Shown here one piece after another: positions 1-64,000 of a stretch of DNA of 64,000 nt. The stretch comes from a virus. A program made the translations under genes and the position numbers. The notes under the pieces were generated by a model. It was not told the origin of the DNA, searched no databases, and worked only from the letters and a program-made list of their open reading frames with translations. How positions within the stretch are numbered: the first letter of the stretch is position 1; each line of letters opens with the position of its first letter. Location: the IMG/VR virus record IMGVR_UViG_3300031951_000037, positions 62,520-126,519 of that record; one strand, given 5' to 3'.

Positions 1-1
1 A

Positions 2-3000
2 GTAGGTAACCTTGCTGAAAACGAAACTTATTATGTTTCTGCAATTCATAACCCTATTCAATTCTCAGTTTCTACAACTCAGGGCGGCCCAACCGAAATC
101 TTGATTAGTGAAACTGTGAGTGCGCAGGGACTAGAATGCTACACTGGTCAACTTGTAGACACTGCTATATTAACTTTAGAATATCCTGGAATTCTAGAAG
201 TAACTACAACACAGGCTACTGTTAACACATTGACTGTTCCAATGTCACCCGTAGGCACTGGTGGAACAACAGGTTTCTATACTAATCTTCCAGTCTTCTT
301 TACTGGGCAGGTGTTTGGTGGAATCATTGAAAATTTGGATTATTATATAACAACTGTTGTTGATAACGAAACTTTCACTATCAGTGAATTCAAAGATCCG
401 GTTATCACAGAAATCTCTGAAACAGTTGCATCAACAGACACTATCGTAGTAGAATCCACAACCGGCTTTGACTTGAATGATCCTATCATTATTACATCGC
501 TAACCGGAACGTTAGCATCAAGTAATATTGAGTCTGGAAGAACTTACTACGTAAGTGAAATCGTCAGCAACACCGAAATGACTATTTCAGAATTGGTTAA
601 CGGAACAGTATTGTCGCTCAATAACGGTACTGGAACTGCAATTCTAACCAATCAAAAGAATACAGTTCAGTTGACTAGCGAAACTGGTTCAATGACCATG
701 AACGTTTCACTGCCTGTAAGTCCAGGACAAATCAATGGTCAGCTATTCACGCTATATCAGACTGCTGGACAGTATCCTGATATCGTTTCTGAAAACTATT
801 CGGACTTGATTGAAAGAACAATTCGTGCTACAATCGGAACGAACTATACTGTTCCAGTTAATAGAATTGCAATCCCAGAATCAGAAGGTGGAACATTTAA
901 TTTCTACGTTAACATGCCATTGCGAGTAAACAGTGCAGTGGGTGGATTGAGTACCGGTGTTACCTATTATGTAACTGAATATTCGGGAGAAGAAATACCT
1001 GATCCTGAAAATCCTGGGGAGACAATAGCACGACCAAACATTCAGGTAGAAGTTAACACTACTTCTTCAGTAGGAAACGTATTAACCTGTGCATACGATG
1101 TAGGAAGAAATCTATTAGGAACTACATCACTATACATCGGTATGCCAATCGTATTCTCTGGAATTGGATTGGGCGGAATTGTTATTGGACAAGAATATTT
1201 TGTTGAAAGCATCGTTAGTTCCACTGAGTTCACTATCTCTGAAACTGATGGCGGCACAGCAAAGACATTATCCACCGCAAACGGTATTATGATGGGTGAT
1301 GGTAACCCATACATCATCATATCTACTAGTAAGGGCGGAAGTGCAGTAGCTTTAACTAATGATACTTCAGCTTCTTCTAGCTTCACTCAGTTTATAACTG
1401 GGACTCCCGAATTCAGTTTGTCATATGTGTTGGGTGGATACACTGCGATAATTACTAATCCCGGTGAAGGCTTTGCAATCAACAATGTGATTACTGTTTC
1501 CGGAACTGAGGTAGGCGGAACAACCCCGGCCAACGACATTACACTAACGGTTAACACAGTAGATGATGACGGCGGGATTACATCTGTAATAAGAACCGGT
1601 ACTCCTCCCGCATCAACGCAGCAGTACTATCTACAGGTGCGCTCAGAAAATACAGTGGCGGTATACAACAACTCATTGATGACTGTTCCGGTTAGCGGCA
1701 TTGCTTTCCCGTTTGTAGGATATACTGAATCAACAGTTACCAATTCTACTACCGATACACTAACAGTAGACACAACTGGATTCAGTAATTATGATGCAGT
1801 ATCATTTAGCGGTTCAATACCTACTGCATTTGATATCGGTGAAACATACTATCTGTACAATGTAACTTCTACAACTGCTCAAGTAACGACCACTCCAAAT
1901 GACGCAGGTACGATTGTTTCTGGAATCACATTTACTGATGATTTTATGATGGCTAAGCTAGGTAGCATCGCATTACTGCCCGAACCATTCTACTTCAATC
2001 AGAGCATTGTCAAGTTTAACAATAGAGTTTATGAATGCGTCATTTCTAACAACGATGACGAATTCATTTTCGGTAAGTGGGAGTTGCTTGATTCAGGTGA
2101 TCGCAGATTGAATGCAATGGATCGTGTAATTGGATACTATCAGCCTACCGTGGACATGCCTGGGGTAGACCTCACACAGTTGTTTGAGGGTGTCACGTAT
2201 CCTAATTCTACATATTTAGGTAATGCTTTCCAACCAAACCAGCAGTATCCTCTTGATACTCAGTTGTCTGACTTGCCATTCTACCCATCTGAGGTAGATA
2301 TTACTGGCATCGTATACGATGGCGAAAAGTATATCTCTAGCGCAAATCTACCAACATATAGTGCTATTATCGGAAGCTTAGATAATCAGAATTGGGGAGT
2401 AGGCAGACTAACTAATAATCCTGTCAACTTGACAGATATTACATATGCGGGCGGAATCTATTTAATGACTTCTGCTAACCCAGCAACTCCTATCTATAGA
2501 AGTACTGACGGTATTTCTTGGACAACAACCGGATACTATACGCCAAATGATCCTTCTACTGCATTGTCAGTTGCGACTATGCCTTTGAATTCAGTAGCAT
2601 ATTGCTCAATGGGTCAGGCTTGGGTAGCAGTAGGTCAGAACATACTTCGCAGCACAGATTCATATCTGTGGGATAAGATAACAGATTTTAATCCTGCATA
2701 CGAATATCAATTAAATGCAATAGCTCCAATTACTGGTACTAATTGCATGGGACTTATTGCAGTGGGTAAGGGTAAAGAGCCAGACTTTTCTAGTGGCATA
2801 GGACAGTTAGTAGATATTAACTTGTTCTTCTACAGCCCAGATAGTATCAATTGGACTCAGGCACCTGTTGTAACTGATAAAGGATTCTATGGAGTTGCTA
2901 GCGACGGTGCTGACATAATCGCTGTAGGTGAGAACGGTGTAATATACTACACTCAAAACGGAATTGATTGGGTAGGTCTAAACGAAGTCAACTGTTTCTT

Positions 3001-6000
3001 CGTAAACTCAGCAACCAACGTATTGAGTGTGACAAATACTGCTGGATTTACTGGTGGCGCATTAGGCACTCCGGTCAGATTCAACAAATCATTCTCTACG
3101 ATTATTGCCGGAACAACATACTACGTCAAGTCAGTTGTGTCAAGTACTCAAATAACATTATCTAATACATTAGACGGAGCTGTTAAGGAACTAGTTAGTA
3201 TTACTGCTGGTGGATTTGTTAATGGTACTACTTACACAATCACCAGCATAGGTACTACAGATTTTACTTTAATCGGTGCAGCTAGCAATACAGTGGGTAT
3301 TAACTTTACTGCAACTGGTCCAGGGTCAGGAACAGGTACTGCAAATATTGTTCGTGGCGACATTATTCCTCCGCAAACACAGATGTATCAGTATAATTCC
3401 CTAGATCCAAATCCTTCAACACTAAGAAGCATTATTTACGCTGGCGGAGTTTGGGTAACAGCAGGCGACGAAGGAACGATCAAGACTTCACCTGACGGTA
3501 TTACATGGACAGTTAGAAATTCAGGGGTAACTCAAAATCTTAATAATATCGCTTATAATGACAACGATTCGTCATTTACTATAGTAGGTGATAATAACGT
3601 AATTCTAGTAAGCGAAGATTTAGGTGTTACTTGGACTGCTACATCTGTATTCACTGTGCCAGAAACAGAATACGATGTTGTCGGTGCTGACTTCTCATTC
3701 GGCTATGCACCGGAAGAATTAGTTGCTGGTGTTGTAAGCGACAACATTTCAATAACAGTTACTACCCGCCCCGGAACAAACTGGCCTGTAGTAGAATACG
3801 GACATACCGGATTTGAAGTAGTTTCATTGGAGTTATTACCAACTGACGGAGAACAGGTAGAATATAGCTTTGATGGTGCGGTGAAAGTTCCTGCACACAT
3901 TAACGTTCAGGTAATTGATGGTGCTACTGATTTGGGAACATCGCTTGCAGAAACAGAATATACTATTGATTGGATCAACAAGTCAATTACGCTAGACACT
4001 CCGTTAGCATTCACCCCTGTCGCTGACAAGCTCAGAATTGATGTGTATGCAGTTGGTAATGGAGATCAACTAGTCAAGGCTAGCACCGATACCAACCCGA
4101 TCAGAACCGATTCTGTAACCGGATTCAATGAAATCTATGTTAACGCAAATTACAGTGCTAGCATATTTGCTGGAAGCGGCGTACTAAGACCTGGCACTGA
4201 CAACTTAAACGTTCGTGTATTCGAAACAGAATCAGTATCAGATAGAATTTTCTGTGACAGCGTGACTAACTTTGTTCTTAACGGTCCTATCACGTTCCAA
4301 GGAATTCCCTTCGGCGGTCTACAAGAAGAAACAGTTTACTATGTGAAGTCTATCAGTTATGCTACCAACGCAATAATTATTTCACCGGTGTATGACTCTA
4401 TTGCAGGACAAGCTGGCCCTGCACTAGAATTGTCTAACGCAACAGGCGAAATGTTTGCTAATATTCAAAACGGCGCGGCATCTGTTTGGTCGGACCCAGT
4501 GGTAGATCACAATGGAACAAAACTAGTATTTGGTTCAACCGGATTAGTAACTCGTGCGAAAGCATCTAATAATGCATTAACAACAGGAACTACTAGTGGG
4601 TTGATTGTAGGGACACCAATCACGTTTGGTCAAGGTACGTTTAGTACATTAGTACCATTCCAAAGATACTATATAAAATCCATTCTTGATGGCAACGAAT
4701 TCACAATCTCAGAAACACTTGGCGGCCCTGAGTTTGCTCTAACAGAGTTCAATGGCACGACCACGTTTGTAACTAACGATTATGCAATCGGTAGGCGCTC
4801 TGATAATCATGCAAAAATTGTGTTTGCTTCTAATCAGTATAACACGGATGTTGATTATATTGTGTTCTCATTGTTTGGAGAAACAAGCCCAGTACAATAT
4901 GGGTATGCATTACCAGAAGTGCAATACTTTAACGGTGATGGCTCAACTGCATCGTTCTACCTTAACAACTTTGTGGGATATGACAATCCAACAAATGCTA
5001 TTGTAGAAATTGATGGAGTGAGAATTACAGCGTCACAGTATACTATTAGTTCAATTTCAAATACCATCTTGTTCAATAGTCCTCCTGCAAATGGCACTAT
5101 CATATCAGTAATGACATATAATGATACAAGCAGACAATATCTAACTAGTCAGTATAATATTACTGGTAATCCAGGCTCATCCCTAATAAGCTTGACTGTG
5201 GGCTCAACCACACACTTTGAAGCCACATATGACCAAGATACCCCAACAGTAATTACGTATGACCAAGATACCCCAAGTGTAGTTGCATATGATGAGGTAT
5301 TAGATTACCTAACATTGTCATCTGGAAGCACGAGTTCATTAAATATCAATGACTCAATAATCTTTGCAGCACCTACGATCGGTGGCATCGTAGCTGGTCA
5401 AACTTACTATGTGACAGAGATCATCAATTCTACTGACTTTGTAATTTCAGAAGACGTTGGTGGACTGCCATTTACAGTAACTACTGATTCTGGATCAATG
5501 ACCTTGCAGGCAAATGGTTTGACTGTTGCCCCGATATCAAACATTGTCAATACTATTGCACCGCCGATTGCAACTACAACTGCGTCTTCATCCACTAGTG
5601 GTTCACCCAACGAAATTACAGTTGATAGCACTAGTGGGTTTATAGTTGGTCAGCCTGTTCAGTTCTTTGGAACATCGTTTGATGCAAACATTGAAACTGA
5701 TGGAACTGTATACTATGTTGATTCTATTGTCAATAGCACTACATTCACGATTGAGGATTATCAAGGTAATCAGATAGTAACTGCTGGCGGCGGCCCTGGA
5801 AATATGCTAGTCGTTGTTGGTGGAAATCCAACAGTACGAGTAACCACAGACATTGAGCATAACTTAGTAGAAAATACTTTGGTTCGTATTGACGGAACAA
5901 CTGGATCTACCCAACTCAACAATAACACATACTATGCTAAGATTATAAATCCATATGTGTTTGACATTTATGCTCAACCATATGACCCGTCACCAACCGC

Positions 6001-7174
6001 AGTCAACGATCCAATCATTGCTATTTCGGCTTACACAGGTGGCGGCTATACATGGAGACAGGGTCTGTTCTTCATCACAACTACTACCGCTACCGCTACC
6101 GCAGTAACCACTAACTTTATTACTGTGGGTTCAACCGAAGACTTGTTCGTAGGAACTCCGGTATACTTTAGTCAGGTTGAAACTAATAACGGAACTGCTC
6201 TCATGGGTGGATTAGACCAAGGCACTGTATACTACATTAAGACAATTGAAAATGCTACCACAATAACTGTTTCTGAAACTAGATACGGTGATCCAGTCAC
6301 ATTAATTAATGATACTGGAAGTATAAATCTAACTCAGTGGGCACAGACCAATGTAGATAGACTTTGGGTAACAATCAATGGTTATCGTGTACCTTCATCA
6401 AGTCTACGGGTAAATGACTTCAACGAAGTAAGCATTTTGTCTGAAATCGTGCCGGGTGATCAGGTAATCATTACTAGCATGATTCCTACAGCAACTCCCG
6501 ACGAAGACATTTACATCAACTTTGTGAATCAGGTTAATGAGGGAACGGTATATCGTATCAATCCTGACATTACTACATGGTTAACTGAACCTGTATACCC
6601 GCTCAGCGAAACAATTTACATTGATGACGTTACTAAAGTAACTCGTCAGGTTGTACAGAATGTCACTACACCAGCTGCAACCTCAGGATTCTATTATATC
6701 GGATTAACCGCAGACAAGAACTTGATTGCTAATGTTAGAGTATTCAACAAGTCTACAGGAAACTTCTTACCACAAGAAGCAATAAGTGTTGTTCTCATTG
6801 ACTTATCTCCCAATGTCAAGATTGTTCCTGGGGCCTACATTACAGCGCCGAATCTGACTTATCTCGGAGACGAGTTGATTATTACTACCCTTGAAGGAAA
6901 CACTGTGTACATTAACGGTGAAGAAATCAGATTCGGTAGCGTAGATTTTGAAAACAATGCGCTAACTGAATTAGGCAGAGGAGTAAACGGGACGGCAGCA
7001 CAGCCATACATAGCTACATACAGTAGAGTATATGGTTTGCTTTCATCCAATAAATTGAATGATATATATTACGATCAAACTTGGAACTCTAAGGTTTACA
7101 ATACAGTAGAGGGTGATCCGTTACAGATTAGTGAAACGGTGCCAGCAGATTTCTTAAATAATCAAAATACCTAA
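2..7174 (+). CDS. Very large virion structural protein (baseplate/tail-associated), 5'-truncated by the window
   Basis: The frame is open from nt 2, upstream of the 101 start in the ORF track. >2390 aa and T/S/G/N-rich, with ~13 copies of a G-x-x-G-x-T-Y-Y-[VI]...F-T-I-S module and a BNR/propeller-like segment (VWVTAGDEGTIKTSPDGITWT). The C-terminal GEEIRF...LGRGVNGT resembles myovirus baseplate proteins. Confidence 0.7.
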   Translation, partial: VGNLAENETYYVSAIHNPIQFSVSTTQGGPTEILISETVSAQGLECYTGQLVDTAILTLEYPGILEVTTTQATVNTLTVPMSPVGTGGTTGFYTNLPVFFTGQVFGGIIENLDYYITTVVDNETFTISEFKDPVITEISETVASTDTIVVESTTGFDLNDPIIITSLTGTLASSNIESGRTYYVSEIVSNTEMTISELVNGTVLSLNNGTGTAILTNQKNTVQLTSETGSMTMNVSLPVSPGQINGQLFTLYQTAGQYPDIVSENYSDLIERTIRATIGTNYTVPVNRIAIPESEGGTFNFYVNMPLRVNSAVGGLSTGVTYYVTEYSGEEIPDPENPGETIARPNIQVEVNTTSSVGNVLTCAYDVGRNLLGTTSLYIGMPIVFSGIGLGGIVIGQEYFVESIVSSTEFTISETDGGTAKTLSTANGIMMGDGNPYIIISTSKGGSAVALTNDTSASSSFTQFITGTPEFSLSYVLGGYTAIITNPGEGFAINNVITVSGTEVGGTTPANDITLTVNTVDDDGGITSVIRTGTPPASTQQYYLQVRSENTVAVYNNSLMTVPVSGIAFPFVGYTESTVTNSTTDTLTVDTTGFSNYDAVSFSGSIPTAFDIGETYYLYNVTSTTAQVTTTPNDAGTIVSGITFTDDFMMAKLGSIALLPEPFYFNQSIVKFNNRVYECVISNNDDEFIFGKWELLDSGDRRLNAMDRVIGYYQPTVDMPGVDLTQLFEGVTYPNSTYLGNAFQPNQQYPLDTQLSDLPFYPSEVDITGIVYDGEKYISSANLPTYSAIIGSLDNQNWGVGRLTNNPVNLTDITYAGGIYLMTSANPATPIYRSTDGISWTTTGYYTPNDPSTALSVATMPLNSVAYCSMGQAWVAVGQNILRSTDSYLWDKITDFNPAYEYQLNAIAPITGTNCMGLIAVGKGKEPDFSSGIGQLVDINLFFYSPDSINWTQAPVVTDKGFYGVASDGADIIAVGENGVIYYTQNGIDWVGLNEVNCFFVNSATNVLSVTNTAGFTGGALGTPVRFNKSFSTIIAGTTYYVKSVVSSTQITLSNTLDGAVKELVSITAGGFVNGTTYTITSIGTTDFTLIGAASNTVGINFTATGPGSGTGTANIVRGDIIPPQTQMYQYNSLDPNPSTLRSIIYAGGVWVTAGDEGTIKTSPDGITWTVRNSGVTQNLNNIAYNDNDSSFTIVGDNNVILVSEDLGVTWTATSVFTVPETEYDVVGADFSFGYAPEELVAGVVSDNISITVTTRPGTNWPVVEYGHTGFEVVSLELLPTDGEQVEYSFDGAVKVPAHINVQVIDGATDLGTSLAETEYTIDWINKSITLDTPLAFTPVADKLRIDVYAVGNGDQLVKASTDTNPIRTDSVTGFNEIYVNANYSASIFAGSGVLRPGTDNLNVRVFETESVSDRIFCDSVTNFVLNGPITFQGIPFGGLQEETVYYVKSISYATNAIIISPVYDSIAGQAGPALELSNATGEMFANIQNGAASVWSDPVVDHNGTKLVFGSTGLVTRAKASNNALTTGTTSGLIVGTPITFGQGTFSTLVPFQRYYIKSILDGNEFTISETLGGPEFALTEFNGTTTFVTNDYAIGRRSDNHAKIVFASNQYNTDVDYIVFSLFGETSPVQYGYALPEVQYFNGDGSTASFYLNNFVGYDNPTNAIVEIDGVRITASQYTISSISNTILFNSPPANGTIISVMTYNDTSRQYLTSQYNITGNPGSSLISLTVGSTTHFEATYDQDTPTVITYDQDTPSVVAYDEVLDYLTLSSGSTSSLNINDSIIFAAPTIGGIVAGQTYYVTEIINSTDFVISEDVGGLPFTVTTDSGSMTLQANGLTVAPISNIVNTIAPPIATTTASSSTSGSPNEITVDSTSGFIVGQPVQFFGTSFDANIETDGTVYYVDSIVNSTTFTIEDYQGNQIVTAGGGPGNMLVVVGGNPTVRVTTDIEHNLVENTLVRIDGTTGSTQLNNNTYYAKIINPYVFDIYAQPYDPSPTAVNDPIIAISAYTGGGYTWRQGLFFITTTTATATAVTTNFITVGSTEDLFVGTPVYFSQVETNNGTALMGGLDQGTVYYIKTIENATTITVSETRYGDPVTLINDTGSINLTQWAQTNVDRLWVTINGYRVPSSSLRVNDFNEVSILSEIVPGDQVIITSMIPTATPDEDIYINFVNQVNEGTVYRINPDITTWLTEPVYPLSETIYIDDVTKVTRQVVQNVTTPAATSGFYYIGLTADKNLIANVRVFNKSTGNFLPQEAISVVLIDLSPNVKIVPGAYITAPNLTYLGDELIITTLEGNTVYINGEEIRFGSVDFENNALTELGRGVNGTAAQPYIATYSRVYGLLSSNKLNDIYYDQTWNSKVYNTVEGDPLQISETVPADFLNNQNT

Positions 7175-7177
7175 GAG

Positions 7178-7184
7178 ATAAATA
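7178..7184 (+). promoter_or_regulatory. T4-type late promoter motif ATAAATA
   Basis: Resembles T4 TATAAATA; 4 nt upstream of ATG 7189. Confidence 0.6.
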
Positions 7185-7188
7185 GAAC

Positions 7189-7341
7189 ATGAGCAAAAAT
7201 AAATCAATAAATGAAGGAAAAATTAAGCAAACTGCTGATAGAAAACCAAATGAAGTTGGCGGGTTTTATTTTTCCTCTGGAGTTAAGATTTTTGACCCTA
7301 CTTCAAACGAAGTATTGGTTCAGAAAAGAGGGGATAGTTAA
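7189..7341 (+). CDS. 50-aa conserved-type virion-region protein (below the ORF-track cutoff)
   Basis: MSKNKSINEGKIKQTADRKPNEVGGFYFSSGVKIFDPTSNEVLVQKRGDS*. TAATG-coupled to the next gene, and its C-terminus resembles the N-terminus of that gene. Confidence 0.7.
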   Translation: MSKNKSINEGKIKQTADRKPNEVGGFYFSSGVKIFDPTSNEVLVQKRGDS

Positions 7342-7961
7342 TGTCAGTTATTAACCTGTCATACAATGTTGAAGGTTTTCTAAAAATATATGACCCTAAT
7401 AATGGGGAAGTATTCGTTGATAAAAAGAATGCCATTAACTATGAAAATATGTCTGAGGCTATCGCAGACACACTAAGTAGTCGTGGATATGGCGAAATCT
7501 ATCAGATGGCTTTCGGCAACGGCGGCGCCAGCGTAGACCAAACCGGAGTAATCACATATCTACCTCCTAACGTAACTGGTCAGAATGCAGCACTATACAA
7601 TCAAACCTACGAAAAGATCGTAGATGACACGAGCGTATTCAACTTAGATCCTACTCGTAACAAGATGACAGTTTTCCACACTACTGGAAATCTTTATACA
7701 GATATCGTTGTGCAGTGCTTGTTAGATTACGGCGAGCCTTCAGGTCAAGCTGCGTTTGATAACAGCACCCAAACAGATAGTACATACATCTTTGATGAGC
7801 TAGGTCTACTAGCTAATTATGGAACTGATAGCAACGGAAACGTGATCACCAGACTATTGACTCACGTTATATTCCACCCGGTGCAAAAATCATTGAACAG
7901 ACAGATTCAAATTGACTATACAATTAGAATCCAAAGCTTAACTAATCTAGTAACTATTTAA
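7341..7961 (+). CDS. Virion structural protein (baseplate/tail-collar-like)
   Basis: MAFGNGG and FDELGL motifs typical of myovirus baseplate-region proteins; structural context. Confidence 0.6.
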   Translation: MSVINLSYNVEGFLKIYDPNNGEVFVDKKNAINYENMSEAIADTLSSRGYGEIYQMAFGNGGASVDQTGVITYLPPNVTGQNAALYNQTYEKIVDDTSVFNLDPTRNKMTVFHTTGNLYTDIVVQCLLDYGEPSGQAAFDNSTQTDSTYIFDELGLLANYGTDSNGNVITRLLTHVIFHPVQKSLNRQIQIDYTIRIQSLTNLVTI

Positions 7962-7978
7962 AAGAACGGAGTGCGGAA

Positions 7979-10588
7979 GTGTCATATACTATAGTAAGGA
8001 CTGATGGTACAGTATTAACGACAATTCCCGACGGTATTGTAAATACCACAAGCACTCCTCTTAGCTTGCCTGGTAGAAACTATCCTGGCTATGGTCAGGT
8101 GATGGATACCAACTTTGTCCGTTCACTAGAAAACTTTGCAGATAGTACACTACCTGCAAATGCTATTCGTGGGCAGTTGTTCTTTGACACCACTGATGAT
8201 ACGATGTATATTTGTCCATCTGATGGTGAAAGCAATCTCAGTAATTGGTACCGCGTACTTTCTGCACCGCTAGTTAATCTAGAACTAACTGATCTTGACG
8301 CTTCCGGTGACATTACTGCTAATAATGCATACATTGATAATGATGTAACAGCGAATCACATCATTACAGATTATCTTACGGTAAATGTCAACGCCAATAT
8401 CACTGAAGCAAATATCGCTACCGTAGCATACATTGGTGAGGCAAACACTAGAAGCATTACAACTGGTACAAGACCCACATTAGGTAACATGATCGGCGCT
8501 TGGACTGTTAATGGTATAGGTACAATCAATGGTGTTAGTAATACTAGTTTGTGGGTCACCGGCGGTAACTTAGTTGTTACTGGCCCAGGTACTGTAGGTA
8601 TTCGCACTAATAATTATATGTGGGCGAATGGCGTTGCAGTGTCATTTGACGGCACCTACACCAACACTAATGTAGCTCTATACATGCCCACTTATGCAGG
8701 CAATGTCAGTTTCCCTAACAGCGGAACAGCTTTTAACGGCAACGTATTATCTGCTGGTTCAAGTGCTACTAACGGAACTATTGTAGGTAACTGGACTCTC
8801 TCCCCAGGTTCATCATTGAACGGAATACCCGCAATAGATGGAGCTAACGTTACCGGTACTGTAGGCAATGCACTAATAGCACAATTTGCAAACACTGCTG
8901 GTGTAGCTAATACAGTTTCAGTGAACGCACAGCCCAACATTACTAGTTTAGGCACACTAACTTCACTTGGAGTAAATGGAAACATTACTGCTGCAAATAT
9001 TACTGCAAATACCGGTATCTTTGCAGGAAATGCTGCTGGACTATATAACATTCCCATAGCTAACTTAGTAGGAACGTTCCCTACTGTAGATAATGCATCC
9101 AATGCTTCTCAAGCAGACATTGCAAACACAGTTCGTGTTAATGCCCAGCCCAACATTACTAGTGTCGGTACATTGACCGGATTGATCGTATCAGGAAACT
9201 CACAGTTTACCGGTGAAGTAGTAAGTTTAGGATCAAACAGTAATGTAAGAATAACTGGCGGTTCTGCTGGACAGGTATTGTCTACTGATGGCACCGGTGC
9301 TCTCAGTTGGGTACCAACCGGAGCTGCAAATACTGCACAGACTGTTACTAATAATGCCCAGCCTAACATTACAAGCTTAGGAACATTATCTAGTCTTAAC
9401 GTAACCGGTAATATTACGTCAGGTAACGTTTATGCTAATTCAGGCACTGTCAGAGGTAGTCTGTTGACCGGTACATTAACTACTGCAAGTCAACCAAACA
9501 TCACAAGTTTGGGAACGTTGGCAAACTTGACTGTTTCCGGCAACGCACAATTTACGGGGCAATTAGTCAACTTAGGAACTGTTGGTAATCTCAGAATCAC
9601 CGGTGGCTCAGCTGGATATGTTCTAACTACTGACGGCGTGGGCGGATTAAGTTGGGCTTCGGCGGGTGCTGCTACTACCGCAATTACTGTAACCGGTAAT
9701 GCCCAGCCTAACATTACAAGTCTCGGTACTCTTAATTCACTAGTAGTATCGGGCAATGCATCATTTACCGGACCAAACGTATCTTTAGGCGCTATAGCAA
9801 ACTTGAAGATCGCCGGCGGCTCATCTGGTTTTGTTCTTTCCACAGATGGATCAGGAAACTTATCTTGGGCCCCTACTGGAACTGCAAATACAGCAGCCAC
9901 AGTAACAACTGCTGCACAACCTAATATTACAAGTGTCGGTACATTAACTAGCTTAACTGTAAGTGGCAACATAACTACTACCGCCGGACGCTTTATTGGA
10001 AGCGGCTTAGGGTTAACTAACGTTCCGGGTGCAAACGTCACCGGAACTGTAGCTAATGCTACATATGCAACCACAGCAGGTAGTGCGGCGACAGCAACTT
10101 CAGCCACAACTGCCACTACCGCAACAACTGCTACGTCAGCAACCTCAGCAGGAACTGCATCGTTTGCAACTAACGCAGAAACCTCAAACAGAGCTAACGT
10201 GGTCTTAGGGTCAGCACAGCCAAATATCACAAGCGTCGGCACATTGACCTCTCTCGCAGTATCAGGTTCACTCACTAGAGGTGGTCAAGATGTTATCACA
10301 CTGGGTGACTTCACTAATAGTTCAGGTTGGACTAGACTTCCAAATGGATTATTGATGCAGTACGGTACCGCAACTGCATTCAGACAAACATCTACCTTTA
10401 TTAACTATCCCATCGCATTTTCTTCATTCTCTGTTGCCGTGTGTAGCGGTTCAACTGCATCTAACTTCGACGGATCACAGGGCGCCCCTGGAGTAATCAA
10501 TTCTACTACAACCGGGTTTACGACATTCTTCGGCACAGACGGTGGCGGAAGTGCTGTTACAATACGTTGGATAGCGATAGGATATTAA
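7979..10588 (+). CDS. Tail fibre protein
   Basis: GTG start. 7 copies of [AS]QPNITS[LV]GTL and 3 of GGSxGxVLxTDGxGxLSW; C-terminal WTRLPNGLLMQYG...WIAIGY fibre-tip domain; followed by a chaperone gene. Confidence 0.85.
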   Translation: MSYTIVRTDGTVLTTIPDGIVNTTSTPLSLPGRNYPGYGQVMDTNFVRSLENFADSTLPANAIRGQLFFDTTDDTMYICPSDGESNLSNWYRVLSAPLVNLELTDLDASGDITANNAYIDNDVTANHIITDYLTVNVNANITEANIATVAYIGEANTRSITTGTRPTLGNMIGAWTVNGIGTINGVSNTSLWVTGGNLVVTGPGTVGIRTNNYMWANGVAVSFDGTYTNTNVALYMPTYAGNVSFPNSGTAFNGNVLSAGSSATNGTIVGNWTLSPGSSLNGIPAIDGANVTGTVGNALIAQFANTAGVANTVSVNAQPNITSLGTLTSLGVNGNITAANITANTGIFAGNAAGLYNIPIANLVGTFPTVDNASNASQADIANTVRVNAQPNITSVGTLTGLIVSGNSQFTGEVVSLGSNSNVRITGGSAGQVLSTDGTGALSWVPTGAANTAQTVTNNAQPNITSLGTLSSLNVTGNITSGNVYANSGTVRGSLLTGTLTTASQPNITSLGTLANLTVSGNAQFTGQLVNLGTVGNLRITGGSAGYVLTTDGVGGLSWASAGAATTAITVTGNAQPNITSLGTLNSLVVSGNASFTGPNVSLGAIANLKIAGGSSGFVLSTDGSGNLSWAPTGTANTAATVTTAAQPNITSVGTLTSLTVSGNITTTAGRFIGSGLGLTNVPGANVTGTVANATYATTAGSAATATSATTATTATTATSATSAGTASFATNAETSNRANVVLGSAQPNITSVGTLTSLAVSGSLTRGGQDVITLGDFTNSSGWTRLPNGLLMQYGTATAFRQTSTFINYPIAFSSFSVAVCSGSTASNFDGSQGAPGVINSTTTGFTTFFGTDGGGSAVTIRWIAIGY

Positions 10589-10597
10589 GGATTAGTT

Positions 10598-10972
10598 ATG
10601 ACGATTTATTATAGTCCAAGCACAGCCGGTTTTTATGATACAGGAGTTGTAGAATATCCCACACTTCCTGAGGATTGTATTGAAATTACTCAAGAAGAAC
10701 GTGATCTTTATATTGAAGAAATCAATCATAAAAATAATCAGCTTGTGGTTGAAGACGAAAAGTTAGTACTAAAGCTCAAAGAAGAAATCGTAACTTGGGA
10801 GACAGTACGACTCAAGCGTAATGGTTTACTAAACGCAAGCGACTATACACAGGTTCCTGATTTTCCAGGAAACAAAGAAGCATGGGCGGCATATAGACAG
10901 CAACTTAGAGATATTCCTCAAATGTTTGTCAACCCAGAAGACGTTGATTGGCCGTTTGTACCAAATAACTAA
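10598..10972 (+). CDS. Tail fibre assembly chaperone
   Basis: N-terminal YYSPSTAGFY and C-terminal WETVRLKRNGLLNASDYTQVPD...WAAYRQQLRDIP...WP; directly after the fibre gene. Confidence 0.85.
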   Translation: MTIYYSPSTAGFYDTGVVEYPTLPEDCIEITQEERDLYIEEINHKNNQLVVEDEKLVLKLKEEIVTWETVRLKRNGLLNASDYTQVPDFPGNKEAWAAYRQQLRDIPQMFVNPEDVDWPFVPNN

Positions 10973-10987
10973 GCAAAACAAAGTAAG

Positions 10988-10994
10988 ATAAATA
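10988..10994 (+). promoter_or_regulatory. Late promoter motif ATAAATA
   Basis: Intergenic, followed by SD GGAG and ATG 11017. Confidence 0.55.
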
Positions 10995-11016
10995 AACGTA
11001 ACGGAGAAATTTTAAA

Positions 11017-12255
11017 ATGGCTTATACGATTGTCAAGAGTGATGGTAATGTGTTGACTACTATCGCCGACGGTACTATTAACACTTCTAGTACCTCTCTT
11101 GGCCTACCTGGTAGAAACTATGCTGGATACGGTCAAACGCTAGATACCAATCAGGTACATATTCTTGAGAATTTTGCGGCAGCTACCCCGCCTGCTAACC
11201 CTCTCAGAGGTCAGCTTTGGTTCAATATTACTAATAGCACGTTGTATGTTTGCCCCGCAGACGGAACTACAAACGCAGCAGCTTGGCTATCACTAACCTC
11301 AACTGCCTCAGGCGGTACTACAACATTTGGTAATGTTTCTGTTTCAGGAAATCTCTCAGCCAATAATGCTTCAGTGGTAAACACAATCTCTGCCAATGCA
11401 ATAACTGCTGGATATCTAACAGTATCAACTCAAGCTAATATTGCTAACGCCAACTTAAGCGGAACTACTAGCATTGCAAGCTTAACTACAACTTCTATCA
11501 CATCAGGGTCTCAATCAACAAATGGAACATTAACTGGTGTGTGGACTGCTAACGGCGCAGGCACCGCAAACGGCGTTAATGGTACTTCAATGTGGGTTAC
11601 TGGTGGTAATCTAGTAATTACCGGCGCAGGGTCAATTGGTATCAGAACTGACAATTACTACTATGCGAACGGCGATCCCCTTTCGTTCCCTGGTACATAT
11701 AGCAATGCTAATGTTGCTTCTTATATCCCAACATATGTTGGCAACGTAGGTTCTGCTGGAGGCGCAACTATTTTCAATGGCAGCACCTTAAGCGCCGGCG
11801 CAAATACTACACCCGGAACAATTACCGGTAACTGGACATTGAGTGCAGGATCAAGACTAAACGCTACTTACGCTGACTTGGCGGAACGTTTTGAAGCAGA
11901 TACCTCATATGAACCGGGAACAGTAGTTCAGTTGGGCGGTGAAAAGGAAATTACTGCGGTTCAATATGAACTATCAGAAGACGTATTTGGTGTTATCTCA
12001 AATACTGCTGCTTACTTAATGAACGCAGGCGCAGGAAGTGACGCTACTCACCCTCCAGTAGCGGTCACAGGTAGAGTTGAAGTTAAGGTTACAGGAAAGA
12101 TTAAGAAGGGTGATCGTCTTGTTAGTGCTGGGTCAGGAATTGCTCGTGCTGCTAAGTCAGGTGAAGCAAACGCATTTAACACGATCGGTAGATCCTTAGA
12201 AGATAAAACAACTGATGGCGAAGGCTTTGTTGAAGCTATCGTAATGATTAGGTAA
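11017..12255 (+). CDS. Tail fibre/spike protein with C-terminal intramolecular chaperone (autoproteolytic) domain
   Basis: N-terminal ~270 aa paralogous to 7979..10588. C-terminal YADLAERFEAD...GDRLVSAG...IGRSLE is peptidase G2/S74-like. Confidence 0.75.
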   Translation: MAYTIVKSDGNVLTTIADGTINTSSTSLGLPGRNYAGYGQTLDTNQVHILENFAAATPPANPLRGQLWFNITNSTLYVCPADGTTNAAAWLSLTSTASGGTTTFGNVSVSGNLSANNASVVNTISANAITAGYLTVSTQANIANANLSGTTSIASLTTTSITSGSQSTNGTLTGVWTANGAGTANGVNGTSMWVTGGNLVITGAGSIGIRTDNYYYANGDPLSFPGTYSNANVASYIPTYVGNVGSAGGATIFNGSTLSAGANTTPGTITGNWTLSAGSRLNATYADLAERFEADTSYEPGTVVQLGGEKEITAVQYELSEDVFGVISNTAAYLMNAGAGSDATHPPVAVTGRVEVKVTGKIKKGDRLVSAGSGIARAAKSGEANAFNTIGRSLEDKTTDGEGFVEAIVMIR

Positions 12256-12267
12256 CAGGGATAAGAC

Positions 12268-13221
12268 ATGACCTACGCACAATTTGGACTTATACAGGCA
12301 GCAGATTTTAACACATTGGTGGGAGGAAACCCCACTACGACTGTTAATACGCTAAACGCAACTTGGGCAACTGGCGGCGGGTCAGCAGGTTATGGACAAA
12401 CAGCAGTAGCTAACGTAGCAGCAGGAGGCAGCGTCCTTGCTAGCACTCAGTGGGCTTCCCTAGTGTCTAACACTGCTAGTGCAGCATCACACCAAGGCTC
12501 AAGCATCACTTCAGTTTCGGTTCCCGTAGCAGGCGGTGTAATTACATACAATGCAGCTATTCCCACTAACTTGACAACTATCTATACCAATAGATTAAAT
12601 GCAGCGGCTCAAAGTTCAACCACAGCGAATACTGCTACTAGAGGAACTACTTGGACAAACCAATTGACGTTTACTCACACTGCTACTTTTGCTAACGGTA
12701 ATGCCGCCCGCTATTTCTTCAATGCTGGTGGTCAGATTAAAATGACCGTATCACATCCGGGTACAAATGGCATTGACCTATTGTTTAACAATCTAGCGAG
12801 TAACGTAGGTACAGTAGTATTGTCTGCACCAACATCAGGTTCAGTATCAATTGCTGGTACATCATATAACGGTATTACTAAGATTGGTGGAGGCGGCAAC
12901 ACTCCCACTATTTCTCAGAACAATGGTTACTATGCGTTGACTACATCAAACGCTAACGTATTCACGCAGACTGCTAGTACGGGCCCAAGCGGCTATCTAT
13001 CATCATTCATTCGCTTCATTGTCCAAAGCAATGGTACACAGGGTTCAAACGGTGATGCTGGATCAGTAATCACTATCTACACTATTTGGGATGAAGTTCC
13101 TGATGGACTAACTGTAGCATCAGGTTCAGCAACTACTATGACATTGACCCCACCTTCTACGACTAACATTGCTAATACTTGGGGCTCAGTCACGTTGTCC
13201 GGCACGGTCAGCGGTTCATAA
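12268..13221 (+). CDS. Virion structural protein (T/S/A/G-rich)
   Basis: Composition and position after the fibre genes. Confidence 0.55.
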   Translation: MTYAQFGLIQAADFNTLVGGNPTTTVNTLNATWATGGGSAGYGQTAVANVAAGGSVLASTQWASLVSNTASAASHQGSSITSVSVPVAGGVITYNAAIPTNLTTIYTNRLNAAAQSSTTANTATRGTTWTNQLTFTHTATFANGNAARYFFNAGGQIKMTVSHPGTNGIDLLFNNLASNVGTVVLSAPTSGSVSIAGTSYNGITKIGGGGNTPTISQNNGYYALTTSNANVFTQTASTGPSGYLSSFIRFIVQSNGTQGSNGDAGSVITIYTIWDEVPDGLTVASGSATTMTLTPPSTTNIANTWGSVTLSGTVSGS

Positions 13222-13248
13222 CTTTTTTAATCACGCAGGGGTATCCAT

Positions 13249-13255
13249 CTAAATA
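13249..13255 (+). promoter_or_regulatory. Late promoter-like motif CTAAATA
   Basis: Intergenic, upstream of SD AGGAG and of the operon leading into the glycan island. Confidence 0.45.
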
Positions 13256-13268
13256 CTCATAGGAGTTT

Positions 13269-13577
13269 ATGATGGATACTAAGACCTTAATTACCGAAGC
13301 AAAAGCTCGTTTTGCTCACAATTCAGCAAAAGACTATCTAAAAGAAAAGTACAATGCAAAGCTACTCGTAGCAGAGCAGGGTGGTCTTTGGCGTGCTGAC
13401 CAAGAAACTATCTCATTCCTAACATCATTCTTAAATGAAGAAGTCGTTCTTATGGATACATTTGACAATCCAGTAAAGGTTAATCGCCAAGACCTTAAAG
13501 ATAAGTTATGTGAAACTTATTATAGAGTGATGAACGAATGGCACGATGAGTGGAAAGAGCTTGAAAGTAAGAGATAA
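13269..13577 (+). CDS. Hypothetical protein
   Basis: SD AGGAG; 102-aa ORF in an operon. Confidence 0.6.
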   Translation: MMDTKTLITEAKARFAHNSAKDYLKEKYNAKLLVAEQGGLWRADQETISFLTSFLNEEVVLMDTFDNPVKVNRQDLKDKLCETYYRVMNEWHDEWKELESKR

Positions 13578-13578
13578 C

Positions 13579-13752
13579 ATGACCGAACTAGTATACGATT
13601 CAGATAACGGCATCATCGCATTAGCATTACAAATGTACGTTCACTACGCTACTGAAATGGGCGGCGATCAGCATTTGATTGACAGAGCTGGTGAGCTAGA
13701 GTTTATCTTTAAGAATAAACCTACAACAGAAAGATACGAGTGGCCAGAATGA
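13579..13752 (+). CDS. Hypothetical protein
   Basis: ATG at 13579 follows the upstream stop; ATGA overlap with the next gene. Confidence 0.5.
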   Translation: MTELVYDSDNGIIALALQMYVHYATEMGGDQHLIDRAGELEFIFKNKPTTERYEWPE

Positions 13753-14555
13753 CTCGTGGCGTAATACTATTTGCTTTCAATAGTCCCAAATACAATTACT
13801 ATGATATGGCTAAACATACTGCAAAGCGTGTTGAGCATTTCTTAAAGCTGCCTGTTACGTTAGTAACAGATGAAGACTCTATGCCTGCAGGAGAGTTTGC
13901 GTATTGGGACAAAGTAGTAAAGATTAAGCCGGATAAGAATAACTTTCGTGACTGGGGCATGTGGATCAATAAGGGTCGCTATATGGCTTACGAGCTTAGC
14001 CCTTACGAAGAAACATTATTACTTGACGTAGACTACATCATCAACTCAAGTAAACTGCTTACCTTATTTGATATTGACACAGATTTTTGCTGCCACAATA
14101 GAACTAATTTCTTAATGCATCCAAATGCACCACAAGAACTACTGTCAGTTTACAGCTATGAGACACTATGGGCCACTGTTGTGATGTTCCGCAAGAGTAC
14201 TCGTGCCGAGCAAATCTTTAAATGTTTAGAAATGGTACAAAAGAACTATGAACACTACGCCAACATTCATAATTTTATCGCCCCTGTATATCGTAACGAT
14301 TATGCTCTCACTCTCGCCCTTCGTATTGCTAACGGCCATAGTGTTGATTCCCGCGATGTTATTCCTTGGGATTTACTGCACGTTGGAAAAAATACGCAAG
14401 TTTATCGTAATGGTGATGACCAGTTTGGGACAGAGTATACGGTCATGTTTGACAACTGGCAACGGGGCAAAATAAGAAAAGAGTATATTACAATCAAAGA
14501 TCAAGACTTCCACGTGATGGATAAAGAAATATATGTGGAGATGATCAATGAATAA
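13749..14555 (+). CDS. GT-A fold glycosyltransferase-like protein (GT8-like)
   Basis: MTRGVILFAFN, PYEETLLLDVD (DxD), RNDYALTLA. Confidence 0.6.
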   Translation: MTRGVILFAFNSPKYNYYDMAKHTAKRVEHFLKLPVTLVTDEDSMPAGEFAYWDKVVKIKPDKNNFRDWGMWINKGRYMAYELSPYEETLLLDVDYIINSSKLLTLFDIDTDFCCHNRTNFLMHPNAPQELLSVYSYETLWATVVMFRKSTRAEQIFKCLEMVQKNYEHYANIHNFIAPVYRNDYALTLALRIANGHSVDSRDVIPWDLLHVGKNTQVYRNGDDQFGTEYTVMFDNWQRGKIRKEYITIKDQDFHVMDKEIYVEMINE

Positions 14556-15306
14556 AGGCTTTGTCATTATGGCGCAGGGTCTTGATTATGAAGTCTGTGC
14601 AGAAGTTCTTAAGGACAGCATCTTAAACGTGATGCACGATGCCAACGTGACTATCGTTACTACTGATATGCTTCCGTACGGTGATCAGGCTCCCGATATT
14701 GATTGGAAGTTGCAGAATGACTGGCAAGTATACGAAGCAAGTCCATATGACTATACAATTAAACTTGAAGCCGATATGTATTTACCAAAGTCAATTGACT
14801 ATTGGTGGGATGTATTACAGAATAGAGACTTAGTAGTAAGCACTACAATCAGAAACTTCAAGCAAGAGATTTCGGATGTTAAAGCATATCGTAGATTTAT
14901 TACTGACAACAATCTACCTGATACTTATAATGCCATTACATACTTCCGTAAAAGTGAGTTAGCAGAAAAGTTCTTCAACATTGTTAGAGACGTATTTGAA
15001 AACTGGGACCAATACAAAGCTATTCTAAAATGCAACGTTGATGAGCTTTGTACAACAGATTGGGCTTATGCTATTGCTGTACATATTCTAGGTGAAGAGA
15101 ATACTACACTGCCGCAATTCAAAGAAATGTCAATGATACATATGAAGCAATTCATTAACGGTTGTCCTACTCAGAATTGGACAGACAATTTGATTTATGA
15201 GAAGCTTCCGCACACATTTAGAATCAATACTATTCCGCAACTGTATCCATTGCACTATCACGTAAAAAGTTTAACTAAAGAACTTAGGGGAAATAACAAT
15301 GGATGA
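14548..15306 (+). CDS. GT-A fold glycosyltransferase-like protein (paralogue of the previous gene)
   Basis: MNKGFVIMAQG, SPYDYTIKLEAD, TTDWAYAIA. Confidence 0.55.
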   Translation: MNKGFVIMAQGLDYEVCAEVLKDSILNVMHDANVTIVTTDMLPYGDQAPDIDWKLQNDWQVYEASPYDYTIKLEADMYLPKSIDYWWDVLQNRDLVVSTTIRNFKQEISDVKAYRRFITDNNLPDTYNAITYFRKSELAEKFFNIVRDVFENWDQYKAILKCNVDELCTTDWAYAIAVHILGEENTTLPQFKEMSMIHMKQFINGCPTQNWTDNLIYEKLPHTFRINTIPQLYPLHYHVKSLTKELRGNNNG

Positions 15307-15619
15307 AGTAGTTGTTATTTGGGAAAGTCATAAGGTTGCCAAGCCAGAGTTTAGGCTTTATTATGACGATAGGGGATGTGCTATCGCTTATACCTGTGAA
15401 AAACTTGAAGGTAATTACATTATCATTGATGCAACAACATTTGCTGAGGCTAGACCCGACATTAAAGTTGTTGACGGAAAAATCATTAGAGATCACTATG
15501 GCTCGGTAGTGAGCAAGTTGTGTAAAGACACTGAGGGTGTTCTTTGTGAGGTTGAAGACCTAAGCGTTATCACTGAGACCGATGGACAATATTGGAAATT
15601 AAAAACTTATGAATTATGA
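15299..15619 (+). CDS. Hypothetical protein
   Basis: Overlaps both neighbours in an operon-like arrangement. Confidence 0.55.
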   Translation: MDEVVVIWESHKVAKPEFRLYYDDRGCAIAYTCEKLEGNYIIIDATTFAEARPDIKVVDGKIIRDHYGSVVSKLCKDTEGVLCEVEDLSVITETDGQYWKLKTYEL

Positions 15620-16559
15620 TGACATTGTAGATATCGCAGACCTAGACTGCATCTATCTTAGCTATGATGAACCACAGAAAGAAGAATTTTGGATTAAGAT
15701 TAAGAACTTGGTTCCATGGGCTAAGAGAGTTGATGGAGTTAAGGGTAGCGATGCCGCACACAAAGCAGCAGGCGAAGCAAGTGAGACAGAACGCTTCATT
15801 CTCATTGACGGCGATAATATGCCTAACGAGGATTTCTTCAATCTACAACTAGACTTTACAGGATTAGATCCTAATTACAAGTTAGCGCAATATCGTTGGC
15901 GTGCAGTTAATGCTATCAATGGCTTGCGTTATGGCAACGGCGGTATGAGTTCTTGGACAAAGACCTACGTTGCCAACATGAAGACCCATGAAACAAGCGA
16001 TGGTAGTGACACTACTGCCGTTGACTTTTGCATGGATTCTTCTGATAATCTATACTGGGCGATGCACGACTGCTACTCCACAACGTATCCTAACTACACT
16101 CCCTTCCAAGCGTGGAGAGCAGGATTCCGTGAAGGTGTCAAGATGGTACTTGATCGGGGTGCAAAGCCCAGTATAGATGACTTTAGAGAAAGAGTTGCAG
16201 GACGCAATCTAAACAATCTTACTATCTGGCATAACGTTGGCGCAGACGTAGAGAATGGTGTTTGGGCTATCTATGGTGCAAGACTTGGTACATATATGAC
16301 TATGCTCACAGATTGGGACCACAAAGAAGTAATGTGGTTTGATAACTTTCCTATTCTTTGGGAAAAGCACAAAAATGCACAGCCTATTATAAGTTCCGAG
16401 ATGTTGGGAGATGAGTTGGTTGATAAACTTGGACTACCAATGTGCATGTTAGACCCCGAGCAAAGCAAGTTTTTTAAGCGTCACTATAACGCAGACAAGT
16501 ATAACATGGGTCCACTCGTTAAGGAGATGGACGTTATTAGAAAGATTGAAGGCTGGTAA
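15609..16559 (+). CDS. Phage glycosyltransferase-like protein (GT2-like)
   Basis: LSYDEP, RVDGVKGSDAAHKAA, ILIDGDN (DxD), QAWRAGFREGVK; homologous to the C-terminal domain of 28720..33672. Confidence 0.6.
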   Translation: MNYDDIVDIADLDCIYLSYDEPQKEEFWIKIKNLVPWAKRVDGVKGSDAAHKAAGEASETERFILIDGDNMPNEDFFNLQLDFTGLDPNYKLAQYRWRAVNAINGLRYGNGGMSSWTKTYVANMKTHETSDGSDTTAVDFCMDSSDNLYWAMHDCYSTTYPNYTPFQAWRAGFREGVKMVLDRGAKPSIDDFRERVAGRNLNNLTIWHNVGADVENGVWAIYGARLGTYMTMLTDWDHKEVMWFDNFPILWEKHKNAQPIISSEMLGDELVDKLGLPMCMLDPEQSKFFKRHYNADKYNMGPLVKEMDVIRKIEGW

Positions 16560-16587
16560 GTCTCAGCCATAACTAAGGAAATAAAAT

Positions 16588-17985
16588 ATGTCATTTAACG
16601 ATTACCAGCGTCATTTAGAAAATACAAAGACCGAATTGGATTCGGTTAGTGGTTCATTCTGTGCCGCTAAGTGGAAGCAAGTGACCATGCACTTACAGAA
16701 TGGCCACACGCATAGCTGTCACCACCCCAAAACACACCACGTACCGGTTGAAGAAATTAAAAGAAATCCAACTGCATTGCATAACAGCGAATATAAAAAG
16801 CAGCAGAGAAAATTGATGCTTGAAGGTGAACGCCCTTCTGAGTGTGACTATTGCTGGAGAGTAGAAGATCAGGGAGATAGCTTTAGTGACCGAGTGTACA
16901 AGAGTGCAGACAACTGGGCCAAACCTTTTATTCAAGATATCGCTAGCAAGCCATGGGATGACAACGTTGATCCTAGCTACGTAGAAGTTAGCTTTGGTAA
17001 TGTGTGCAACTTCAAGTGCAGTTATTGTGCGCCACATATCAGCAGTCAGTGGATGGAAGAAATTGAAAGACACGGTCCCTATCCTACCAGCGATAACTTT
17101 AACAATCTAGATTGGCTAAAGAGTCAGAACATGATTCCGATTCCCAATAGAGAAGAAAACCCATACGTTGACGCTTTTTGGGAATGGTGGCCAAGAATGT
17201 ATAATAGTTTGCAGCACTTTAGAATTACGGGCGGCGAACCACTATTAAACAAAAACACTTTCAAGGTATTGGACTATATTATTGATAATCCTAATCCTAA
17301 CCTAGAAGTAAGTATCAATACTAATATGAATGCACCTGACGATATTCTTGACAAGTTTTTAGAGAAGGTCAAGATCATTCATGGTGAAAATAAATTAAAG
17401 AACTTTAAGTTGTTTACAAGTGCCGAAGCTCATGGTAGACAGAGTGAGTATATCAGATTTGGAATGAATTATGATAAATGGTTAGGCAACATTCATAAAA
17501 CTTACAAAGAAGTTCCGGGTATTCAGTTCACCATTATGAGCACCTACAACTTCCTAAGTATGACTTCATATATTCCATTCTTGAAAGATGTGCTAGATAT
17601 TAAGTTAGAGTATCATCGTTGGGACGATCACAGAACCCCGATGTTACTTGACATTCCATATCTAAGATTCCCCAATCATCAGGCAATATTCATTATGGAA
17701 CCAGAGCAGCTACAAATGATCTATGATCAGGTTACATTCATGTACCAAAATCTTGAATACAAGAACTGGTATGGTAGTGCTAACCGTGGGTTCTTTGAAC
17801 ATGAGGCTGACAAATTGAAAAGAATCTACAATATCGCTAAAGACAATGTTGTAACGGAAGTCACCGAAAATAATCGCAGAAACTTTGTAAAGTTTGTTGA
17901 TGAGCATGACAAGCGCCGAGGCACGAACTTCTTAGCGACATTCCCTGAGTACGGGGAAGTTTACTATAAGTGGAAGAATATGTAA
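16588..17985 (+). CDS. Radical SAM enzyme with auxiliary Cys-rich domain
   Basis: CNFKCSYC (CxxxCxxC) and TGGEP; additional CAAKW...SCHH and CDYCW motifs. Confidence 0.9.
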   Translation: MSFNDYQRHLENTKTELDSVSGSFCAAKWKQVTMHLQNGHTHSCHHPKTHHVPVEEIKRNPTALHNSEYKKQQRKLMLEGERPSECDYCWRVEDQGDSFSDRVYKSADNWAKPFIQDIASKPWDDNVDPSYVEVSFGNVCNFKCSYCAPHISSQWMEEIERHGPYPTSDNFNNLDWLKSQNMIPIPNREENPYVDAFWEWWPRMYNSLQHFRITGGEPLLNKNTFKVLDYIIDNPNPNLEVSINTNMNAPDDILDKFLEKVKIIHGENKLKNFKLFTSAEAHGRQSEYIRFGMNYDKWLGNIHKTYKEVPGIQFTIMSTYNFLSMTSYIPFLKDVLDIKLEYHRWDDHRTPMLLDIPYLRFPNHQAIFIMEPEQLQMIYDQVTFMYQNLEYKNWYGSANRGFFEHEADKLKRIYNIAKDNVVTEVTENNRRNFVKFVDEHDKRRGTNFLATFPEYGEVYYKWKNM

Positions 17986-18764
17986 TGCGTGTAGCACTAT
18001 GCATAAGTGGTCAGCCAAGAACATGGAAAAACTCATATTATACATGGGTTGAACACTTATTGCCCGGTGTAGAAAAAGATATTTTCTTCCATTTATGGGA
18101 TTATAACACATTGCCGGGAATAGTAGTACAGTCAGGAGTATCTAAACTTGAGGATGTTCCTATTTCAGAAGAAGAAAAACAAGAAATACTAGATACGTAT
18201 CAACCTAAGAAATATAAGTTTGATAGTAGAAATGTTAATCCGGTTGAACGTGACAAAGATCCTAGTATACTGTCTGATTATGTGAAATATCCATTAGGTT
18301 GGTGGTGTAGAAGTCAGTATCATAGCTTATACTATGCTGCCAATCTAAAAAGACAATACGAACTTGAAAACAATTTTGAATACGATGTTGTGTTTAGAAT
18401 GAGAACTGATCTATATTTTATGGAAAACTTAAACATGCCCGCTACAATTCGTCCTAACGAGTTCTACAGCAAAAGCAACGGCTACATGGATAACGTTGAA
18501 GCCTTTATGATAGGTGATACATTTTATTTTGCTGATAGTTTTACATACGACCAAGCGGCAGAGTTCATCTATGGATTAAACTTCATTGATGCTAGACACG
18601 TTGCACCCGCACACATATTATGTCCTCCACCTGAGGTTGGGTTATATCCCTTTTTGTGTGCTAGTGGAATAAAAAATGTCAGTTGCCCGCAAAACATAAA
18701 GATATTACGAAATCAAGAATATCTTGACATAAGAGGAAGGTTAGCACACTATGAAGTCGTATAA
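17985..18764 (+). CDS. Glycosyltransferase-like protein (paralogue 1 of 3)
   Basis: MRVALCISGQPR; YELENNFEYDVVFRMRTD. Confidence 0.55.
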   Translation: MRVALCISGQPRTWKNSYYTWVEHLLPGVEKDIFFHLWDYNTLPGIVVQSGVSKLEDVPISEEEKQEILDTYQPKKYKFDSRNVNPVERDKDPSILSDYVKYPLGWWCRSQYHSLYYAANLKRQYELENNFEYDVVFRMRTDLYFMENLNMPATIRPNEFYSKSNGYMDNVEAFMIGDTFYFADSFTYDQAAEFIYGLNFIDARHVAPAHILCPPPEVGLYPFLCASGIKNVSCPQNIKILRNQEYLDIRGRLAHYEVV

Positions 18765-19620
18765 GATAGCAGTCTGTTTGAGCGGCGAGGCGCGCACTTG
18801 GGAGCATTGTGCAACCAACATACTAGAATTCTACAAAAGCGATGTTCACGAAGTAAAGTTTTTTGGACATACCTGGACTGAAAGCGACTATAGAAAAGAG
18901 CATGAATACTATGGTGTGGAAAGATACGAACGCTACGATAATACAGTGCTAAATCTCAAAATGCGAAACAAAATTAATTATCAAAAACTAGTAGTGGATA
19001 ATAAATCGGTAGTCAACGACACACCTGAACCAAGCGTTATAAGTTTTGATGAATGTACATATGGTCTCAAACGAGCAGCAAACTTAGTCAAGCCTACAGT
19101 GTATGTGCATATGAGCTACAGTATCATGAAAGCTAACTGGCTTAAAACAATGTACGAAATAGAAAACGATATGCGTTTTGATTTAGTAGTTAGAGCAAGA
19201 CATGACACATACTATATGCCCGGTACAACGTTTGACAGTTATATACCTAATAATATAGAGCCAACTGTAATACATGGTGCCATCAACACCTTTCCAATGG
19301 AATATTGGCAAAACCACTTTAATGACGTATTATTCTTTGGATCAAGTAGAGTGATGAATACTGTATGTGATTTTTACAGATACTATAGTACGGGAAAGTT
19401 TTGGGAACTATTAGATACACACTGGAACGACCCTTATGTAAAAATCTGCGGGTATAATGTTAGTTTGTATAAATGGTTAGCAATGAAAAACATAAGGGTA
19501 AAAGAAACTCCCCTCTTGTTTAATACTGCTGTGTTTAGAAAAAAAGCAGCAGACGAACTATATAGATTGCCTCAAGATGCGGAAGCAATTTTAGATGTTG
19601 AAAGAGGGTTGTTCCGATGA
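18751..19620 (+). CDS. Glycosyltransferase-like protein (paralogue 2 of 3)
   Basis: KIAVCLSGEAR; YEIENDMRFDLVVRARHD. Confidence 0.55.
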   Translation: MKSYKIAVCLSGEARTWEHCATNILEFYKSDVHEVKFFGHTWTESDYRKEHEYYGVERYERYDNTVLNLKMRNKINYQKLVVDNKSVVNDTPEPSVISFDECTYGLKRAANLVKPTVYVHMSYSIMKANWLKTMYEIENDMRFDLVVRARHDTYYMPGTTFDSYIPNNIEPTVIHGAINTFPMEYWQNHFNDVLFFGSSRVMNTVCDFYRYYSTGKFWELLDTHWNDPYVKICGYNVSLYKWLAMKNIRVKETPLLFNTAVFRKKAADELYRLPQDAEAILDVERGLFR

Positions 19621-20438
19621 GAATTGCAGTATGCTTTAGTGGGGTTATAAGAACAGGAGTGTTATGTGTTGATAACATAAAACGTTTCTTAGGAGACATG
19701 CTACCAAACTGCGATTTTTTCCTACACACATGGGATTACGAAACTAATAAGCCTTTTGCTAGAACGCACTGGAACGATATTCCATTTATTCAGCGACTTG
19801 ACGAACCGTTACGTCAAGAAAAACTACAAAAATTCATTGAAGCATACAATCCAATAAAGTTTAAGGTAGATAGTTATTCAGAGTTTATGAATAGCGTTAC
19901 TAATAAACAGTTTCCTATAGTGTGGCATACGCTGTCTAGAAGCTTTGAGCTTAAAAGACAACATGAACTGGAAAACAATTTTACGTATGATGTAGTAATA
20001 AAGATTCGCCCAGACGTTATATTTCCCGATTACAAGAGTCTGCGAAAAGCATTAGCTAGAATAGATATATCTAAACCGGTTATTTACAGTGATCCGCATA
20101 TAGCTCATAGGTTAGATGATGTATTTTGGATCACAAATAGCCAGGTCGCTGATACAATGATTAGATTAGTAGCGGAACCTAGGATGCCACCAGATAACTT
20201 TAATACAGCAGTGGTTGAGTTCATACGAAATAATGGAATATCTCATTTACCGATTGCGGGCATTGATCAGATTTGCTATACTATATACAGATATGAATCG
20301 TACATGCTTGACCCTATGACAAATTTCCGTGAATGCTATATGAACGATCTTATACATTACAGTTCTGTACCTGCCGAAGAAATACAAGGAGTGTTTCGTT
20401 ACAACGATAAAAATAACTTATATAGGACAGTGAAATGA
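19617..20438 (+). CDS. Glycosyltransferase-like protein (paralogue 3 of 3)
   Basis: MRIAVCFSGVIR; HELENNFTYDVVIKIRPD. Confidence 0.55.
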   Translation: MRIAVCFSGVIRTGVLCVDNIKRFLGDMLPNCDFFLHTWDYETNKPFARTHWNDIPFIQRLDEPLRQEKLQKFIEAYNPIKFKVDSYSEFMNSVTNKQFPIVWHTLSRSFELKRQHELENNFTYDVVIKIRPDVIFPDYKSLRKALARIDISKPVIYSDPHIAHRLDDVFWITNSQVADTMIRLVAEPRMPPDNFNTAVVEFIRNNGISHLPIAGIDQICYTIYRYESYMLDPMTNFRECYMNDLIHYSSVPAEEIQGVFRYNDKNNLYRTVK

Positions 20439-21229
20439 TTGATTTCCTATACGCAAATGGATGTAGCTGGACAGCCGGCAACGGCATTCAAGATGACCCA
20501 AGTTTATCCGATTTGGAACCTGTTGAGAGATGGAGTCATCTCGTACCAAACGCATGGCCTAGTGTAGTCGCAGAAAAATTGGGCGTTGAACATATCAACG
20601 AAGCTCAGGGCGCCGGCAGCAATGCACGTATGGTTAGAACCACGTGCGATTTCTTACGGAACTATCCAAAGGAAAAATATAGTTCATTGGTAGTAATGTT
20701 GGGCTGGACTACGGTTGACAGAAATGAAGTATATTTACGTGAAGACGAAAAAGAAGGATGGTGCATGTTTAATGCTACACAGCCGGTTAGTTCACACGGT
20801 GTACCCTTCAGACCAGACTTTAGTAAGGACTATTTGCGAATCATTGATGAGTGGCAAAAAGACTATATCTTAAATGTGTACTCAAATCATAATAACTATG
20901 TTAAGTTTCTGCAAGAAATGTATCTTATGAGCAATCTACTAGAAAACTTGGGCATAAGGTATTTGTTCTTTAGCAGCTTGCCATGGAGAACTGCATGGAT
21001 GCCAAATCATGATAGTTTTGATATATCAGAAAGATTTGCTCAAGAAATTGCAGCAGTACAAAAGCCCTGCATTTTGAATACCCGAGATTCAGATGAATCA
21101 TTAAATGTAATGAGTATTTTTTGCAATATTAATCAAATCCCAATGGCTACCGATTGCCACACTATGATAGAAGGACACAGAAGATGGGGCGAACATCTAT
21201 ATCAGGAGTTTACTAATATTTATGGATAA
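20435..21229 (+). CDS. SGNH/GDSL-hydrolase-like protein (1 of 3)
   Basis: ANGCSWTAG block I; GAGSNARMVR; DCHTMIEGH block V. Confidence 0.6.
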   Translation: MIDFLYANGCSWTAGNGIQDDPSLSDLEPVERWSHLVPNAWPSVVAEKLGVEHINEAQGAGSNARMVRTTCDFLRNYPKEKYSSLVVMLGWTTVDRNEVYLREDEKEGWCMFNATQPVSSHGVPFRPDFSKDYLRIIDEWQKDYILNVYSNHNNYVKFLQEMYLMSNLLENLGIRYLFFSSLPWRTAWMPNHDSFDISERFAQEIAAVQKPCILNTRDSDESLNVMSIFCNINQIPMATDCHTMIEGHRRWGEHLYQEFTNIYG

Positions 21230-22019
21230 GAAAAAAATTGTAGTATGCGGAGATAGCTTTAACGTCGGCATCGGCCTTGTTGATATGGAAAAGCAGCGAT
21301 ATGGCCAGCTCGTCGCAGATGAATTGGGGCATGAATTAGTAATGCTGGCTAGAGGTAGTGCCTCAAACTATGCAGTGTTTCTTCAAGGCATGTATGCTAG
21401 TGAAATGACGCCCAAACCAAACTGTGTCATTATATGCGTAACAAGTTATGATAGAATTGAGTGGCTAGAAGATGAATTTGAAGATCATGTAACTCTTGAT
21501 CTTTCTCATTTGAACTATCACTTATACCCGCCTCATCATCATCCTCAACCACATCATGATGGTCCATTGGATTTTTATTTTAAGGATAAGGTTGGGTATA
21601 ATCCAAAACTATTGACTGAACAAGTTGGTGCAATTCCAGATTATCTAAGTTTATTAGATAAGAAGAATCCGGCTGGCTATTATCAGAGATTGCATTCACA
21701 ATCTCCTGAAAAATTAAAAATGTTGATGGAACATTATTTGACTGTTTGGTCTAACAATTCTATCAAACCTGATTACGATAGGGGACTGATACTGAGTGCC
21801 TACACTAAGATTACAAACAGTGGTATAAACTGTTTGGTTCTTTCAAGTGATCGCAAGTTTGATACCTTAATACCTAAGAAGGATTTGATTTACCACAATT
21901 GGGGACAATTGACAATGTTATATCCCGACACTATAGGTAGTCATCACGCAGATTATCCAGCACATGAAATTACTGCAAAAATGATAATTGAAAGAATGCT
22001 AGAAAATGGATACAACTGA
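21222..22019 (+). CDS. SGNH/GDSL-hydrolase-like protein (2 of 3)
   Basis: CGDSFNVG; ARGSASN; SHHADYPAH. Confidence 0.6.
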   Translation: MDKKKIVVCGDSFNVGIGLVDMEKQRYGQLVADELGHELVMLARGSASNYAVFLQGMYASEMTPKPNCVIICVTSYDRIEWLEDEFEDHVTLDLSHLNYHLYPPHHHPQPHHDGPLDFYFKDKVGYNPKLLTEQVGAIPDYLSLLDKKNPAGYYQRLHSQSPEKLKMLMEHYLTVWSNNSIKPDYDRGLILSAYTKITNSGINCLVLSSDRKFDTLIPKKDLIYHNWGQLTMLYPDTIGSHHADYPAHEITAKMIIERMLENGYN

Positions 22020-22911
22020 TGAGTTGATCTTGATAGCGAACGGCGATAGCTGGACCTATGGATGTGAAATAGTGGATCCTATCCTGCTGGAAAAATATCC
22101 AAAGATCACTCATTTGACTGAGATAGACTATCTTCCTGAAAATGATAGTTATAGACTCTCTAGAGTATGGTCAACTAAGCTAGCAGAGTTATTAAAATGC
22201 AAGGTGATGAACATATCTGAGCCGGGCGATGACAACACTAGCATACTGTCTAGGACGCAAGAGTATGTCCTGCATTTACTGAGTCAGGGCGTAAAGCCCG
22301 AACAACTGTTTATCGTTATCGGTTGGACAAGTCCAGAACGCAGAGACTTTTGGTACAAGAGTGATGACAACACTCAAAGCTATAAGTTTAAGCTTAACCC
22401 CCACACGCCAAAATATAATGAGCGTCCATTAACGGAGCTTACTAGGACATATGCATTGAACTTTTGGAATCCAGAAGAATATATTGTTAGGTATGTCACT
22501 ACCGTGTTGAACTTCCAAAACTTTTGTGTAGCGCATGGAATTAAGTTTTTAAGCTTTAATGCTTTCTATAGACAAAAAAACGCGGACATTGGTACATGGC
22601 AAGATATCAATATTGAAGAACAACTTAACTCGTTGTCATTGGGAAACATCCCTATTTCAGATAATAGTACTCGTGAAGTCCATCGTATAAATTACAATAC
22701 AGTGTGGCAAAATATAGATAGTACCAGATACTATAATAAAGACAACGTGAATAATTCATTTAAGACATTTGTGGATAATACGCTTGGGCCACAAGGATAT
22801 ACTGGATGGCACCCAAATGAAGATGGCCATAATTTATGGGCCACTCAACTATTTCGGTATATACAAGAACATAAGCTACTAAATATTGGATATGACTATG
22901 AACGAACCTAA
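22006..22911 (+). CDS. SGNH/GDSL-hydrolase-like protein (3 of 3)
   Basis: NGDSWTYG; PGDDN; GWHPNEDGH. Confidence 0.65.
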   Translation: MDTTDELILIANGDSWTYGCEIVDPILLEKYPKITHLTEIDYLPENDSYRLSRVWSTKLAELLKCKVMNISEPGDDNTSILSRTQEYVLHLLSQGVKPEQLFIVIGWTSPERRDFWYKSDDNTQSYKFKLNPHTPKYNERPLTELTRTYALNFWNPEEYIVRYVTTVLNFQNFCVAHGIKFLSFNAFYRQKNADIGTWQDINIEEQLNSLSLGNIPISDNSTREVHRINYNTVWQNIDSTRYYNKDNVNNSFKTFVDNTLGPQGYTGWHPNEDGHNLWATQLFRYIQEHKLLNIGYDYERT

Positions 22912-23341
22912 AATTGTAACTAAGCACTGGGGCCAAGAAACATGGATAGCTGACGGTGTTAGAACTCCATATGCATTAAAGCGTATTCTTTTTAAAGCTG
23001 GTAACAGAACGAGCTTGCAGGTGCACCAACAAAAGTTTGAAACTAACTATGTACTCTCAGGCACAGGCTTGTTGTATATCAGCAAAGACAAGTTTGACGT
23101 AGAACACTTCTTGAATAATTCAATGACACCAGCAGAAGTGGAAGAATACGAATCAACATTTGATATTGTACAACTTGAACCAGGCGTCACCTTTGATGTT
23201 CAACCTGGGTATGTCCATCGTGTAGTTGCCACTACAGACCTTGAATTCATTGAAGCAAGTACTCCAGAGCTTGATGACGTTATAAGACTTCAGGACGATC
23301 AGAACAGAACGCATGGCAGAATACAGTATGAGCACCAGTAA
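22898..23341 (+). CDS. Cupin (mannose-6-phosphate isomerase C-terminal-like)
   Basis: KHWGQE; SLQVHQQKFETNYVLSG; PGYVHR; EASTPELDDVIRLQD. Confidence 0.8.
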   Translation: MNEPKIVTKHWGQETWIADGVRTPYALKRILFKAGNRTSLQVHQQKFETNYVLSGTGLLYISKDKFDVEHFLNNSMTPAEVEEYESTFDIVQLEPGVTFDVQPGYVHRVVATTDLEFIEASTPELDDVIRLQDDQNRTHGRIQYEHQ

Positions 23342-24887
23342 TACAGTAGTTATACCTACTGCTGGATTAGGCTCTAGAATGGGCAATCTTACTAAGAACC
23401 TAAACAAAGCCCTATTGCCCTACAAGAACAAGCCGGTATTGTCACATATCATAGATCAGTTTCCTGATAATACAGACTTTATTATTCCTGTTGGACACTT
23501 GAGTCAACAGGTTAAAGACTATTGTAATATTGCACATGATGACAGAAATATAACGTTTGTTGAGATTGACGACTATACTTCTAGTATTAGTGGCACTGCC
23601 TATACTTTAAAAAGATGCTTGCATTTATTAAATAAACCGTTTTGGTATATACCCTGCGACACATATTTTAATATTGATCTAGTATCGTTGATCAATGACA
23701 CCAGTAAAAACTATTATTTCACTAAGCAGGTAGATGAAGAATTAACCAATCTTTATACGATGTTCAAGACCGACGACATGGTTATCACTGACATGTTGTT
23801 TAAAGAACAATGCTCAACTGATTACGCAGCCTTTACCGGCGTCATGTATCTTGGTGATTATACAAGCTTTAATTCACGGCTACGTGAGCTAGCAAGCAAT
23901 GAAGTTATTTTTGCAATAGCCAGTGGTGAATCTACGATTGATCTAGCTAGCTGGATTGACTTCGGTAACATTGAAAGCTATACCGACGCAGTAAATGCTA
24001 GTCAAAAGTTTGACTTTAGTAAAGAAGATGAAATCACTTATGTCACTGAATCTAAGGTTGTCAAGTGGTGGGTAGATAAGTCTGTTACTGAAAACAAGTA
24101 TAAGCGTACAGTAAATCATACTGAGATATATCCAAACAACTGTAAAATAGTTGGCAACTTTTTAGCATACGACTTATATCCTGGGAAAACATTGTACCAG
24201 CACAACAACGTTGAACACTTTAGTAGTTTACTAACATGGCTGGATACTAATGTTTGGCAGTATACGAACACAGATATAAAAGATAACTGCATTGATTTCT
24301 ACAAGAATAAGACTATCCATAGAATTGACAAGTATCTTAGTAAGTATGTTGAACAAGAAAATGTCACAAGCGTAAATGGTATTGATGTAAAAGATTATAC
24401 ATACTATCTAAACAACATAGACTATTCTTATTTGTCAGAGACAGTTCAAGCTTCGTATGTTCACGGCGACTTACAGTTTGATAATATTATTTTAGGTGAA
24501 GACTATAGATTAATTGACTGGCGTCCTGACTTTGCGGGTAACACAGTAACCGGTGACATTTACTATGATTTGGCTAAGTTAGCTGGTGGATTCATTATTA
24601 ACTATAGTAAGATCAAAGAGAACAACTTCAAGATTGACATTGTTGATAATAATGTTACATTGGAAATACCTTATATAGATAACCATGAACAGTATTTTGA
24701 CATATTGAAAAAGTTCGTAGACGAGAAAGAACTAGAGTGGAAGAAGGTAGAACTATTGATTCCTGTAATCTTTTGGAACATGTCTCCACTACACACTAGT
24801 CCCTTTGATAAGTTTCTTTGGTACCTAGGTATTAAATTGTTCCAGGAGTATGAATCTAAATACTCTAATCATGAAGCAGTTCTATAG
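23328..24887 (+). CDS. Sugar nucleotidyltransferase fused to a phosphotransferase (choline/aminoglycoside-kinase-like) domain
   Basis: N-terminal PTAGLGSRMG...NKALLP; C-terminal HGDLQFDNII...IDW. Confidence 0.8.
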   Translation: MSTSNTVVIPTAGLGSRMGNLTKNLNKALLPYKNKPVLSHIIDQFPDNTDFIIPVGHLSQQVKDYCNIAHDDRNITFVEIDDYTSSISGTAYTLKRCLHLLNKPFWYIPCDTYFNIDLVSLINDTSKNYYFTKQVDEELTNLYTMFKTDDMVITDMLFKEQCSTDYAAFTGVMYLGDYTSFNSRLRELASNEVIFAIASGESTIDLASWIDFGNIESYTDAVNASQKFDFSKEDEITYVTESKVVKWWVDKSVTENKYKRTVNHTEIYPNNCKIVGNFLAYDLYPGKTLYQHNNVEHFSSLLTWLDTNVWQYTNTDIKDNCIDFYKNKTIHRIDKYLSKYVEQENVTSVNGIDVKDYTYYLNNIDYSYLSETVQASYVHGDLQFDNIILGEDYRLIDWRPDFAGNTVTGDIYYDLAKLAGGFIINYSKIKENNFKIDIVDNNVTLEIPYIDNHEQYFDILKKFVDEKELEWKKVELLIPVIFWNMSPLHTSPFDKFLWYLGIKLFQEYESKYSNHEAVL

Positions 24888-25599
24888 CTTAAGTCAGTAT
24901 CCTGGTAAAACTGGAACATACTACTACAATCTGTTCTTTAATAAGTTTGGTATTGACGCAACTTATACAGCATTGGGTTGCCAGCCACATGAATTCAATG
25001 ACACGTTTAACCGCCTAGTCAACGATACTGATACGTGTGGCATCAGTGTGAGTATGCCATATAAAAACACAGTAACCCATCTGTGTAACGAATTAGACAA
25101 ACAAGCTCACCTATATAATAGTTGCAATACAGTTACGGTAAACAATGGACATACCGTAGGATATAACTGCGACATATATGGATTGTTGGGTATCATTTCT
25201 GAGATATCAGTTGACGATAAGATATCAATATTAGGCGATGGGTCTATGGGACAAATGTTCTATCGTTACCTAAACGACAATAAATATTTTGATGTTACCG
25301 TGTATAGCAGAAAAAACAACAATTGGCATGACAGGCATGAACCAGCGAACGTCATAATAAATTGCACTAGCTTGGGCACGAGCGAACTTGTTTCTCCATT
25401 AATGTTGATTCCTGCAGGAACCTCGTGTATAATTGACTTAGCGTTAAACAAGTCCGTTTTATACGAGCAATGCTTAGCAAGCCATGTGAAGTACATAACT
25501 GGTACGAACTTTTACGCACATCAATTTGTAAAGCAGTTTGAAATATACACTGGTATAAAAATTACAGTTGAACAGTTTAACGAAGTGGCAATTAAATGA
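24871..25599 (+). CDS. Shikimate-dehydrogenase-like oxidoreductase (SdhL/AroE family)
   Basis: GISVSMPYK, SCNTV, GYNCD, ILGDGSMG, IINCTSLG. Confidence 0.75.
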   Translation: MKQFYSLSQYPGKTGTYYYNLFFNKFGIDATYTALGCQPHEFNDTFNRLVNDTDTCGISVSMPYKNTVTHLCNELDKQAHLYNSCNTVTVNNGHTVGYNCDIYGLLGIISEISVDDKISILGDGSMGQMFYRYLNDNKYFDVTVYSRKNNNWHDRHEPANVIINCTSLGTSELVSPLMLIPAGTSCIIDLALNKSVLYEQCLASHVKYITGTNFYAHQFVKQFEIYTGIKITVEQFNEVAIK

Positions 25600-26081
25600 T
25601 TATAAACAAACTTGTTATTGATATTGATGGTGTGTTGACAACCGGGCATGTACTATACAATATAGAAGGCAAAACCTTCAAGATTTTTGGGCCACACGAT
25701 AAGGATGGTCTTAAACTAGTAACTAAGTATATCAGTGATATTACTTTTATCACTGCGGACAAGACTGGCTTTGATATCACTTACGCAAGAATCGTCAAAG
25801 ATTGGAAGTTTCGTGATGATCAGTTAGTTTTGGTTCCGGAAGAATCTAGATTTGACTGGTTTGTAAGTAATTGTGATTTCAACACAACTGCATATATTGC
25901 TGATGGTTACCACGATGCTCCCATATTAGAGCGGGTAGCACTCGGTATTGCCCCCAAAACTGCTAGAATTGAAGCAAGAAATAGTGCTAATTATGTCACA
26001 CCTAGTGATGCTGCAAATGGTGCTGTACTTGACGCATGTTTATATATTGAAAGAGTGATTAATGGACTTGAAACAGTTTAA
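25596..26081 (+). CDS. KdsC/YrbI-type HAD phosphatase
   Basis: IDIDGVLTTG, FGPHDKDG, ITAD, YIADGYHD. Confidence 0.85.
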   Translation: MIINKLVIDIDGVLTTGHVLYNIEGKTFKIFGPHDKDGLKLVTKYISDITFITADKTGFDITYARIVKDWKFRDDQLVLVPEESRFDWFVSNCDFNTTAYIADGYHDAPILERVALGIAPKTARIEARNSANYVTPSDAANGAVLDACLYIERVINGLETV

Positions 26082-27066
26082 ATTAGGTGTGGGTCCAATG
26101 AGCAAAGAGATAGTTGAGCTATGCCTCAACTATAGCCACTCGCACGATCATCCACTAATGATTATCGCTAGTCGCAATCAAGCAGATTACGATAGTGGGT
26201 ACGCAATGAATACCAAAGAACTATCGGAGCTAGTGTTCAATCATGAACATTATAATCCTAATAGGGTATTATTGTGTAGAGACCATTGCGGTCCTTATTT
26301 CAGCGATATGGATAATGGTCTAGAACTAGAAGCAGCGTTAGTGCGATGCTTGAATACAATCAAGGCCGACATTGATGCAAACTTTGACCTCATTCACGTT
26401 GACGTAAGCAGAGTAGAACCGAACAAGCAGCAATATGTTGCCGAGAAGTTGTTTTCCTATGCAATGGAACTGAATCCAAATATTATGTTTGAGTTTGGCA
26501 CCGAAGACAATACGGGCAACACCACTGAAACATTGAATATGTTGAACATTCAACTAGAATATGTCAAGCCTTGGCAGAACAATCTTCGCTATGTAGTGTC
26601 TCAGACAGGAAGCTTGACTAAGCAAACTCAAGTTGGTACGTTCAACATTGAACAGACCAAGAAGCTTATCAACGTCATTCATCAAAATGGCTATATGTTC
26701 AAGGAACATAATGCAGACTATCTTGATGTTGAGCAGGTAAAGTTGCGTAAAGATACAGGAGTGGATGCATTAAATATCGCCCCGCAACTTGGCACTATTG
26801 CTAGCAGTGTGCTATATGATTTGGGTTCGGGCACAGTTGAATTATCAGAGTTCATGAATGTTGTACTTGATTCGGGCTATTATAAAAAGTGGTGCACCGT
26901 TGAAGTAGACAATGACAAAGACCGCTTTATCAGTTCTGCACACTATTTGTTTGAGCATCCATACTGCTATGATCTAAAGCAAGTAATAGATATGGAAGAA
27001 TACGCTACAGTGTTAGAGGCTAGATTGTTTGACGCACTAGACCAATATAGATTTGGGTACAACTAA
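26062..27066 (+). CDS. GatZ/KbaZ-like tagatose-bisphosphate aldolase-family protein
   Basis: IIASRNQ, LCRDHCGP, DLIHVD, FEFGTE, KEHNADY, NIAPQLG. Confidence 0.7.
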   Translation: MDLKQFKLGVGPMSKEIVELCLNYSHSHDHPLMIIASRNQADYDSGYAMNTKELSELVFNHEHYNPNRVLLCRDHCGPYFSDMDNGLELEAALVRCLNTIKADIDANFDLIHVDVSRVEPNKQQYVAEKLFSYAMELNPNIMFEFGTEDNTGNTTETLNMLNIQLEYVKPWQNNLRYVVSQTGSLTKQTQVGTFNIEQTKKLINVIHQNGYMFKEHNADYLDVEQVKLRKDTGVDALNIAPQLGTIASSVLYDLGSGTVELSEFMNVVLDSGYYKKWCTVEVDNDKDRFISSAHYLFEHPYCYDLKQVIDMEEYATVLEARLFDALDQYRFGYN

Positions 27067-27089
27067 TAAAAATGGTAGCATAATACCCA

Positions 27090-27096
27090 ATAAATA
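27090..27096 (+). promoter_or_regulatory. Late promoter motif ATAAATA
   Basis: Intergenic, upstream of the small ORF and carbamoyltransferase. Confidence 0.55.
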
Positions 27097-27118
27097 CTGA
27101 CTACTATTGGAAACAACT

Positions 27119-27223
27119 ATGATTAAAATTATCAAGAACCTTATCAACAAAGTTAGGCGCGAGATTCTATATAGAAAAAGAATCAAAGAGCTTAAAAAAA
27201 GAGATCCACATATTTACAGATGA
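27119..27223 (+). CDS. 34-aa basic peptide coupled to the carbamoyltransferase
   Basis: MIKIIKNLINKVRREILYRKRIKELKKRDPHIYR*; ATGA overlap with 27220. Confidence 0.55.
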   Translation: MIKIIKNLINKVRREILYRKRIKELKKRDPHIYR

Positions 27224-28710
27224 ACTACGTAGGCATTAGTTGCGGCTTCCATGATGCCGGTTTAAGTGTCATTGATAACAATGGCAATATTCTTTTTGCT
27301 GGGCACAGCGAACGATATAGCAAGAAAAAGCATGATAGTGACTTGTGCTTGGGCATTGTTGATGATGCGTTAAATTATATCAACAATGATTTTCAAGTGC
27401 ATTACTATGAACGCCCTTATGTTAAGGCAATCCGTCAACTATATGCAGGGCAAAAGTTAGGACCATTTGGCTGGGACAAGTTAATCGGTTCTTCATTGTA
27501 TGCGTTAAACACGGGCGAACACTCTCATAAAGGTAGAGTAAAGACGCACAATCACCATCTATGTCACGCCGCAGCAGGATTCCAAACAAGTCCATATGAA
27601 GATGCTACAGTAGTTGTTATTGATGCTATCGGTGAACTAGATACTATTAGTATTTGGGATGCAACTTACGATAAGAACGGTGTAGCAAAGTACAAGAAGA
27701 TTTGGGGACGCAAGTATCCTGACTCAATTGGTCTTTTCTATTCTGCAATGACAGCACGAGTAGGCTTGCGCCCACTAGACGAAGAATATATTCTGATGGG
27801 TATGGCTGCATATGGTAAGCCAGTATATGATATCTCAATGCAACGATTATTCAGTAACTTTAATGAGATTGTTTTGAAAGATAACCTACACATCGGAGTT
27901 GATGAAAAGTTTCTAAAGGATGCAGACGAAATGGATATTGCTGCATCTGCACAGGCTGTTGTTGAACAGCTAATAGAAACAGTAATGAAGAAGGCTAAGA
28001 AGCTAGGTAGTAGCGACAATCTCGTATATGGCGGCGGCGTTGCTCTCAATTGTCTTGCCAACAGACTACTGGGTAAGTATTACGAAAACATTTGGATCAT
28101 GCCTAACCCAGGTGATGCAGGTAATAGCTTAGGCGCAGCAGCGTTGGGCTATGGCAAGAAGATCAACTGGACAGATGCTTTCTTAGGATTTGACATTGAA
28201 GGTGATTATCCGGTTGACAGCATCATCAAAGAATTATATAGTAACAAGATGGTAGGTGTCGCTAGTGGCAGGGCGGAGTTTGGCCCTCGTGCATTAGGTA
28301 ATCGAAGCCTGCTAGCAGACCCTCGCGGCCCTGAAATTAAGGACAAAGTTAATGACATTAAACGAAGACAGAAGTTCCGCCCGTTTGCGCCAGTCATTTT
28401 GGAGGAGCTGGTTACTGATTACTTTGATATGCCTAGTGGCTGGAGCGACAGTAGGTATATGCAAGTCATCGCTACTTGTAGGCATCCTGACTTATTTCCT
28501 GCTATCGTTCATCATGACGGGACTTCTCGTGTTCAGACTGTCCCGAATGACGGATCAGGAATTAGAAAACTACTAGAAGCCTGGTATAAAGAAACCGGCT
28601 GCCCAATGCTTTTGAATACGTCATTGAACATTCGTGGAGAACCCATGGTTAATGATCGTAATGATGCTGATAGATTTGAAAAACTCTATGGAGTAAAAGT
28701 CTGCTCATAA
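27220..28710 (+). CDS. NodU/CmcH-family O-carbamoyltransferase
   Basis: GFHDAG, HHLCHAA, GGVALNC, EFGPRALGNRS, FRPFAP, LLNTSLN. Confidence 0.92.
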   Translation: MNYVGISCGFHDAGLSVIDNNGNILFAGHSERYSKKKHDSDLCLGIVDDALNYINNDFQVHYYERPYVKAIRQLYAGQKLGPFGWDKLIGSSLYALNTGEHSHKGRVKTHNHHLCHAAAGFQTSPYEDATVVVIDAIGELDTISIWDATYDKNGVAKYKKIWGRKYPDSIGLFYSAMTARVGLRPLDEEYILMGMAAYGKPVYDISMQRLFSNFNEIVLKDNLHIGVDEKFLKDADEMDIAASAQAVVEQLIETVMKKAKKLGSSDNLVYGGGVALNCLANRLLGKYYENIWIMPNPGDAGNSLGAAALGYGKKINWTDAFLGFDIEGDYPVDSIIKELYSNKMVGVASGRAEFGPRALGNRSLLADPRGPEIKDKVNDIKRRQKFRPFAPVILEELVTDYFDMPSGWSDSRYMQVIATCRHPDLFPAIVHHDGTSRVQTVPNDGSGIRKLLEAWYKETGCPMLLNTSLNIRGEPMVNDRNDADRFEKLYGVKVCS

Positions 28711-28713
28711 GTA
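28707..28713 (+). promoter_or_regulatory. Late promoter variant ATAAGTA
   Basis: 6 nt upstream of ATG 28720; no SD. Confidence 0.45.
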
Positions 28714-28719
28714 AAGTAT

Positions 28720-31700
28720 ATGCTTAGAGACGTATTCTATTTTGGTAAAAAGCCCAACGTTCATCCTAGAGAACAGTTTGCAGAGAATCTACAAGATGCT
28801 AGACTAAAAGCCACTACTCGTGACTTTTGGATCATTAATGAGTTCTCTGACTATCGCAATTTTGATTGGGACTTTGATTTTGAATTTTTGCCTGACGAAG
28901 ACGTTTGGGCAGAAGATCACAATAACGTATGGCCTAGTCAGCATCAAAAGGACAGTGGCACATGGTTGTGTCCCAAGGAACATAGTGATGTTATTGTCTA
29001 TCGCAATGATGTAGATCCGGTCATTCGTAAAAACGAAAAGACCGACCAATGGGTCGAGCTTGATTTAATCAACTATAGTAAGTTTGACTTTAGTTGGCAT
29101 CCTGACCCAACTGATCCTCCCTATATCTATAAGTGGGGTTGTAAGTTCTTCCCAACAGAAATCAAGCATGTATTAGAGTATCGTGTTCCTGGCGCTACTC
29201 AAGAAAAGTATATGAACACGATTGCAGAGTTAGTACCTGAATATGATCGTTGGGTAGAACATCAGGCAATTGACAAAGATAGATTTGATATGTCATGGAG
29301 ACCAAATCCATTGGATCCACCATTCATCTATGTTTGGGGTAACAAGTATGTTGACGGAAGACTACAGCCCACACTTGAATATCATGCTCCGAACGCAACT
29401 GATATAAAATATCTATCAGAACTTGTCCCTGTTTTACCTGAACAAGATAGATGGACTATTCTTGAGGATATTGTAAAAGATTCATTTGACTTTAGCTGGC
29501 GTCCTGACCCAAGAGAACCAGCATTCATTTATGTATTTGGTAACGAACAATACGATGGCACAATCATGCCTACACTTGAATATCGTTGCCCTAATGCTAC
29601 AGAAATTAAGTATGTCAATGATATTACGGCTAAATTAGCTCCCAAGAAGGAATTGTTTGAGCATTTAGAAGACAGTTATGGTATTGATTATAGCTGGCGC
29701 CCTAATCCTACAAGTCCTCCCTATATCTATGCATGGGGTAATCAATGGAATAGTCCAGAAGAAAAGATATCTATTCAGTTTGTCGTTCCAGGAGCCACAG
29801 AATACAAATATATGACAGAGCGTGCTATTCGCAAGCCATGCATGGATAATTGGGTAGTCCCTGATGATGTTGACGCTACTGGATTTGATTTTAGTTGGGA
29901 GCCAAACCCCACGGCACCCCCGTACATTTATGAGTTCGCAACACAATGGCAGAAGACCGGCGGCCCTCAGTACGTAGTACCGGGAGCTACGGAGAAACAG
30001 TATGTGGATTTTCAAAGAGTTAAAAGACTTCCTACAAACAAAGGTTGGGCGATTCCTAACAATATTGATATTGATAGATTTGATTTTTCATGGCATCCAG
30101 ATAGTTCTAGTCCTCCTTATGTTTATGTATTTTCTACTCAGTGGGCATTCAGCGGCGGACCTGTATATACAGTTGATGGAGCAACTGAGGTCAAGTATGT
30201 AGAAGATCAGGTTGCTACTGCAATCGTAGATATGAATAATTGGGTATATGATGCTACTGAGATTGATGTAGACAGCTTTGATTTTAGCTGGCATCCACAT
30301 GCAGAAGATCAGCCATATATCTACCAGTTCGGTACTCAATGGCAGAAGACAGGTGGTCCTAAATATATTACTTCGGGCGCTGATAATTCAAGCCCGGTAA
30401 AATATGTAGATACTCGTATTATAAAAGCAATGCGCTTATCCAACCCACATGATTACTATTGGGTAGAAAATTATCCCATTAAAGACTTTGATTACTCATG
30501 GCACCCAGACGATACCGAAGAGCCATATATCTATGTATTTGGTAACAAGCAGTATCCTGCCGAAGAGTGTCCTACTATTGAATATAGAATGGAAGGCGCA
30601 ACTCAGGTAAAATACATTCATGATATCGTAGCTACGTTAGATGTAGATATGACTAACTGGGTAATTCATGAACCAATTGATGAAGACAGTTTTGACTTTA
30701 GTTGGGTACCTAATCCAACTGACCAGCCTTATATCTATGTTTTCGGTAACCAACGTTATTCGGGTGAGATTTATCCCACTGTAGAATATCGTACTCCTAA
30801 TGCGACAGAAAAGAAATATGTCAGTGATGTAACCGCTAAACTTAAAGTTGACAAGTCTAAGTTTACTTTATTATATCCAATAAACGAAGATAAGTTTGAT
30901 TTTAGATGGAGACCTAACCCAATGTCTCCTCCCTATATCTATATCTTCGGTAACCAATATTACTCAGCAGAAGAAATGCCCACTGTAGAATATCGGGTAG
31001 ATGGTGCTACCGAAATAAAATATGTGAAAAATATTACTGCACATTTGAAGTCCAACATGACAAATTGGGAAGTTCCTAGTAACATTGACGTTTCAAGTTT
31101 TGATTTTAGCTGGGTGCCTCATCCCAAAAGTCCTCCCTACATCTATGAGTTTGCAACGGTGTGGAATGACAGGGGCGGACCTAGGTATATCGTCAAAGGG
31201 GCAACAGAATACAAGTACATTGAAGAAATTAAAGCTAAAACATTACCTGATAAAACCAATTGGGACATTCCGAATAATATTGATATTTCAAGTTTTGATT
31301 TTAGCTGGGTTCCTCATCCCAATTCCCCTCCATACATATATGAGTTTGGGACACAATGGAATGACAGGGGAGGACCTGTTTACCGAATGCCTGGTGCAAC
31401 GGAATACAAATACATTGATACTGTAAAGGCAAATACTCTTCCAAGCCGAGTCAACTGGGAAATACCAGACGGGGTAGATGTTAGACGATTTGATTTTAGT
31501 TGGGCACCACATCCGATGGCCCCGCCCTACATCTATCAGTTTGGTACTAAGCTAGATAACAACGACGGTCCTAGATATGTCACGCCTAGCAACAACGGAG
31601 AGATTGTATATCTTGAGCGGGTAGAACTTTTAGGTTCATCTGATATTAGTGTGGGTCAATATTATATTGAAACCAGCTTGGAAGAGTTAATCAATAAGCA

Positions 31701-33672
31701 TCCAAAAGAAATCTTTTGGGCAATGCGAAAGAACATTGACTATTCACACTTTGATTTTAGCTGGCGCCCAACTACTGTGGAAGTTGCCTATGAACTAGAT
31801 TATGTTCATGTTTTTGGTTCTCCTGAATCAGAACTAACACAGACATATTTTGTGAGCGCAGAGCATTATCTAAAAGGTAACACCGAGTTTAAGTTTGTAG
31901 AAGATTTAAAACTAAATGAAGATACTTTGGCTAAACTATTCAAGAAGCCTGATATGTTCTTTATTGACAGAAGCAATAGTGAATCACAAGAGCGGTTTGA
32001 GAAGCTTAAAGAACGTTTCCCTGGCATTCAAAAGACTCGCTATCTTAATAGCTGGGTTGATACTATCAATCGCTGCACTAAGAAAGCAAGCACTGAATTG
32101 ATTTGGGTTCTTAATAGTGAACTAGACTATAGCGACTTTAACTTTGATTACTATCCTAATCCTTGGCAGATGAAGATGGTTCAAGTGTTTGGTACTCAGT
32201 GGAGCCATTGGGGAACAACGTTCATGGTTAACTGCGAAACATTCCCCGAAGATACCAGGTATGTCAAGATTATTGAACATCTATCCAACTTGAACTTTGT
32301 GAAGGATATTCGTACTAAGGCAACACAGTGCGTCCATGATATTGTAGTTATTGACCATGCTAACAAGGAAACAAGTGATGTAGTGTCATTTTTGCAGAGT
32401 AAGGTATCTGACAACACGATTACGGTAATTCCTTATCAAGAGAGCTACCTAGAAACCTTCAAGGAAATTATTAGTAAGCAGCAAGAAAAGAAGGATCATT
32501 ACATTTGGATTTGCTCAAGTGTATGTGACTATACGAACTTTGATTTCTCATATGTGTGTGATCCGTTTGCAAGAGACCAGCTACATGTTTTCCCAAGTGG
32601 AACGCAGAAGTTCGGTGATACTTTCTTCGTAGATGTTAACAAGGCTAGAGAAGTTATCAGTGATCTAGAACTACTAGAAAGCTTCAATAAGGTAAACTAC
32701 AACATGACTATTAGGGCAGAAAGATTGCCCGAACCAGTGATTGTTGTTAATGATGACACGCATTCTACTGCTATTAATAAGATTATTGATTTCCCATACG
32801 CAACACTAGTTACCTATGATAACACTGATGTACCTAAGGTTGATATTGAGCCGATGAATCTTTGGTCTAGCGATACTAAGAATATCTATGTTACTAGTAC
32901 TGGTGCAACTCGTATTGTTGTGCCTGTCGAAGCTAAGGACTATGTTAAGAAAGAATTGTATGAATATCCATACATTAAGCGTGCTCCTAAGTTAGCAACT
33001 TCTAAGCCATTAGATATCGTATACCTAAGTAACGGCGAAACAGGTGCCGACGAAAACTATCAATACTTGTTAGATGTTACTAAGGATCTCCCCAATAGAG
33101 TTGTTAGGGTAGATGGAATTAACGGTCGTGTTGCTGCTTATCATGCAGCAGCAGAGGCTAGCGAAACGACTTGGATGTTCACGGTCTTTGCTAAGCTTAA
33201 AGTCAACCCTAAGTTTGATTGGAACTGGCAACCCGATAGAATGCAGGCTCCTAAGCATTATATTTTCTATGCAAAGAATCCAGTTAACGGATTAACCTAC
33301 GGTCACCAAGCAATGATCGCATATAACAAGAAGCTCACACTTGCTAATGAAGGCAAAGGTCTTGATTTTACATTGGATGACGAGCATGAAGTAGTGCCAT
33401 TGATTTCAGGAACAGCAAACTACAATACTGACGAGTTCTCAACGTGGCGCACTGCATTTAGAGAAGTTATCAAGCTTAAAGCGGATTCTGATGATATAGC
33501 CAAATATCGCCTTGATGCCTGGCTTACTAAAGGGGAAGGTAATTTCGCAGAGTACAGCATTAAGGGTGCGTTAGATGCAGAAAAATACTATGATGATGTT
33601 GGCGGTGACTTTGACATGATCAAATTAAGCTATGAATGGGATTGGCTGCGAAACAAGTTTAATGAAATGTGA
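28720..33672 (+). CDS. 1650-aa repeat protein with C-terminal glycosyltransferase-like domain
   Basis: 13 canonical and ~4 degenerate repeats of ~65 aa (FDFSWxPxxxxPPYIYxFG); C-terminal LSNGE...RVDGINGRVAAYHAAA...TWRTAFRE domain like 15609..16559. Confidence 0.7.
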   Translation: MLRDVFYFGKKPNVHPREQFAENLQDARLKATTRDFWIINEFSDYRNFDWDFDFEFLPDEDVWAEDHNNVWPSQHQKDSGTWLCPKEHSDVIVYRNDVDPVIRKNEKTDQWVELDLINYSKFDFSWHPDPTDPPYIYKWGCKFFPTEIKHVLEYRVPGATQEKYMNTIAELVPEYDRWVEHQAIDKDRFDMSWRPNPLDPPFIYVWGNKYVDGRLQPTLEYHAPNATDIKYLSELVPVLPEQDRWTILEDIVKDSFDFSWRPDPREPAFIYVFGNEQYDGTIMPTLEYRCPNATEIKYVNDITAKLAPKKELFEHLEDSYGIDYSWRPNPTSPPYIYAWGNQWNSPEEKISIQFVVPGATEYKYMTERAIRKPCMDNWVVPDDVDATGFDFSWEPNPTAPPYIYEFATQWQKTGGPQYVVPGATEKQYVDFQRVKRLPTNKGWAIPNNIDIDRFDFSWHPDSSSPPYVYVFSTQWAFSGGPVYTVDGATEVKYVEDQVATAIVDMNNWVYDATEIDVDSFDFSWHPHAEDQPYIYQFGTQWQKTGGPKYITSGADNSSPVKYVDTRIIKAMRLSNPHDYYWVENYPIKDFDYSWHPDDTEEPYIYVFGNKQYPAEECPTIEYRMEGATQVKYIHDIVATLDVDMTNWVIHEPIDEDSFDFSWVPNPTDQPYIYVFGNQRYSGEIYPTVEYRTPNATEKKYVSDVTAKLKVDKSKFTLLYPINEDKFDFRWRPNPMSPPYIYIFGNQYYSAEEMPTVEYRVDGATEIKYVKNITAHLKSNMTNWEVPSNIDVSSFDFSWVPHPKSPPYIYEFATVWNDRGGPRYIVKGATEYKYIEEIKAKTLPDKTNWDIPNNIDISSFDFSWVPHPNSPPYIYEFGTQWNDRGGPVYRMPGATEYKYIDTVKANTLPSRVNWEIPDGVDVRRFDFSWAPHPMAPPYIYQFGTKLDNNDGPRYVTPSNNGEIVYLERVELLGSSDISVGQYYIETSLEELINKHPKEIFWAMRKNIDYSHFDFSWRPTTVEVAYELDYVHVFGSPESELTQTYFVSAEHYLKGNTEFKFVEDLKLNEDTLAKLFKKPDMFFIDRSNSESQERFEKLKERFPGIQKTRYLNSWVDTINRCTKKASTELIWVLNSELDYSDFNFDYYPNPWQMKMVQVFGTQWSHWGTTFMVNCETFPEDTRYVKIIEHLSNLNFVKDIRTKATQCVHDIVVIDHANKETSDVVSFLQSKVSDNTITVIPYQESYLETFKEIISKQQEKKDHYIWICSSVCDYTNFDFSYVCDPFARDQLHVFPSGTQKFGDTFFVDVNKAREVISDLELLESFNKVNYNMTIRAERLPEPVIVVNDDTHSTAINKIIDFPYATLVTYDNTDVPKVDIEPMNLWSSDTKNIYVTSTGATRIVVPVEAKDYVKKELYEYPYIKRAPKLATSKPLDIVYLSNGETGADENYQYLLDVTKDLPNRVVRVDGINGRVAAYHAAAEASETTWMFTVFAKLKVNPKFDWNWQPDRMQAPKHYIFYAKNPVNGLTYGHQAMIAYNKKLTLANEGKGLDFTLDDEHEVVPLISGTANYNTDEFSTWRTAFREVIKLKADSDDIAKYRLDAWLTKGEGNFAEYSIKGALDAEKYYDDVGGDFDMIKLSYEWDWLRNKFNEM

Positions 33673-33691
33673 TTTTGGGTACTTAAAGCGG

Positions 33692-33720
33692 TTGACAACA
33701 GAATAAAAGATAAGTATAGT
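33692..33720 (+). promoter_or_regulatory. Sigma70-like early promoter
   Basis: TTGACA-N17-TATAGT. Confidence 0.75.
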
Positions 33721-33772
33721 AGAAGCTATAGTGAAAAATATCACATTACCCTAACAGCCAAAGGAGGCTACT

Positions 33773-34135
33773 ATGAAGAAGTTCATTTCCCTTATTACAA
33801 TGTCTGCAATGCTTGCTGTCTCTACGCCAGCTCTCGCCGATCATAGGCGCTTTGACCCACGCTGGGGCGTAGATCATGGTGGGAGGCAACATCCTGGTAC
33901 CTGGCGAGGTCATCGTGATCGTGGTGTAAGCACTGAAGGTGCAATTATCATTGGACTCGGTGCATTGCTTGTAGGTAAGGCTATTGCCGATAGCAACAAC
34001 CGTCGTCGTGAACGTGAAGTAATTATTGTAGAACGTTACCCGCAACAACCCCGACAAGTTTGTCAAGACGTAGTTCAGCACGATTACTATGGGAATCCAT
34101 ATGTTGCCGGACGTAACTGCTGGTACGAGCGATGA
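33773..34135 (+). CDS. Secreted/membrane protein with signal peptide and Gly-zipper-like helix
   Basis: SD AAGGAGG; Sec signal ending TPALA; hydrophobic GAIIIGLGALLVG segment. Confidence 0.65.
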   Translation: MKKFISLITMSAMLAVSTPALADHRRFDPRWGVDHGGRQHPGTWRGHRDRGVSTEGAIIIGLGALLVGKAIADSNNRRREREVIIVERYPQQPRQVCQDVVQHDYYGNPYVAGRNCWYER

Positions 34136-34296
34136 TTGATTGGTCAGGTATGCGTACTGTGCGAAAGCCGACTCAAAAGGAGCGCGGACGCTATCAACGT
34201 TGGGTAAAGTATCTTAAAGATTCTAGACTCACCGAAGAACAAATCCATGAACGAGCAGCTAGATTGACTGAACAGGGTCGGGAGCCTGATCTATAA
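34132..34296 (+). CDS. 54-aa hypothetical protein
   Basis: MIDWSGMRTVRKPTQKERGRYQRWVKYLKDSRLTEEQIHERAARLTEQGREPDL*; ATGA overlap. Confidence 0.55.
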   Translation: MIDWSGMRTVRKPTQKERGRYQRWVKYLKDSRLTEEQIHERAARLTEQGREPDL

Positions 34297-34298
34297 TT

Positions 34299-34466
34299 AT
34301 GGTAGTCTGTAGTTGTAGAAACATTAGAGACTCGCAATACACTAGCAGAGAAGAACTATCTGCCCGCATTTTACAAGACGATTATTGTTGTGGTACATGC
34401 TTAGACGAGTTTTTACCAAACGACAACAAAAAGATTGACACGAACCCCCAACTAGTATATAAATAG
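34299..34466 (+). CDS. Bfd-like [2Fe-2S] ferredoxin (55 aa)
   Basis: MVVCSCRNIRD...CCGTC resembles the Bfd pattern (MxVCxC...CGxC). Confidence 0.55.
   Translation: MVVCSCRNIRDSQYTSREELSARILQDDYCCGTCLDEFLPNDNKKIDTNPQLVYK
34435..34465 (+). promoter_or_regulatory. Composite promoter of the tmRNA gene
   Basis: TTGACA-N17-TATAAA; the -10 element is also a perfect T4 late TATAAATA (34458-34465). Confidence 0.75.
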
Positions 34467-34469
34467 ATT

Positions 34470-34826
34470 ATCAGTTGTTTGATGCAATCTGATGTTTGTG
34501 CAGGACCCGGGGGCGGTACCCGGCGCCTCCACCATTAACACACTTGCCTGACTCCTCCGGTTTTTGGGAGGTAAGTTGGGACCGAACTTCACTAGAGGTC
34601 GTTCTACAGTGCCTTGAGGCATGAGGATACTAACAGAAACGAGTGTGTTAATGATGGGGGCGAAATTTAGGATCGACTGCAAGGCAGAGGTGAGAGTAGA
34701 CTGATTGGTTGGCCGCATATAAGCCAAAACTGTAAATGTCGCAGCTAATGACAACAATGTGGATCTTGCCCTAGCGGCATGATTCTACGGGGTCCGGGAG
34801 TACCTTGCAACAGAAACTCCCAACCA
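34470..34826 (+). ncRNA. ssrA: Circularly permuted (two-piece) tmRNA, alphaproteobacterial type (outer ends approximate)
   Basis: Acceptor piece ends with T-arm CCGGG-GGCGGTA-CCCGG and CGCCTCC-ACCA (CCA at 34532-34534). Coding piece starts GGGGGCG at 34656 and forms the acceptor stem with the G3:U70 Ala determinant. Tag frame 34741-34782 = AANDNNVDLALAA*. 3' motif GGGAGTACCTTGCAACAGAAACTCCC. Confidence 0.95.
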
Positions 34827-34837
34827 TACTAACTATC

Positions 34838-34844
34838 ATAAATA
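34838..34844 (+). promoter_or_regulatory. Late promoter motif ATAAATA
   Basis: 4 nt upstream of ATG 34849; no SD. Confidence 0.6.
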
Positions 34845-34848
34845 CAGT

Positions 34849-37800
34849 ATGGACATTAATGAATTGGAATCCTTTAAATTAAGCGATGCTGTAACTTTCC
34901 ACAAGGAATTGAACCCTAAGTTGTGGGAAGATAATACACTTGATCCAGAAGTGCGTGATCAATTACTATTGATTGCCGAAGACTTTGTAGAATATCTAGG
35001 CATCAGCAATCTTAAAGTTAGAGACGTTACTATCTCAGGTAGTAACGCTGCCTATTCATATACTCCTCACAGTGACTTAGACTTGCACATATTGGTAGAC
35101 TTCAATGAACTACCAAACAACGAAGTGTACCAAGAACTGTTCACTGCTAAGAAAACATTATATAACGATGCCCACGACATTACGGTGCGTGATGTTCCCG
35201 TAGAACTATATGTGCAGGATACAAATCAGCCTCATGTTAGTTTAGGTGAGTACAGCATTGTCTATGACAAGTGGATTCGCATTCCTAAAAAGCGTAGAGC
35301 AAACTTTGACGAAGCTGCAACCAAAGCAAAGTATGAGAAGCTTGGTGACCTTATTGAGTTGGCATTGAAGTCACGAGATCCAAAAAGAGTCAACGATACC
35401 CTCGCACTAATCAAACGTTATCGCAAGAGCGGACTGGAGAAAGCTGGCGAGTTTGGTCCTGAGAATCTAGCATTCAAAGCAATCAGAAAGCAGGGACTGA
35501 TTCAAGACCTACATGACCTCAAAGCACAATTACACGCTGAAAAGTTAAGCATTGACGAATATGCTAACGAAGATTATGATCCAAATGGTCCGCCCCCTGG
35601 ACCCGAGTTTAAGCCTACGATGCCTGCAGGTACTGTCAGAGTAGACGTTAGTGATGTATACGATTGGTACAAGCTAGGTCAACATATCAGCAATATGAAG
35701 GGTTTGGGTAAGCACGATTTCGGTAAAGGTCCTCCCAGCACTATTTTGTCATTCGGTGATGAAGATACCGAACACAAATATATTCAAGATTTAGAAAAGA
35801 CTGGATTGACTACGACTGATATTGATCCAGTTGACCCCAAGCAACCAAAAGGTATGAAGCGTCAAAAAACTGACCCTACATTTAATGTCAATGAGACAGA
35901 CGATAGAAAAGCAGCAGTACTTAAGATTCAGAAACACTTGAATAAGAAGTATGGTGCCAACCTTGACCTTGACGGTAAACTAGGTCCGTTGACTCTTAAA
36001 TCAATCAACAAGTTTATGCCTAGAGCAAAAACTGGATTAGCTGATGAGCCTAACAAGACAACAGCAGTGCAGGGTAAGAAGCTGAAAGAAGCAAAGATTG
36101 ATGCCCATCGTCAGGGTGATACTATTTGGATCAACTACTTTGAGGTTCCTGAGAAAGGTAAAGGACTTGGTACTCAAGAATATATGAAGTTTGAAAAGAG
36201 CCTTCCTAAAGACATAAAGAAGATTCGTTTAGTAGCAAGTGATGCCGGATATGGTCCTACTCACGAGTTTTGGGACAGAATGGGATTTGACTATGCTTAT
36301 CCAGATGATGATAATGAAATGGTTAAGCTGCTAGAAGCCGTCAAGTTCAAAGTACAAAAGGGCAAGAATAAATTCTCTACTGAATTATTAGTAAGCGGTG
36401 AACCTGTTGGTATATATCAATACGATGCTACTACTGGACGCAGTATTGCCGAAATTTATCCTGAGTTTAAGGGCAAGGGTTTAGGTAAACTATTAGTCTT
36501 ACACGCTATCTATACCGCTGCACAATTAGGTCTTGATTTTATAGAAGATGATTCACGAACCGCAGAATATGATAACGTATTAGATAGCCTAAGCAGCAAT
36601 GGTTATATAGTAGATGATGATGGATATTGGTATGTCACAGGTGACGGAGAACAATATCTGAAACAATCATTAAAAGAAGCCCACCTGGTAGAAACCGCAG
36701 AGGAAAATCAAATTATCAATGCAGTTTCTAGAGCAGCCGCTGATAAAATTGTCGAGTTCATGCAAGCGAATGAAAGCAAGATATTGGATATGTTATTGGT
36801 AGGCATGACTCCCAAAACTCGTCTAATATTATTTGGTTTAAAACCAAAAGACCTAAATGTTCCCTCAGTGAAAGACCCGCTACTCAATAAATTATTAAAA
36901 ACTATGAAAATTAAAGTCAGTACCTATAAGAATTGGAAAAACGAAAAAGATACAAAGATTTATGGAGAATACTATGAGGGTGATAACAGTATTTTACTTT
37001 ATTTCCCGGCTCATGAACTTGCTGCTAAAATACGAGGAACAACCATTCAATCCGAGGTTGCCAGTACATTATCACATGAAATTCAACATGCGCTTGACGA
37101 TTTAAAAAGTCAGGGCAAGGCACTAGCAGATCCTATATTATACAAAGGAATGAGTAACGATTATCAATCATATCTTAAAAGACCATATGAAGTGAATGCT
37201 AGATTCCAACAAGCAACTATGGACATAGCAGAATATGTAGCTATGCCAAAGAAAGATGGTAGCAAGGCTACACAGAAAGATTTGCCGGAACTAATTCGTT
37301 ACGCATTTGAAAAAAATCAATTAGATAAAATCTACGAGAAAAATCAAAAAGAATATAAGAGATTATTGTCTCGTGCTTATAAGTTCTTCCAAGCTGAAAT
37401 GAATGCTCCTAAGAAAGCAACTCCTCAAAATATAGTGAGTAGAGCAGTCAATTGGATAATGGGTAATTCCACAAAAGAAATTAATGAGGCTTCCGGATAC
37501 ATTCCAAGCGAAAAAGAGAAGAATGATCCTCGCTTCAAGACTGCACTGACTGTAGACGTTAAGCCAGACTCAATCAAGAAGAATGCTAAGGCGTTCAACT
37601 GGAAAACCTCACGAGCAGGCATCCCTCCCCAAGCACGAGCAGATGGTAAGCTTGCGGAAGACCTAATGAGAGAGTTTAAAAGTTTTTTACTTGAAGATAA
37701 GCAGCCCAAAGTAGGTTATCACGTTACTGCTACAAAAAACTTACCAGTCATACGTAAGAACGGAATCAAAGCAGATAGCAGAGGCAATAGCTATGTTTGG

Positions 37801-38013
37801 GATTCGTTTGAAATGGCTGAATGGTTCACCGACTTTCAGAACGATGAGGGTCAAGATAGAACGATATTGAAAATAGATATGACAGGCATTGATGCCCGCC
37901 CCGATCCAGAAGCCGAAGACATGAGCGAATGGTCAAGTAGATTTAAGCCCGGCACGAACGGCGGCGCTTGGATAGTAACAGGTTCTATTCCACCGGACAA
38001 AATCATAGGTTGA
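34849..38013 (+). CDS. Polyvalent protein: Pol-beta nucleotidyltransferase, unknown domain, PG-binding-like, 2x GNAT, zincin, ART-like
   Basis: SGS...DLDLH; IQKHLN...DGKLGPLT; KGKGLGT...FWDRMGF; FKGKGLGK; HEIQH; YHVT...SYVW. Confidence 0.75.
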   Translation: MDINELESFKLSDAVTFHKELNPKLWEDNTLDPEVRDQLLLIAEDFVEYLGISNLKVRDVTISGSNAAYSYTPHSDLDLHILVDFNELPNNEVYQELFTAKKTLYNDAHDITVRDVPVELYVQDTNQPHVSLGEYSIVYDKWIRIPKKRRANFDEAATKAKYEKLGDLIELALKSRDPKRVNDTLALIKRYRKSGLEKAGEFGPENLAFKAIRKQGLIQDLHDLKAQLHAEKLSIDEYANEDYDPNGPPPGPEFKPTMPAGTVRVDVSDVYDWYKLGQHISNMKGLGKHDFGKGPPSTILSFGDEDTEHKYIQDLEKTGLTTTDIDPVDPKQPKGMKRQKTDPTFNVNETDDRKAAVLKIQKHLNKKYGANLDLDGKLGPLTLKSINKFMPRAKTGLADEPNKTTAVQGKKLKEAKIDAHRQGDTIWINYFEVPEKGKGLGTQEYMKFEKSLPKDIKKIRLVASDAGYGPTHEFWDRMGFDYAYPDDDNEMVKLLEAVKFKVQKGKNKFSTELLVSGEPVGIYQYDATTGRSIAEIYPEFKGKGLGKLLVLHAIYTAAQLGLDFIEDDSRTAEYDNVLDSLSSNGYIVDDDGYWYVTGDGEQYLKQSLKEAHLVETAEENQIINAVSRAAADKIVEFMQANESKILDMLLVGMTPKTRLILFGLKPKDLNVPSVKDPLLNKLLKTMKIKVSTYKNWKNEKDTKIYGEYYEGDNSILLYFPAHELAAKIRGTTIQSEVASTLSHEIQHALDDLKSQGKALADPILYKGMSNDYQSYLKRPYEVNARFQQATMDIAEYVAMPKKDGSKATQKDLPELIRYAFEKNQLDKIYEKNQKEYKRLLSRAYKFFQAEMNAPKKATPQNIVSRAVNWIMGNSTKEINEASGYIPSEKEKNDPRFKTALTVDVKPDSIKKNAKAFNWKTSRAGIPPQARADGKLAEDLMREFKSFLLEDKQPKVGYHVTATKNLPVIRKNGIKADSRGNSYVWDSFEMAEWFTDFQNDEGQDRTILKIDMTGIDARPDPEAEDMSEWSSRFKPGTNGGAWIVTGSIPPDKIIG

Positions 38014-38038
38014 CAATGGCCCAAAACTATTGTAGTGT
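38010..38038 (+). promoter_or_regulatory. Sigma70-like early promoter
   Basis: TTGACA-N17-TAGTGT; ATG 38045 is 6 nt downstream. Confidence 0.6.
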
Positions 38039-38044
38039 GAGACT

Positions 38045-38317
38045 ATGAGCAAAGATTTCAACACCGCAGAAGAAGCTAGAATGATCATGTATGATATCAA
38101 TGATCAGCTTTGTAAGCTACCATATAACCCTGACCTAAGCAAGTTTTGCTACAATATCTGTGACATGGTTGAAGAGCTTAGCAAGCTTGAGGTCTATACC
38201 CGCCGCACCCCTCCCCGTTCTCGCTATCATGTGCAGTATAATAAACTGCGTGAAGAAATCCGCGGTGCTATTAAGCACCTCAACAACCTTATCCTTATGC
38301 TTCGCCTCATGGCATAA
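38045..38317 (+). CDS. Hypothetical protein
   Basis: 90-aa ORF with its own promoter. Confidence 0.6.
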   Translation: MSKDFNTAEEARMIMYDINDQLCKLPYNPDLSKFCYNICDMVEELSKLEVYTRRTPPRSRYHVQYNKLREEIRGAIKHLNNLILMLRLMA

Positions 38318-38345
38318 AAAAATATCCAGTTAGGCAAAAAACTGG

Positions 38346-38374
38346 TTGACTTCCCCCTCATAATATCATATAAC
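38346..38374 (+). promoter_or_regulatory. Sigma70-like early promoter
   Basis: GGTTGACT-N17-TATAAC. Confidence 0.65.
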
Positions 38375-38437
38375 AAGACTATAGAGAGCAACGAAGCAAA
38401 CACTCTCTACATTTGTTCAAACTAAGGAGCTTAAAGT

Positions 38438-39538
38438 ATGTCTCAAATGTCCGATAATCTCACTATCACTTCTATTCAGGCCCGTAAGGCTATTCTCGCT
38501 GCGTTCAAGGCAAAGCGCCCTGTCTTCCTCTGGGGCCCTCCGGGTATTGGTAAGTCTGAATGCGTTCAGGAAATCACTGACGAACTCGGTGGCTACATGG
38601 TTGATCTTCGCATGGCGCAGATGGAACCGACTGACATTCGCGGTATCCCCTACTTCAACAAGGAAATCGGCAAGATGGATTGGGCCGAACCTGTTGATCT
38701 TCCCAGCGAAGAACTTGCCGCACAGTATCCGATCGTCGTTCTTTTCCTTGACGAAATGAACTCCGCTCCCCCTGCTGTTCAGGCTGCTGGTTATCAGCTT
38801 ATTCTGAACCGTCGTGTTGGTAAGTACAAGCTGCCTGATAACGTTGTTATCGTTGCTGCTGGTAACCGCGATAGCGACAAGGGTGTTACGTATCGTATGC
38901 CGATGCCGCTTGCTAACCGTTTCGTTCACCTTGAAATGCGTCCTGACTTCAACTCTTGGCAGCAGTGGGCTGTTAACAAGGGCGTTCACAAGGACGTTGT
39001 TGGTTATCTCTCGTTCGCTAAGCAGGATATGTACGACTTTGATGCTAAGGCTTCGTCTCGCGCCTTCGCTACCCCGCGTTCGTGGGTGTTCGTGAGTGAC
39101 CTGCTCACTGACGAGGACAACGTTGATAACGATACGCTGTTCAATCTCGTTGCTGGTGCTGTCGGTGACGGTCTCGCTACCAAGTTCATGGCACATCGTC
39201 GTGTTGCTGGTCAGATGCCGAACCCCGCTGACATTCTTGATGGTAAGGTCAAGGACCTTAAGGTCAAGGAAATCTCTGCGATGTATTCGCTTACGATTTC
39301 TATGTGCTACGAACTTAAGGAAGCACTTGACAACAAGCGTGTTGATAACAAGCAGTTCCACGTGATGGCTGATAACTTCTTTGAATACATCATGAAGAAC
39401 TTCGAAACTGAACTGGTTGTGATGGGTGCTAAGATTGCGCTTAAGACGTACCGTCTGCCGATTGAGCCCTCGCAGCTTTCTAACTTTGACGAGTTCCACA
39501 AGAAGTACGGTAAGTACATCGTGGAAGCTGGCAACTAA
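38438..39538 (+). CDS. MoxR-type AAA+ ATPase
   Basis: SD AAGGAG; GPPGIGKS (Walker A), LFLDEMN (Walker B), AAGNR, PLANRF. Confidence 0.9.
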   Translation: MSQMSDNLTITSIQARKAILAAFKAKRPVFLWGPPGIGKSECVQEITDELGGYMVDLRMAQMEPTDIRGIPYFNKEIGKMDWAEPVDLPSEELAAQYPIVVLFLDEMNSAPPAVQAAGYQLILNRRVGKYKLPDNVVIVAAGNRDSDKGVTYRMPMPLANRFVHLEMRPDFNSWQQWAVNKGVHKDVVGYLSFAKQDMYDFDAKASSRAFATPRSWVFVSDLLTDEDNVDNDTLFNLVAGAVGDGLATKFMAHRRVAGQMPNPADILDGKVKDLKVKEISAMYSLTISMCYELKEALDNKRVDNKQFHVMADNFFEYIMKNFETELVVMGAKIALKTYRLPIEPSQLSNFDEFHKKYGKYIVEAGN

Positions 39539-39551
39539 GTCAGCAAGCTCC

Positions 39552-39585
39552 GGGGGAGGGTTTGAGACAGCCCTCCCCCATTTTT
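39552..39585 (+). terminator. Intrinsic terminator
   Basis: GGGGGAGGG / CCCTCCCCC 9-bp stem followed by ATTTTT. Confidence 0.8.
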
Positions 39586-39598
39586 CGTAGGTATTAAT

Positions 39599-39799
39599 AT
39601 GAGCATAGCCACTTGCGCGGTTTGCGGTGTCCAAGTAGAAAGAACACTTCATCAATTCCCTACCCGTAAGTATCCGCACAATGCTCCCTACCTTGCCGCT
39701 CTATATCACCGAGATCCTTTTTGGGGAAATGGTGATTTTGAAGAATATTGCGGCCCTAAATGCGCTACAGAGGCTTTCTTAAAAAGCAAACAAGTATAA
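39599..39799 (+). CDS. Small Zn-binding hypothetical protein
   Basis: CAVC...CGPKC. Confidence 0.5.
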   Translation: MSIATCAVCGVQVERTLHQFPTRKYPHNAPYLAALYHRDPFWGNGDFEEYCGPKCATEAFLKSKQV

Positions 39800-39808
39800 A
39801 GTTTTTGG

Positions 39809-39837
39809 TTGACAATACCGCTTAGGTTTGTTATATT
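39809..39837 (+). promoter_or_regulatory. Sigma70-like early promoter
   Basis: GGTTGACA-N17-TATATT. Confidence 0.7.
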
Positions 39838-39862
39838 GTCTATATCAACTAAGGAGATTTCT

Positions 39863-41167
39863 ATGAGTGACGTTATTCCCGGTACTGCGACTAAGCCTAA
39901 GAAGGGCAAGCGTACCCGCAGCAAGAAGTTTGAAAATCTGATCGGCCCGACCGATCCTAAGATTGATCACGAAGCCCGTGAGCGTCTTATTACCGCTCGT
40001 ATTGGTCTCCTGCTTCGTCAAAGCTTTTTCGGCAATCTCGCTACTCGTTTACAGCTTGTAAACGCTGACGAGTGGTGCTCCACTGCTGCTACTGACGGTC
40101 TGCGTTTCTACTACAACAGTCGTTTTATCAAGATGCTTCGCACTAAGGAAGTTGAATTCCTTGTCGGTCACGAGGTCCTTCACGTTGTTTACGATCACCT
40201 TGGTCGTCGTGACAGCCGCGACCCTGAAATTTGGAACATCGCTAACGACTATGCTGTTAACGCTGACCTCAAGCGTCACAAGGTCGGTGAAATGATCACT
40301 ACTGTTCCTGCTCTCTATGAGCAGAAGTATGATGGTCTTGCATCCGAAGTCATTTATGACGACCTCATGAAGAACGTCAAGTACATTGATATTGACGAAC
40401 TCCTCGACAAGATGCTTGACGATCACCTTGAAGATGAAGGTCAGGGCGAGGGTGACGGCGAAGATAATGGTCAGCAGGGTAATGGTAAGCGTCCGCGGAT
40501 GAGCCCTGAGGAACGTGAACAAGCCCGTCAGGAAATGAAGCAGGCTATTCTCAACGCTGCACAGACTGCCGAAGCTGGTACTATCCCGCTGGGCGTTGAA
40601 CGTCTTATCAAGCAGCTTACTGATCCTGTCATGCCCTGGCGTGAACTGATCCAGACTAATCTGACCTCTGCTATCAAGTCTGATTACACTTGGATGCGTC
40701 CTTCTCGTCGTTCTTGGCACATGGATGCTGTTATGCCTGGTATGAATCCTGGTGAAGAAATTGACGTTGATATCTACATTGACATGTCAGGTTCTATCAG
40801 CAACAAGCAGGGTATGCAGTTCCTTAGCGAAGTCGCTGGTATGATGGAAGCGTTTGATGGTTACTCGCTCCGTGTCACTTGCTTTGATACTCGCTGCTAC
40901 AACACGCAGGAGTATACTAGTGAGAACATGGAGAACATTGAGGAGTATCAGCTTCACGGTGGTGGCGGCACCGACTTTGATAGCATCTTTGATGACCTCA
41001 AGGAAGCTGGTCGTGTCCCCAATCGTTTGATCGTCTTCACTGACGGTTATCCGTGCGGTAGCTGGGGCGATGCTGATTATTGTGATACGACTTGGATCAT
41101 TCACGGTGACCCCAATCCGAACCCGCCCTTCGGTACGTATGCTATCTATGACGACCATAAGAAGTAA
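39863..41167 (+). CDS. Metallopeptidase-vWA protein (DUF2201 family), MoxR partner
   Basis: SD AAGGAG; TAATDG, HEVLH (HExxH); vWA MIDAS DMSGS, GGGGTDF, VFTDG. Confidence 0.88.
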   Translation: MSDVIPGTATKPKKGKRTRSKKFENLIGPTDPKIDHEARERLITARIGLLLRQSFFGNLATRLQLVNADEWCSTAATDGLRFYYNSRFIKMLRTKEVEFLVGHEVLHVVYDHLGRRDSRDPEIWNIANDYAVNADLKRHKVGEMITTVPALYEQKYDGLASEVIYDDLMKNVKYIDIDELLDKMLDDHLEDEGQGEGDGEDNGQQGNGKRPRMSPEEREQARQEMKQAILNAAQTAEAGTIPLGVERLIKQLTDPVMPWRELIQTNLTSAIKSDYTWMRPSRRSWHMDAVMPGMNPGEEIDVDIYIDMSGSISNKQGMQFLSEVAGMMEAFDGYSLRVTCFDTRCYNTQEYTSENMENIEEYQLHGGGGTDFDSIFDDLKEAGRVPNRLIVFTDGYPCGSWGDADYCDTTWIIHGDPNPNPPFGTYAIYDDHKK

Positions 41168-41189
41168 TACGATAGCAAGTGTAGGGGCT

Positions 41190-41420
41190 ATGATATACGA
41201 GTCCCCGGACGGTGGAAAGACGATCTACGCAAGAGAGCGTGGGTCGTCTTACTGCGTTTTAGTCCGAAAAGACGATACCGTAGAGGAAATTAAACAGCTT
41301 CTTGCTAGACGAGACCGGCTTACTAAAATTTGTGAACTGGCTAAAACAGTTCCTGCATTAAACGATCAGCTAGAAAAGCTTGAAGAAATATATTTGTTGG
41401 TGAAAAATGAAAACAATTGA
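41190..41420 (+). CDS. Hypothetical protein
   Basis: MIYESPDGGKTIYAR...; start chosen at ATG 41190. Confidence 0.55.
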   Translation: MIYESPDGGKTIYARERGSSYCVLVRKDDTVEEIKQLLARRDRLTKICELAKTVPALNDQLEKLEEIYLLVKNENN

Positions 41421-41646
41421 CGATATCAACCTACACACATGGTTTATGGAACGTGAACTGGAGTTTAAGCCGGCGCACTTCATTGAGTCCAGCGTACCTG
41501 TTACCGAAGAATCTAAGGTTTGGATTCTAGAAAAGCTTACCGGAAGATTCACTTTAGGACCGGGCGCTGTCACTTTCTATAACGGTATGTTCCCCTCATT
41601 TGAAGATTCTAAAGAAGCACTGTTCTATGAACTTACGTGGGGTTAA
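41407..41646 (+). CDS. Small hypothetical protein (F-x-D/E...F-x-L-x-W family)
   Basis: C-terminus FEDSKEALFYELTWG. Confidence 0.55.
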   Translation: MKTIDDINLHTWFMERELEFKPAHFIESSVPVTEESKVWILEKLTGRFTLGPGAVTFYNGMFPSFEDSKEALFYELTWG

Positions 41647-41947
41647 CGCTACTACTGTTGTACAAGACGATGTTCCGTTTGAACCTGCGGCTCGGCGTAT
41701 ACTTACCTTTCAACGAGACCGCAGTAAACTTTATGTTGATAAAACACCATACCACTATGCCAATCCAATAATGTATTCATTTGCAGAGTTGGAAGAAATG
41801 GCTTATTGGTGCCATGATACCTTTGGTCATCGTGGCTATAGACAAAATACTATGGAACTTGTGTGGGACTTCAATGCTGATCCTTACTACATCTTTTGGT
41901 TTGAAGAAGAAAAGCATTTGATGATGTTTATACTACGCTGGTCATGA
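41627..41947 (+). CDS. Small hypothetical protein (same family); start uncertain
   Basis: C-terminus FEEEKHLMMFILRWS. Confidence 0.5.
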   Translation: MNLRGVNATTVVQDDVPFEPAARRILTFQRDRSKLYVDKTPYHYANPIMYSFAELEEMAYWCHDTFGHRGYRQNTMELVWDFNADPYYIFWFEEEKHLMMFILRWS

Positions 41948-42177
41948 CCACCGTACGAATCGGGTCTGGTATGGCAAAGAACGTACTGGAAGTGTTAGAA
42001 TGGCTTGACGAGAATATCGGTGAATTCCACCGCAGACATATGTCTACCTCATGGACCACATCCTACTACGGTGAAGGGTGGGAAGCACGCTGGCACTCCG
42101 CATGGCCAGGGTGGTTTATGGATGTGACATTTGATGACCCAAAACACGCCGTATTCTTCACTCTACGCTGGAAATAA
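41944..42177 (+). CDS. Small hypothetical protein (same family)
   Basis: C-terminus FDDPKHAVFFTLRWK. Confidence 0.55.
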   Translation: MTTVRIGSGMAKNVLEVLEWLDENIGEFHRRHMSTSWTTSYYGEGWEARWHSAWPGWFMDVTFDDPKHAVFFTLRWK

Positions 42178-42237
42178 AAATATTCTCCGAACAAATTAGC
42201 AATTAAATACAAATGCGAATTTACAAGGAGAACGCAA

Positions 42238-42945
42238 ATGGCTTTTTTAAGACACGTAGGGAAGCACGGTGATCGCAAGGTAGCGATTGTATTCCGTGAA
42301 GTACCAGGCGAGCCACATATGTGTTTAGTAGTATATACAGAACTACTCAACAGAAATATTCATGATCCGTTGGTAAAGTGCATTGAAAGTGACATTGGTC
42401 AGAACAGTAAGAACTTAGCCGACGCATTAAATCGTACACACACCACTGATGGTAACATCATCCTTCAGAAGCTTCACGCCGAAGGCATGTTAAAGAAGGT
42501 TAATACAGAACTTATCGTAATGACCCCTGCCCCCAACACTCAGATTAAGCTTAGTGAATTGAACACTATCCTTGACGAAATGGAAAAGGGCGAAGCAGCA
42601 GTTAAGAAGCTTGCTGAAATGGATAGTCAGCTTGGTATGCAGGATCCAGTTCAGGTTGCTAAGCGTATGCGCGGTGACATGATCACTGAAAGTGCTACAC
42701 GCAATGAAGTCCCGGCCGCTGCCCCATTGCAAGCATCAGGTGACGCATTAGGCGATGCAGCGATTGCTAACAACATTCGTCAACAGGCAATGAGAATGGC
42801 AGCAGAAGCTAGAGGTCTTCTAGCAGAATCGGAAAGAATGCTTAAGGAAGCTGATGCCCTTGCTCCCGCAGCCCCTGCTGTTAGTGCTACTCCAGTAGCA
42901 AAGAAGACACGTGGTAGACCAAAAAAGGTAGCTATTTCTGCATAA
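42238..42945 (+). CDS. Conserved-type hypothetical protein with C-terminal AT-hook-like motif
   Basis: SD AAGGAG; TTAAATA late-like motif at 42203; C-terminal KKTRGRPKK. Confidence 0.6.
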   Translation: MAFLRHVGKHGDRKVAIVFREVPGEPHMCLVVYTELLNRNIHDPLVKCIESDIGQNSKNLADALNRTHTTDGNIILQKLHAEGMLKKVNTELIVMTPAPNTQIKLSELNTILDEMEKGEAAVKKLAEMDSQLGMQDPVQVAKRMRGDMITESATRNEVPAAAPLQASGDALGDAAIANNIRQQAMRMAAEARGLLAESERMLKEADALAPAAPAVSATPVAKKTRGRPKKVAISA

Positions 42946-42955
42946 GGTAAAGTAA

Positions 42956-43252
42956 ATGTCCCCTGAATTTATTGAAAAGTGGGAAAGACTACTTGAAGAT
43001 GTTGACAAGCAGAAAATTCCAGTTGAGTTTATCAAAAAGATTATATTGAAGTTACAAGGCAGAAGACAGCACACTATCAATATACAGAGACTAATGGAAC
43101 AAGGACTTTACCCGGAAGAGATTGAAGATGTGATAAGCACTAAACTTATTGATCTTGACGAACTAGTAATAGGAATTGAATTTATACTTAATGTTGAGAG
43201 CATTGCAGAAACAGTGCAGCCCGAAACAGATAGATTATTGAATGGATTATGA
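42956..43252 (+). CDS. Hypothetical protein
   Basis: 98-aa ORF coupled to DHFR. Confidence 0.6.
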   Translation: MSPEFIEKWERLLEDVDKQKIPVEFIKKIILKLQGRRQHTINIQRLMEQGLYPEEIEDVISTKLIDLDELVIGIEFILNVESIAETVQPETDRLLNGL

Positions 43253-43719
43253 AACTAATAATAGCATGTGACCCAAATGGGGGTATAGGCTATGAAAACA
43301 GATTGCCCTGGAGTAATATCCAGGGCGATTTGCCAAGATTCAAGCGTTTAACAGAAGGACAAACTGTTATCATGGGACGCAACACTTGGGATAGCTTACC
43401 AAAGAAACCGTTACCAAAGAGGTATAACTTTGTCGTAACGAGCCAACAACTTGATATGCCAGAGCATTCAGAATGCATAACCTACGAAGAATTTACAGCC
43501 CCGTCTTGTTCTCTTAGGTTTAGTAGCACATGGTTGATAGGCGGCGCACAATTAGTCAATGCATGTTGGCCTCACATCACTGAAATACATCTAACAAACG
43601 TATACGACCATTATACTTGCGATACTCACATAGACCTGCTATATGTAGAAGCTAACTTTACTAGGGTTTGGAGCGAAGTGTTCCCTGATCATAGATATGA
43701 AATTTGGAAAAGAAAATGA
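43249..43719 (+). CDS. folA: Dihydrofolate reductase
   Basis: IGYENRLPW, DLPRFK, IMGRNTWDSLP, IGGAQL, CDT. Confidence 0.95.
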   Translation: MKLIIACDPNGGIGYENRLPWSNIQGDLPRFKRLTEGQTVIMGRNTWDSLPKKPLPKRYNFVVTSQQLDMPEHSECITYEEFTAPSCSLRFSSTWLIGGAQLVNACWPHITEIHLTNVYDHYTCDTHIDLLYVEANFTRVWSEVFPDHRYEIWKRK

Positions 43720-44546
43720 AACAGTACCACGATTTGCTTGAAGATATACTAAATAACGGTGAAGTCAAGGACGATAGAACTGGAGTCGGAACTATCAGCG
43801 TTTTTGGCCGTCAACTTAGATTTGATCTATCAAAAGGCTTCCCTGCTATTACTACTAAAAAATTAGCCTGGAAGTCAGTAAAAAGCGAATTACTTTGGTT
43901 TATAGAAGGGACAGGCGATGAGAGAAGACTTGCGGAAATTTTACACGGATCCAGAGATTCTACAAATAGCACTATCTGGACAGGAAATGCTCAAGCAACT
44001 TATTGGTTGCCCAAGGCCAAATACGACGGGGATTTGGGACGAGTATATGGTGTGCAGTGGAGAGACTGGCGAGGAGTTGACCAGCTCACAAAATTGATTG
44101 AGGGTATCAAGACTGATCCTAACGGTCGTAGACATATCATTACTGCATGGAATGTAGATGAACTTGATCAGATGGCATTGCCTCCCTGCCATGTTCTCGC
44201 ACAGTTCTATGTTAGCAACGGTAAGCTAAGCTGCCATATGTATCAGCGTAGTGTTGACGTATTCCTTGGCCTCCCCTTCAACATCGCTAGCTATGCGTTG
44301 CTTACTCATATGATTGCACAAGCATGTGACCTAAAGGTAGGTGAACTTATCATTTCAACTGGTGATACTCATATCTATAGCAATCATATTGAACAGGTTA
44401 AAGAACAGTTAAGCAGAGAAGAATACCCATTACCTGCTCTTTTCCTTAATCCCGAGATAAAAGATATTGACAAATTCGCAATGGATGATATACTGCTATT
44501 TGACTATCAGAGTCATGGAACTATTAAGGCTGATATGGCAGTATGA
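43716..44546 (+). CDS. thyA: Thymidylate synthase
   Basis: DRTGVGT, MALPPCH, YQRSVDVFLGLPFNIASY, GDTHIY. Confidence 0.97.
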   Translation: MKQYHDLLEDILNNGEVKDDRTGVGTISVFGRQLRFDLSKGFPAITTKKLAWKSVKSELLWFIEGTGDERRLAEILHGSRDSTNSTIWTGNAQATYWLPKAKYDGDLGRVYGVQWRDWRGVDQLTKLIEGIKTDPNGRRHIITAWNVDELDQMALPPCHVLAQFYVSNGKLSCHMYQRSVDVFLGLPFNIASYALLTHMIAQACDLKVGELIISTGDTHIYSNHIEQVKEQLSREEYPLPALFLNPEIKDIDKFAMDDILLFDYQSHGTIKADMAV

Positions 44547-44785
44547 CAATTACCGTAACCGCACACTGGTTTACAGTCGGTGATGTGGAAGACCCTGAAA
44601 TTTATGCGGCTGAGCCAATTTTTGAATGGCAGCAAACAGAAGCCGGTAAATGGGTTATGGAACATTCCAACCCAGCTCCTAGCTTTCACCAAATAGTTGA
44701 TTTCACAGAATGGGGAACCAGATACTGTATTAAATGCTACCTAACTCCTGAAAATTATACTTATTGGAAGTTGAAATACGAATGA
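44543..44785 (+). CDS. Hypothetical protein
   Basis: GDVEDPEIYAAEPIFEWQ; ATGA overlaps at both ends. Confidence 0.55.
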   Translation: MTITVTAHWFTVGDVEDPEIYAAEPIFEWQQTEAGKWVMEHSNPAPSFHQIVDFTEWGTRYCIKCYLTPENYTYWKLKYE

Positions 44786-45072
44786 AAACCCGTGAAGAAA
44801 TCATCAATAATATGTGCATGACCTTTCGTCATGATTACGGTCTTGAAATCAGTGAAGATGATAGAATGTACACACTTATGTCAGGCATGACTAAGCAGGA
44901 ACGTGAAGCATTATATCGTGATATGGAGCAGGTCTTTGATCACTGCTTTTCTTCTATCTTTACCGAGTTTCAAGGCGTGTATAACGGTTCTCTGATTACT
45001 ATGCCAAAAAACGAAGAACATGCTAAGGCCATGCTTAGAGTAGCACAGTTTTATTTGGACAACCAGGGATGA
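44782..45072 (+). CDS. Hypothetical protein
   Basis: ATGA overlaps at both ends. Confidence 0.55.
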   Translation: MKTREEIINNMCMTFRHDYGLEISEDDRMYTLMSGMTKQEREALYRDMEQVFDHCFSSIFTEFQGVYNGSLITMPKNEEHAKAMLRVAQFYLDNQG

Positions 45073-46034
45073 GAGTTCTAGTCACAGGTGGTATGGGCTT
45101 TATTGGGCATAACGTTGTTGCTCAATTAGAAGACATGGGGTATGACGATATCACACTTGTTGACAATTTTACTACATATGGAATCATTCCCGAAAATGAA
45201 TTAACTGCGTTGATGTTAGAGCGTCAATCACGTATTTCGTCTGTCTGTTATGAATATGATATTGCAGCATCGGCAGTGGAAACTGCGTTTAAAGCAAATA
45301 AGCCCGACCTTGTAATTCATCTTGCTAGTTTCCCTAGACAGAAGGTAGTCAATAGCAATCCTACACTAGCTGCCGACACGATGATGAAGGGCTTACTCAA
45401 TCTTTGTGAGTTGAGTTGCAAGTATCAGGTCAAGCGTTTTGTGTATGTCAGTAGTAGCATGGTCTATGGCGACTTCAAAGACGGCACTGATGAATATGCA
45501 TTCTGCAAGCCCCAAGGACAATATGCTATCATGAAGCTTGCAGGAGAGCAGCTTGTAAGAGACTACGGGCATCGTGGATGCTTTGATTATACAATCGTTC
45601 GCCCCAGTGCTGTGTATGGTCCGTGTGACGTTGAGGATAGAGTAGTATCAAAGTTTTTTATGACTGCGATGCGTGATGGTATTCTTAAGGTCAATGGGGA
45701 ACACGAGCGACTAGACTTTACGTATGTAACAGATACCGCCTCAGGCATCGTAGGAGCGTCTCTTAGTAAGGACACGGCGTTCAGAACATATAACATCACT
45801 CGGGGCGAATCTAGAACCTTACTTGAAGCAGCAACGCTTATCACAAAGATTGTTGGAAAGGGTAAGATTGAAGTAACGCATAAAAGCGAAGACTACCCAA
45901 GTCGCGGCACATTAAGCATCAACGCAGCACGTAGAGATTTTGAATTCAGCCCTACCATCAACATAGAAGAAGGATTTGTCAGGTACTATGAATACTTGGT
46001 TAATTCCCCATTTTGGTCTGAAAAGACAGTATAA
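45069..46034 (+). CDS. NAD-dependent nucleotide-sugar epimerase/dehydratase (extended SDR)
   Basis: TGGMGFIG, VSSSMVYG, YAIMK (YxxxK), RPSAVYGP, RLDFTYV. Confidence 0.92.
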   Translation: MRVLVTGGMGFIGHNVVAQLEDMGYDDITLVDNFTTYGIIPENELTALMLERQSRISSVCYEYDIAASAVETAFKANKPDLVIHLASFPRQKVVNSNPTLAADTMMKGLLNLCELSCKYQVKRFVYVSSSMVYGDFKDGTDEYAFCKPQGQYAIMKLAGEQLVRDYGHRGCFDYTIVRPSAVYGPCDVEDRVVSKFFMTAMRDGILKVNGEHERLDFTYVTDTASGIVGASLSKDTAFRTYNITRGESRTLLEAATLITKIVGKGKIEVTHKSEDYPSRGTLSINAARRDFEFSPTINIEEGFVRYYEYLVNSPFWSEKTV

Positions 46035-47085
46035 TAATCTTCAAGAGGAGTTGCTAGATGCAACTCACGAAGCCCTAAAAGAAGGGACATTAGTTAACGG
46101 ACCTTTCACGGCTTCTTTTGAATCTTGGCTTAGAGATTACACTGGATGTAAGTTTGCTACTGTTACTCACAGTGGTACTCAGGCGCTAGAATTCATCGCT
46201 GGCTATCACTACGATCTAAGCTTTTTGGCAGGGTATGATGACCCTCCTAAAATACGTATTCCTAATTTAACTTATCCAGCAACACTCAACGCTTTCTATA
46301 CGACTGGTTGGGAAATTGAATTAGTTGACACTGATAACAATGGATTGATCAAGGTTGACAGTTATGAAGATAACCTGGATACTCATACTTGTTTTGTAGG
46401 ACTATACGGCGCAACTGGAAATAGAGCATTCTATTCGCCTATAATCGTAGATGGTGCCCAGCACTGGCTATCTACTACTAAGGATCAAGTGGGTGATGGT
46501 ATGGCTATCAGCTTTGACCCAACTAAGAACTTGCCTAGCAGCGGCAATGGCGGCGCCGTAGTGACGAATGATGAAGCGTTGTATGATTGGGTAAACGTTA
46601 TGAAGAATAACGGCAAACCAGACCATTTCTACTCTGGATCAAACAGTAAGATGAGCGAACTAGAGTGCAGTCATTTGTTGGTAAGAGCAAAGTACATTGA
46701 TGCTTGGCAATTGCGTAGATATGATATTAGAAAATACTATTTGAAGCAGTTTGATGAGTTGCCAATCAAATGCTTAAGCCGCGGATTTCATGCGGGCCGC
46801 GGATTAAACTGTCACGCTGACCAAAAGTTCGTCATTTACACTAGTGATAGAAATGATTTGTTGAACTATCTACTAGACAATGGAATTGAAGCCAAAGTGC
46901 ATTACCCATACGCACTTTCTGAACTTCCTATATCAAAGGATATCGTCAGCAAGCCCGATCTTATTAGCACTAGCGTAGCATTATCTAGAGGATTGCTAAG
47001 TCTTCCTATCTATCCTGAACTATCAGATAGTGAAATTGAAACTATTGCAGATAAGGTAAAGGAATTTTATTCCAATCATAAATAA
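45988..47085 (+). CDS. DegT/DnrJ/EryC1/StrS PLP-dependent sugar aminotransferase
   Basis: HSGTQAL, DGAQ, SFDPTKNL (PLP Lys), NSKMSE, LSLPIYPEL. Confidence 0.92.
   Translation: MNTWLIPHFGLKRQYNNLQEELLDATHEALKEGTLVNGPFTASFESWLRDYTGCKFATVTHSGTQALEFIAGYHYDLSFLAGYDDPPKIRIPNLTYPATLNAFYTTGWEIELVDTDNNGLIKVDSYEDNLDTHTCFVGLYGATGNRAFYSPIIVDGAQHWLSTTKDQVGDGMAISFDPTKNLPSSGNGGAVVTNDEALYDWVNVMKNNGKPDHFYSGSNSKMSELECSHLLVRAKYIDAWQLRRYDIRKYYLKQFDELPIKCLSRGFHAGRGLNCHADQKFVIYTSDRNDLLNYLLDNGIEAKVHYPYALSELPISKDIVSKPDLISTSVALSRGLLSLPIYPELSDSEIETIADKVKEFYSNHK
47078..47084 (+). promoter_or_regulatory. Late promoter motif ATAAATA
   Basis: 5 nt upstream of ATG 47090; no SD. Confidence 0.6.
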
Positions 47086-47089
47086 TAGC

Positions 47090-47551
47090 ATGAACGTTTA
47101 TTGGCTAATTGCATTAATACCTACATGGGTTATCTTTACACTTCTTATTGCAGGCGCAGTAGGACTATTTGTCGCATTCTTTGTTGGTAGAATACCCTTT
47201 ATCAAGCAATATAATTTTCCAATCAAGCTAGTTTCCACTATTTTGCTAATCTGCGGCGTATACTTGCAAGGTGCCGCAGCATATAAACAAAGCGTAGCTG
47301 TTGAAGTAGCAGAACTCAAGGTTAAGCTGGCAGAAGCAGAAGCTAAGGGTGCAAAAACTAACACAGAAATCGTTGAAAAGATTGTTAAAGATACCCAGGT
47401 CATTCGTGAAAAAGGTAGAACAATCACTGAATATGTTGACAGAGAAGTTATCAAGTATAACAACAGATGTGAGCTTCCGGCAGAAGTAATCAATGCACAC
47501 AATGCAGCAGCTACATTAGATCCTAGCAAGCTTGAGGGAGAAAAGAAGTGA
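47090..47551 (+). CDS. Inner-membrane spanin (Rz-like)
   Basis: N-terminal TM helices then coiled coil; EVIKYNNRCELP; overlaps the downstream lipoprotein gene. Confidence 0.7.
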   Translation: MNVYWLIALIPTWVIFTLLIAGAVGLFVAFFVGRIPFIKQYNFPIKLVSTILLICGVYLQGAAAYKQSVAVEVAELKVKLAEAEAKGAKTNTEIVEKIVKDTQVIREKGRTITEYVDREVIKYNNRCELPAEVINAHNAAATLDPSKLEGEKK

Positions 47552-47817
47552 AGAAATTAGTGATTCTTCCACTTTTCCTATTAGCAGGATGTGCAGTACA
47601 TGTAGAGCCTGTAAATCCTAAGTTTCCAGAAGCACCCGCAACCCTACAAGAAAAATGCGCTCAACTCAAAGAAGCAACTGAGGGAATGTCTCTCACTGAG
47701 TTTACTAAAGTTGTAATTGAAAACTATGTTTTGTACCACGAATGCAGCCGAAAAGTTGACGGTTGGCAAGAGTGGTATGCTAAACAAAAAGCGATATTTG
47801 AAAACGCTACCAAATAA
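47548..47817 (+). CDS. Outer-membrane spanin lipoprotein (Rz1-like)
   Basis: Lipobox LAGC; Pro-rich PKFPEAP; conserved Cys residues. Confidence 0.75.
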   Translation: MKKLVILPLFLLAGCAVHVEPVNPKFPEAPATLQEKCAQLKEATEGMSLTEFTKVVIENYVLYHECSRKVDGWQEWYAKQKAIFENATK

Positions 47818-47866
47818 CAAAGTGGCATCCATCGTGATAAATACTCTATAATCACGGAAGGTTACT

Positions 47867-48406
47867 ATGGCTACACAACAAATCATCAATATCGGTACAT
47901 TACCTAATGATGGCGAAGGCGATCCGTTACGTGTAGCATTTAGCAAGATCAACAATAACTTCTCAAATCTATTTTCTACATTTGTTAATACTAGCTTGTC
48001 ATACAGTAGTGGCAATGTTGCTGGTCAAGTGATATTTGAAACTCCTGCCAACACATTCACTATGGGGGAAATGTTCGTTTATACCGCAGATTCTAGCACC
48101 AATGAGTCACAGACTATTCAATTGTTTGCACAACTCAATCAATCAGCAGATGACGTAAAGTTTACTGGCTATGGTAGTACATTTTTCGGAAATGCATTAT
48201 CTAGTTATGATATGGAAGTGTCAGATGGAAATGTAAAAATATTAGCTAATCCATTAACTGGCAACCTCTTATTTCACTTTATTGGCTCACAAAACATGTG
48301 GGTCGGACCAAACGTTCCAGGTATCCCGTTACAATTGGATGGATATATTGCTAATTCAATCATGTCAACTGAGGAAGACCAAGGCGTTACAACAGAGCAA
48401 CTATAA
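47867..48406 (+). CDS. Virion protein with T4 gp9/gp10-like N-terminal motif
   Basis: INIGTLPNDGEGDPLRVAFSKINNNF; late motif ATAAATA at 47837. Confidence 0.65.
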   Translation: MATQQIINIGTLPNDGEGDPLRVAFSKINNNFSNLFSTFVNTSLSYSSGNVAGQVIFETPANTFTMGEMFVYTADSSTNESQTIQLFAQLNQSADDVKFTGYGSTFFGNALSSYDMEVSDGNVKILANPLTGNLLFHFIGSQNMWVGPNVPGIPLQLDGYIANSIMSTEEDQGVTTEQL

Positions 48407-48795
48407 TGAGGGCACACGAATTCATCACCGAATCAGTTACAGATGGGTTAAACATGGTGGCCCATACTCTTCCTAGCACCTACATTATGCCTGACCTTAA
48501 GAATAATGACTTCTATGAATTATATCGCTTTGGTTTAGCTATTGCAGATGTTCGTGGAAGTAGCGGCAATGATGATGTTCAGAACGGATTCAAGCATGAG
48601 TTTGAAGCCGAAAGTATGTGGGGAGAGCATCAAGTAGTTGTTTCTTGGGACCCAAACATTGATCAAGTTCTTGACCAAGCGTTAAGTAAAGTTCACAAAA
48701 AAGGTAAAAAGTTAGTCAGTACTAAAACTAGTGACGAGATTCCTAGCACTAGTACTGGATCACCTTTGAAGCCTTTTAAAGGATATAAGCGATGA
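48406..48795 (+). CDS. Putative internal head protein, paralogue 1
   Basis: N-terminus MRAHEFITE; C-terminus SPLKPFKGYKR. Confidence 0.6.
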   Translation: MRAHEFITESVTDGLNMVAHTLPSTYIMPDLKNNDFYELYRFGLAIADVRGSSGNDDVQNGFKHEFEAESMWGEHQVVVSWDPNIDQVLDQALSKVHKKGKKLVSTKTSDEIPSTSTGSPLKPFKGYKR

Positions 48796-49166
48796 GAGCT
48801 TGGGAATTTATCACTGAAGGGAAGAAAGTTCCCGATTCCCCTGAACATCACGACGGTCCTATGACCGGGCTTCATAGATTTGCTGACAGCACCTACGACC
48901 GTTTTTATCTGTTAAATCGTGTAATGATGGCTGCTGCAAGCACAGACGGAAAAACGATCCCTGATATAGACAGCGATAGTTGGGCTTCTCGTTTTAACAT
49001 AGCACATCCCTACACAAAAGAAGAAGCGGATAAGTTAAAAATAGCATATAAAGCAGCAGGTGTCAGAAAGTTTGATGACATAACAAACGGAGATTTGTCC
49101 AGTACTGAACCAAAAGGCACTAATGATGCTAGCCCAATCAAGCCATTCAAAGGATATAAAAAGTGA
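48792..49166 (+). CDS. Putative internal head protein, paralogue 2
   Basis: N-terminus MRAWEFITE; C-terminus SPIKPFKGYKK. Confidence 0.6.
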   Translation: MRAWEFITEGKKVPDSPEHHDGPMTGLHRFADSTYDRFYLLNRVMMAAASTDGKTIPDIDSDSWASRFNIAHPYTKEEADKLKIAYKAAGVRKFDDITNGDLSSTEPKGTNDASPIKPFKGYKK

Positions 49167-49540
49167 GAGCTAGTGAATTCATCCATGAAAGCAAGGGTAA
49201 GGTGCCTAAAAGACACAATAATGCCCAGCCCGGTGCCTATAAGTTTATGGACAATGGCACGGATAGAACTTACCACTTGAATCAGATTATGAAAGCAGTA
49301 GCAATGGCGGATGGATCATCTACTAAGGCTCTTAAAATGGATGATGAAAGCTTTGTCGGTAAAAATAATCTTGCATACCCATATAGTGATTTAGAACATA
49401 ACATGATGCACCAAGCATTTAATACGGTATCTCCTACCCAAGCAAAAGCAATGATCAAGGGACGAGATAGCAGCGAGTTGGATTCTGTAAATAAGGTTAG
49501 CCCTGTTGCAAAAAGACCAAAAGATCACAGAAAAAAATAA
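49163..49540 (+). CDS. Putative internal head protein, paralogue 3
   Basis: GTG start; N-terminus MRASEFIHE; C-terminus SPVAKRPKDHRKK. Confidence 0.6.
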   Translation: MRASEFIHESKGKVPKRHNNAQPGAYKFMDNGTDRTYHLNQIMKAVAMADGSSTKALKMDDESFVGKNNLAYPYSDLEHNMMHQAFNTVSPTQAKAMIKGRDSSELDSVNKVSPVAKRPKDHRKK

Positions 49541-49570
49541 TTACACCACCTTCACTAGATAAGTAATGCT

Positions 49571-50275
49571 ATGAGCAACTTAATTGATATTAACCAAACC
49601 CTAGACCTCGTCAAGCTAAAGTTTTACAACGAATGGCTTTACACTGCCCACATCTATGATGAGGGCGACAGCGAATTTCACCGCCAGCTTACTAAGCAAG
49701 TAGTAGAAACTTATGTTGATCCTATTGACTTACCTAAGGATGCACACATTCTTGATCTTGGATGTGGCCCGGGATATTTCCTAGACGAAATGAAAGAAAG
49801 AGAATACACTAACGTTTACGGTGTAACATTGAGTCCCGGCGATATTTCTATCTGCGAAGGCAAGGGACACACTATTAAGAAGTACGACTTGAGTTTCCTT
49901 CCACAGAAGGATGGTTACTATGATGAGTCAGTAGACTTCATCTTCTTGCGCCATGCATTAGAGCATAGTCCATATCCTATCTTCTCATTGATGGAATACA
50001 ATCGTGTATTGAAGCAGGGTGCAAAGATTTATATTGAAGTCCCTGCACCTGATTGTGATCGCAAGCACGAATTCAATCTGAATCACTATAGTATCTTTGG
50101 TGCAAATCAGTTGGCTGCATTATTAATTCGTTGCGGGTTCAACATTGATAACTTCAACAATCTTGAGTTTGACCTCAACATGCCCGACCCAGAAGATCCT
50201 GAAAAGACTACTAAGGCTAAAGAAACATACTACTGTATTGTTGCTACTAAAGCACGACCCTTAGATATCAAGTAA
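49571..50275 (+). CDS. Class I SAM-dependent methyltransferase
   Basis: ILDLGCGPG, HALEH, LKQGAKIYIEVP; ATAAGTA motif at 49559, 5 nt before the ATG. Confidence 0.88.
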   Translation: MSNLIDINQTLDLVKLKFYNEWLYTAHIYDEGDSEFHRQLTKQVVETYVDPIDLPKDAHILDLGCGPGYFLDEMKEREYTNVYGVTLSPGDISICEGKGHTIKKYDLSFLPQKDGYYDESVDFIFLRHALEHSPYPIFSLMEYNRVLKQGAKIYIEVPAPDCDRKHEFNLNHYSIFGANQLAALLIRCGFNIDNFNNLEFDLNMPDPEDPEKTTKAKETYYCIVATKARPLDIK

Positions 50276-50280
50276 GTAAG

Positions 50281-50316
50281 ATAAATACTCTCATAGAAAT
50301 GTGAGAGTATTTTTTT
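50281..50316 (+). promoter_or_regulatory. Late promoter overlapped by an 11-bp inverted repeat and T-tract
   Basis: ATAAATA at 50281; AAATACTCTCA / TGAGAGTATTT stem, T-run, then ATG 50317. Confidence 0.55.
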
Positions 50317-51939
50317 ATGGCATTCCCTGAACCAACCGAAGTTTCCCCATGGTACTTACGTAATATTACTCAGGCCTTAGGGTTAGATGAAACGACCGGC
50401 AATGTTTACATGCGTTCAAGCATTGTAGGCGGGAATGTTACCATCGCCGGTAATGTTATCGTTAGCAATGTTACAGTAGACGCAATCGGAAACATTGATG
50501 TTTCAGGCAATACTATGCCCGTTAGCGGCAATATCAACATAGACGCAGGTAATGTTACTGTATTTCAGGGAACTGATCCTTGGATGGTTGAAGGTAATGT
50601 CAACGCAAACGTCACTGGCAATGTGAATATTGACAACAGTGTTGAAGTTACTCAGGGCACTGATCCTTGGATGGTTGAAGGTAATGTTGCTATTACTGGT
50701 ACTGCACAAGTATCATTTGCTCAGGAAGCGACAGATGCTTTTGGTAGACTAAGAGTTAGTAACCCATACACCCTGTATGATACGCAAGCACGATATTATG
50801 ATCATGAACAATTTAGTAATAGTATCACTGGCACCGCAGATGTTGAGTATGATGCCAACTCAAGTTCATATGAACTTACAGTAGGACAAGGGTCAGGAGA
50901 CAGTGTTCTACGAGAAACAACTAAGACCTTCCCATACCAACCAGGTAAGAGTTTGTTGATTCTTTCTTCATTCAGTATGAGTACTCCCAAAGCAAATCTT
51001 CGCCAAAGAATCGGATATTTCGGAGCACAGAACGGAATATATTTTGAAGTTGCCGGCACTACGCTCAACATGGTAATCAGAAGTAGTAGCACAGGTGTAC
51101 TTGTAGAAGATAGAATCCCGCAAAGTCAATGGAACGGTGACAGACTAAATGGCGCCGGCGGGGCTAATAACCCAAGCGGCATCACACTAAACCCTGCGCT
51201 AGATCAGATTTTTTGGATTGACGTTGAATGGTTGGGCGTAGGAACTGTTAGAGTGGGCTTCATTATTGACGGCGTTTATATCACTTGTCACTCATTCCAT
51301 CACGCAAACGTGATAAGCACTCCGACTACTGATAACACTACTACGTATATGACCACTGCGACACTACCATTGCGTTGTGAACTTACGAATACTGGTGCAA
51401 CCGCAAGTCCAAGCTTGATGAGACAGATTTGTGCCAGTGTGATTAGTGAGGGCGGCTTCCAGCTATCAGGTTCAGGTAACCCAAGAGCAGCATCGCATAC
51501 GCTTAGTGCTCCGGTAAGATTGCCAAATGATCTAAGTTTTAAACCAGTAATAGCAATAAGACTAAAAAGCACAATGTCAGATGCAGTTGTTATTCCTATC
51601 AACTATTCACTAGTGCCGGCTGCACAGAGCATATTCCAATACCGTGTTTTTAAACGAGCCATTACCTCAGGTGGTACTTGGGTAGATAGTGCACCAGATA
51701 GTGCAGTACAATACAATCTTGCACCTGCCACGTTAGTAAGTGGCGACATTGCTGAACAATCATTTATTAACTCAAGCAATCAAAGTAGTAGTGCACCGGT
51801 ACAAGAAGCATTTGGATTTGAGTATCAACTTGAAAGAGAACCATTTACTGGGGTAATGTATGAGTATGTGATCACAATGGCTACTACTGGTACTAACCAA
51901 GATGTGTACGCAAGCATAGAATGGCAAGAGATAACTTAA
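50317..51939 (+). CDS. Probable virion structural protein
   Basis: Late context; N/V/G-rich N-terminus with QGTDPWMVEGNV twice; DAFGRLRVSNP domain. Confidence 0.5.
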   Translation: MAFPEPTEVSPWYLRNITQALGLDETTGNVYMRSSIVGGNVTIAGNVIVSNVTVDAIGNIDVSGNTMPVSGNINIDAGNVTVFQGTDPWMVEGNVNANVTGNVNIDNSVEVTQGTDPWMVEGNVAITGTAQVSFAQEATDAFGRLRVSNPYTLYDTQARYYDHEQFSNSITGTADVEYDANSSSYELTVGQGSGDSVLRETTKTFPYQPGKSLLILSSFSMSTPKANLRQRIGYFGAQNGIYFEVAGTTLNMVIRSSSTGVLVEDRIPQSQWNGDRLNGAGGANNPSGITLNPALDQIFWIDVEWLGVGTVRVGFIIDGVYITCHSFHHANVISTPTTDNTTTYMTTATLPLRCELTNTGATASPSLMRQICASVISEGGFQLSGSGNPRAASHTLSAPVRLPNDLSFKPVIAIRLKSTMSDAVVIPINYSLVPAAQSIFQYRVFKRAITSGGTWVDSAPDSAVQYNLAPATLVSGDIAEQSFINSSNQSSSAPVQEAFGFEYQLEREPFTGVMYEYVITMATTGTNQDVYASIEWQEIT

Positions 51940-51957
51940 CACTAACTAAATAGTTCT

Positions 51958-53505
51958 ATGGCAAACACACCAACACTAATCAAGGATCCATACAAGAAAA
52001 CTGTATTCAAGAACCAAAAGGAACTTGGTGAGTTTATGAAGTGCTGCGACCCTGAAACGGGTTATCTATACTTCATGGATAACTTCTTCATGATTCAGCA
52101 TCCTACTAAAGGATCAATGAACTATCACCCTTGGCCATATCAAGAAAGACTAATTGACACATACCATCGCTATCGTTTCAGTATCAGTCTAATGCCTAGA
52201 CAGTCAGGTAAGTCAACATCGGCAGCAGGGTATTTGCTTTGGTACGCCATGTTCGTACCTGACTCTACTATTCTAATTGCAGCACACAAGTACACCGGTG
52301 CCCAAGAAATTATGCAGCGTATTCGTTATGCATATGAAAACTGCCCGGACCACATCAAAGCCGGGGTAACTACATACAACAAAGGCTCACTTGACTTTGA
52401 GAACGGTTCCCGTATCGTGTCTGCTACTACGACTGAAAACACAGGTCGTGGTATGTCTATCACACTACTATACCTTGACGAATTTGCGTTCGTTCGCCCC
52501 TCAATCGCACAAGAATTCTGGACTGCTATTACTCCTACGCTATCAACTGGTGGTAAAGCAATCATTACATCAACACCAAACAGCGACGAAGATCAATTCG
52601 CTCTTATCTGGAAGATGGCTAACAAGACCGAAGACGAGTTTGGTAACACAACTGAGTTAGGCGTCAACGGCTTTAGAGCCTACAGAGCATACTGGCACGA
52701 ACAGCCCGGCAGAGATGAGAAATGGGCTGCTGAGATGAAGGCTCAGTTAGGTGAAGACAGATTCAATCGTGAAATCGGTTGTGAGTTCATTATCGCAGAT
52801 GAAACACTTATCAATCCAAACACCTTAGTAATGCTTGAAGGCATTGAACCTATCAATAGATTAGGTCAGGTTCGCTGGTATAAACAGCCCGAAAAGGGTA
52901 GAATTTATGTAGTTGCACTTGATCCGTCATTGGGTACAGGCGGCGATCCGGCTGCTATTCAAGTATTTGACGCAAGCACTACTACACAGATCGGTGAATG
53001 GAAACACAATAAGACTGATATTCCTAGTCAGATTAAGTTACTTGCTGAGATTTGCAAATATATCTCAGAAATAACAAAAGAGCCAAATAGCATTTACTAC
53101 AGCATTGAAAATAATGGCGTAGGTGAGGCTGCGGTTGTTTCACTCAACGAGTATGGTGAGTCAAATATTCCTGGCATTTTTATATCTGAGAAGGGCAAAG
53201 GACGTAGAGGGTTCAACACTTCTAATAAGCCTAAGCTAGCTGCTTGCGCTAAGTTCAAAACACTGCTAGAATCAAAGAAGATGACCATACATAGTCGCTC
53301 TCTCATTAGCGAATTGAAAGCGTTTGTTGCCAGCGGCGGCAGTTACGCTGCTAAGATCGGAGACACAGATGACTTAGTAATGTCAACTCTCCTGGCAGTG
53401 CGTATGATGACACAGTTAGCAGACTTCCATGGCGATTTAGAAAGCCAAATTAGAGACCACGATGAAGTGATTGCACCGTTACCATTCTTTGCCGTCTTGG
53501 GCTAA
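51958..53505 (+). CDS. terL: Terminase large subunit (T4 gp17-like)
   Basis: PRQSGKST (Walker A), LYLDEFAF (Walker B), TSTPN, ALDPSLG, DDLVMS; CTAAATA at 51946, 5 nt before the ATG. Confidence 0.96.
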   Translation: MANTPTLIKDPYKKTVFKNQKELGEFMKCCDPETGYLYFMDNFFMIQHPTKGSMNYHPWPYQERLIDTYHRYRFSISLMPRQSGKSTSAAGYLLWYAMFVPDSTILIAAHKYTGAQEIMQRIRYAYENCPDHIKAGVTTYNKGSLDFENGSRIVSATTTENTGRGMSITLLYLDEFAFVRPSIAQEFWTAITPTLSTGGKAIITSTPNSDEDQFALIWKMANKTEDEFGNTTELGVNGFRAYRAYWHEQPGRDEKWAAEMKAQLGEDRFNREIGCEFIIADETLINPNTLVMLEGIEPINRLGQVRWYKQPEKGRIYVVALDPSLGTGGDPAAIQVFDASTTTQIGEWKHNKTDIPSQIKLLAEICKYISEITKEPNSIYYSIENNGVGEAAVVSLNEYGESNIPGIFISEKGKGRRGFNTSNKPKLAACAKFKTLLESKKMTIHSRSLISELKAFVASGGSYAAKIGDTDDLVMSTLLAVRMMTQLADFHGDLESQIRDHDEVIAPLPFFAVLG

Positions 53506-53523
53506 GTTGGCATAAATATTAAC

Positions 53524-55260
53524 ATGGCCACTGACAACGAATCATTCAACCGCGACTTATACGACCTTCTCAAAGTAAGAGGGTATCAACCTGTTCCACT
53601 AGACAGTAAGAATCAACGAGTTCCTGCTAGTCAGGCTGCTGATGTTATTCAGTTTACTTTCAATAAAGACGGTAAAGATTACGGCAAAGCATGGGTATCA
53701 ATTGATGATGCTGCTAACGTCATTGTATACTATGACGAAGAACAGCAAGAAAGCCCCAGCACTACTACTCCGGGCGCAGAATATGACGATAGTTGGACTG
53801 GGTTCTTAAAGCATTTAAAGAATTGGGCACAACGTAGACAATTAAGTTTTGAATTGTCAAACAAAGATCGTCTAGGCGACGATATGAGACAACGGGATTA
53901 CTATAAGATGAAAGAAAAGCTAGGCGAGAGCTACCATCCAATGGGTAGAAAAGCAAGTTATAATGACGCAGTTCCAAATGTAAAGATCATTCTACAACAT
54001 AACCGCGCACTTGAAGAAGGTGAACAGCGTTATCGTAACGTAGCTAAGATTTTCCTTGAGAACCAAGAAGGTGAAAGATTCCTTGCTCCAACTACCCGCC
54101 CTGGCATCGCTCGTGTATATGCTCGTCATATCGCAGAAGGCGGCGTACCCAATGATGACAAGTGGAATCATATCAAGTCAGTATGTGAAGACTATAACAA
54201 GATGGCTGGATTTGTTCGTGCAACTCGTAATGGTCAGTTCAATGAATCAGCACAAGAATTAGTAAACGAAGGTATCAATCACTATACTAGCTTGCGTGAA
54301 ACACTACACAAGTTGACTACTCACAAAGGATATCAAAATTATTTTGAATCTTGGACTCCTACACTAATGGAAGACGAACTTGACGAATCAATCAATGACT
54401 TGTTCGTTCAAGAAATGGTAGACCCTCGCATTGAATCAGCAATGCCAATCTTATCAAGACTCAAGAAGCCAGTAACTGAAATGGAAGAAATTGATACTCT
54501 AGCAGAATGGGCAGACAGCGTTATCAATGAGAAGCTAGAACTTGACGAGGGCGATGTTGTCCCGTTCAAGAAGAAGCAAGATGATGATTTAGATGACGAT
54601 GATGACGATAGCTGGATTCCATCAGAAGAAGACTTTGAGCGTGAAGAAGAAATGCGTAATCGTAAACCTCACGCTGCAAATGATGTAAACGAAATGGACA
54701 AAGAACACGGGTCAAAGCGTGACTTTGACAATGCAAGAGGTCCAGATAAGACTGCTAAGATGCTAGCTGCTAAAAAAGCTATGAAGGATGCTAGAAAGAC
54801 TCTTGACAAAGCATTCAAGGGCGATGTTGAAGAAAACTTTATCAGCATGGCACCCCAAACAGTAGCAGAAGAAGAAGTTGAAGAAGCCCGCACCAAAAAG
54901 GTAAATGTAGAAGTTACTGATAAAGGTGCAGTTTACGTTAATGATACTCGTATTACAGGTCGCCATACTAAATGGGGAATACAAAATACTATATTTCAGG
55001 CGAAAGTTCCCTTAGACCAAGTAGTACAAACATTGCGTGATAATGGATTCGGAAACATTAGACTTGATCCTCAATATTCTGCGGAAATGGGAATCCAGCT
55101 TGAAGAAGATTTGGGTCCAGAACAAAAGCGTGTAGGTCAACTTGGTCCTACTGAGAAGGTAAAGAACAACAATATCGGTAAATTAGTTGGTGCCAGCGAA
55201 TCAACAGAGATTGATCCAGAATTAGCTCGTATCATAGAAATGGCACTTTTCAAAAGATAA
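53524..55260 (+). CDS. Late hypothetical protein with acidic modular C-terminus (possible head-associated protein)
   Basis: ATAAATA at 53512, 5 nt before the ATG; many [ILV]-x-E motifs in the C-terminal third. Confidence 0.5.
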   Translation: MATDNESFNRDLYDLLKVRGYQPVPLDSKNQRVPASQAADVIQFTFNKDGKDYGKAWVSIDDAANVIVYYDEEQQESPSTTTPGAEYDDSWTGFLKHLKNWAQRRQLSFELSNKDRLGDDMRQRDYYKMKEKLGESYHPMGRKASYNDAVPNVKIILQHNRALEEGEQRYRNVAKIFLENQEGERFLAPTTRPGIARVYARHIAEGGVPNDDKWNHIKSVCEDYNKMAGFVRATRNGQFNESAQELVNEGINHYTSLRETLHKLTTHKGYQNYFESWTPTLMEDELDESINDLFVQEMVDPRIESAMPILSRLKKPVTEMEEIDTLAEWADSVINEKLELDEGDVVPFKKKQDDDLDDDDDDSWIPSEEDFEREEEMRNRKPHAANDVNEMDKEHGSKRDFDNARGPDKTAKMLAAKKAMKDARKTLDKAFKGDVEENFISMAPQTVAEEEVEEARTKKVNVEVTDKGAVYVNDTRITGRHTKWGIQNTIFQAKVPLDQVVQTLRDNGFGNIRLDPQYSAEMGIQLEEDLGPEQKRVGQLGPTEKVKNNNIGKLVGASESTEIDPELARIIEMALFKR

Positions 55261-55313
55261 TAACAAATTGGGTACATAGTGTAATATAATATTATATTAT
55301 GCACCCAATTCTA

Positions 55314-55342
55314 TTGTAAATACTTCTGACATGAGTTATAAC
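55314..55342 (+). promoter_or_regulatory. Sigma70-like promoter of the ssb gene
   Basis: TTGTAA-N17-TATAAC. Confidence 0.6.
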
Positions 55343-55429
55343 ATAACTTGTGTTGAAGTTGTCTCCAAACAACAAACATAAAAACACATTTAGGCTCAAC
55401 TTAGGCACATTTAAAAGGAGAAAAACAAA

Positions 55430-56428
55430 ATGGCAAGTCTAGCAGAAATCCGGGCTCGTTTGGCAGCCCAAGAAAACAAGAATCAGAACAACGGTCCACG
55501 TACTCAGTCTGATAATGCAATTTACCCACATTGGAATATTTCGGAAGGCGCAACTGCAACAGTGCGTTTCCTTCCTGACGCCGACAACACCAACGACTTT
55601 TTCTGGGTTGAACGTCAGATCATTAAGCTTCCGTTCAATGGCATTAAGGGTCAGCCAGATGCTAAGCAGGTAATCGTTCAGGTTCCTTGCGTAGAAATGT
55701 ATGGCGACAACTGCCCCGTTCTCGCAGAAGTTCGTCCTTGGTACAAGGATGACACTCTTAAGGACCTCGCTAACAAGTATTGGAAGAAGCGTTCTTATCT
55801 CTATCAGGGCTTCGTTCGTGCAAACCCTCTCGGTGATGATGCAACTCCGGCTAATCCTATTCGTCGCTTCGTAATCAGTCCTCAGATTCAGACTGTAATC
55901 AAGGCATCATTGATGGATCCTGAGTTGGAAGAATTGCCAACTGATTACGCTCGTGGTCTTGACTTCAACATCAAGAAGACTTCAAAGGGTGGTTATGCTG
56001 ACTACTCAACTTCTAACTGGGCCCGTAAGGAATCCCCGTTGACTGAGGCAGAACTTGCTGCTATTGAAGCACATGGTCTTTTCAATCTTAAGGACTTCTT
56101 ACCGAAGAAGCCAAGCGAAGCAGAACTTCGTGTTATCAAGGAAATGTTTGAAGCATCTGTTGATGGTCGTGCATATGATCCTGATAAGTGGGGCGCTTAC
56201 TATCGTCCTTATGGACTTGAGGCCCCAGCTGGAGCAGCACAGGACGAACCAGCGGTGACTGCTGAAACCAGCACTACCCAAACTGCTCCAGCAGTCAACA
56301 ATGATGTTCCTTGGGACGAAGATGCAGCACCGGCTGCAACTGATCCAGTAGTTGTTCCTAAGTCGGACACATCAAGCGACAAGGCTCAGGACATTCTTGC
56401 AATGATCCGCGCCCGTCAGTCTAAGTAA
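55430..56428 (+). CDS. ssb: Single-stranded DNA-binding protein (T4 gp32-like)
   Basis: TVRFLP, PCVEMYGDNCPV, YWKKRSY, acidic/Ala-rich tail; SD AAGGAG. Confidence 0.9.
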   Translation: MASLAEIRARLAAQENKNQNNGPRTQSDNAIYPHWNISEGATATVRFLPDADNTNDFFWVERQIIKLPFNGIKGQPDAKQVIVQVPCVEMYGDNCPVLAEVRPWYKDDTLKDLANKYWKKRSYLYQGFVRANPLGDDATPANPIRRFVISPQIQTVIKASLMDPELEELPTDYARGLDFNIKKTSKGGYADYSTSNWARKESPLTEAELAAIEAHGLFNLKDFLPKKPSEAELRVIKEMFEASVDGRAYDPDKWGAYYRPYGLEAPAGAAQDEPAVTAETSTTQTAPAVNNDVPWDEDAAPAATDPVVVPKSDTSSDKAQDILAMIRARQSK

Positions 56429-56438
56429 AACTTAGATA

Positions 56439-56462
56439 GGGGAGGCTTAGTCCTCCCCATTT
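56439..56462 (+). terminator. Probable intrinsic terminator
   Basis: GGGGAGG-cttagt-CCTCCCC then ATTT. Confidence 0.6.
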
Positions 56463-56476
56463 GACAGGAGGTTTAT

Positions 56477-56707
56477 ATGACATTACCAAATGAAAGATAT
56501 AGAGCCTTGAAGCAAAGCAGAAAGCTTTTAGAAGAACTTTGCGATCCTGGCAAAACACCCAGAGTACCAAGTATCATTCGTGACCGTGCTAGAACTATTC
56601 TACGTCATTATCCATGGGATAGTCACTTAGATGAACTAGCAGAAAATTGTCCCGAAGTGCTTGAAAAAACTTCAACGGGTGATAAGTTAAAACAAATTGT
56701 AAGATAA
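56477..56707 (+). CDS. Hypothetical protein
   Basis: SD AGGAGG; MTLPNERYRA...LRHYP. Confidence 0.65.
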   Translation: MTLPNERYRALKQSRKLLEELCDPGKTPRVPSIIRDRARTILRHYPWDSHLDELAENCPEVLEKTSTGDKLKQIVR

Positions 56708-56719
56708 CAGGAGAAAATA

Positions 56720-57787
56720 GTGGCAAAGCCATTTGATATTAGTAAGTTCCGCAAGGACATTACTAAGGCGATTGACGGCCTTAGTATCGGATTTAACGAC
56801 CCAACCGATTGGGTAAGTACAGGTAATTATGCACTCAATTATAGAATTAGTGGAGATTTTAATAAGGGGATTCCTCTTGGTAAAGTTACTGTCTTTGCCG
56901 GAGAGTCTGGATCAGGTAAGAGCTACATCTGTTCGGGCAACCTAGTACGCCATGCTCAAGAGCAGGGTATCTATGTTGTTCTGATTGACAGCGAAAACGC
57001 ACTTGACGAAGCCTGGCTTCACGCTCTTGGTGTAGATACTGCTGAGGATAAGCTCCTCAAGTTGAACATGGCAATGATTGATGATGTTGCTAAGACTATC
57101 AGCGAATTCATGAAGGGCTACAAAGCCATGAATGAAGAAGACAAGCCTAAGGTTCTGTTCGTCATTGACTCGCTTGGCATGTTGCTAACTCCGACTGATG
57201 TTAATCAGTTTGAAGCCGGTGACATGAAGGGTGACATGGGTCGTAAGCCCAAAGCATTGACTGCACTTGTTCGTAACTGCGTAAACATGTTTGGTTCAAA
57301 CAACGTCGGTCTTGTTGCTACTAACCACACTTATGCATCGCAGGATATGTTTGACCCTGACGATAAGATTTCAGGTGGTCAGGGCTTCATCTATGCTTCG
57401 TCTATCGTGGTAGCTATGCGTAAGCTTAAGCTTAAGGAAGACGAATCAGGTAACAAGGTCAGTGACGTTCGTGGTATTCGTAGTGCTTGTAAGGTCATGA
57501 AGACCCGCTATGCAAAGCCCTTCGAATCCGTGCAGATTAAGATTCCATACGAAACTGGTATGAATCCTTATTCGGGTATGCTTGACATGGCAGAATCAAT
57601 GGGCATGGTAAGTAAGGAAGGCAACAGTCTTGTTTATACTAAGCTTGATGGTTCTATCATCAAGAAGTTCCGTAAGGCTTGGGAAGCAAACGATGATGGT
57701 TGTTTGGATACAATCATGGCTGAGTTTGAAGCTAAGACTGCCAAGACTGCTGCTACTCTGATTGAAGAAGAGGACAGCGCAGAATGA
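56720..57787 (+). CDS. uvsX: RecA-like recombinase UvsX
   Basis: GESGSGKS, DSENALD, VIDSLG, SGGQGFIYASS; position between ssb and uvsY. Confidence 0.93.
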   Translation: MAKPFDISKFRKDITKAIDGLSIGFNDPTDWVSTGNYALNYRISGDFNKGIPLGKVTVFAGESGSGKSYICSGNLVRHAQEQGIYVVLIDSENALDEAWLHALGVDTAEDKLLKLNMAMIDDVAKTISEFMKGYKAMNEEDKPKVLFVIDSLGMLLTPTDVNQFEAGDMKGDMGRKPKALTALVRNCVNMFGSNNVGLVATNHTYASQDMFDPDDKISGGQGFIYASSIVVAMRKLKLKEDESGNKVSDVRGIRSACKVMKTRYAKPFESVQIKIPYETGMNPYSGMLDMAESMGMVSKEGNSLVYTKLDGSIIKKFRKAWEANDDGCLDTIMAEFEAKTAKTAATLIEEEDSAE

Positions 57788-58149
57788 TGGAACTTAGTTT
57801 GGCAAAGAAGATGCTATCCGGCATTGCATATAGTATGGGAAGGAACCGAGTCTCTGGTCGTCCAGTAAAAGAGGTCACTATAACCCCTCAGGATCTAGTA
57901 GATATGTTCAGTGAACAAGGTGGAAAGTGTTATTGGTCAGGTCTTCCTTTAGACCCAAACTACAATAAAATTAAACATCATCCATTCGCTATTAGTCCCG
58001 AACGTCTTGACAATGCCGGACCTTACAGTAAAGAAAATGTTCGGCTATGTAGAAGAATGTTTAACTTGGGTCGTATGGCATTCCCTGAAAATGATTTTCA
58101 AGAAGTAATGAATGAATTGAAAGTTGAGTTTAAGGAGTTAGCAGAATGA
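57784..58149 (+). CDS. His-Me finger (HNH-like) endonuclease-like protein
   Basis: QGGKCYWSG...SPERLDNAGPYSKENVRLC. Confidence 0.55.
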   Translation: MMELSLAKKMLSGIAYSMGRNRVSGRPVKEVTITPQDLVDMFSEQGGKCYWSGLPLDPNYNKIKHHPFAISPERLDNAGPYSKENVRLCRRMFNLGRMAFPENDFQEVMNELKVEFKELAE

Positions 58150-58427
58150 GCATTGGATTAATCGGTGAAGTTTGGAAGCTTCTTAAGTCTAGTATTGAAG
58201 CTGGCGATGTAGATGGTGCAGCCGAAACACTAGTTAATTACCTAGTTGAAGAAGATTATTCAGCACACGAAATCAAGAATACTTTTAGAGGTGACAAGGA
58301 TATCAAGGAAGCACTTGAATTTTATCTAGAAACACCCGAATCAGGAGTACTCTTTGATCAAACTGATGATTTTGACGAAGACGATTACTACGACGAAGAC
58401 GATTATTACGACGACGATCCATACTAA
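58146..58427 (+). CDS. Acidic hypothetical protein
   Basis: D/Y-rich C-terminus; ATGA overlap. Confidence 0.6.
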   Translation: MSIGLIGEVWKLLKSSIEAGDVDGAAETLVNYLVEEDYSAHEIKNTFRGDKDIKEALEFYLETPESGVLFDQTDDFDEDDYYDEDDYYDDDPY

Positions 58428-58885
58428 TGACCTGGTATAGTAAGATAACAAGTGATTTAAGTCACATTCCTGACTTCATAACCCATTATGAAAATGAATT
58501 GTTATCCGCACGTAATGATGTAAAGGTGTACGGCAATGTTGAAAAGAACATTGCTGCACTACCCGGAGTCACGGAGTATCGCTTCAATCAACTTCAAGAG
58601 ATTGAGGCGGTATTACGGTACCTAGAAATCCAGTTACGCAAGATTCGTAGAAAGCATTATAAAAAATATCTAGAAGCATATAACAGACAATTGACCGAAC
58701 GTATTGCCGAAAAATATGTTGACGGCGAAGATGAGGTTATTGATTATGAAGTCTTGATTAACGAAGTAGCATTGCTTCGTAATAAATGGACTGGCGTGAT
58801 TAAAGGAATTGACGCCAAACAGTGGCAGTTAGGGCACATTGTCCGTCTACGAACTGCTGGTATGGAAGATGTATCAATTGGGTAA
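58427..58885 (+). CDS. uvsY: Recombination mediator UvsY
   Basis: KKYLEAYNRQL...EKYVDGE...QLGHIVRLRTAG; location near uvsX. Confidence 0.8.
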   Translation: MTWYSKITSDLSHIPDFITHYENELLSARNDVKVYGNVEKNIAALPGVTEYRFNQLQEIEAVLRYLEIQLRKIRRKHYKKYLEAYNRQLTERIAEKYVDGEDEVIDYEVLINEVALLRNKWTGVIKGIDAKQWQLGHIVRLRTAGMEDVSIG

Positions 58886-58893
58886 CCTAGCTA

Positions 58894-58922
58894 TTGATAC
58901 TTGGCACGATATAAGATAGTGT
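58894..58922 (+). promoter_or_regulatory. Sigma70-like early promoter
   Basis: TTGATA-N17-TAGTGT; ATG 58929 is 6 nt downstream. Confidence 0.55.
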
Positions 58923-58928
58923 AAAAAT

Positions 58929-59657
58929 ATGAGCAAGATTAATGTATCTATAGTCCAAAATTGGGACGATTTGTTGACAACTTCCGTTGCTGATAACGAT
59001 CCGGATATCGTGTATAACTTTACACAAGATCCACTGCTTGTCAGTTGCACACTTTATCGCTTGACCAAGGATGCAGAGAAGGGCTACCAGTATAGAAACT
59101 GGTCATTGACCGAACACACTGATAAGATTGCATCTAAGATTACCGATCAGGATCGTGTTTTTGCAGAGATTGTTAGGTCTTATTATAAGTCAAAGTTGCT
59201 TGTTGCCAAACTACGCAATGAACACTTTACTAGATATAGAACAGATTTGTTGACCTATCTAACTGACTCTCCTAGCCGCGTAACTTCCAAGTTTGTAGGA
59301 ATGATCTACAAGCTTCCTTACTTCTATGAATATGATATGTCGTTGACAGAGATTTTTGGTGGAGAATATTCGGAAGTTAAGGGCCCTAGTAGAGTTGAAG
59401 GCACAATAGCACTATCCTTTATTAATAAGGTTCATAATGGACGCAAGCGTTCAGTTGTAAATGAATACTGGTTTCAAGATACAAATGGCGTCCGTATCAT
59501 GTTACCGCTTCTCAAGAATAATCCCATCACTAACTTGTGGGAGCATCATATCAAGAATAACGTAACCTATATTGAAGCTATCTTCCAAAAGAAAAACAAG
59601 GACACTTGGGCATATTACGAAGCTAGTGGTTGGGAAATCAATGTCCCAGAAGATTGA
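58929..59657 (+). CDS. Hypothetical protein
   Basis: 242-aa ORF. Confidence 0.6.
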   Translation: MSKINVSIVQNWDDLLTTSVADNDPDIVYNFTQDPLLVSCTLYRLTKDAEKGYQYRNWSLTEHTDKIASKITDQDRVFAEIVRSYYKSKLLVAKLRNEHFTRYRTDLLTYLTDSPSRVTSKFVGMIYKLPYFYEYDMSLTEIFGGEYSEVKGPSRVEGTIALSFINKVHNGRKRSVVNEYWFQDTNGVRIMLPLLKNNPITNLWEHHIKNNVTYIEAIFQKKNKDTWAYYEASGWEINVPED

Positions 59658-60090
59658 ACTTGATGATCTACCAAAGACCATCACTGGTTCTATGTCAAGG
59701 TCTAACAAAGTCATTCTGTGTGATCGTTGCAATGGATTTGGATTCTTTGAGAAGGACGAATTGACAGACTATCATAAGAGAGAGTATAGCACATACCGGA
59801 CCCCTTGTAGTACATGCGAGGGTGATGGTAGAATGATTCAATCTACTGAACATATGTCATTTAATCTTGGAAATGATAAGGTTCAGAAAATGCCCTATAT
59901 TTCTTTCAAAGAATTTGTTGACCCGCATGGGTACGAAGATCGTTGGTTTAGATATCGGTTGGATATGACTGATCGTGACCTTGAGCGAAAGTATCCTGAA
60001 CTACAAGCAGTTAATTACGACAACTATGATAAGATGGTTGAGCATTATAGAACTGTAGAAGCATTAAAGAAGGACTACAATGAAGTGTGA
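59641..60090 (+). CDS. Protein with DnaJ-type Zn-finger repeats
   Basis: CDRCNGFG and CSTCEGDG (CxxCxGxG). Confidence 0.6.
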   Translation: MSQKIELDDLPKTITGSMSRSNKVILCDRCNGFGFFEKDELTDYHKREYSTYRTPCSTCEGDGRMIQSTEHMSFNLGNDKVQKMPYISFKEFVDPHGYEDRWFRYRLDMTDRDLERKYPELQAVNYDNYDKMVEHYRTVEALKKDYNEV

Positions 60091-60262
60091 TAAACTAAAA
60101 CTGCACATTGCAGAATTAAAGCATAGGCATCATCATTTAGAATTGGAAATAAATCAGCTTGTTTACACTCACGCTGATGATTTAAAAATCCAAGAGTTAA
60201 AAAAGCGTAAACTCAAATTAAAGGAAGAGATATCTCATTATGAACAGCAATTGGAACAGTGA
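60080..60262 (+). CDS. DUF465/YdcH-like coiled-coil protein
   Basis: LKHRHHHLELEI...IQELKKRKLKLKEEI. Confidence 0.7.
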   Translation: MKCDKLKLHIAELKHRHHHLELEINQLVYTHADDLKIQELKKRKLKLKEEISHYEQQLEQ

Positions 60263-60512
60263 GCAAGTAAAGCTTTGGCTTACTAATTTTTTATCCGCAC
60301 TGGAGCAGACTGCAAACAGATGGTCTAGTGGAATTTTTGTTCTCATCAAAACACTATCAGCGTTGTTTGGCTTGGTTGCTCTTATGGCAGTAATCGTTGT
60401 CCTAACACAATGGTTCTTAGCAGTCTATGGTGCTGCTACATTTGTATTGACATTGATCCTAGCATCATTTGCACTGTCAGTCTTGTCTACGATGAATAAT
60501 AAAAAGCCATAA
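60240..60512 (+). CDS. Small membrane protein
   Basis: Two hydrophobic helices. Confidence 0.5.
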   Translation: MNSNWNSEQVKLWLTNFLSALEQTANRWSSGIFVLIKTLSALFGLVALMAVIVVLTQWFLAVYGAATFVLTLILASFALSVLSTMNNKKP

Positions 60513-60517
60513 AGAGG

Positions 60518-60546
60518 TTGACATATCTCCTACGATTTGCTATTGT
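60518..60546 (+). promoter_or_regulatory. Sigma70-like early promoter
   Basis: GGTTGACA-N17-TATTGT. Confidence 0.7.
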
Positions 60547-60573
60547 TAATTATAGACAGAGAAAGGAGCATAT

Positions 60574-61020
60574 ATGAAAAAAGGTGAACTACTCGGCAAA
60601 GTCCTAGTTCTCGCTACGAATGCTCACGCAGGTCAGTTTGACAGGGGTGGCAACCCGTACATTCTTCACCCGCTAAAGGTCATGCATTATCTCAAGACCG
60701 ACGATGAAGAACTACAGTGTATGGCACTGCTTCACGATGTTGTTGAAGATACCAAAACCACTTGGAAAGACCTTGAAGCAATCGGTTGCACTGAACGGGT
60801 GATCAACGGAGTTAAGGCGCTGACTAAGCAGCCCGGTCAGACCTACGATGAATACAAGGAAGTAGTGTTTGCCAACGAGGATGCAATGCGTGTTAAGCTT
60901 TGTGATCTTCGTCACAACACTGATATCCGTCGTCTCAAGGGCGTCACACAGAAGGACATTGAACGTATGGCAAAGTACAATCAATTCTTTCTTGAAATTC
61001 AGGCTCGCTTGAACGGATAA
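60574..61020 (+). CDS. Stand-alone RelA/SpoT-type HD hydrolase (small alarmone hydrolase-like)
   Basis: HAGQFDRGGNPYILHP, ALLHDVVEDT, VKLCDLRHN. Confidence 0.82.
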   Translation: MKKGELLGKVLVLATNAHAGQFDRGGNPYILHPLKVMHYLKTDDEELQCMALLHDVVEDTKTTWKDLEAIGCTERVINGVKALTKQPGQTYDEYKEVVFANEDAMRVKLCDLRHNTDIRRLKGVTQKDIERMAKYNQFFLEIQARLNG

Positions 61021-61047
61021 AAACTGGCATCCGAGGCAACTTTTTGG

Positions 61048-61076
61048 TTGACTTCGGATGCCCATTTTGTTATAAC
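61048..61076 (+). promoter_or_regulatory. Sigma70-like early promoter with its -35 inside an inverted repeat
   Basis: GGTTGACT-N17-TATAAC; GGCATCCGA (61026) / TCGGATGCC (61054). Confidence 0.7.
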
Positions 61077-61107
61077 TAATATATCAACACATCACAGAGG
61101 AATTCAT

Positions 61108-62115
61108 ATGTCTCGCATTCTCATCAAGAACGGTGAATATCGTAACAACCCGGTCATCGACAGCCAGTTTACTCTCGTCAAGGGTTTTCAGACTGGTAAG
61201 AAGGGTACTTTCGTGACTGTCAAGAATGACGGTGCTTTCCCCGTAAACATTGATGAAGTTCGCATCAAGATCGCTGACACTAGCGATGTTGAATTCCTTG
61301 ACGGTGATGCTACCCCGACTGCTACCGTTACTGAAACTGATGAAGAAGCAATGGATCGTATTGCTACTCGTTTTCAGATCCTTGATGAAATGTCGGCTGC
61401 TTGCATCAACGGCGACATTCGTGCGATGATCGTTTCGGGCCCTCCGGGTGTTGGTAAGTCGTTTGGTGTTGAACAACAGCTTGAAAAGGCTTCTATGTTT
61501 GACAAGATTGCAGGCAAGAAGCTTCGCTATGAAGTTGTTAAGGGTGCTATGACTGCACTCGGTCTGTATGCCCAGCTGTATCGCTACAGCGACAAGAAGA
61601 ACGTCCTCGTGTTTGACGATTGCGATAGCGTGTTTGCTGATGAACTTGCCCTGAACATTCTTAAGGCTGCTCTTGACAGTGGTAAGCGCCGGCGCATCTG
61701 CTGGAACTCGGACTCGCGCCTGCTGCGTGACGAGGGTATTCCGAACAGCTTCAACTTCAATGGTTCTGCTATCTTCATCACGAACCTCAAGTTTGAAAAC
61801 GTTCGTAGCAAGAAGTTGCAGGATCACCTTGAAGCCCTTGAAAGTCGTTGTCATTTCATTGACTTGACGATTGACACCCAGCGTGACAAGATGCTTCGCA
61901 TTCGTCAGGTTGATCGTGACGCCGAAGGTGGCCTGTTCGCTGACTACAATTTTCAGAATGGCGAAGGCGCCGAAGTGCTTGACTTCATGCAGACTAATCA
62001 GAAGAAGCTTCGTGAAATGTCAATTCGTATGGCTCTCAAGCTTGCCGATCTTATCAAGATTTCCCCGCGTAACTGGAAGGCACTTGCTGAAAGCACTTGC
62101 ATGAAGCGGGGATAA
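61108..62115 (+). CDS. P-loop AAA-type ATPase of unknown function
   Basis: SD GAGG; GPPGVGKS, LVFDDCD, IFITN, ALESRC. Confidence 0.85.
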   Translation: MSRILIKNGEYRNNPVIDSQFTLVKGFQTGKKGTFVTVKNDGAFPVNIDEVRIKIADTSDVEFLDGDATPTATVTETDEEAMDRIATRFQILDEMSAACINGDIRAMIVSGPPGVGKSFGVEQQLEKASMFDKIAGKKLRYEVVKGAMTALGLYAQLYRYSDKKNVLVFDDCDSVFADELALNILKAALDSGKRRRICWNSDSRLLRDEGIPNSFNFNGSAIFITNLKFENVRSKKLQDHLEALESRCHFIDLTIDTQRDKMLRIRQVDRDAEGGLFADYNFQNGEGAEVLDFMQTNQKKLREMSIRMALKLADLIKISPRNWKALAESTCMKRG

Positions 62116-62150
62116 AGAAACTCGTGGTGAGTATTTGTCATAGTAACCTA

Positions 62151-62177
62151 GGGGAGACTTCGGTCTCCCCCTTTTTT
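62151..62177 (+). terminator. Intrinsic terminator
   Basis: GGGGAGAC-TTCG-GTCTCCCC then CTTTTTT. Confidence 0.9.
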
Positions 62178-62215
62178 CCAGAATGCTTGTAAATACCACG
62201 TGATAGTGATATAGT

Positions 62216-63220
62216 ATGGACATGAACAACAAAGAACAGCTTCTTTATTTCTTCCTAAACGGCAAGATAAGCTTGAGTCAGTATGACTACAAGTTCATGG
62301 CTAACCTGCAAACTATGATCCAGAATAAGGACAGGGTTACTAGTAATCAGGCAACTCTCTTTGACAATCTTATCAGTAAGTATAAGAAGCAGCTTACTAA
62401 GAACGGTTTTGATAAGGACACCTTGAAGGCACTGCCATGGAAGACTATGGTAGTTGAAAGCACACCAGAATATACCGGTGCTACCGTGTCTCTGTATGAC
62501 AATGATATTGTTATCAAGGTGCCGTTCAACAAGCCGTTTATCAGTGCATTTAGGCAGGTCAAGAACAACAATTTTGAATGGAACCGCGATACCAAAATGT
62601 ATCGTGCTCCTTTTAGTACCACAGCACTTAAAATAGCAAATACTGAACTTGGTAAGTATTTTGATACTGTTAGGTTTGATGATCAATTGTCTAGCCTACT
62701 TGATGATATCAACACCTATTATGCTGAGGTATACGATCCTACATTATATGTAGTTAATGATAGGCCTATTATTGTTGCCATCAATAGTGTTTTGGGCGAG
62801 TTGATTAAGGACATGGTTATTCAGGTTGATCCAAAGACCTTGTTTAGGTTGTCACTAATGGGAATCAATATTGATGAACGTGTTTATGCGACTAATCCTA
62901 AATTAGAGTTTGCAAGCAAGCGTGTCTATGAAATGGAAATTGATCAGGTAGAAACGGCAATTTCGTGGATGAAAAGTTTGGGCTGCAATAATGTGATTAT
63001 CGGTAGAGGTCTACGTACACAGTTAAATCAAGATACTCTCAACGAGCTTATTTCCAAATATGGCATGAATCCTCTTGGTCCAATGGCGTTCGGTAAACTT
63101 CCTGAGGGCGTAAACATGCTGTTGCAGCATACTAGCAACATTGATATTCGCAATGCCTTTGCAGGGCAAATAAGTAAAACAGTCGTGCTTAAAGATAGCC
63201 GACCGATTGAGGTAAAATGA
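62216..63220 (+). CDS. Hypothetical protein
   Basis: 334-aa ORF with ATGA overlap onto uvsW. Confidence 0.6.
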   Translation: MDMNNKEQLLYFFLNGKISLSQYDYKFMANLQTMIQNKDRVTSNQATLFDNLISKYKKQLTKNGFDKDTLKALPWKTMVVESTPEYTGATVSLYDNDIVIKVPFNKPFISAFRQVKNNNFEWNRDTKMYRAPFSTTALKIANTELGKYFDTVRFDDQLSSLLDDINTYYAEVYDPTLYVVNDRPIIVAINSVLGELIKDMVIQVDPKTLFRLSLMGINIDERVYATNPKLEFASKRVYEMEIDQVETAISWMKSLGCNNVIIGRGLRTQLNQDTLNELISKYGMNPLGPMAFGKLPEGVNMLLQHTSNIDIRNAFAGQISKTVVLKDSRPIEVK

Positions 63221-64000
63221 ACGAAGCAAAAATCATCATTAAGGATGAAGTCAATGTGAAAATTGAAGGTCTTGAATTGTCAGACCGAAGAGCATTGATG
63301 AAGAAGTTTGAGTACGAAAAGCCGGGGGCAAGATATTTGCCTTCGGTTCGTTTGGGCCGTTGGAATGGCAAGATCAGTTATTTCAGTCTTGCAGGTAGCA
63401 CTTATCTGAACCTACTGGAAGATGTTATCACATATCTATACGATAAGAATTATGACATTGAACTGATAGACAACAGGGAACAGCACGGTAAGCTAGAGTT
63501 TGATCTAATACGTGAAGATAGCTTTAGTGATAAGGTATGGCCAGACAAGCATCCAATGGCTGGACAGCCTATCATGCTTCGTGACTATCAGGTTCAAATC
63601 ATCAACAACTTCTTGGCCAATCCTCAGAGCTTGCAGGAAGTCGCTACGGGTGCGGGTAAGACACTTATGACTGCTGCTCTATCTAAGAGTGTAGAGAAGT
63701 ATGGCCGCAGTCTCGTAATCGTCCCTAACAAGAGCCTAGTCGTACAGACAGAAGCAGACTACATCAATCTAGGACTTGACGTAGGCGTTTACTTTGGTGA
63801 TCGTAAAGACTATGGCAAGACGCATACAATCTGTACATGGCAATCATTAAACAATCTGTTTAAGAACACAGCCGATGCAGGAGAAGAAAATCTTGATGAG
63901 TTTTTCTTTGAAGACATTGCTTGTGTCATAGTTGATGAGGTCCATATGGCTAAGGCTGATGTTCTCAAGACCATGCTTACGGGCGTGTTCAGTAACATTC
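63217..64000 (+). CDS. uvsW: SF2 DNA helicase UvsW, 3'-truncated by the window
   Basis: My translation is open to the window end: RLGRWNGKI, LRDYQ, ATGAGKT, IVPNKSLV, CTWQS, IVDEVH. Confidence 0.9.
   Translation, partial: MNEAKIIIKDEVNVKIEGLELSDRRALMKKFEYEKPGARYLPSVRLGRWNGKISYFSLAGSTYLNLLEDVITYLYDKNYDIELIDNREQHGKLEFDLIREDSFSDKVWPDKHPMAGQPIMLRDYQVQIINNFLANPQSLQEVATGAGKTLMTAALSKSVEKYGRSLVIVPNKSLVVQTEADYINLGLDVGVYFGDRKDYGKTHTICTWQSLNNLFKNTADAGEENLDEFFFEDIACVIVDEVHMAKADVLKTMLTGVFSNI

Follow-up and report, generated by a model that had tools for sequence, protein, structure and literature searches.

A circularly permuted, alphaproteobacterial-type tmRNA gene in a large myophage related to jumbo phages

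A 64,000-nt stretch of viral DNA (the window), which forms the second half of a 126.5-kb IMG/VR contig, was found by Rfam covariance models and ARAGORN to carry a circularly permuted tmRNA gene at positions 34470-34824 of the plus strand. The locus is very probably an ssrA gene that functions in a large myophage of lytic type and would specify a two-piece tmRNA of alphaproteobacterial type. All sequence-level hallmarks of the two-piece tmRNA family were detected in this gene, and its structure and tag were found to be maintained in related phages.

The Rfam alpha_tmRNA model matched the locus at 96.8 bits (gathering score 50, E 3.9e-25) over 34431-34824 and model positions 1 to 355, and the tmRNA_permuted model covered 34470-34782 at 73.3 bits (gathering score 47, E 3.6e-12). 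Both covariance models (RF01849 and RF04321) matched end to end in the permuted order, in which the acceptor (3') piece precedes the coding (5') piece. Within the tmRNA clan, the alpha model provided the best match and was kept over the one-piece, beta and cyano models, a comparison that the earlier note had proposed. The only gene called by ARAGORN in the window was a permuted tmRNA, for which it gave the tag VAANDNNVDLALAA. With scores above both gathering thresholds and this ARAGORN call, the match is far beyond chance, and the assignment made in the earlier note, a permuted two-piece tmRNA of alphaproteobacterial type, was borne out. That note had also predicted that annotation programs would miss the gene, which was not the case, as both ARAGORN and Rfam detected it. 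The ARAGORN tag carries an extra leading Val, and the program placed the 5' tRNA-like half within the segment that separates the two pieces. Placement of this half at 34656, as originally proposed from the letters of the sequence, is favoured over that of ARAGORN and is supported by the covariance models and covariation data.

The acceptor piece (34470-34534), as delimited by Rfam alignments, consensus fold and pair counts, includes the 3' strands of the long P2 helices, the T-arm, the 3' acceptor strand, the discriminator A and an encoded CCA. Its T-arm has 5 bp (34507-34511 with 34519-34523) and a 7-nt GGCGGTA loop (34512-34518), and is followed by the 3' acceptor strand and ACCA (34524-34534). 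An intervening segment of 121 nt (34535-34655) lies between CCA and G1. The coding piece (34656-34824), supported by Rfam alpha_tmRNA and covariation, holds the 5' acceptor strand, the D-loop analogue that represents the SmpB-binding region, the 5' P2 strands, the tag frame and a 3' hairpin. The 5' acceptor strand (34656-34662) forms seven pairs with 34524-34530, including G3:U70, and the D-loop analogue located 3' of this strand agrees with the Rfam consensus. By these analyses, every coordinate and pairing initially described for the acceptor stem, the 121-nt gap, the T-loop and ACCA was found to hold. In the consensus fold, the P2 helices pair 34470-34476 with 34699-34705, 34487-34497 with 34682-34691, and TGCAG (34499-34503) with CTGCA (34677-34681), the last of which had been noticed beforehand and was recovered independently in the fold of the relatives. 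A small hairpin (34767-34779) spans the last tag codons and a larger one (34796-34821) closes the 3' end of the coding piece; no U-tract terminator was found after the latter.

The surroundings of the gene are those of a phage. The contig is estimated by CheckV to be 36% complete, thus suggesting a genome of roughly 350 kb; nearly all of its long ORFs are on the plus strand, and the G+C content of the window is about 41%. Genes for a carbamoyltransferase, a MoxR-like ATPase, a VWA/metallopeptidase protein, virion proteins and a T4-type large terminase are found nearby. The large terminase is closest, at about 50% identity, to its counterparts in the jumbo myophages Sinorhizobium phage Phosso, Pseudomonas phage PA5oct and Agrobacterium phage Atu_ph07. 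No integrase was detected in the 126-kb contig, nor was any tRNA detected in these 126 kb by ARAGORN. The lack of smpB previously noted for the window was confirmed and extended, as none was found in the contig (36% complete) or in five related fragments that are 7-36% complete, and neither an ArfB/RF-1 domain nor a class-II CCA-adding enzyme was detected in the contig at this level of completeness. Host SmpB and alanyl-tRNA synthetase (AlaRS) are presumably used by the phage tmRNA. Two very large plus-strand ORFs were also observed in the window, at 2-7174 (at least 2390 aa) and 28720-33672 (1650 aa), of which the 1650-aa ORF had no Pfam or PHROG match.

Immediately downstream of the tmRNA gene on the plus strand (34849-38013) is a gene for a 1054-aa protein of phrog_36119, a family with no function assigned. 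The first ~230 residues of this protein bear a Pol-beta-type nucleotidyltransferase signature with a GS-x10-DLD motif, and the remainder is Lys/Glu-rich. The match to Pfam NTP_transf_2 (E 0.022) was below cut-off, and PF01909 was present in 22-45% of the members of the Atlas neighbour clusters. Adjacency of the two genes is not strict, as another gene lies between them in some relatives. If the 1054-aa protein is an RNA 3'-end-modifying enzyme, its location beside a tmRNA gene would be of interest.

At least 15 related contigs, both viral and metagenomic, carry the same tmRNA gene. When the downstream 1054-aa gene was used as query, 12 related viral contigs were retrieved, most of which have the tmRNA gene just upstream; an exact 38-mer from the tag region retrieved 12 viral contigs and a 27-mer retrieved 11 metagenome contigs. 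An identical neighbourhood was present in more than 12 independent viral contigs, and synteny was also observed in the metagenome contigs. Nine distinct family members were aligned and pair types were counted on the consensus fold. By this approach, double compensatory changes were detected in 10 of the 56 consensus pairs, five of them in the hairpin at the 3' end of the coding piece. For the acceptor stem, three versions that compensate one another were observed, with covariation at positions 4-6, and G3:U70 is invariant in the nine relatives and two outgroups. One double compensatory pair and several wobble-preserving changes were found in the P2 helices. Together with the retention of the tag described below, these compensatory changes mark the locus, as judged by comparative analysis, as a selected, working gene rather than an assembly artefact, host contamination or the relic of an attachment site. 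Identity, structure, phage context and purifying selection are thereby demonstrated for the tmRNA gene. It is missing from at least one 103-kb relative (G003), from Atu_ph07 and from PA5oct, and is thus dispensable for the lineage. One metagenome contig (L174, Ga0007819_1015820) has the same tag family with a canonical TTCGATT-type T-loop rather than GGCGGTA, a different P2 region and its own intervening segment of ~100 nt.

The tag frame (34741-34779, stop at 34780-34782), which was also called by ARAGORN, encodes AANDNNVDLALAA, a tag of 13 residues that starts with Ala and ends in the hydrophobic LAA degron, confirming the degron reported earlier. By analogy to the tmRNA of E. coli, GCA at 34741 is most likely the resume codon, and GTC (34738-34740) would then be the -1 triplet. 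Throughout the family the tag peptide is AANDNNV(D/E)LALAA, either identical or with D changed to E in every member; all other changes are synonymous, and the stop codon alternates between TGA and TAA. In the more distant tmRNAs of phage Phosso and contig L178, the ANDN start and LAA end are kept and the middle of the tag differs. The hairpin over the last tag codons includes a covarying pair, 34770:34776, which is C-G, G-C or U-A depending on the relative and occupies the third positions of two Ala codons. Since this RNA hairpin explains part of the synonymous variation of the tag, the argument that the peptide itself is selected comes mainly from those other codons that stay invariant and from the D/E change.

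A promoter-like region (34435-34465) was identified just upstream of the acceptor piece, in which a -35 hexamer (34435-34440) and a -10-like hexamer (34458-34463) are separated by a spacer of 17 nt. Both hexamers are kept in the window and in four relatives (L002, L005, L006 and L015), and the sequence of the 17-nt spacer varies; this pattern provides good comparative evidence for a putative sigma-70-type promoter. The start predicted ~7 nt downstream falls on 34470, the base at which pairing in the RNA begins. The -10 element was absent from a consensus promoter scan because its usual final T is missing. An ATAAATA core (34459-34465) overlaps the -10-like hexamer. On the plus strand of the contig this core occurs in 14 copies (12 intergenic), mostly 11-54 nt before a start codon, and virion genes are among those preceded by it; examples in the window are at 7178, 10988, 27090, 47078, 47837, 50281 and 53512. 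A second core near the tmRNA gene (34838-34844) precedes the following gene by 11 nt and is kept in six of seven relatives. Judged from this distribution, ATAAATA is likely to be the core of the phage's own late-type promoter. The full T4 late octamer was present once in the window compared to about five copies expected by chance and was rejected as a general signal, the recurrent motif being the shorter ATAAATA core. Thus, the composite early/late promoter suggested in the earlier note is plausible and partly supported, in so far as the conserved -35 and -10-like hexamers and the recurrent core agree with it.

The intervening segment varies among relatives. In the window, the 121 nt are predicted to fold stably into several hairpins (-44.8 kcal/mol, z -4.4) enclosed by a stem of 12-13 bp whose first base is the A of CCA. 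The segment is presumably removed in maturation. No known self-cleaving ribozyme or other Rfam family was detected within it by Rfam. Near-identical tmRNA genes were found to have unrelated inserts, or none, between CCA and G1: several relatives have a spacer of only 5 or 9 nt, and the others have spacers of 70 nt (L176), 127 nt (L002 group), 143 nt with a small ORF inside (L171), about 150 nt (L170), 295 nt with an 88-aa ORF inside (L025) and 410 nt (Phosso). All long spacers are stem-closed, from the A of CCA to a few bases before G1, and the stem covaries. Alpha-type tmRNA genes on at least 62 other IMG/VR contigs share this layout. It was rejected as a phage novelty, as bacterial alpha tmRNA genes share a stem-closed segment and a short leader before G1; the spacers of the 80 bacterial genes sampled are 5-80 nt, compared to 121 nt in the window gene. 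Stem-closed inserts are also known from the 23S rRNA of bacteria, where intervening sequences that fragment the rRNA are sporadic and variable, are excised without re-ligation and in some cases contain ORFs. The phage spacers resemble these elements in each of these aspects of layout and occurrence, including the ORFs (L025 and L171), and differ from them in that the RNA is another one and that tmRNA was already split by descent. Excision of the tmRNA spacer by RNase III would be in line with this likeness.

Only one homologue of the 121-nt segment was found, in the different phage tmRNA of contig L178, where it is 85% identical, five pairs show compensatory changes and no pair is broken. Between the two genes, identity is 74% for the acceptor and coding pieces and 85% for the spacers, a comparison of two sequences in which selection and recent transfer are inseparable. 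A repeated mobile element was considered and rejected, as no other copy of the segment was present in the 126-kb contig or the fetched loci; elsewhere it was found in only one other viral contig, again within a tmRNA gene. Because the L178 spacer outlasts the tmRNA pieces in identity and near-identical genes swap inserts, the segment may be a structured RNA under selection of its own, carried within the tmRNA precursor and freed when the pieces separate. We consider this reading tentative and, on balance, doubtful. An RNA freed in this way could act as a small RNA in regulation, bind a protein as a decoy or guide processing, and the split site of the tmRNA in this phage lineage would then be a slot into which cargo, small ORFs included, is swapped. 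The 88-aa ORF of L025 (IMGVR_UViG_3300032235_000595, 5724-5990, minus strand) encodes a basic protein and has a ribosome-binding site; neither it nor the small ORFs upstream of the tmRNA gene had a significant match in Pfam or PHROG. The ORF in the L171 spacer is about 45 aa, with no significant family match. A Bax-inhibitor-1 family membrane protein and two tRNAs were also observed near the tmRNA of L025. That the insert at the split site is variable and sometimes conserved adds a modest new point on the evolution of permuted RNA genes.

From the structure of the gene we infer that the tmRNA is expressed, processed, charged and used with host SmpB to the benefit of the phage, most probably in conventional trans-translation that relies on factors of the host. 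The sigma-70-like promoter overlapping ATAAATA would drive a single precursor that starts near 34470, from which host RNases would excise the 121-nt stem-closed segment. RNase P would cut at G1 (34656), and 3' trimming would proceed back to the encoded CCA, leaving an acceptor piece (34470-34534) and a coding piece (34656 to about 34824) that would remain paired through the acceptor stem and P2. Host alanyl-tRNA synthetase would charge the molecule through G3:U70, and host SmpB and EF-Tu would bring it to ribosomes stalled on broken messages, which are expected to be plentiful once the phage degrades host mRNA. Translation would resume on the tag frame, append the tag and terminate, thus freeing the ribosome and marking the tagged fragment for ClpXP-type proteolysis. 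The phage would gain free ribosomes and recycled amino acids as host transcription, and hence the supply of host tmRNA, falls. A role in replacing RNAs cut by defence nucleases, as raised in the earlier note, is speculation.

A working tmRNA was weighed against three other explanations. One is that the RNA acts as a decoy or re-router, which titrates host SmpB or competes with host tmRNA and either damps host quality control or gives stalled products a fate chosen by the phage, as its main role in place of a simple boost to rescue capacity. There is a precedent in mycobacteriophage DS6A, where a molecule consisting of the tRNA-like domain only was proposed to inhibit tmRNA by SmpB titration (PMC4131195), and such a role would fit with the lack of SmpB in the fragments examined and with a tag unlike any bacterial tag among about 185,000 species representatives. 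A pure decoy, however, would need no complete and conserved tag frame, no ANDN start or LAA end, no G3:U70 and no full coding piece, all of which are present here, and we regard this explanation as improbable. An even smaller chance is assigned to a passenger, a host ssrA without a role that was acquired by recombination or from an ancestor that integrated, or the remnant of an attachment site. Although ssrA is a favoured site of integration, with fragments found in temperate phages (PMC9004378, PMC4131195), and the tmRNA is absent from some relatives, the gene is complete rather than a 3' fragment, no integrase was found in the 126 kb and compensatory changes maintain the gene across diverged relatives. 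The lack of a close counterpart in the bacterial genomes sampled also argues against recent capture.

The explanation that the locus is host DNA, brought in by chimeric assembly or as a prophage flank, could find support in the G+C content of the tmRNA segment (about 49% compared to about 41% for the window), yet elevated G+C is normal in structured RNA genes. The same gene and phage neighbourhood recur in contigs from numerous separate samples, and two of these contigs exceed 100 kb. The gene is flanked on both sides by phage genes on the same strand. This explanation is effectively refuted by synteny, in agreement with the view of the earlier note that host contamination was not to be expected given the phage flanks, and we assign it a negligible probability. 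A functional phage tmRNA is thus the reading that we retain.

The tmRNA was also used in an attempt to identify the host. No match to the window tag was found among about 185,000 species representatives. In 80 alphaproteobacterial genomes with ANDNN tags, only the universal core matched the window tmRNA, and a BLAST search with the coding piece against 400 sampled Alphaproteobacteria returned short conserved patches and no close homologue. Neither tag nor sequence thus led to a host, as close bacterial homologues were lacking among the genomes searched. An alphaproteobacterial host is consistent with the type of tmRNA and with the host of Phosso, and is only a lead; PA5oct is an equally close relative by terminase, and the Methylophilales phage Melnitz provides an example of an alpha-type tmRNA in a phage of a non-alpha host (PMC9004378).

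Related genes were detected in cultured phages. The 469-kb Sinorhizobium phage Phosso (L030) has an alpha-type permuted tmRNA (PV764938.1, 349553-350242, minus strand; 108 bits) with the tag ANDNVSTKVALAA and the 410-nt intervening segment, and its GenBank record has no feature there. Rhodobacter phage RcRudolph (L031) has a complete permuted alpha-type tmRNA (OP009285.1, 49090-49454, minus strand; 94.8 bits) with a 98-nt intervening segment, over which GenBank has a hypothetical-protein CDS, RCRUDOLPH_61. A match similar to that of RcRudolph was observed in RcSimone-Hastad. Thus, this type of gene is mishandled in practice, as the 5' half is misplaced by ARAGORN and the Phosso and RcRudolph records are unannotated or mis-annotated. 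With the unannotated copy in the cultured Phosso, what a phage tmRNA does during infection can be addressed directly in a host amenable to experiments. Phage-borne two-piece tmRNAs now reach beyond the marine pelagimyophage-type phages to a jumbo lineage with a cultured member; the current picture of trans-translation is unchanged.

Phage tmRNAs have been known since those of the Bxz1-type mycobacteriophages and phage G (PMC4131195). Like the window phage, Bxz1-type (cluster C1) phages and Bacillus phage G are large myophages that carry a tmRNA, together with translation-related genes (PMC4131195). Their tmRNAs are one-piece and usually found beside many tRNAs, whereas the window gene is permuted and lies in 126 kb free of tRNA genes. 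The two-piece tmRNA of Caulobacter crescentus (Keiler, Shapiro and Williams 2000, cited in PMC9004378; RF01849) has the same gene order, a GGCGGUA-type T-loop and a tag with an AANDN start and an AA end, as in the window gene. By contrast to the bacterial gene, the window gene is phage-borne, and close similarity between the two is confined to the universal tRNA-like core.

The closest known system is that of Melnitz and the pelagimyophages, in which Buchholz et al. (2022) described a complete two-piece alpha-type ssrA and no SmpB (PMC9004378); among 133 unique phage tmRNAs, 53 unique two-piece genes were counted, mostly in aquatic phages (PMC9004378). A glutamine riboswitch, as in Melnitz, was considered for the window locus and rejected, since Rfam detected only tmRNA, both in the window at gathering scores and in 34200-35000 at E up to 10. 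As in the window, the ssrA of these phages is complete, permuted and of alpha type, and is carried by lytic myophages with a T4-like terminase and promoter logic; it is likewise located behind an early-type promoter, with no SmpB reported, and present in only some members of the group. The window phage, however, belongs to another lineage, with a terminase nearest to those of jumbo phages at about 50% identity, and compared to Melnitz its tag differs and its spacer is long and variable. Two-piece alpha-type phage tmRNAs are therefore already published, and the window gene adds a jumbo-phage lineage to them.

Follow-up and report, generated by a model that had tools for sequence, protein, structure and literature searches.

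Why would a phage join a series of enzyme-like domains into one polypeptide and place a motif that resembles a head-protease site at every joint? The question is raised by a gene of a giant T4-like phage that is known from an IMG/VR fragment (relatives are of about 335–347 kb) and that has genes for a gp23 capsid protein, a gp21-type protease, a portal, and a terminase. The gene (34849..38013, + strand) lies in the 64,000-nucleotide stretch that we analysed, which we term the window; its modules and the motif before its ATG are given below on the same strand. A sequence-only reading of this DNA had proposed that the product is made late, packaged in the head, and cut there into injected enzymes, and every element of that proposal that is open to computation matched what we found.

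The gene and its modules

The open reading frame encodes 1054 amino acids and begins with MDINEL, as had been read. Its ATG is preceded at a distance of 3 nt by CATAAATAC (34837..34845), a late-promoter-like motif without a Shine-Dalgarno sequence. At 9 of 11 orthologous loci, NATAAATAC is followed by 3 nt and then by the ATG, even where the DNA further upstream diverges; loci L011 and L014 have the variant TATAAATAC in its place. The geometry ATAAATA or TAAATA-N4/5-ATG is also found at the genes for terminase (51958), a virion protein (53524), and spanin (47090), and the portal operon is preceded by CATAAATAC. A late promoter had been claimed for the polyprotein gene. It is not the canonical TATAAATA, which has one copy in the window, before the tmRNA, and none before this gene; we replace it with the conserved NATAAATAC-N3-ATG motif that adjoins the start codon. 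Judging from this pattern, the gene is most likely transcribed late.

Directly downstream are genes for a MoxR-like ATPase and a VWA protein with HExxH (38438-41167). No paralogues of any module were found elsewhere in the 126-kb fragment. Homologues of the polyprotein include 1465 proteins of 579–1845 amino acids and 2036 shorter ones. Against known phages, megablast gave no match for the polyprotein and tblastn gave matches only for the N-domain and the zincin module, and the C-terminal tail module alone (ASGYIPS, below) had no match among isolated phages.

The chain begins with the pentapeptide MDINE (34849..34863), a candidate propeptide that would end at I-N-E, before L. It is unstructured in the AF2 model, and 96.8% of relatives keep its site, in which P2 is occupied by 10 different residues. 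It resembles the starts of T4 gp24 (MAKINE|L) and T4 Alt (MELITE|L). At only 5 residues it is not an IP-type leader; leaders of that type are found on stand-alone relatives of the modules and as an internal remnant, AHLVE.

Module 1 (residues 6–237; 34864..35559) ends in I-D-E and is constant in the family. It matches phrog_36119 at 1.9e-42 and has a GS...DLD motif (GSNAAYSYTPHSDLD) in which S65, D76, and D78 are invariant. Both hallmarks of the Pol-beta nucleotidyltransferase superfamily are present, the alpha-beta NTase fold and the motif G[GS]-x(9-13)-D-x-[DE]. The AF2 pLDDT is mostly 60–86 across residues 20–230, and the best Foldseek matches are AAD(9) (6xz0, E 1e-3, prob 0.93), AadA, and CdnE; the match to Pfam NTP_transf_2 reaches an E of only 0.11.

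The next four modules are smaller. Module 2 (238–349; 35560..35895) is rich in Pro and Gly, ends in V-N-E, and shuffles as an independent unit; it has no assigned fold and no match in Pfam, PDB, or Atlas, and rows for caspase-4 (E about 0.3) were discarded as chance. Module 3 (350–414; 35896..36090) is basic (pI 10), ends in L-K-E|A, and is called PG-binding-like from sub-threshold Pfam matches (PG_binding_3, E 0.021; PG_binding_1, E 0.06) and from the JGI names of relatives. Module 4 (415–496; 36091..36336), which ends in L-L-E|A, has no Pfam match and is a putative small GNAT-like unit, named for its GKGLG motif. Module 5 (497–610; 36337..36678) ends in L-K-E|A and appears to be a GNAT acetyltransferase (Acetyltransf_1, E 0.004, 17.8 bits against a cutoff of 20.7). 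Both of these shuffle independently: query residues 410–496 form the C-terminus of P0081 and P0091, and residues 498–610 are found in P0089, P0093, and P0098.

Between modules 5 and 6 lies AHLVE (36679..36693), which ends in L-V-E before T. It aligns with MRAHEFLSE|TAEENQ of stand-alone zincin relatives, with the Glu invariant in our alignment (A2), and it is probably the remnant of a targeting leader of the zincin module. Among relatives, 93.8% retain its site, and 9 different residues occur at P2.

Module 6 (616–880; 36694..37488), which ends in I-N-E|A, is a putative zincin-like metallohydrolase with the motif HEIQHALDD. In the same alignment, H, E, Q, H, A, L, and D and then E, N, A, and R are invariant (HExxHxxD...E). 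The module's profile matches IrrE (3dte) at E 3e-4, and its AF2 pLDDT is 79.6. Foldseek gave weak matches to the zincins selecase, YbeY, and collagenase (E ≥0.25), and a single-sequence search of the PDB gave no match. A wider structural search was set aside because generic helical bundles swamped it via the helical half of the module.

The second element that stays constant in the family is module 7 (881–937; 37489..37659), the basic ASGYIPS tail (pI 9.8). One copy is present in 119 of 120 relatives, and the tail forms 468 representative clusters, in which it is mostly at the exact C-terminus. In the query it is followed by a 12-residue spacer, DLMREFKSFLLE (37660..37695), between L-A-E| and L-L-E|, each of which is kept in 86–89% of relatives; a helix is predicted at 935–948. 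Module 9 (950–1054; 37696..38010) appears to have a Tpt1/KptA-like ART fold. Without a confident model of the module, the matches are to the Tpt1 structures 8tfz and 8tfi (E 0.04–0.07) and to PTS_2-RNA (PF01885, E 0.23), which the relative P0024 matches at 2.4e-5.

Most of the module list that had been read from the sequence therefore holds. The NTase and the ASGYIPS module stand; the zincin has its invariant motif and the profile match to IrrE; the PG-binding-like, GNAT (497–610), and ART/Tpt1 modules have weak matches; and the unit at 415–496 has a GNAT-like motif. As AF2 modelled the full-length chain poorly (pLDDT 47), boundaries are structurally confirmed for modules 1 and 6 only.

[ILV]-x-E sites at the joints

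The sequence-only reading had placed the sites at IDE 35551, VNE 35887, LKE 36082, LLE 36328, LKE 36670, INE 37480, LAE 37651, and LLE 37687, and all of these are correct; an LVE given at 36693 starts at 36685. This list covers about half of the 20 [ILV]xE motifs in the reading frame. Shuffled sequences have 14.6±3.2 (p=0.075), and as the count alone is not significant, we dropped it as evidence.

The position of the motifs is clearly non-random. When the query is compared with 119 relatives, the points at which homology breaks off gather around residues 241, 349, 415, 497, 610, 876, and 952; of 11 major clusters, 7 are no more than 5 residues away from a motif (2.1 expected, p≈9e-4). The relatives themselves show the same enrichment, which had been named beforehand as a condition for the proposal and was found in three samples. 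In the first, 348 of 517 junction windows contain [ILV]-x-E, against a background of 106±9; in the second, 163 of 283 do, against 52.5±6.2 (as relatives share phylogeny, z-scores from these junctions overstate significance). In the third, [ILVMF]xE directly precedes the ASGYIPS tail in 116 of 134 cases. The control motifs [ILV]xD, xK, and xQ do not rise above background at the junctions of the first two samples. The strict motif is missing from about 13–40% of junction windows.

The sites at junctions also evolve in a distinctive way. Between 57% and 97% of relatives keep them, with as many as 16 different residues at P2, whereas internal sites are kept in 6–33% of relatives or are kept with a fixed P2. 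At the level of sequence, conservation of P3 and P1 with a free P2 is the signature of a recognition site; at P3, V is accepted besides L and I. In some relatives LSIEE has become LSIEN, and V-N-E, I-Q-E, V-T-E, or V-L-E then follows, an apparent compensation. Conserved internal sites such as LGE (132–134) and LIE (168–170) would have to escape if the chain is cut. Most such internal sites of T4 gp23 do escape cleavage.

Could these joints be nothing more than linkers? The protein might remain an uncut multi-enzyme polypeptide, either packaged or cytoplasmic, with [ILV]-x-E-A joints that aid folding and the swapping of modules by recombination. Some polyvalent proteins, N4 vRNAP, ArdC, and TraC1 among them, are delivered full length (PMC5512222), and cleavage of the query family is a prediction. 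The sites do lie in predicted unstructured linkers, as any linker would. However, a pure linker needs neither an invariant Glu nor an aliphatic residue at P3 with a free residue between them, and the re-creation of a lost motif nearby would not be expected of it. Variation in P2 and in codons argues against a recombination signal in the DNA. Nor would a linker explain why T4 internal proteins and the stand-alone relatives have leaders that close with the same motif. We consider an uncut polypeptide unlikely, and cleavage at the joints accounts better for these patterns.

Head protease, leaders, and the proposed mechanism

The gp21-type protease that the sequence-only reading called for is encoded in the same genome, alongside the gp23 capsid protein. 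Its Peptidase_S77 gene (G000:C1:23183-23821, - strand) scores 99.5 bits, is 32% identical to T4 gp21, and keeps the GExxHP and GVSSRG blocks. On two related contigs Peptidase_S77 was not found, which is uninformative as both are fragments that are only 29–34% complete. In T4, the site of gp21 cleavage follows L/I-X-E, and both Alt and the targeting leaders are matured by such cuts (PMC9026906); we assume, by analogy, that the protease of this phage has the same specificity. Sites of this kind are also present in other head proteins. The gp22-like scaffold has 6.5 sites per 100 residues (7.4 in T4 gp22), and the capsid protein has L-A-E|S directly before its core.

Leaders provide a second connection to the head. 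Three IP-like genes in the window begin with MRAxEFI(T/H)E (T4 IPIII begins with MKTYQEFIAE), and stand-alone relatives of the zincin module and tail have leaders of about 10 residues that end in hxE, such as MRLHEFVLNE and MRANEFINE. In phage PA5oct, whose genome has Peptidase_S77, EST35_0380 is a relative of the zincin module, and EST35_0380 and EST35_0381 were detected as virion proteins by ESI-MS/MS (PMC7318152; MK797984). The pair is homologous to the module (25% identity, E 3e-6) and has the same type of leader as the other stand-alone relatives (VRLNEINLIE|T and MKILEFNLTE|K). Unlike the query's module, these are stand-alone genes of 229–250 amino acids and not parts of a polyprotein.

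Another possibility is that the chain processes itself: the embedded zincin (616–880) could cut it before, during, or after packaging, with the prohead protease uninvolved. Among the hub domains of polyvalent proteins, zincin peptidases are the most frequent, and DdrB of P1 is processed (PMC5512222); the query's module has the invariant HExxHxxD...E and the profile match to IrrE. But HExxH is present in only 27 of 120 relatives and the junction sites are in all 120, so cleavage in trans by the prohead protease fits better. As a general mechanism, self-processing was rejected (93 of 120 members are without HExxH). Cleavage that follows a Glu and requires a hydrophobic P3 is known as the mark of gp21/S77 enzymes, and the N-terminal hxE leaders of stand-alone zincins make these proteins look like substrates. 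Overall, self-processing seems very improbable.

Least probable of all is cleavage by some other protease, with maturation as an activation step after injection: cleavage after injection was considered by Iyer et al. (PMC5512222), and either a host enzyme or the VWA/metallopeptidase and MoxR ATPase pair immediately downstream (38438-41167) might do it, but we found no link between that pair and the motif, the match to gp21 specificity, the density of sites in the scaffold, and the IP-like leaders tie the motif to the head protease, and the PA5oct relatives are in virions of a phage that has S77.

Thus, cleavage in the head is the account that we favour. As the joints all bear the head-protease signal, capsid loading, cutting, and injection with the DNA are probable, and we think there is a reasonably good chance that this is a late-made prohead polyprotein that a gp21-type protease cuts at the junctions into separate injected enzymes. 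The chain resembles beads on a string. Two constant elements, the NTase-fold domain at the N-terminus and the basic ASGYIPS tail, flank interchangeable modules (one of no assigned fold, the PG-binding-like module, two GNAT-like modules, and the zincin), and the Tpt1/ART-like module comes after the tail. There is an [ILV]-x-E|(A/S/D/T) site at each junction. The polyprotein would be co-assembled into the prohead core and then cleaved behind every junction Glu by the gp21-type serine protease (Peptidase_S77). The products, some eight separate proteins of 6–30 kDa in equal amounts, would remain in the head and pass into the host together with the DNA. Architecture, junction-site statistics, presence of the protease, homology of leaders, and the conserved late-type motif are established here; packaging, cleavage, injection, and enzyme roles in host takeover or anti-defence are what we infer.

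A broader proposal, to which we give roughly even chances, is that uncultured T4-like jumbo phages of a widespread clade make a polyprotein that is truly internal to the capsid, with a fixed NTase and ASGYIPS frame and with protease-bounded, fast-shuffling cassettes that can be exchanged with stand-alone genes whose leaders are of the T4 capsid-targeting type. If so, a single packaging event would load a customisable, equimolar set of injected enzymes that the head protease releases, and such a trans-processed polyprotein strategy has not previously been described for tailed phages. Cassette swapping may be a route to diversify injected anti-defence or takeover enzymes. For packing a number of foreign proteins into T4-like capsids, the arrangement also suggests a design rule taken from nature, in which a leader or frame is followed by an h-x-E joint and then by the cargo.

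Comparison with known systems

In phiKZ, 201phi2-1, and SPN3US, many ejected proteins are stored in the head, and many internal or ejection proteins are cleaved behind the Glu of short motifs by a diverged homologue of gp21 (PMC10052503, PMC5694885). Unlike the query's joints, these motifs are (S/A/G)-x-E, and the reported cuts remove N-terminal propeptides and release no series of enzymes.

The polyprotein is a polyvalent protein in the sense of Iyer et al. (2017), as had been suggested. We place the family in this class because relatives carry PF18760 (ART-PolyVal), which is found at 55–63 bits in P0003, P0024, P0058, and P0087 and is absent from the query itself. Polyvalent proteins combine 2–15 distinct effector or enzymatic domains in a single polypeptide of a phage or conjugative element, and the query has eight or nine modules, with signature domains of the class among them (the NTase fold, GNAT-like modules, and a zincin with HExxHxxD). 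As in the published examples, a Pol-beta NTase, GNAT-like modules, a zincin-like module with an Asp three residues past HExxH, and an ART-like module occur in one chain (PMC5512222), and module shuffling is extreme; the class is also predicted to be packaged and injected. Their processing was proposed to be by embedded zincins or, rarely, by a fused assemblin-like peptidase (PMC5512222). In contrast, most members of our family are without a peptidase, and their joints fit a separately encoded gp21-type protease. The family also differs from polyvalent proteins generally in its fixed frame of N-terminal NTase domain and ASGYIPS tail. The definition of polyvalent proteins has so far been purely computational, and their mode of processing has been an open question. 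To that question this family offers a specific answer that can be tested, namely that the head protease cleaves in trans at defined Glu residues. The cleavage model predicts exact fragment boundaries and sizes, the latter being 26.7, 12.5, 7.2, 9.6, 12.7, 30.3, 6.2, and 11.7 kDa.

The closest parallel to the proposed mechanism is T4 itself. Like IPI-III and Alt (PMC9026906), the family combines a T4-type protease, an L/I-x-E motif, and a late-type motif before the gene. Leaders of 10 residues of the M(K/R)xxxEF(I/V)xE type are present on stand-alone relatives of the modules and on the three small genes in the window. As in Alt, the predicted enzymatic cargo includes a putative ART-fold domain, although the query's ART-like module has no sequence homology to the R-S-E ART of Alt. 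The T4 proteins are encoded by separate genes and lose one or two terminal propeptides, whereas the query consists of up to eight units with internal sites. The family would thereby link the targeting-leader/gp21 system of T4 to effector delivery in environmental jumbo phages.

Motifs at the module junctions

The open reading frame at 34849-38013 (+), which the sequence-only reading took for a polyprotein gene, is real: it encodes 1054 aa and begins MDINEL. It contains 20 [ILV]-x-E tripeptides. Because shuffled versions of the sequence contain 14.6±3.2 (p = 0.075), the number of motifs by itself means nothing, and the question is whether the chosen sites mark true boundaries. That reading had picked about half of the 20; the tripeptides exist and lie where it placed them, except that LVE starts at 36685, not 36693.

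We found 1465 homologues of 579-1845 aa and another 2036 that are shorter. All of them share the N-terminal ~237 aa (55-97% identity), and nearly all also carry the "ASGYIPS" module of ~55 aa, a basic tail (pI 9.8) that is mostly the exact C-terminus. The modules between these two parts, as well as those past the tail, are freely shuffled and include GNATs, PF18760 (ART-PolyVal), DUF5661, DUF6934, extra Pol-beta NTases, ParB_N, and a Tpt1-like domain. The smallest family members (~290 aa; relatives P0167, P0201, and P0208) consist of the N-domain, then h-x-E (hydrophobic-x-Glu), then the tail. The larger members look like cassettes inserted between the two constant parts.

Due to the shuffling, module boundaries could be taken from homology breakpoints, independently of any motif. 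Breakpoints relative to our protein concentrate at residues 241, 349, 415, 497, 610, 876, and 952, and residue 935 is often a C-terminus. Of the 11 major breakpoint clusters, seven have an [ILV]xE no more than 5 aa away (expected 2.1, p ≈ 9e-4). In an all-against-all comparison, [ILV]xE lies within 6 aa in 348 of 517 unique junction windows, versus 106±9 at random positions, and [ILV]xE[AGS] is found in 179 versus 29 (in these and all other junction counts, the relatives are not independent samples). The control motifs [ILV]xD, xK, and xQ were at or under background in the 517 windows. The enrichment at module boundaries was replicated twice: in the set of shorter, more divergent homologues (163 of 283 versus 52.5±6.2; 93 versus 11.2 for the [AGS] variant) and among 134 tail-bearing representatives at 50% identity, of which 116 have [ILVMF]xE immediately before the tail, in 55 different tetrapeptides. 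The junction logo is L/I/V at P3, anything at P2, E at P1, and A > D, S, T at P1'.

We also computed conservation site by site on relatives at ≤90% identity. The ten junction sites are retained in 57-97% of them, and as many as 16 different residues occur at P2. Internal sites fall into two groups, those lost (6-33% retained) and those retained with a single fixed P2 (LGE, IAE, LWE); the retention of the latter is ordinary structural conservation. In relatives that have LSIEN in place of the usual LSIEE/ after module 1 (a slash marks the presumed cut), V-N-E, I-Q-E, V-T-E, or V-L-E comes immediately afterwards, in apparent compensation. A weaker explanation for these sites is that the multi-enzyme stays uncut and the [ILV]-x-E joints are conserved linkers. 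Cutting at every junction would give computed products of 26.7, 12.5, 7.2, 9.6, 12.7, 30.3, 6.2, and 11.7 kDa plus three small peptides.

The head protease and its likely substrates

The window makes up the second half of an IMG/VR fragment of 126.5 kb (36% complete by CheckV), and homologues of the polyprotein are found on contigs of 333-347 kb. The other half of the fragment carries a block of head genes, which encode a portal protein; a 212-aa Peptidase_S77 protease (99.5 bits; 32% identity to T4 gp21; GExxHP and GVSSRG blocks retained); a 369-aa gp22-like scaffold; and a gp23-type capsid protein (326 bits) with L-A-E/S immediately N-terminal of its conserved core. The scaffold has 24 [ILV]xE, or 6.5 per 100 aa, versus 7.4 in T4 gp22 and about 1.5-2 in ordinary proteins here. 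T4 gp21 cleaves after L/I-X-E; through it, internal proteins lose their targeting leaders (10-19 aa) and Alt is trimmed at both ends (PMC9026906). Given this specificity and this head block, the premise of a T4-type protease holds. Between the portal and protease genes, outside the window (24778-25011 (-) of the whole fragment, G000:C1), a 77-aa ORF starting MQLLE/M may encode a core protein similar to gp67/gp68 whose N-terminus bears a protease site.

Relatives of the zincin-like module (residues 616-880) also exist as stand-alone proteins; these measure 193-275 aa, apart from longer ones of 383 and 443 aa. In nearly all, a leader of about 6-16 residues ends in h-x-E (for example MRLHEFVLNE/D, MLINEVVLNE/D, and MRAHEFLSE/TAEENQ), and the leader's invariant Glu aligns with the internal AHLVE/TAEENQ of our protein. 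Small proteins with the tail or the ART-like module have the same type of start (MRANEFINE/ASGYIPS, MKIYEIINE/ASGYIPN, MRAKEFITE/S, MRINEIVE/V). The corresponding T4 sequences are MKTYQEFIAE/A for IPII/IPIII, MAKINE/LLRE/S for gp24, and MELITE/LFDE for Alt. The N-terminus of the polyprotein varies as MDINE/L, MATIQE/L, MDITE/L, or MNLKE/L, with P2 free.

In phage PA5oct, which encodes a Peptidase_S77, the adjacent genes EST35_0380 (a relative of the zincin module; VRLNEINLIE/T) and EST35_0381 (MKILEFNLTE/K) are annotated as structural from ESI-MS/MS. In our window, three tandem paralogous genes (48406-49540, +) encode proteins of 129, 124, and 125 aa that begin MRAHEFITE/S, MRAWEFITE/G, and MRASEFIHE/S. 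None has a significant match in Pfam. Their leaders resemble those of IPII/IPIII, and T4 likewise has three internal proteins; these are likely internal head proteins.

Expression and neighbourhood

A late promoter had been claimed for the polyprotein gene. Canonical TATAAATA is not found before it; the sole copy in the window is in front of the tmRNA, at its start (34458-34465). Instead, CATAAATAC sits 3 nt 5' of the ATG, and there is no Shine-Dalgarno sequence. The same 9-mer is also 5' of the portal operon. In orthologue loci, NATAAATAC + 3 nt + ATG is conserved although the sequence farther upstream is unrelated, and two of these loci have exact TATAAATAC before the ATG. Because the motif is common to late-type genes and conserved in orthologues, late expression is plausible, perhaps from near-leaderless transcripts. 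The arrangement (A)TAAATA-N4/5-ATG without a Shine-Dalgarno is found at the polyprotein (34838-34851), an Rz-like spanin (47078-47092), the large terminase (51947-51960), and a virion structural protein (53512-53526), which suggests late promoters so near the ATG that transcripts would have little or no leader.

Directly upstream of the gene is a permuted two-piece tmRNA (34431-34824 (+); RF01849, 96.8 bits; RF04321, 73 bits; tag VAANDNNVDLALAA). About 1.2 kb upstream, beyond the tmRNA and three small ORFs, is a 1650-aa protein (28720-33672 (+)) that consists of about 17 FDFSWxP...PYIY repeats. Directly downstream (38438-41167 (+)) are a MoxR-like AAA ATPase (phrog_1297) and an HExxH-containing VWA protein (phrog_1314), for which we found no link to the polyprotein.

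Modules and probable mechanism of cleavage

Module 1 has a GS...DxD motif. Its AF2 model is confident and best matches aminoglycoside adenylyltransferases and CD-NTases. Modules 3, 5, and 9 have sub-threshold yet consistent matches to PG_binding, GNAT, and Tpt1/KptA, respectively; profile search gave no match for modules 2, 4, and 7. In module 6, HExxHxxD...E is invariant, in agreement with the phage-type MPTase described by Iyer et al.; it has a profile match to IrrE (E = 3e-4) and a pLDDT of 79.6, and its structural matches to zincins are weak.

The polyprotein belongs to the polyvalent proteins described by Iyer et al. (2017), who proposed that embedded zincins process such proteins or that, rarely, a fused assemblin-like peptidase does (PMC5512222). 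Self-processing by the zincin module is a weaker explanation here, because 93 of 120 family members lack an HExxH of any kind (27 have one) yet all retain the junction sites, because the sites fit the specificity of the separately encoded head protease, and because the zincin module itself resembles a substrate. For these same reasons, cleavage in trans in the prohead by that protease is the best-supported mechanism and, with its specificity assumed from T4, a fairly probable one. That another protease cuts the junctions is also a weaker proposal. The N-domain, the MDINE end, and the basic tail are candidate packaging determinants.

The sequence-only reading, of a late-made, head-packaged polyprotein cut by a gp21-type protease into injected enzymes, thus appears supported, as it agrees with every available computational test. 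In the literature that we searched, we found no statement that polyvalent proteins are cleaved in trans by a head protease. Polyvalent proteins and T4's system of targeting leaders and gp21 are both known; the variant here is their combination.
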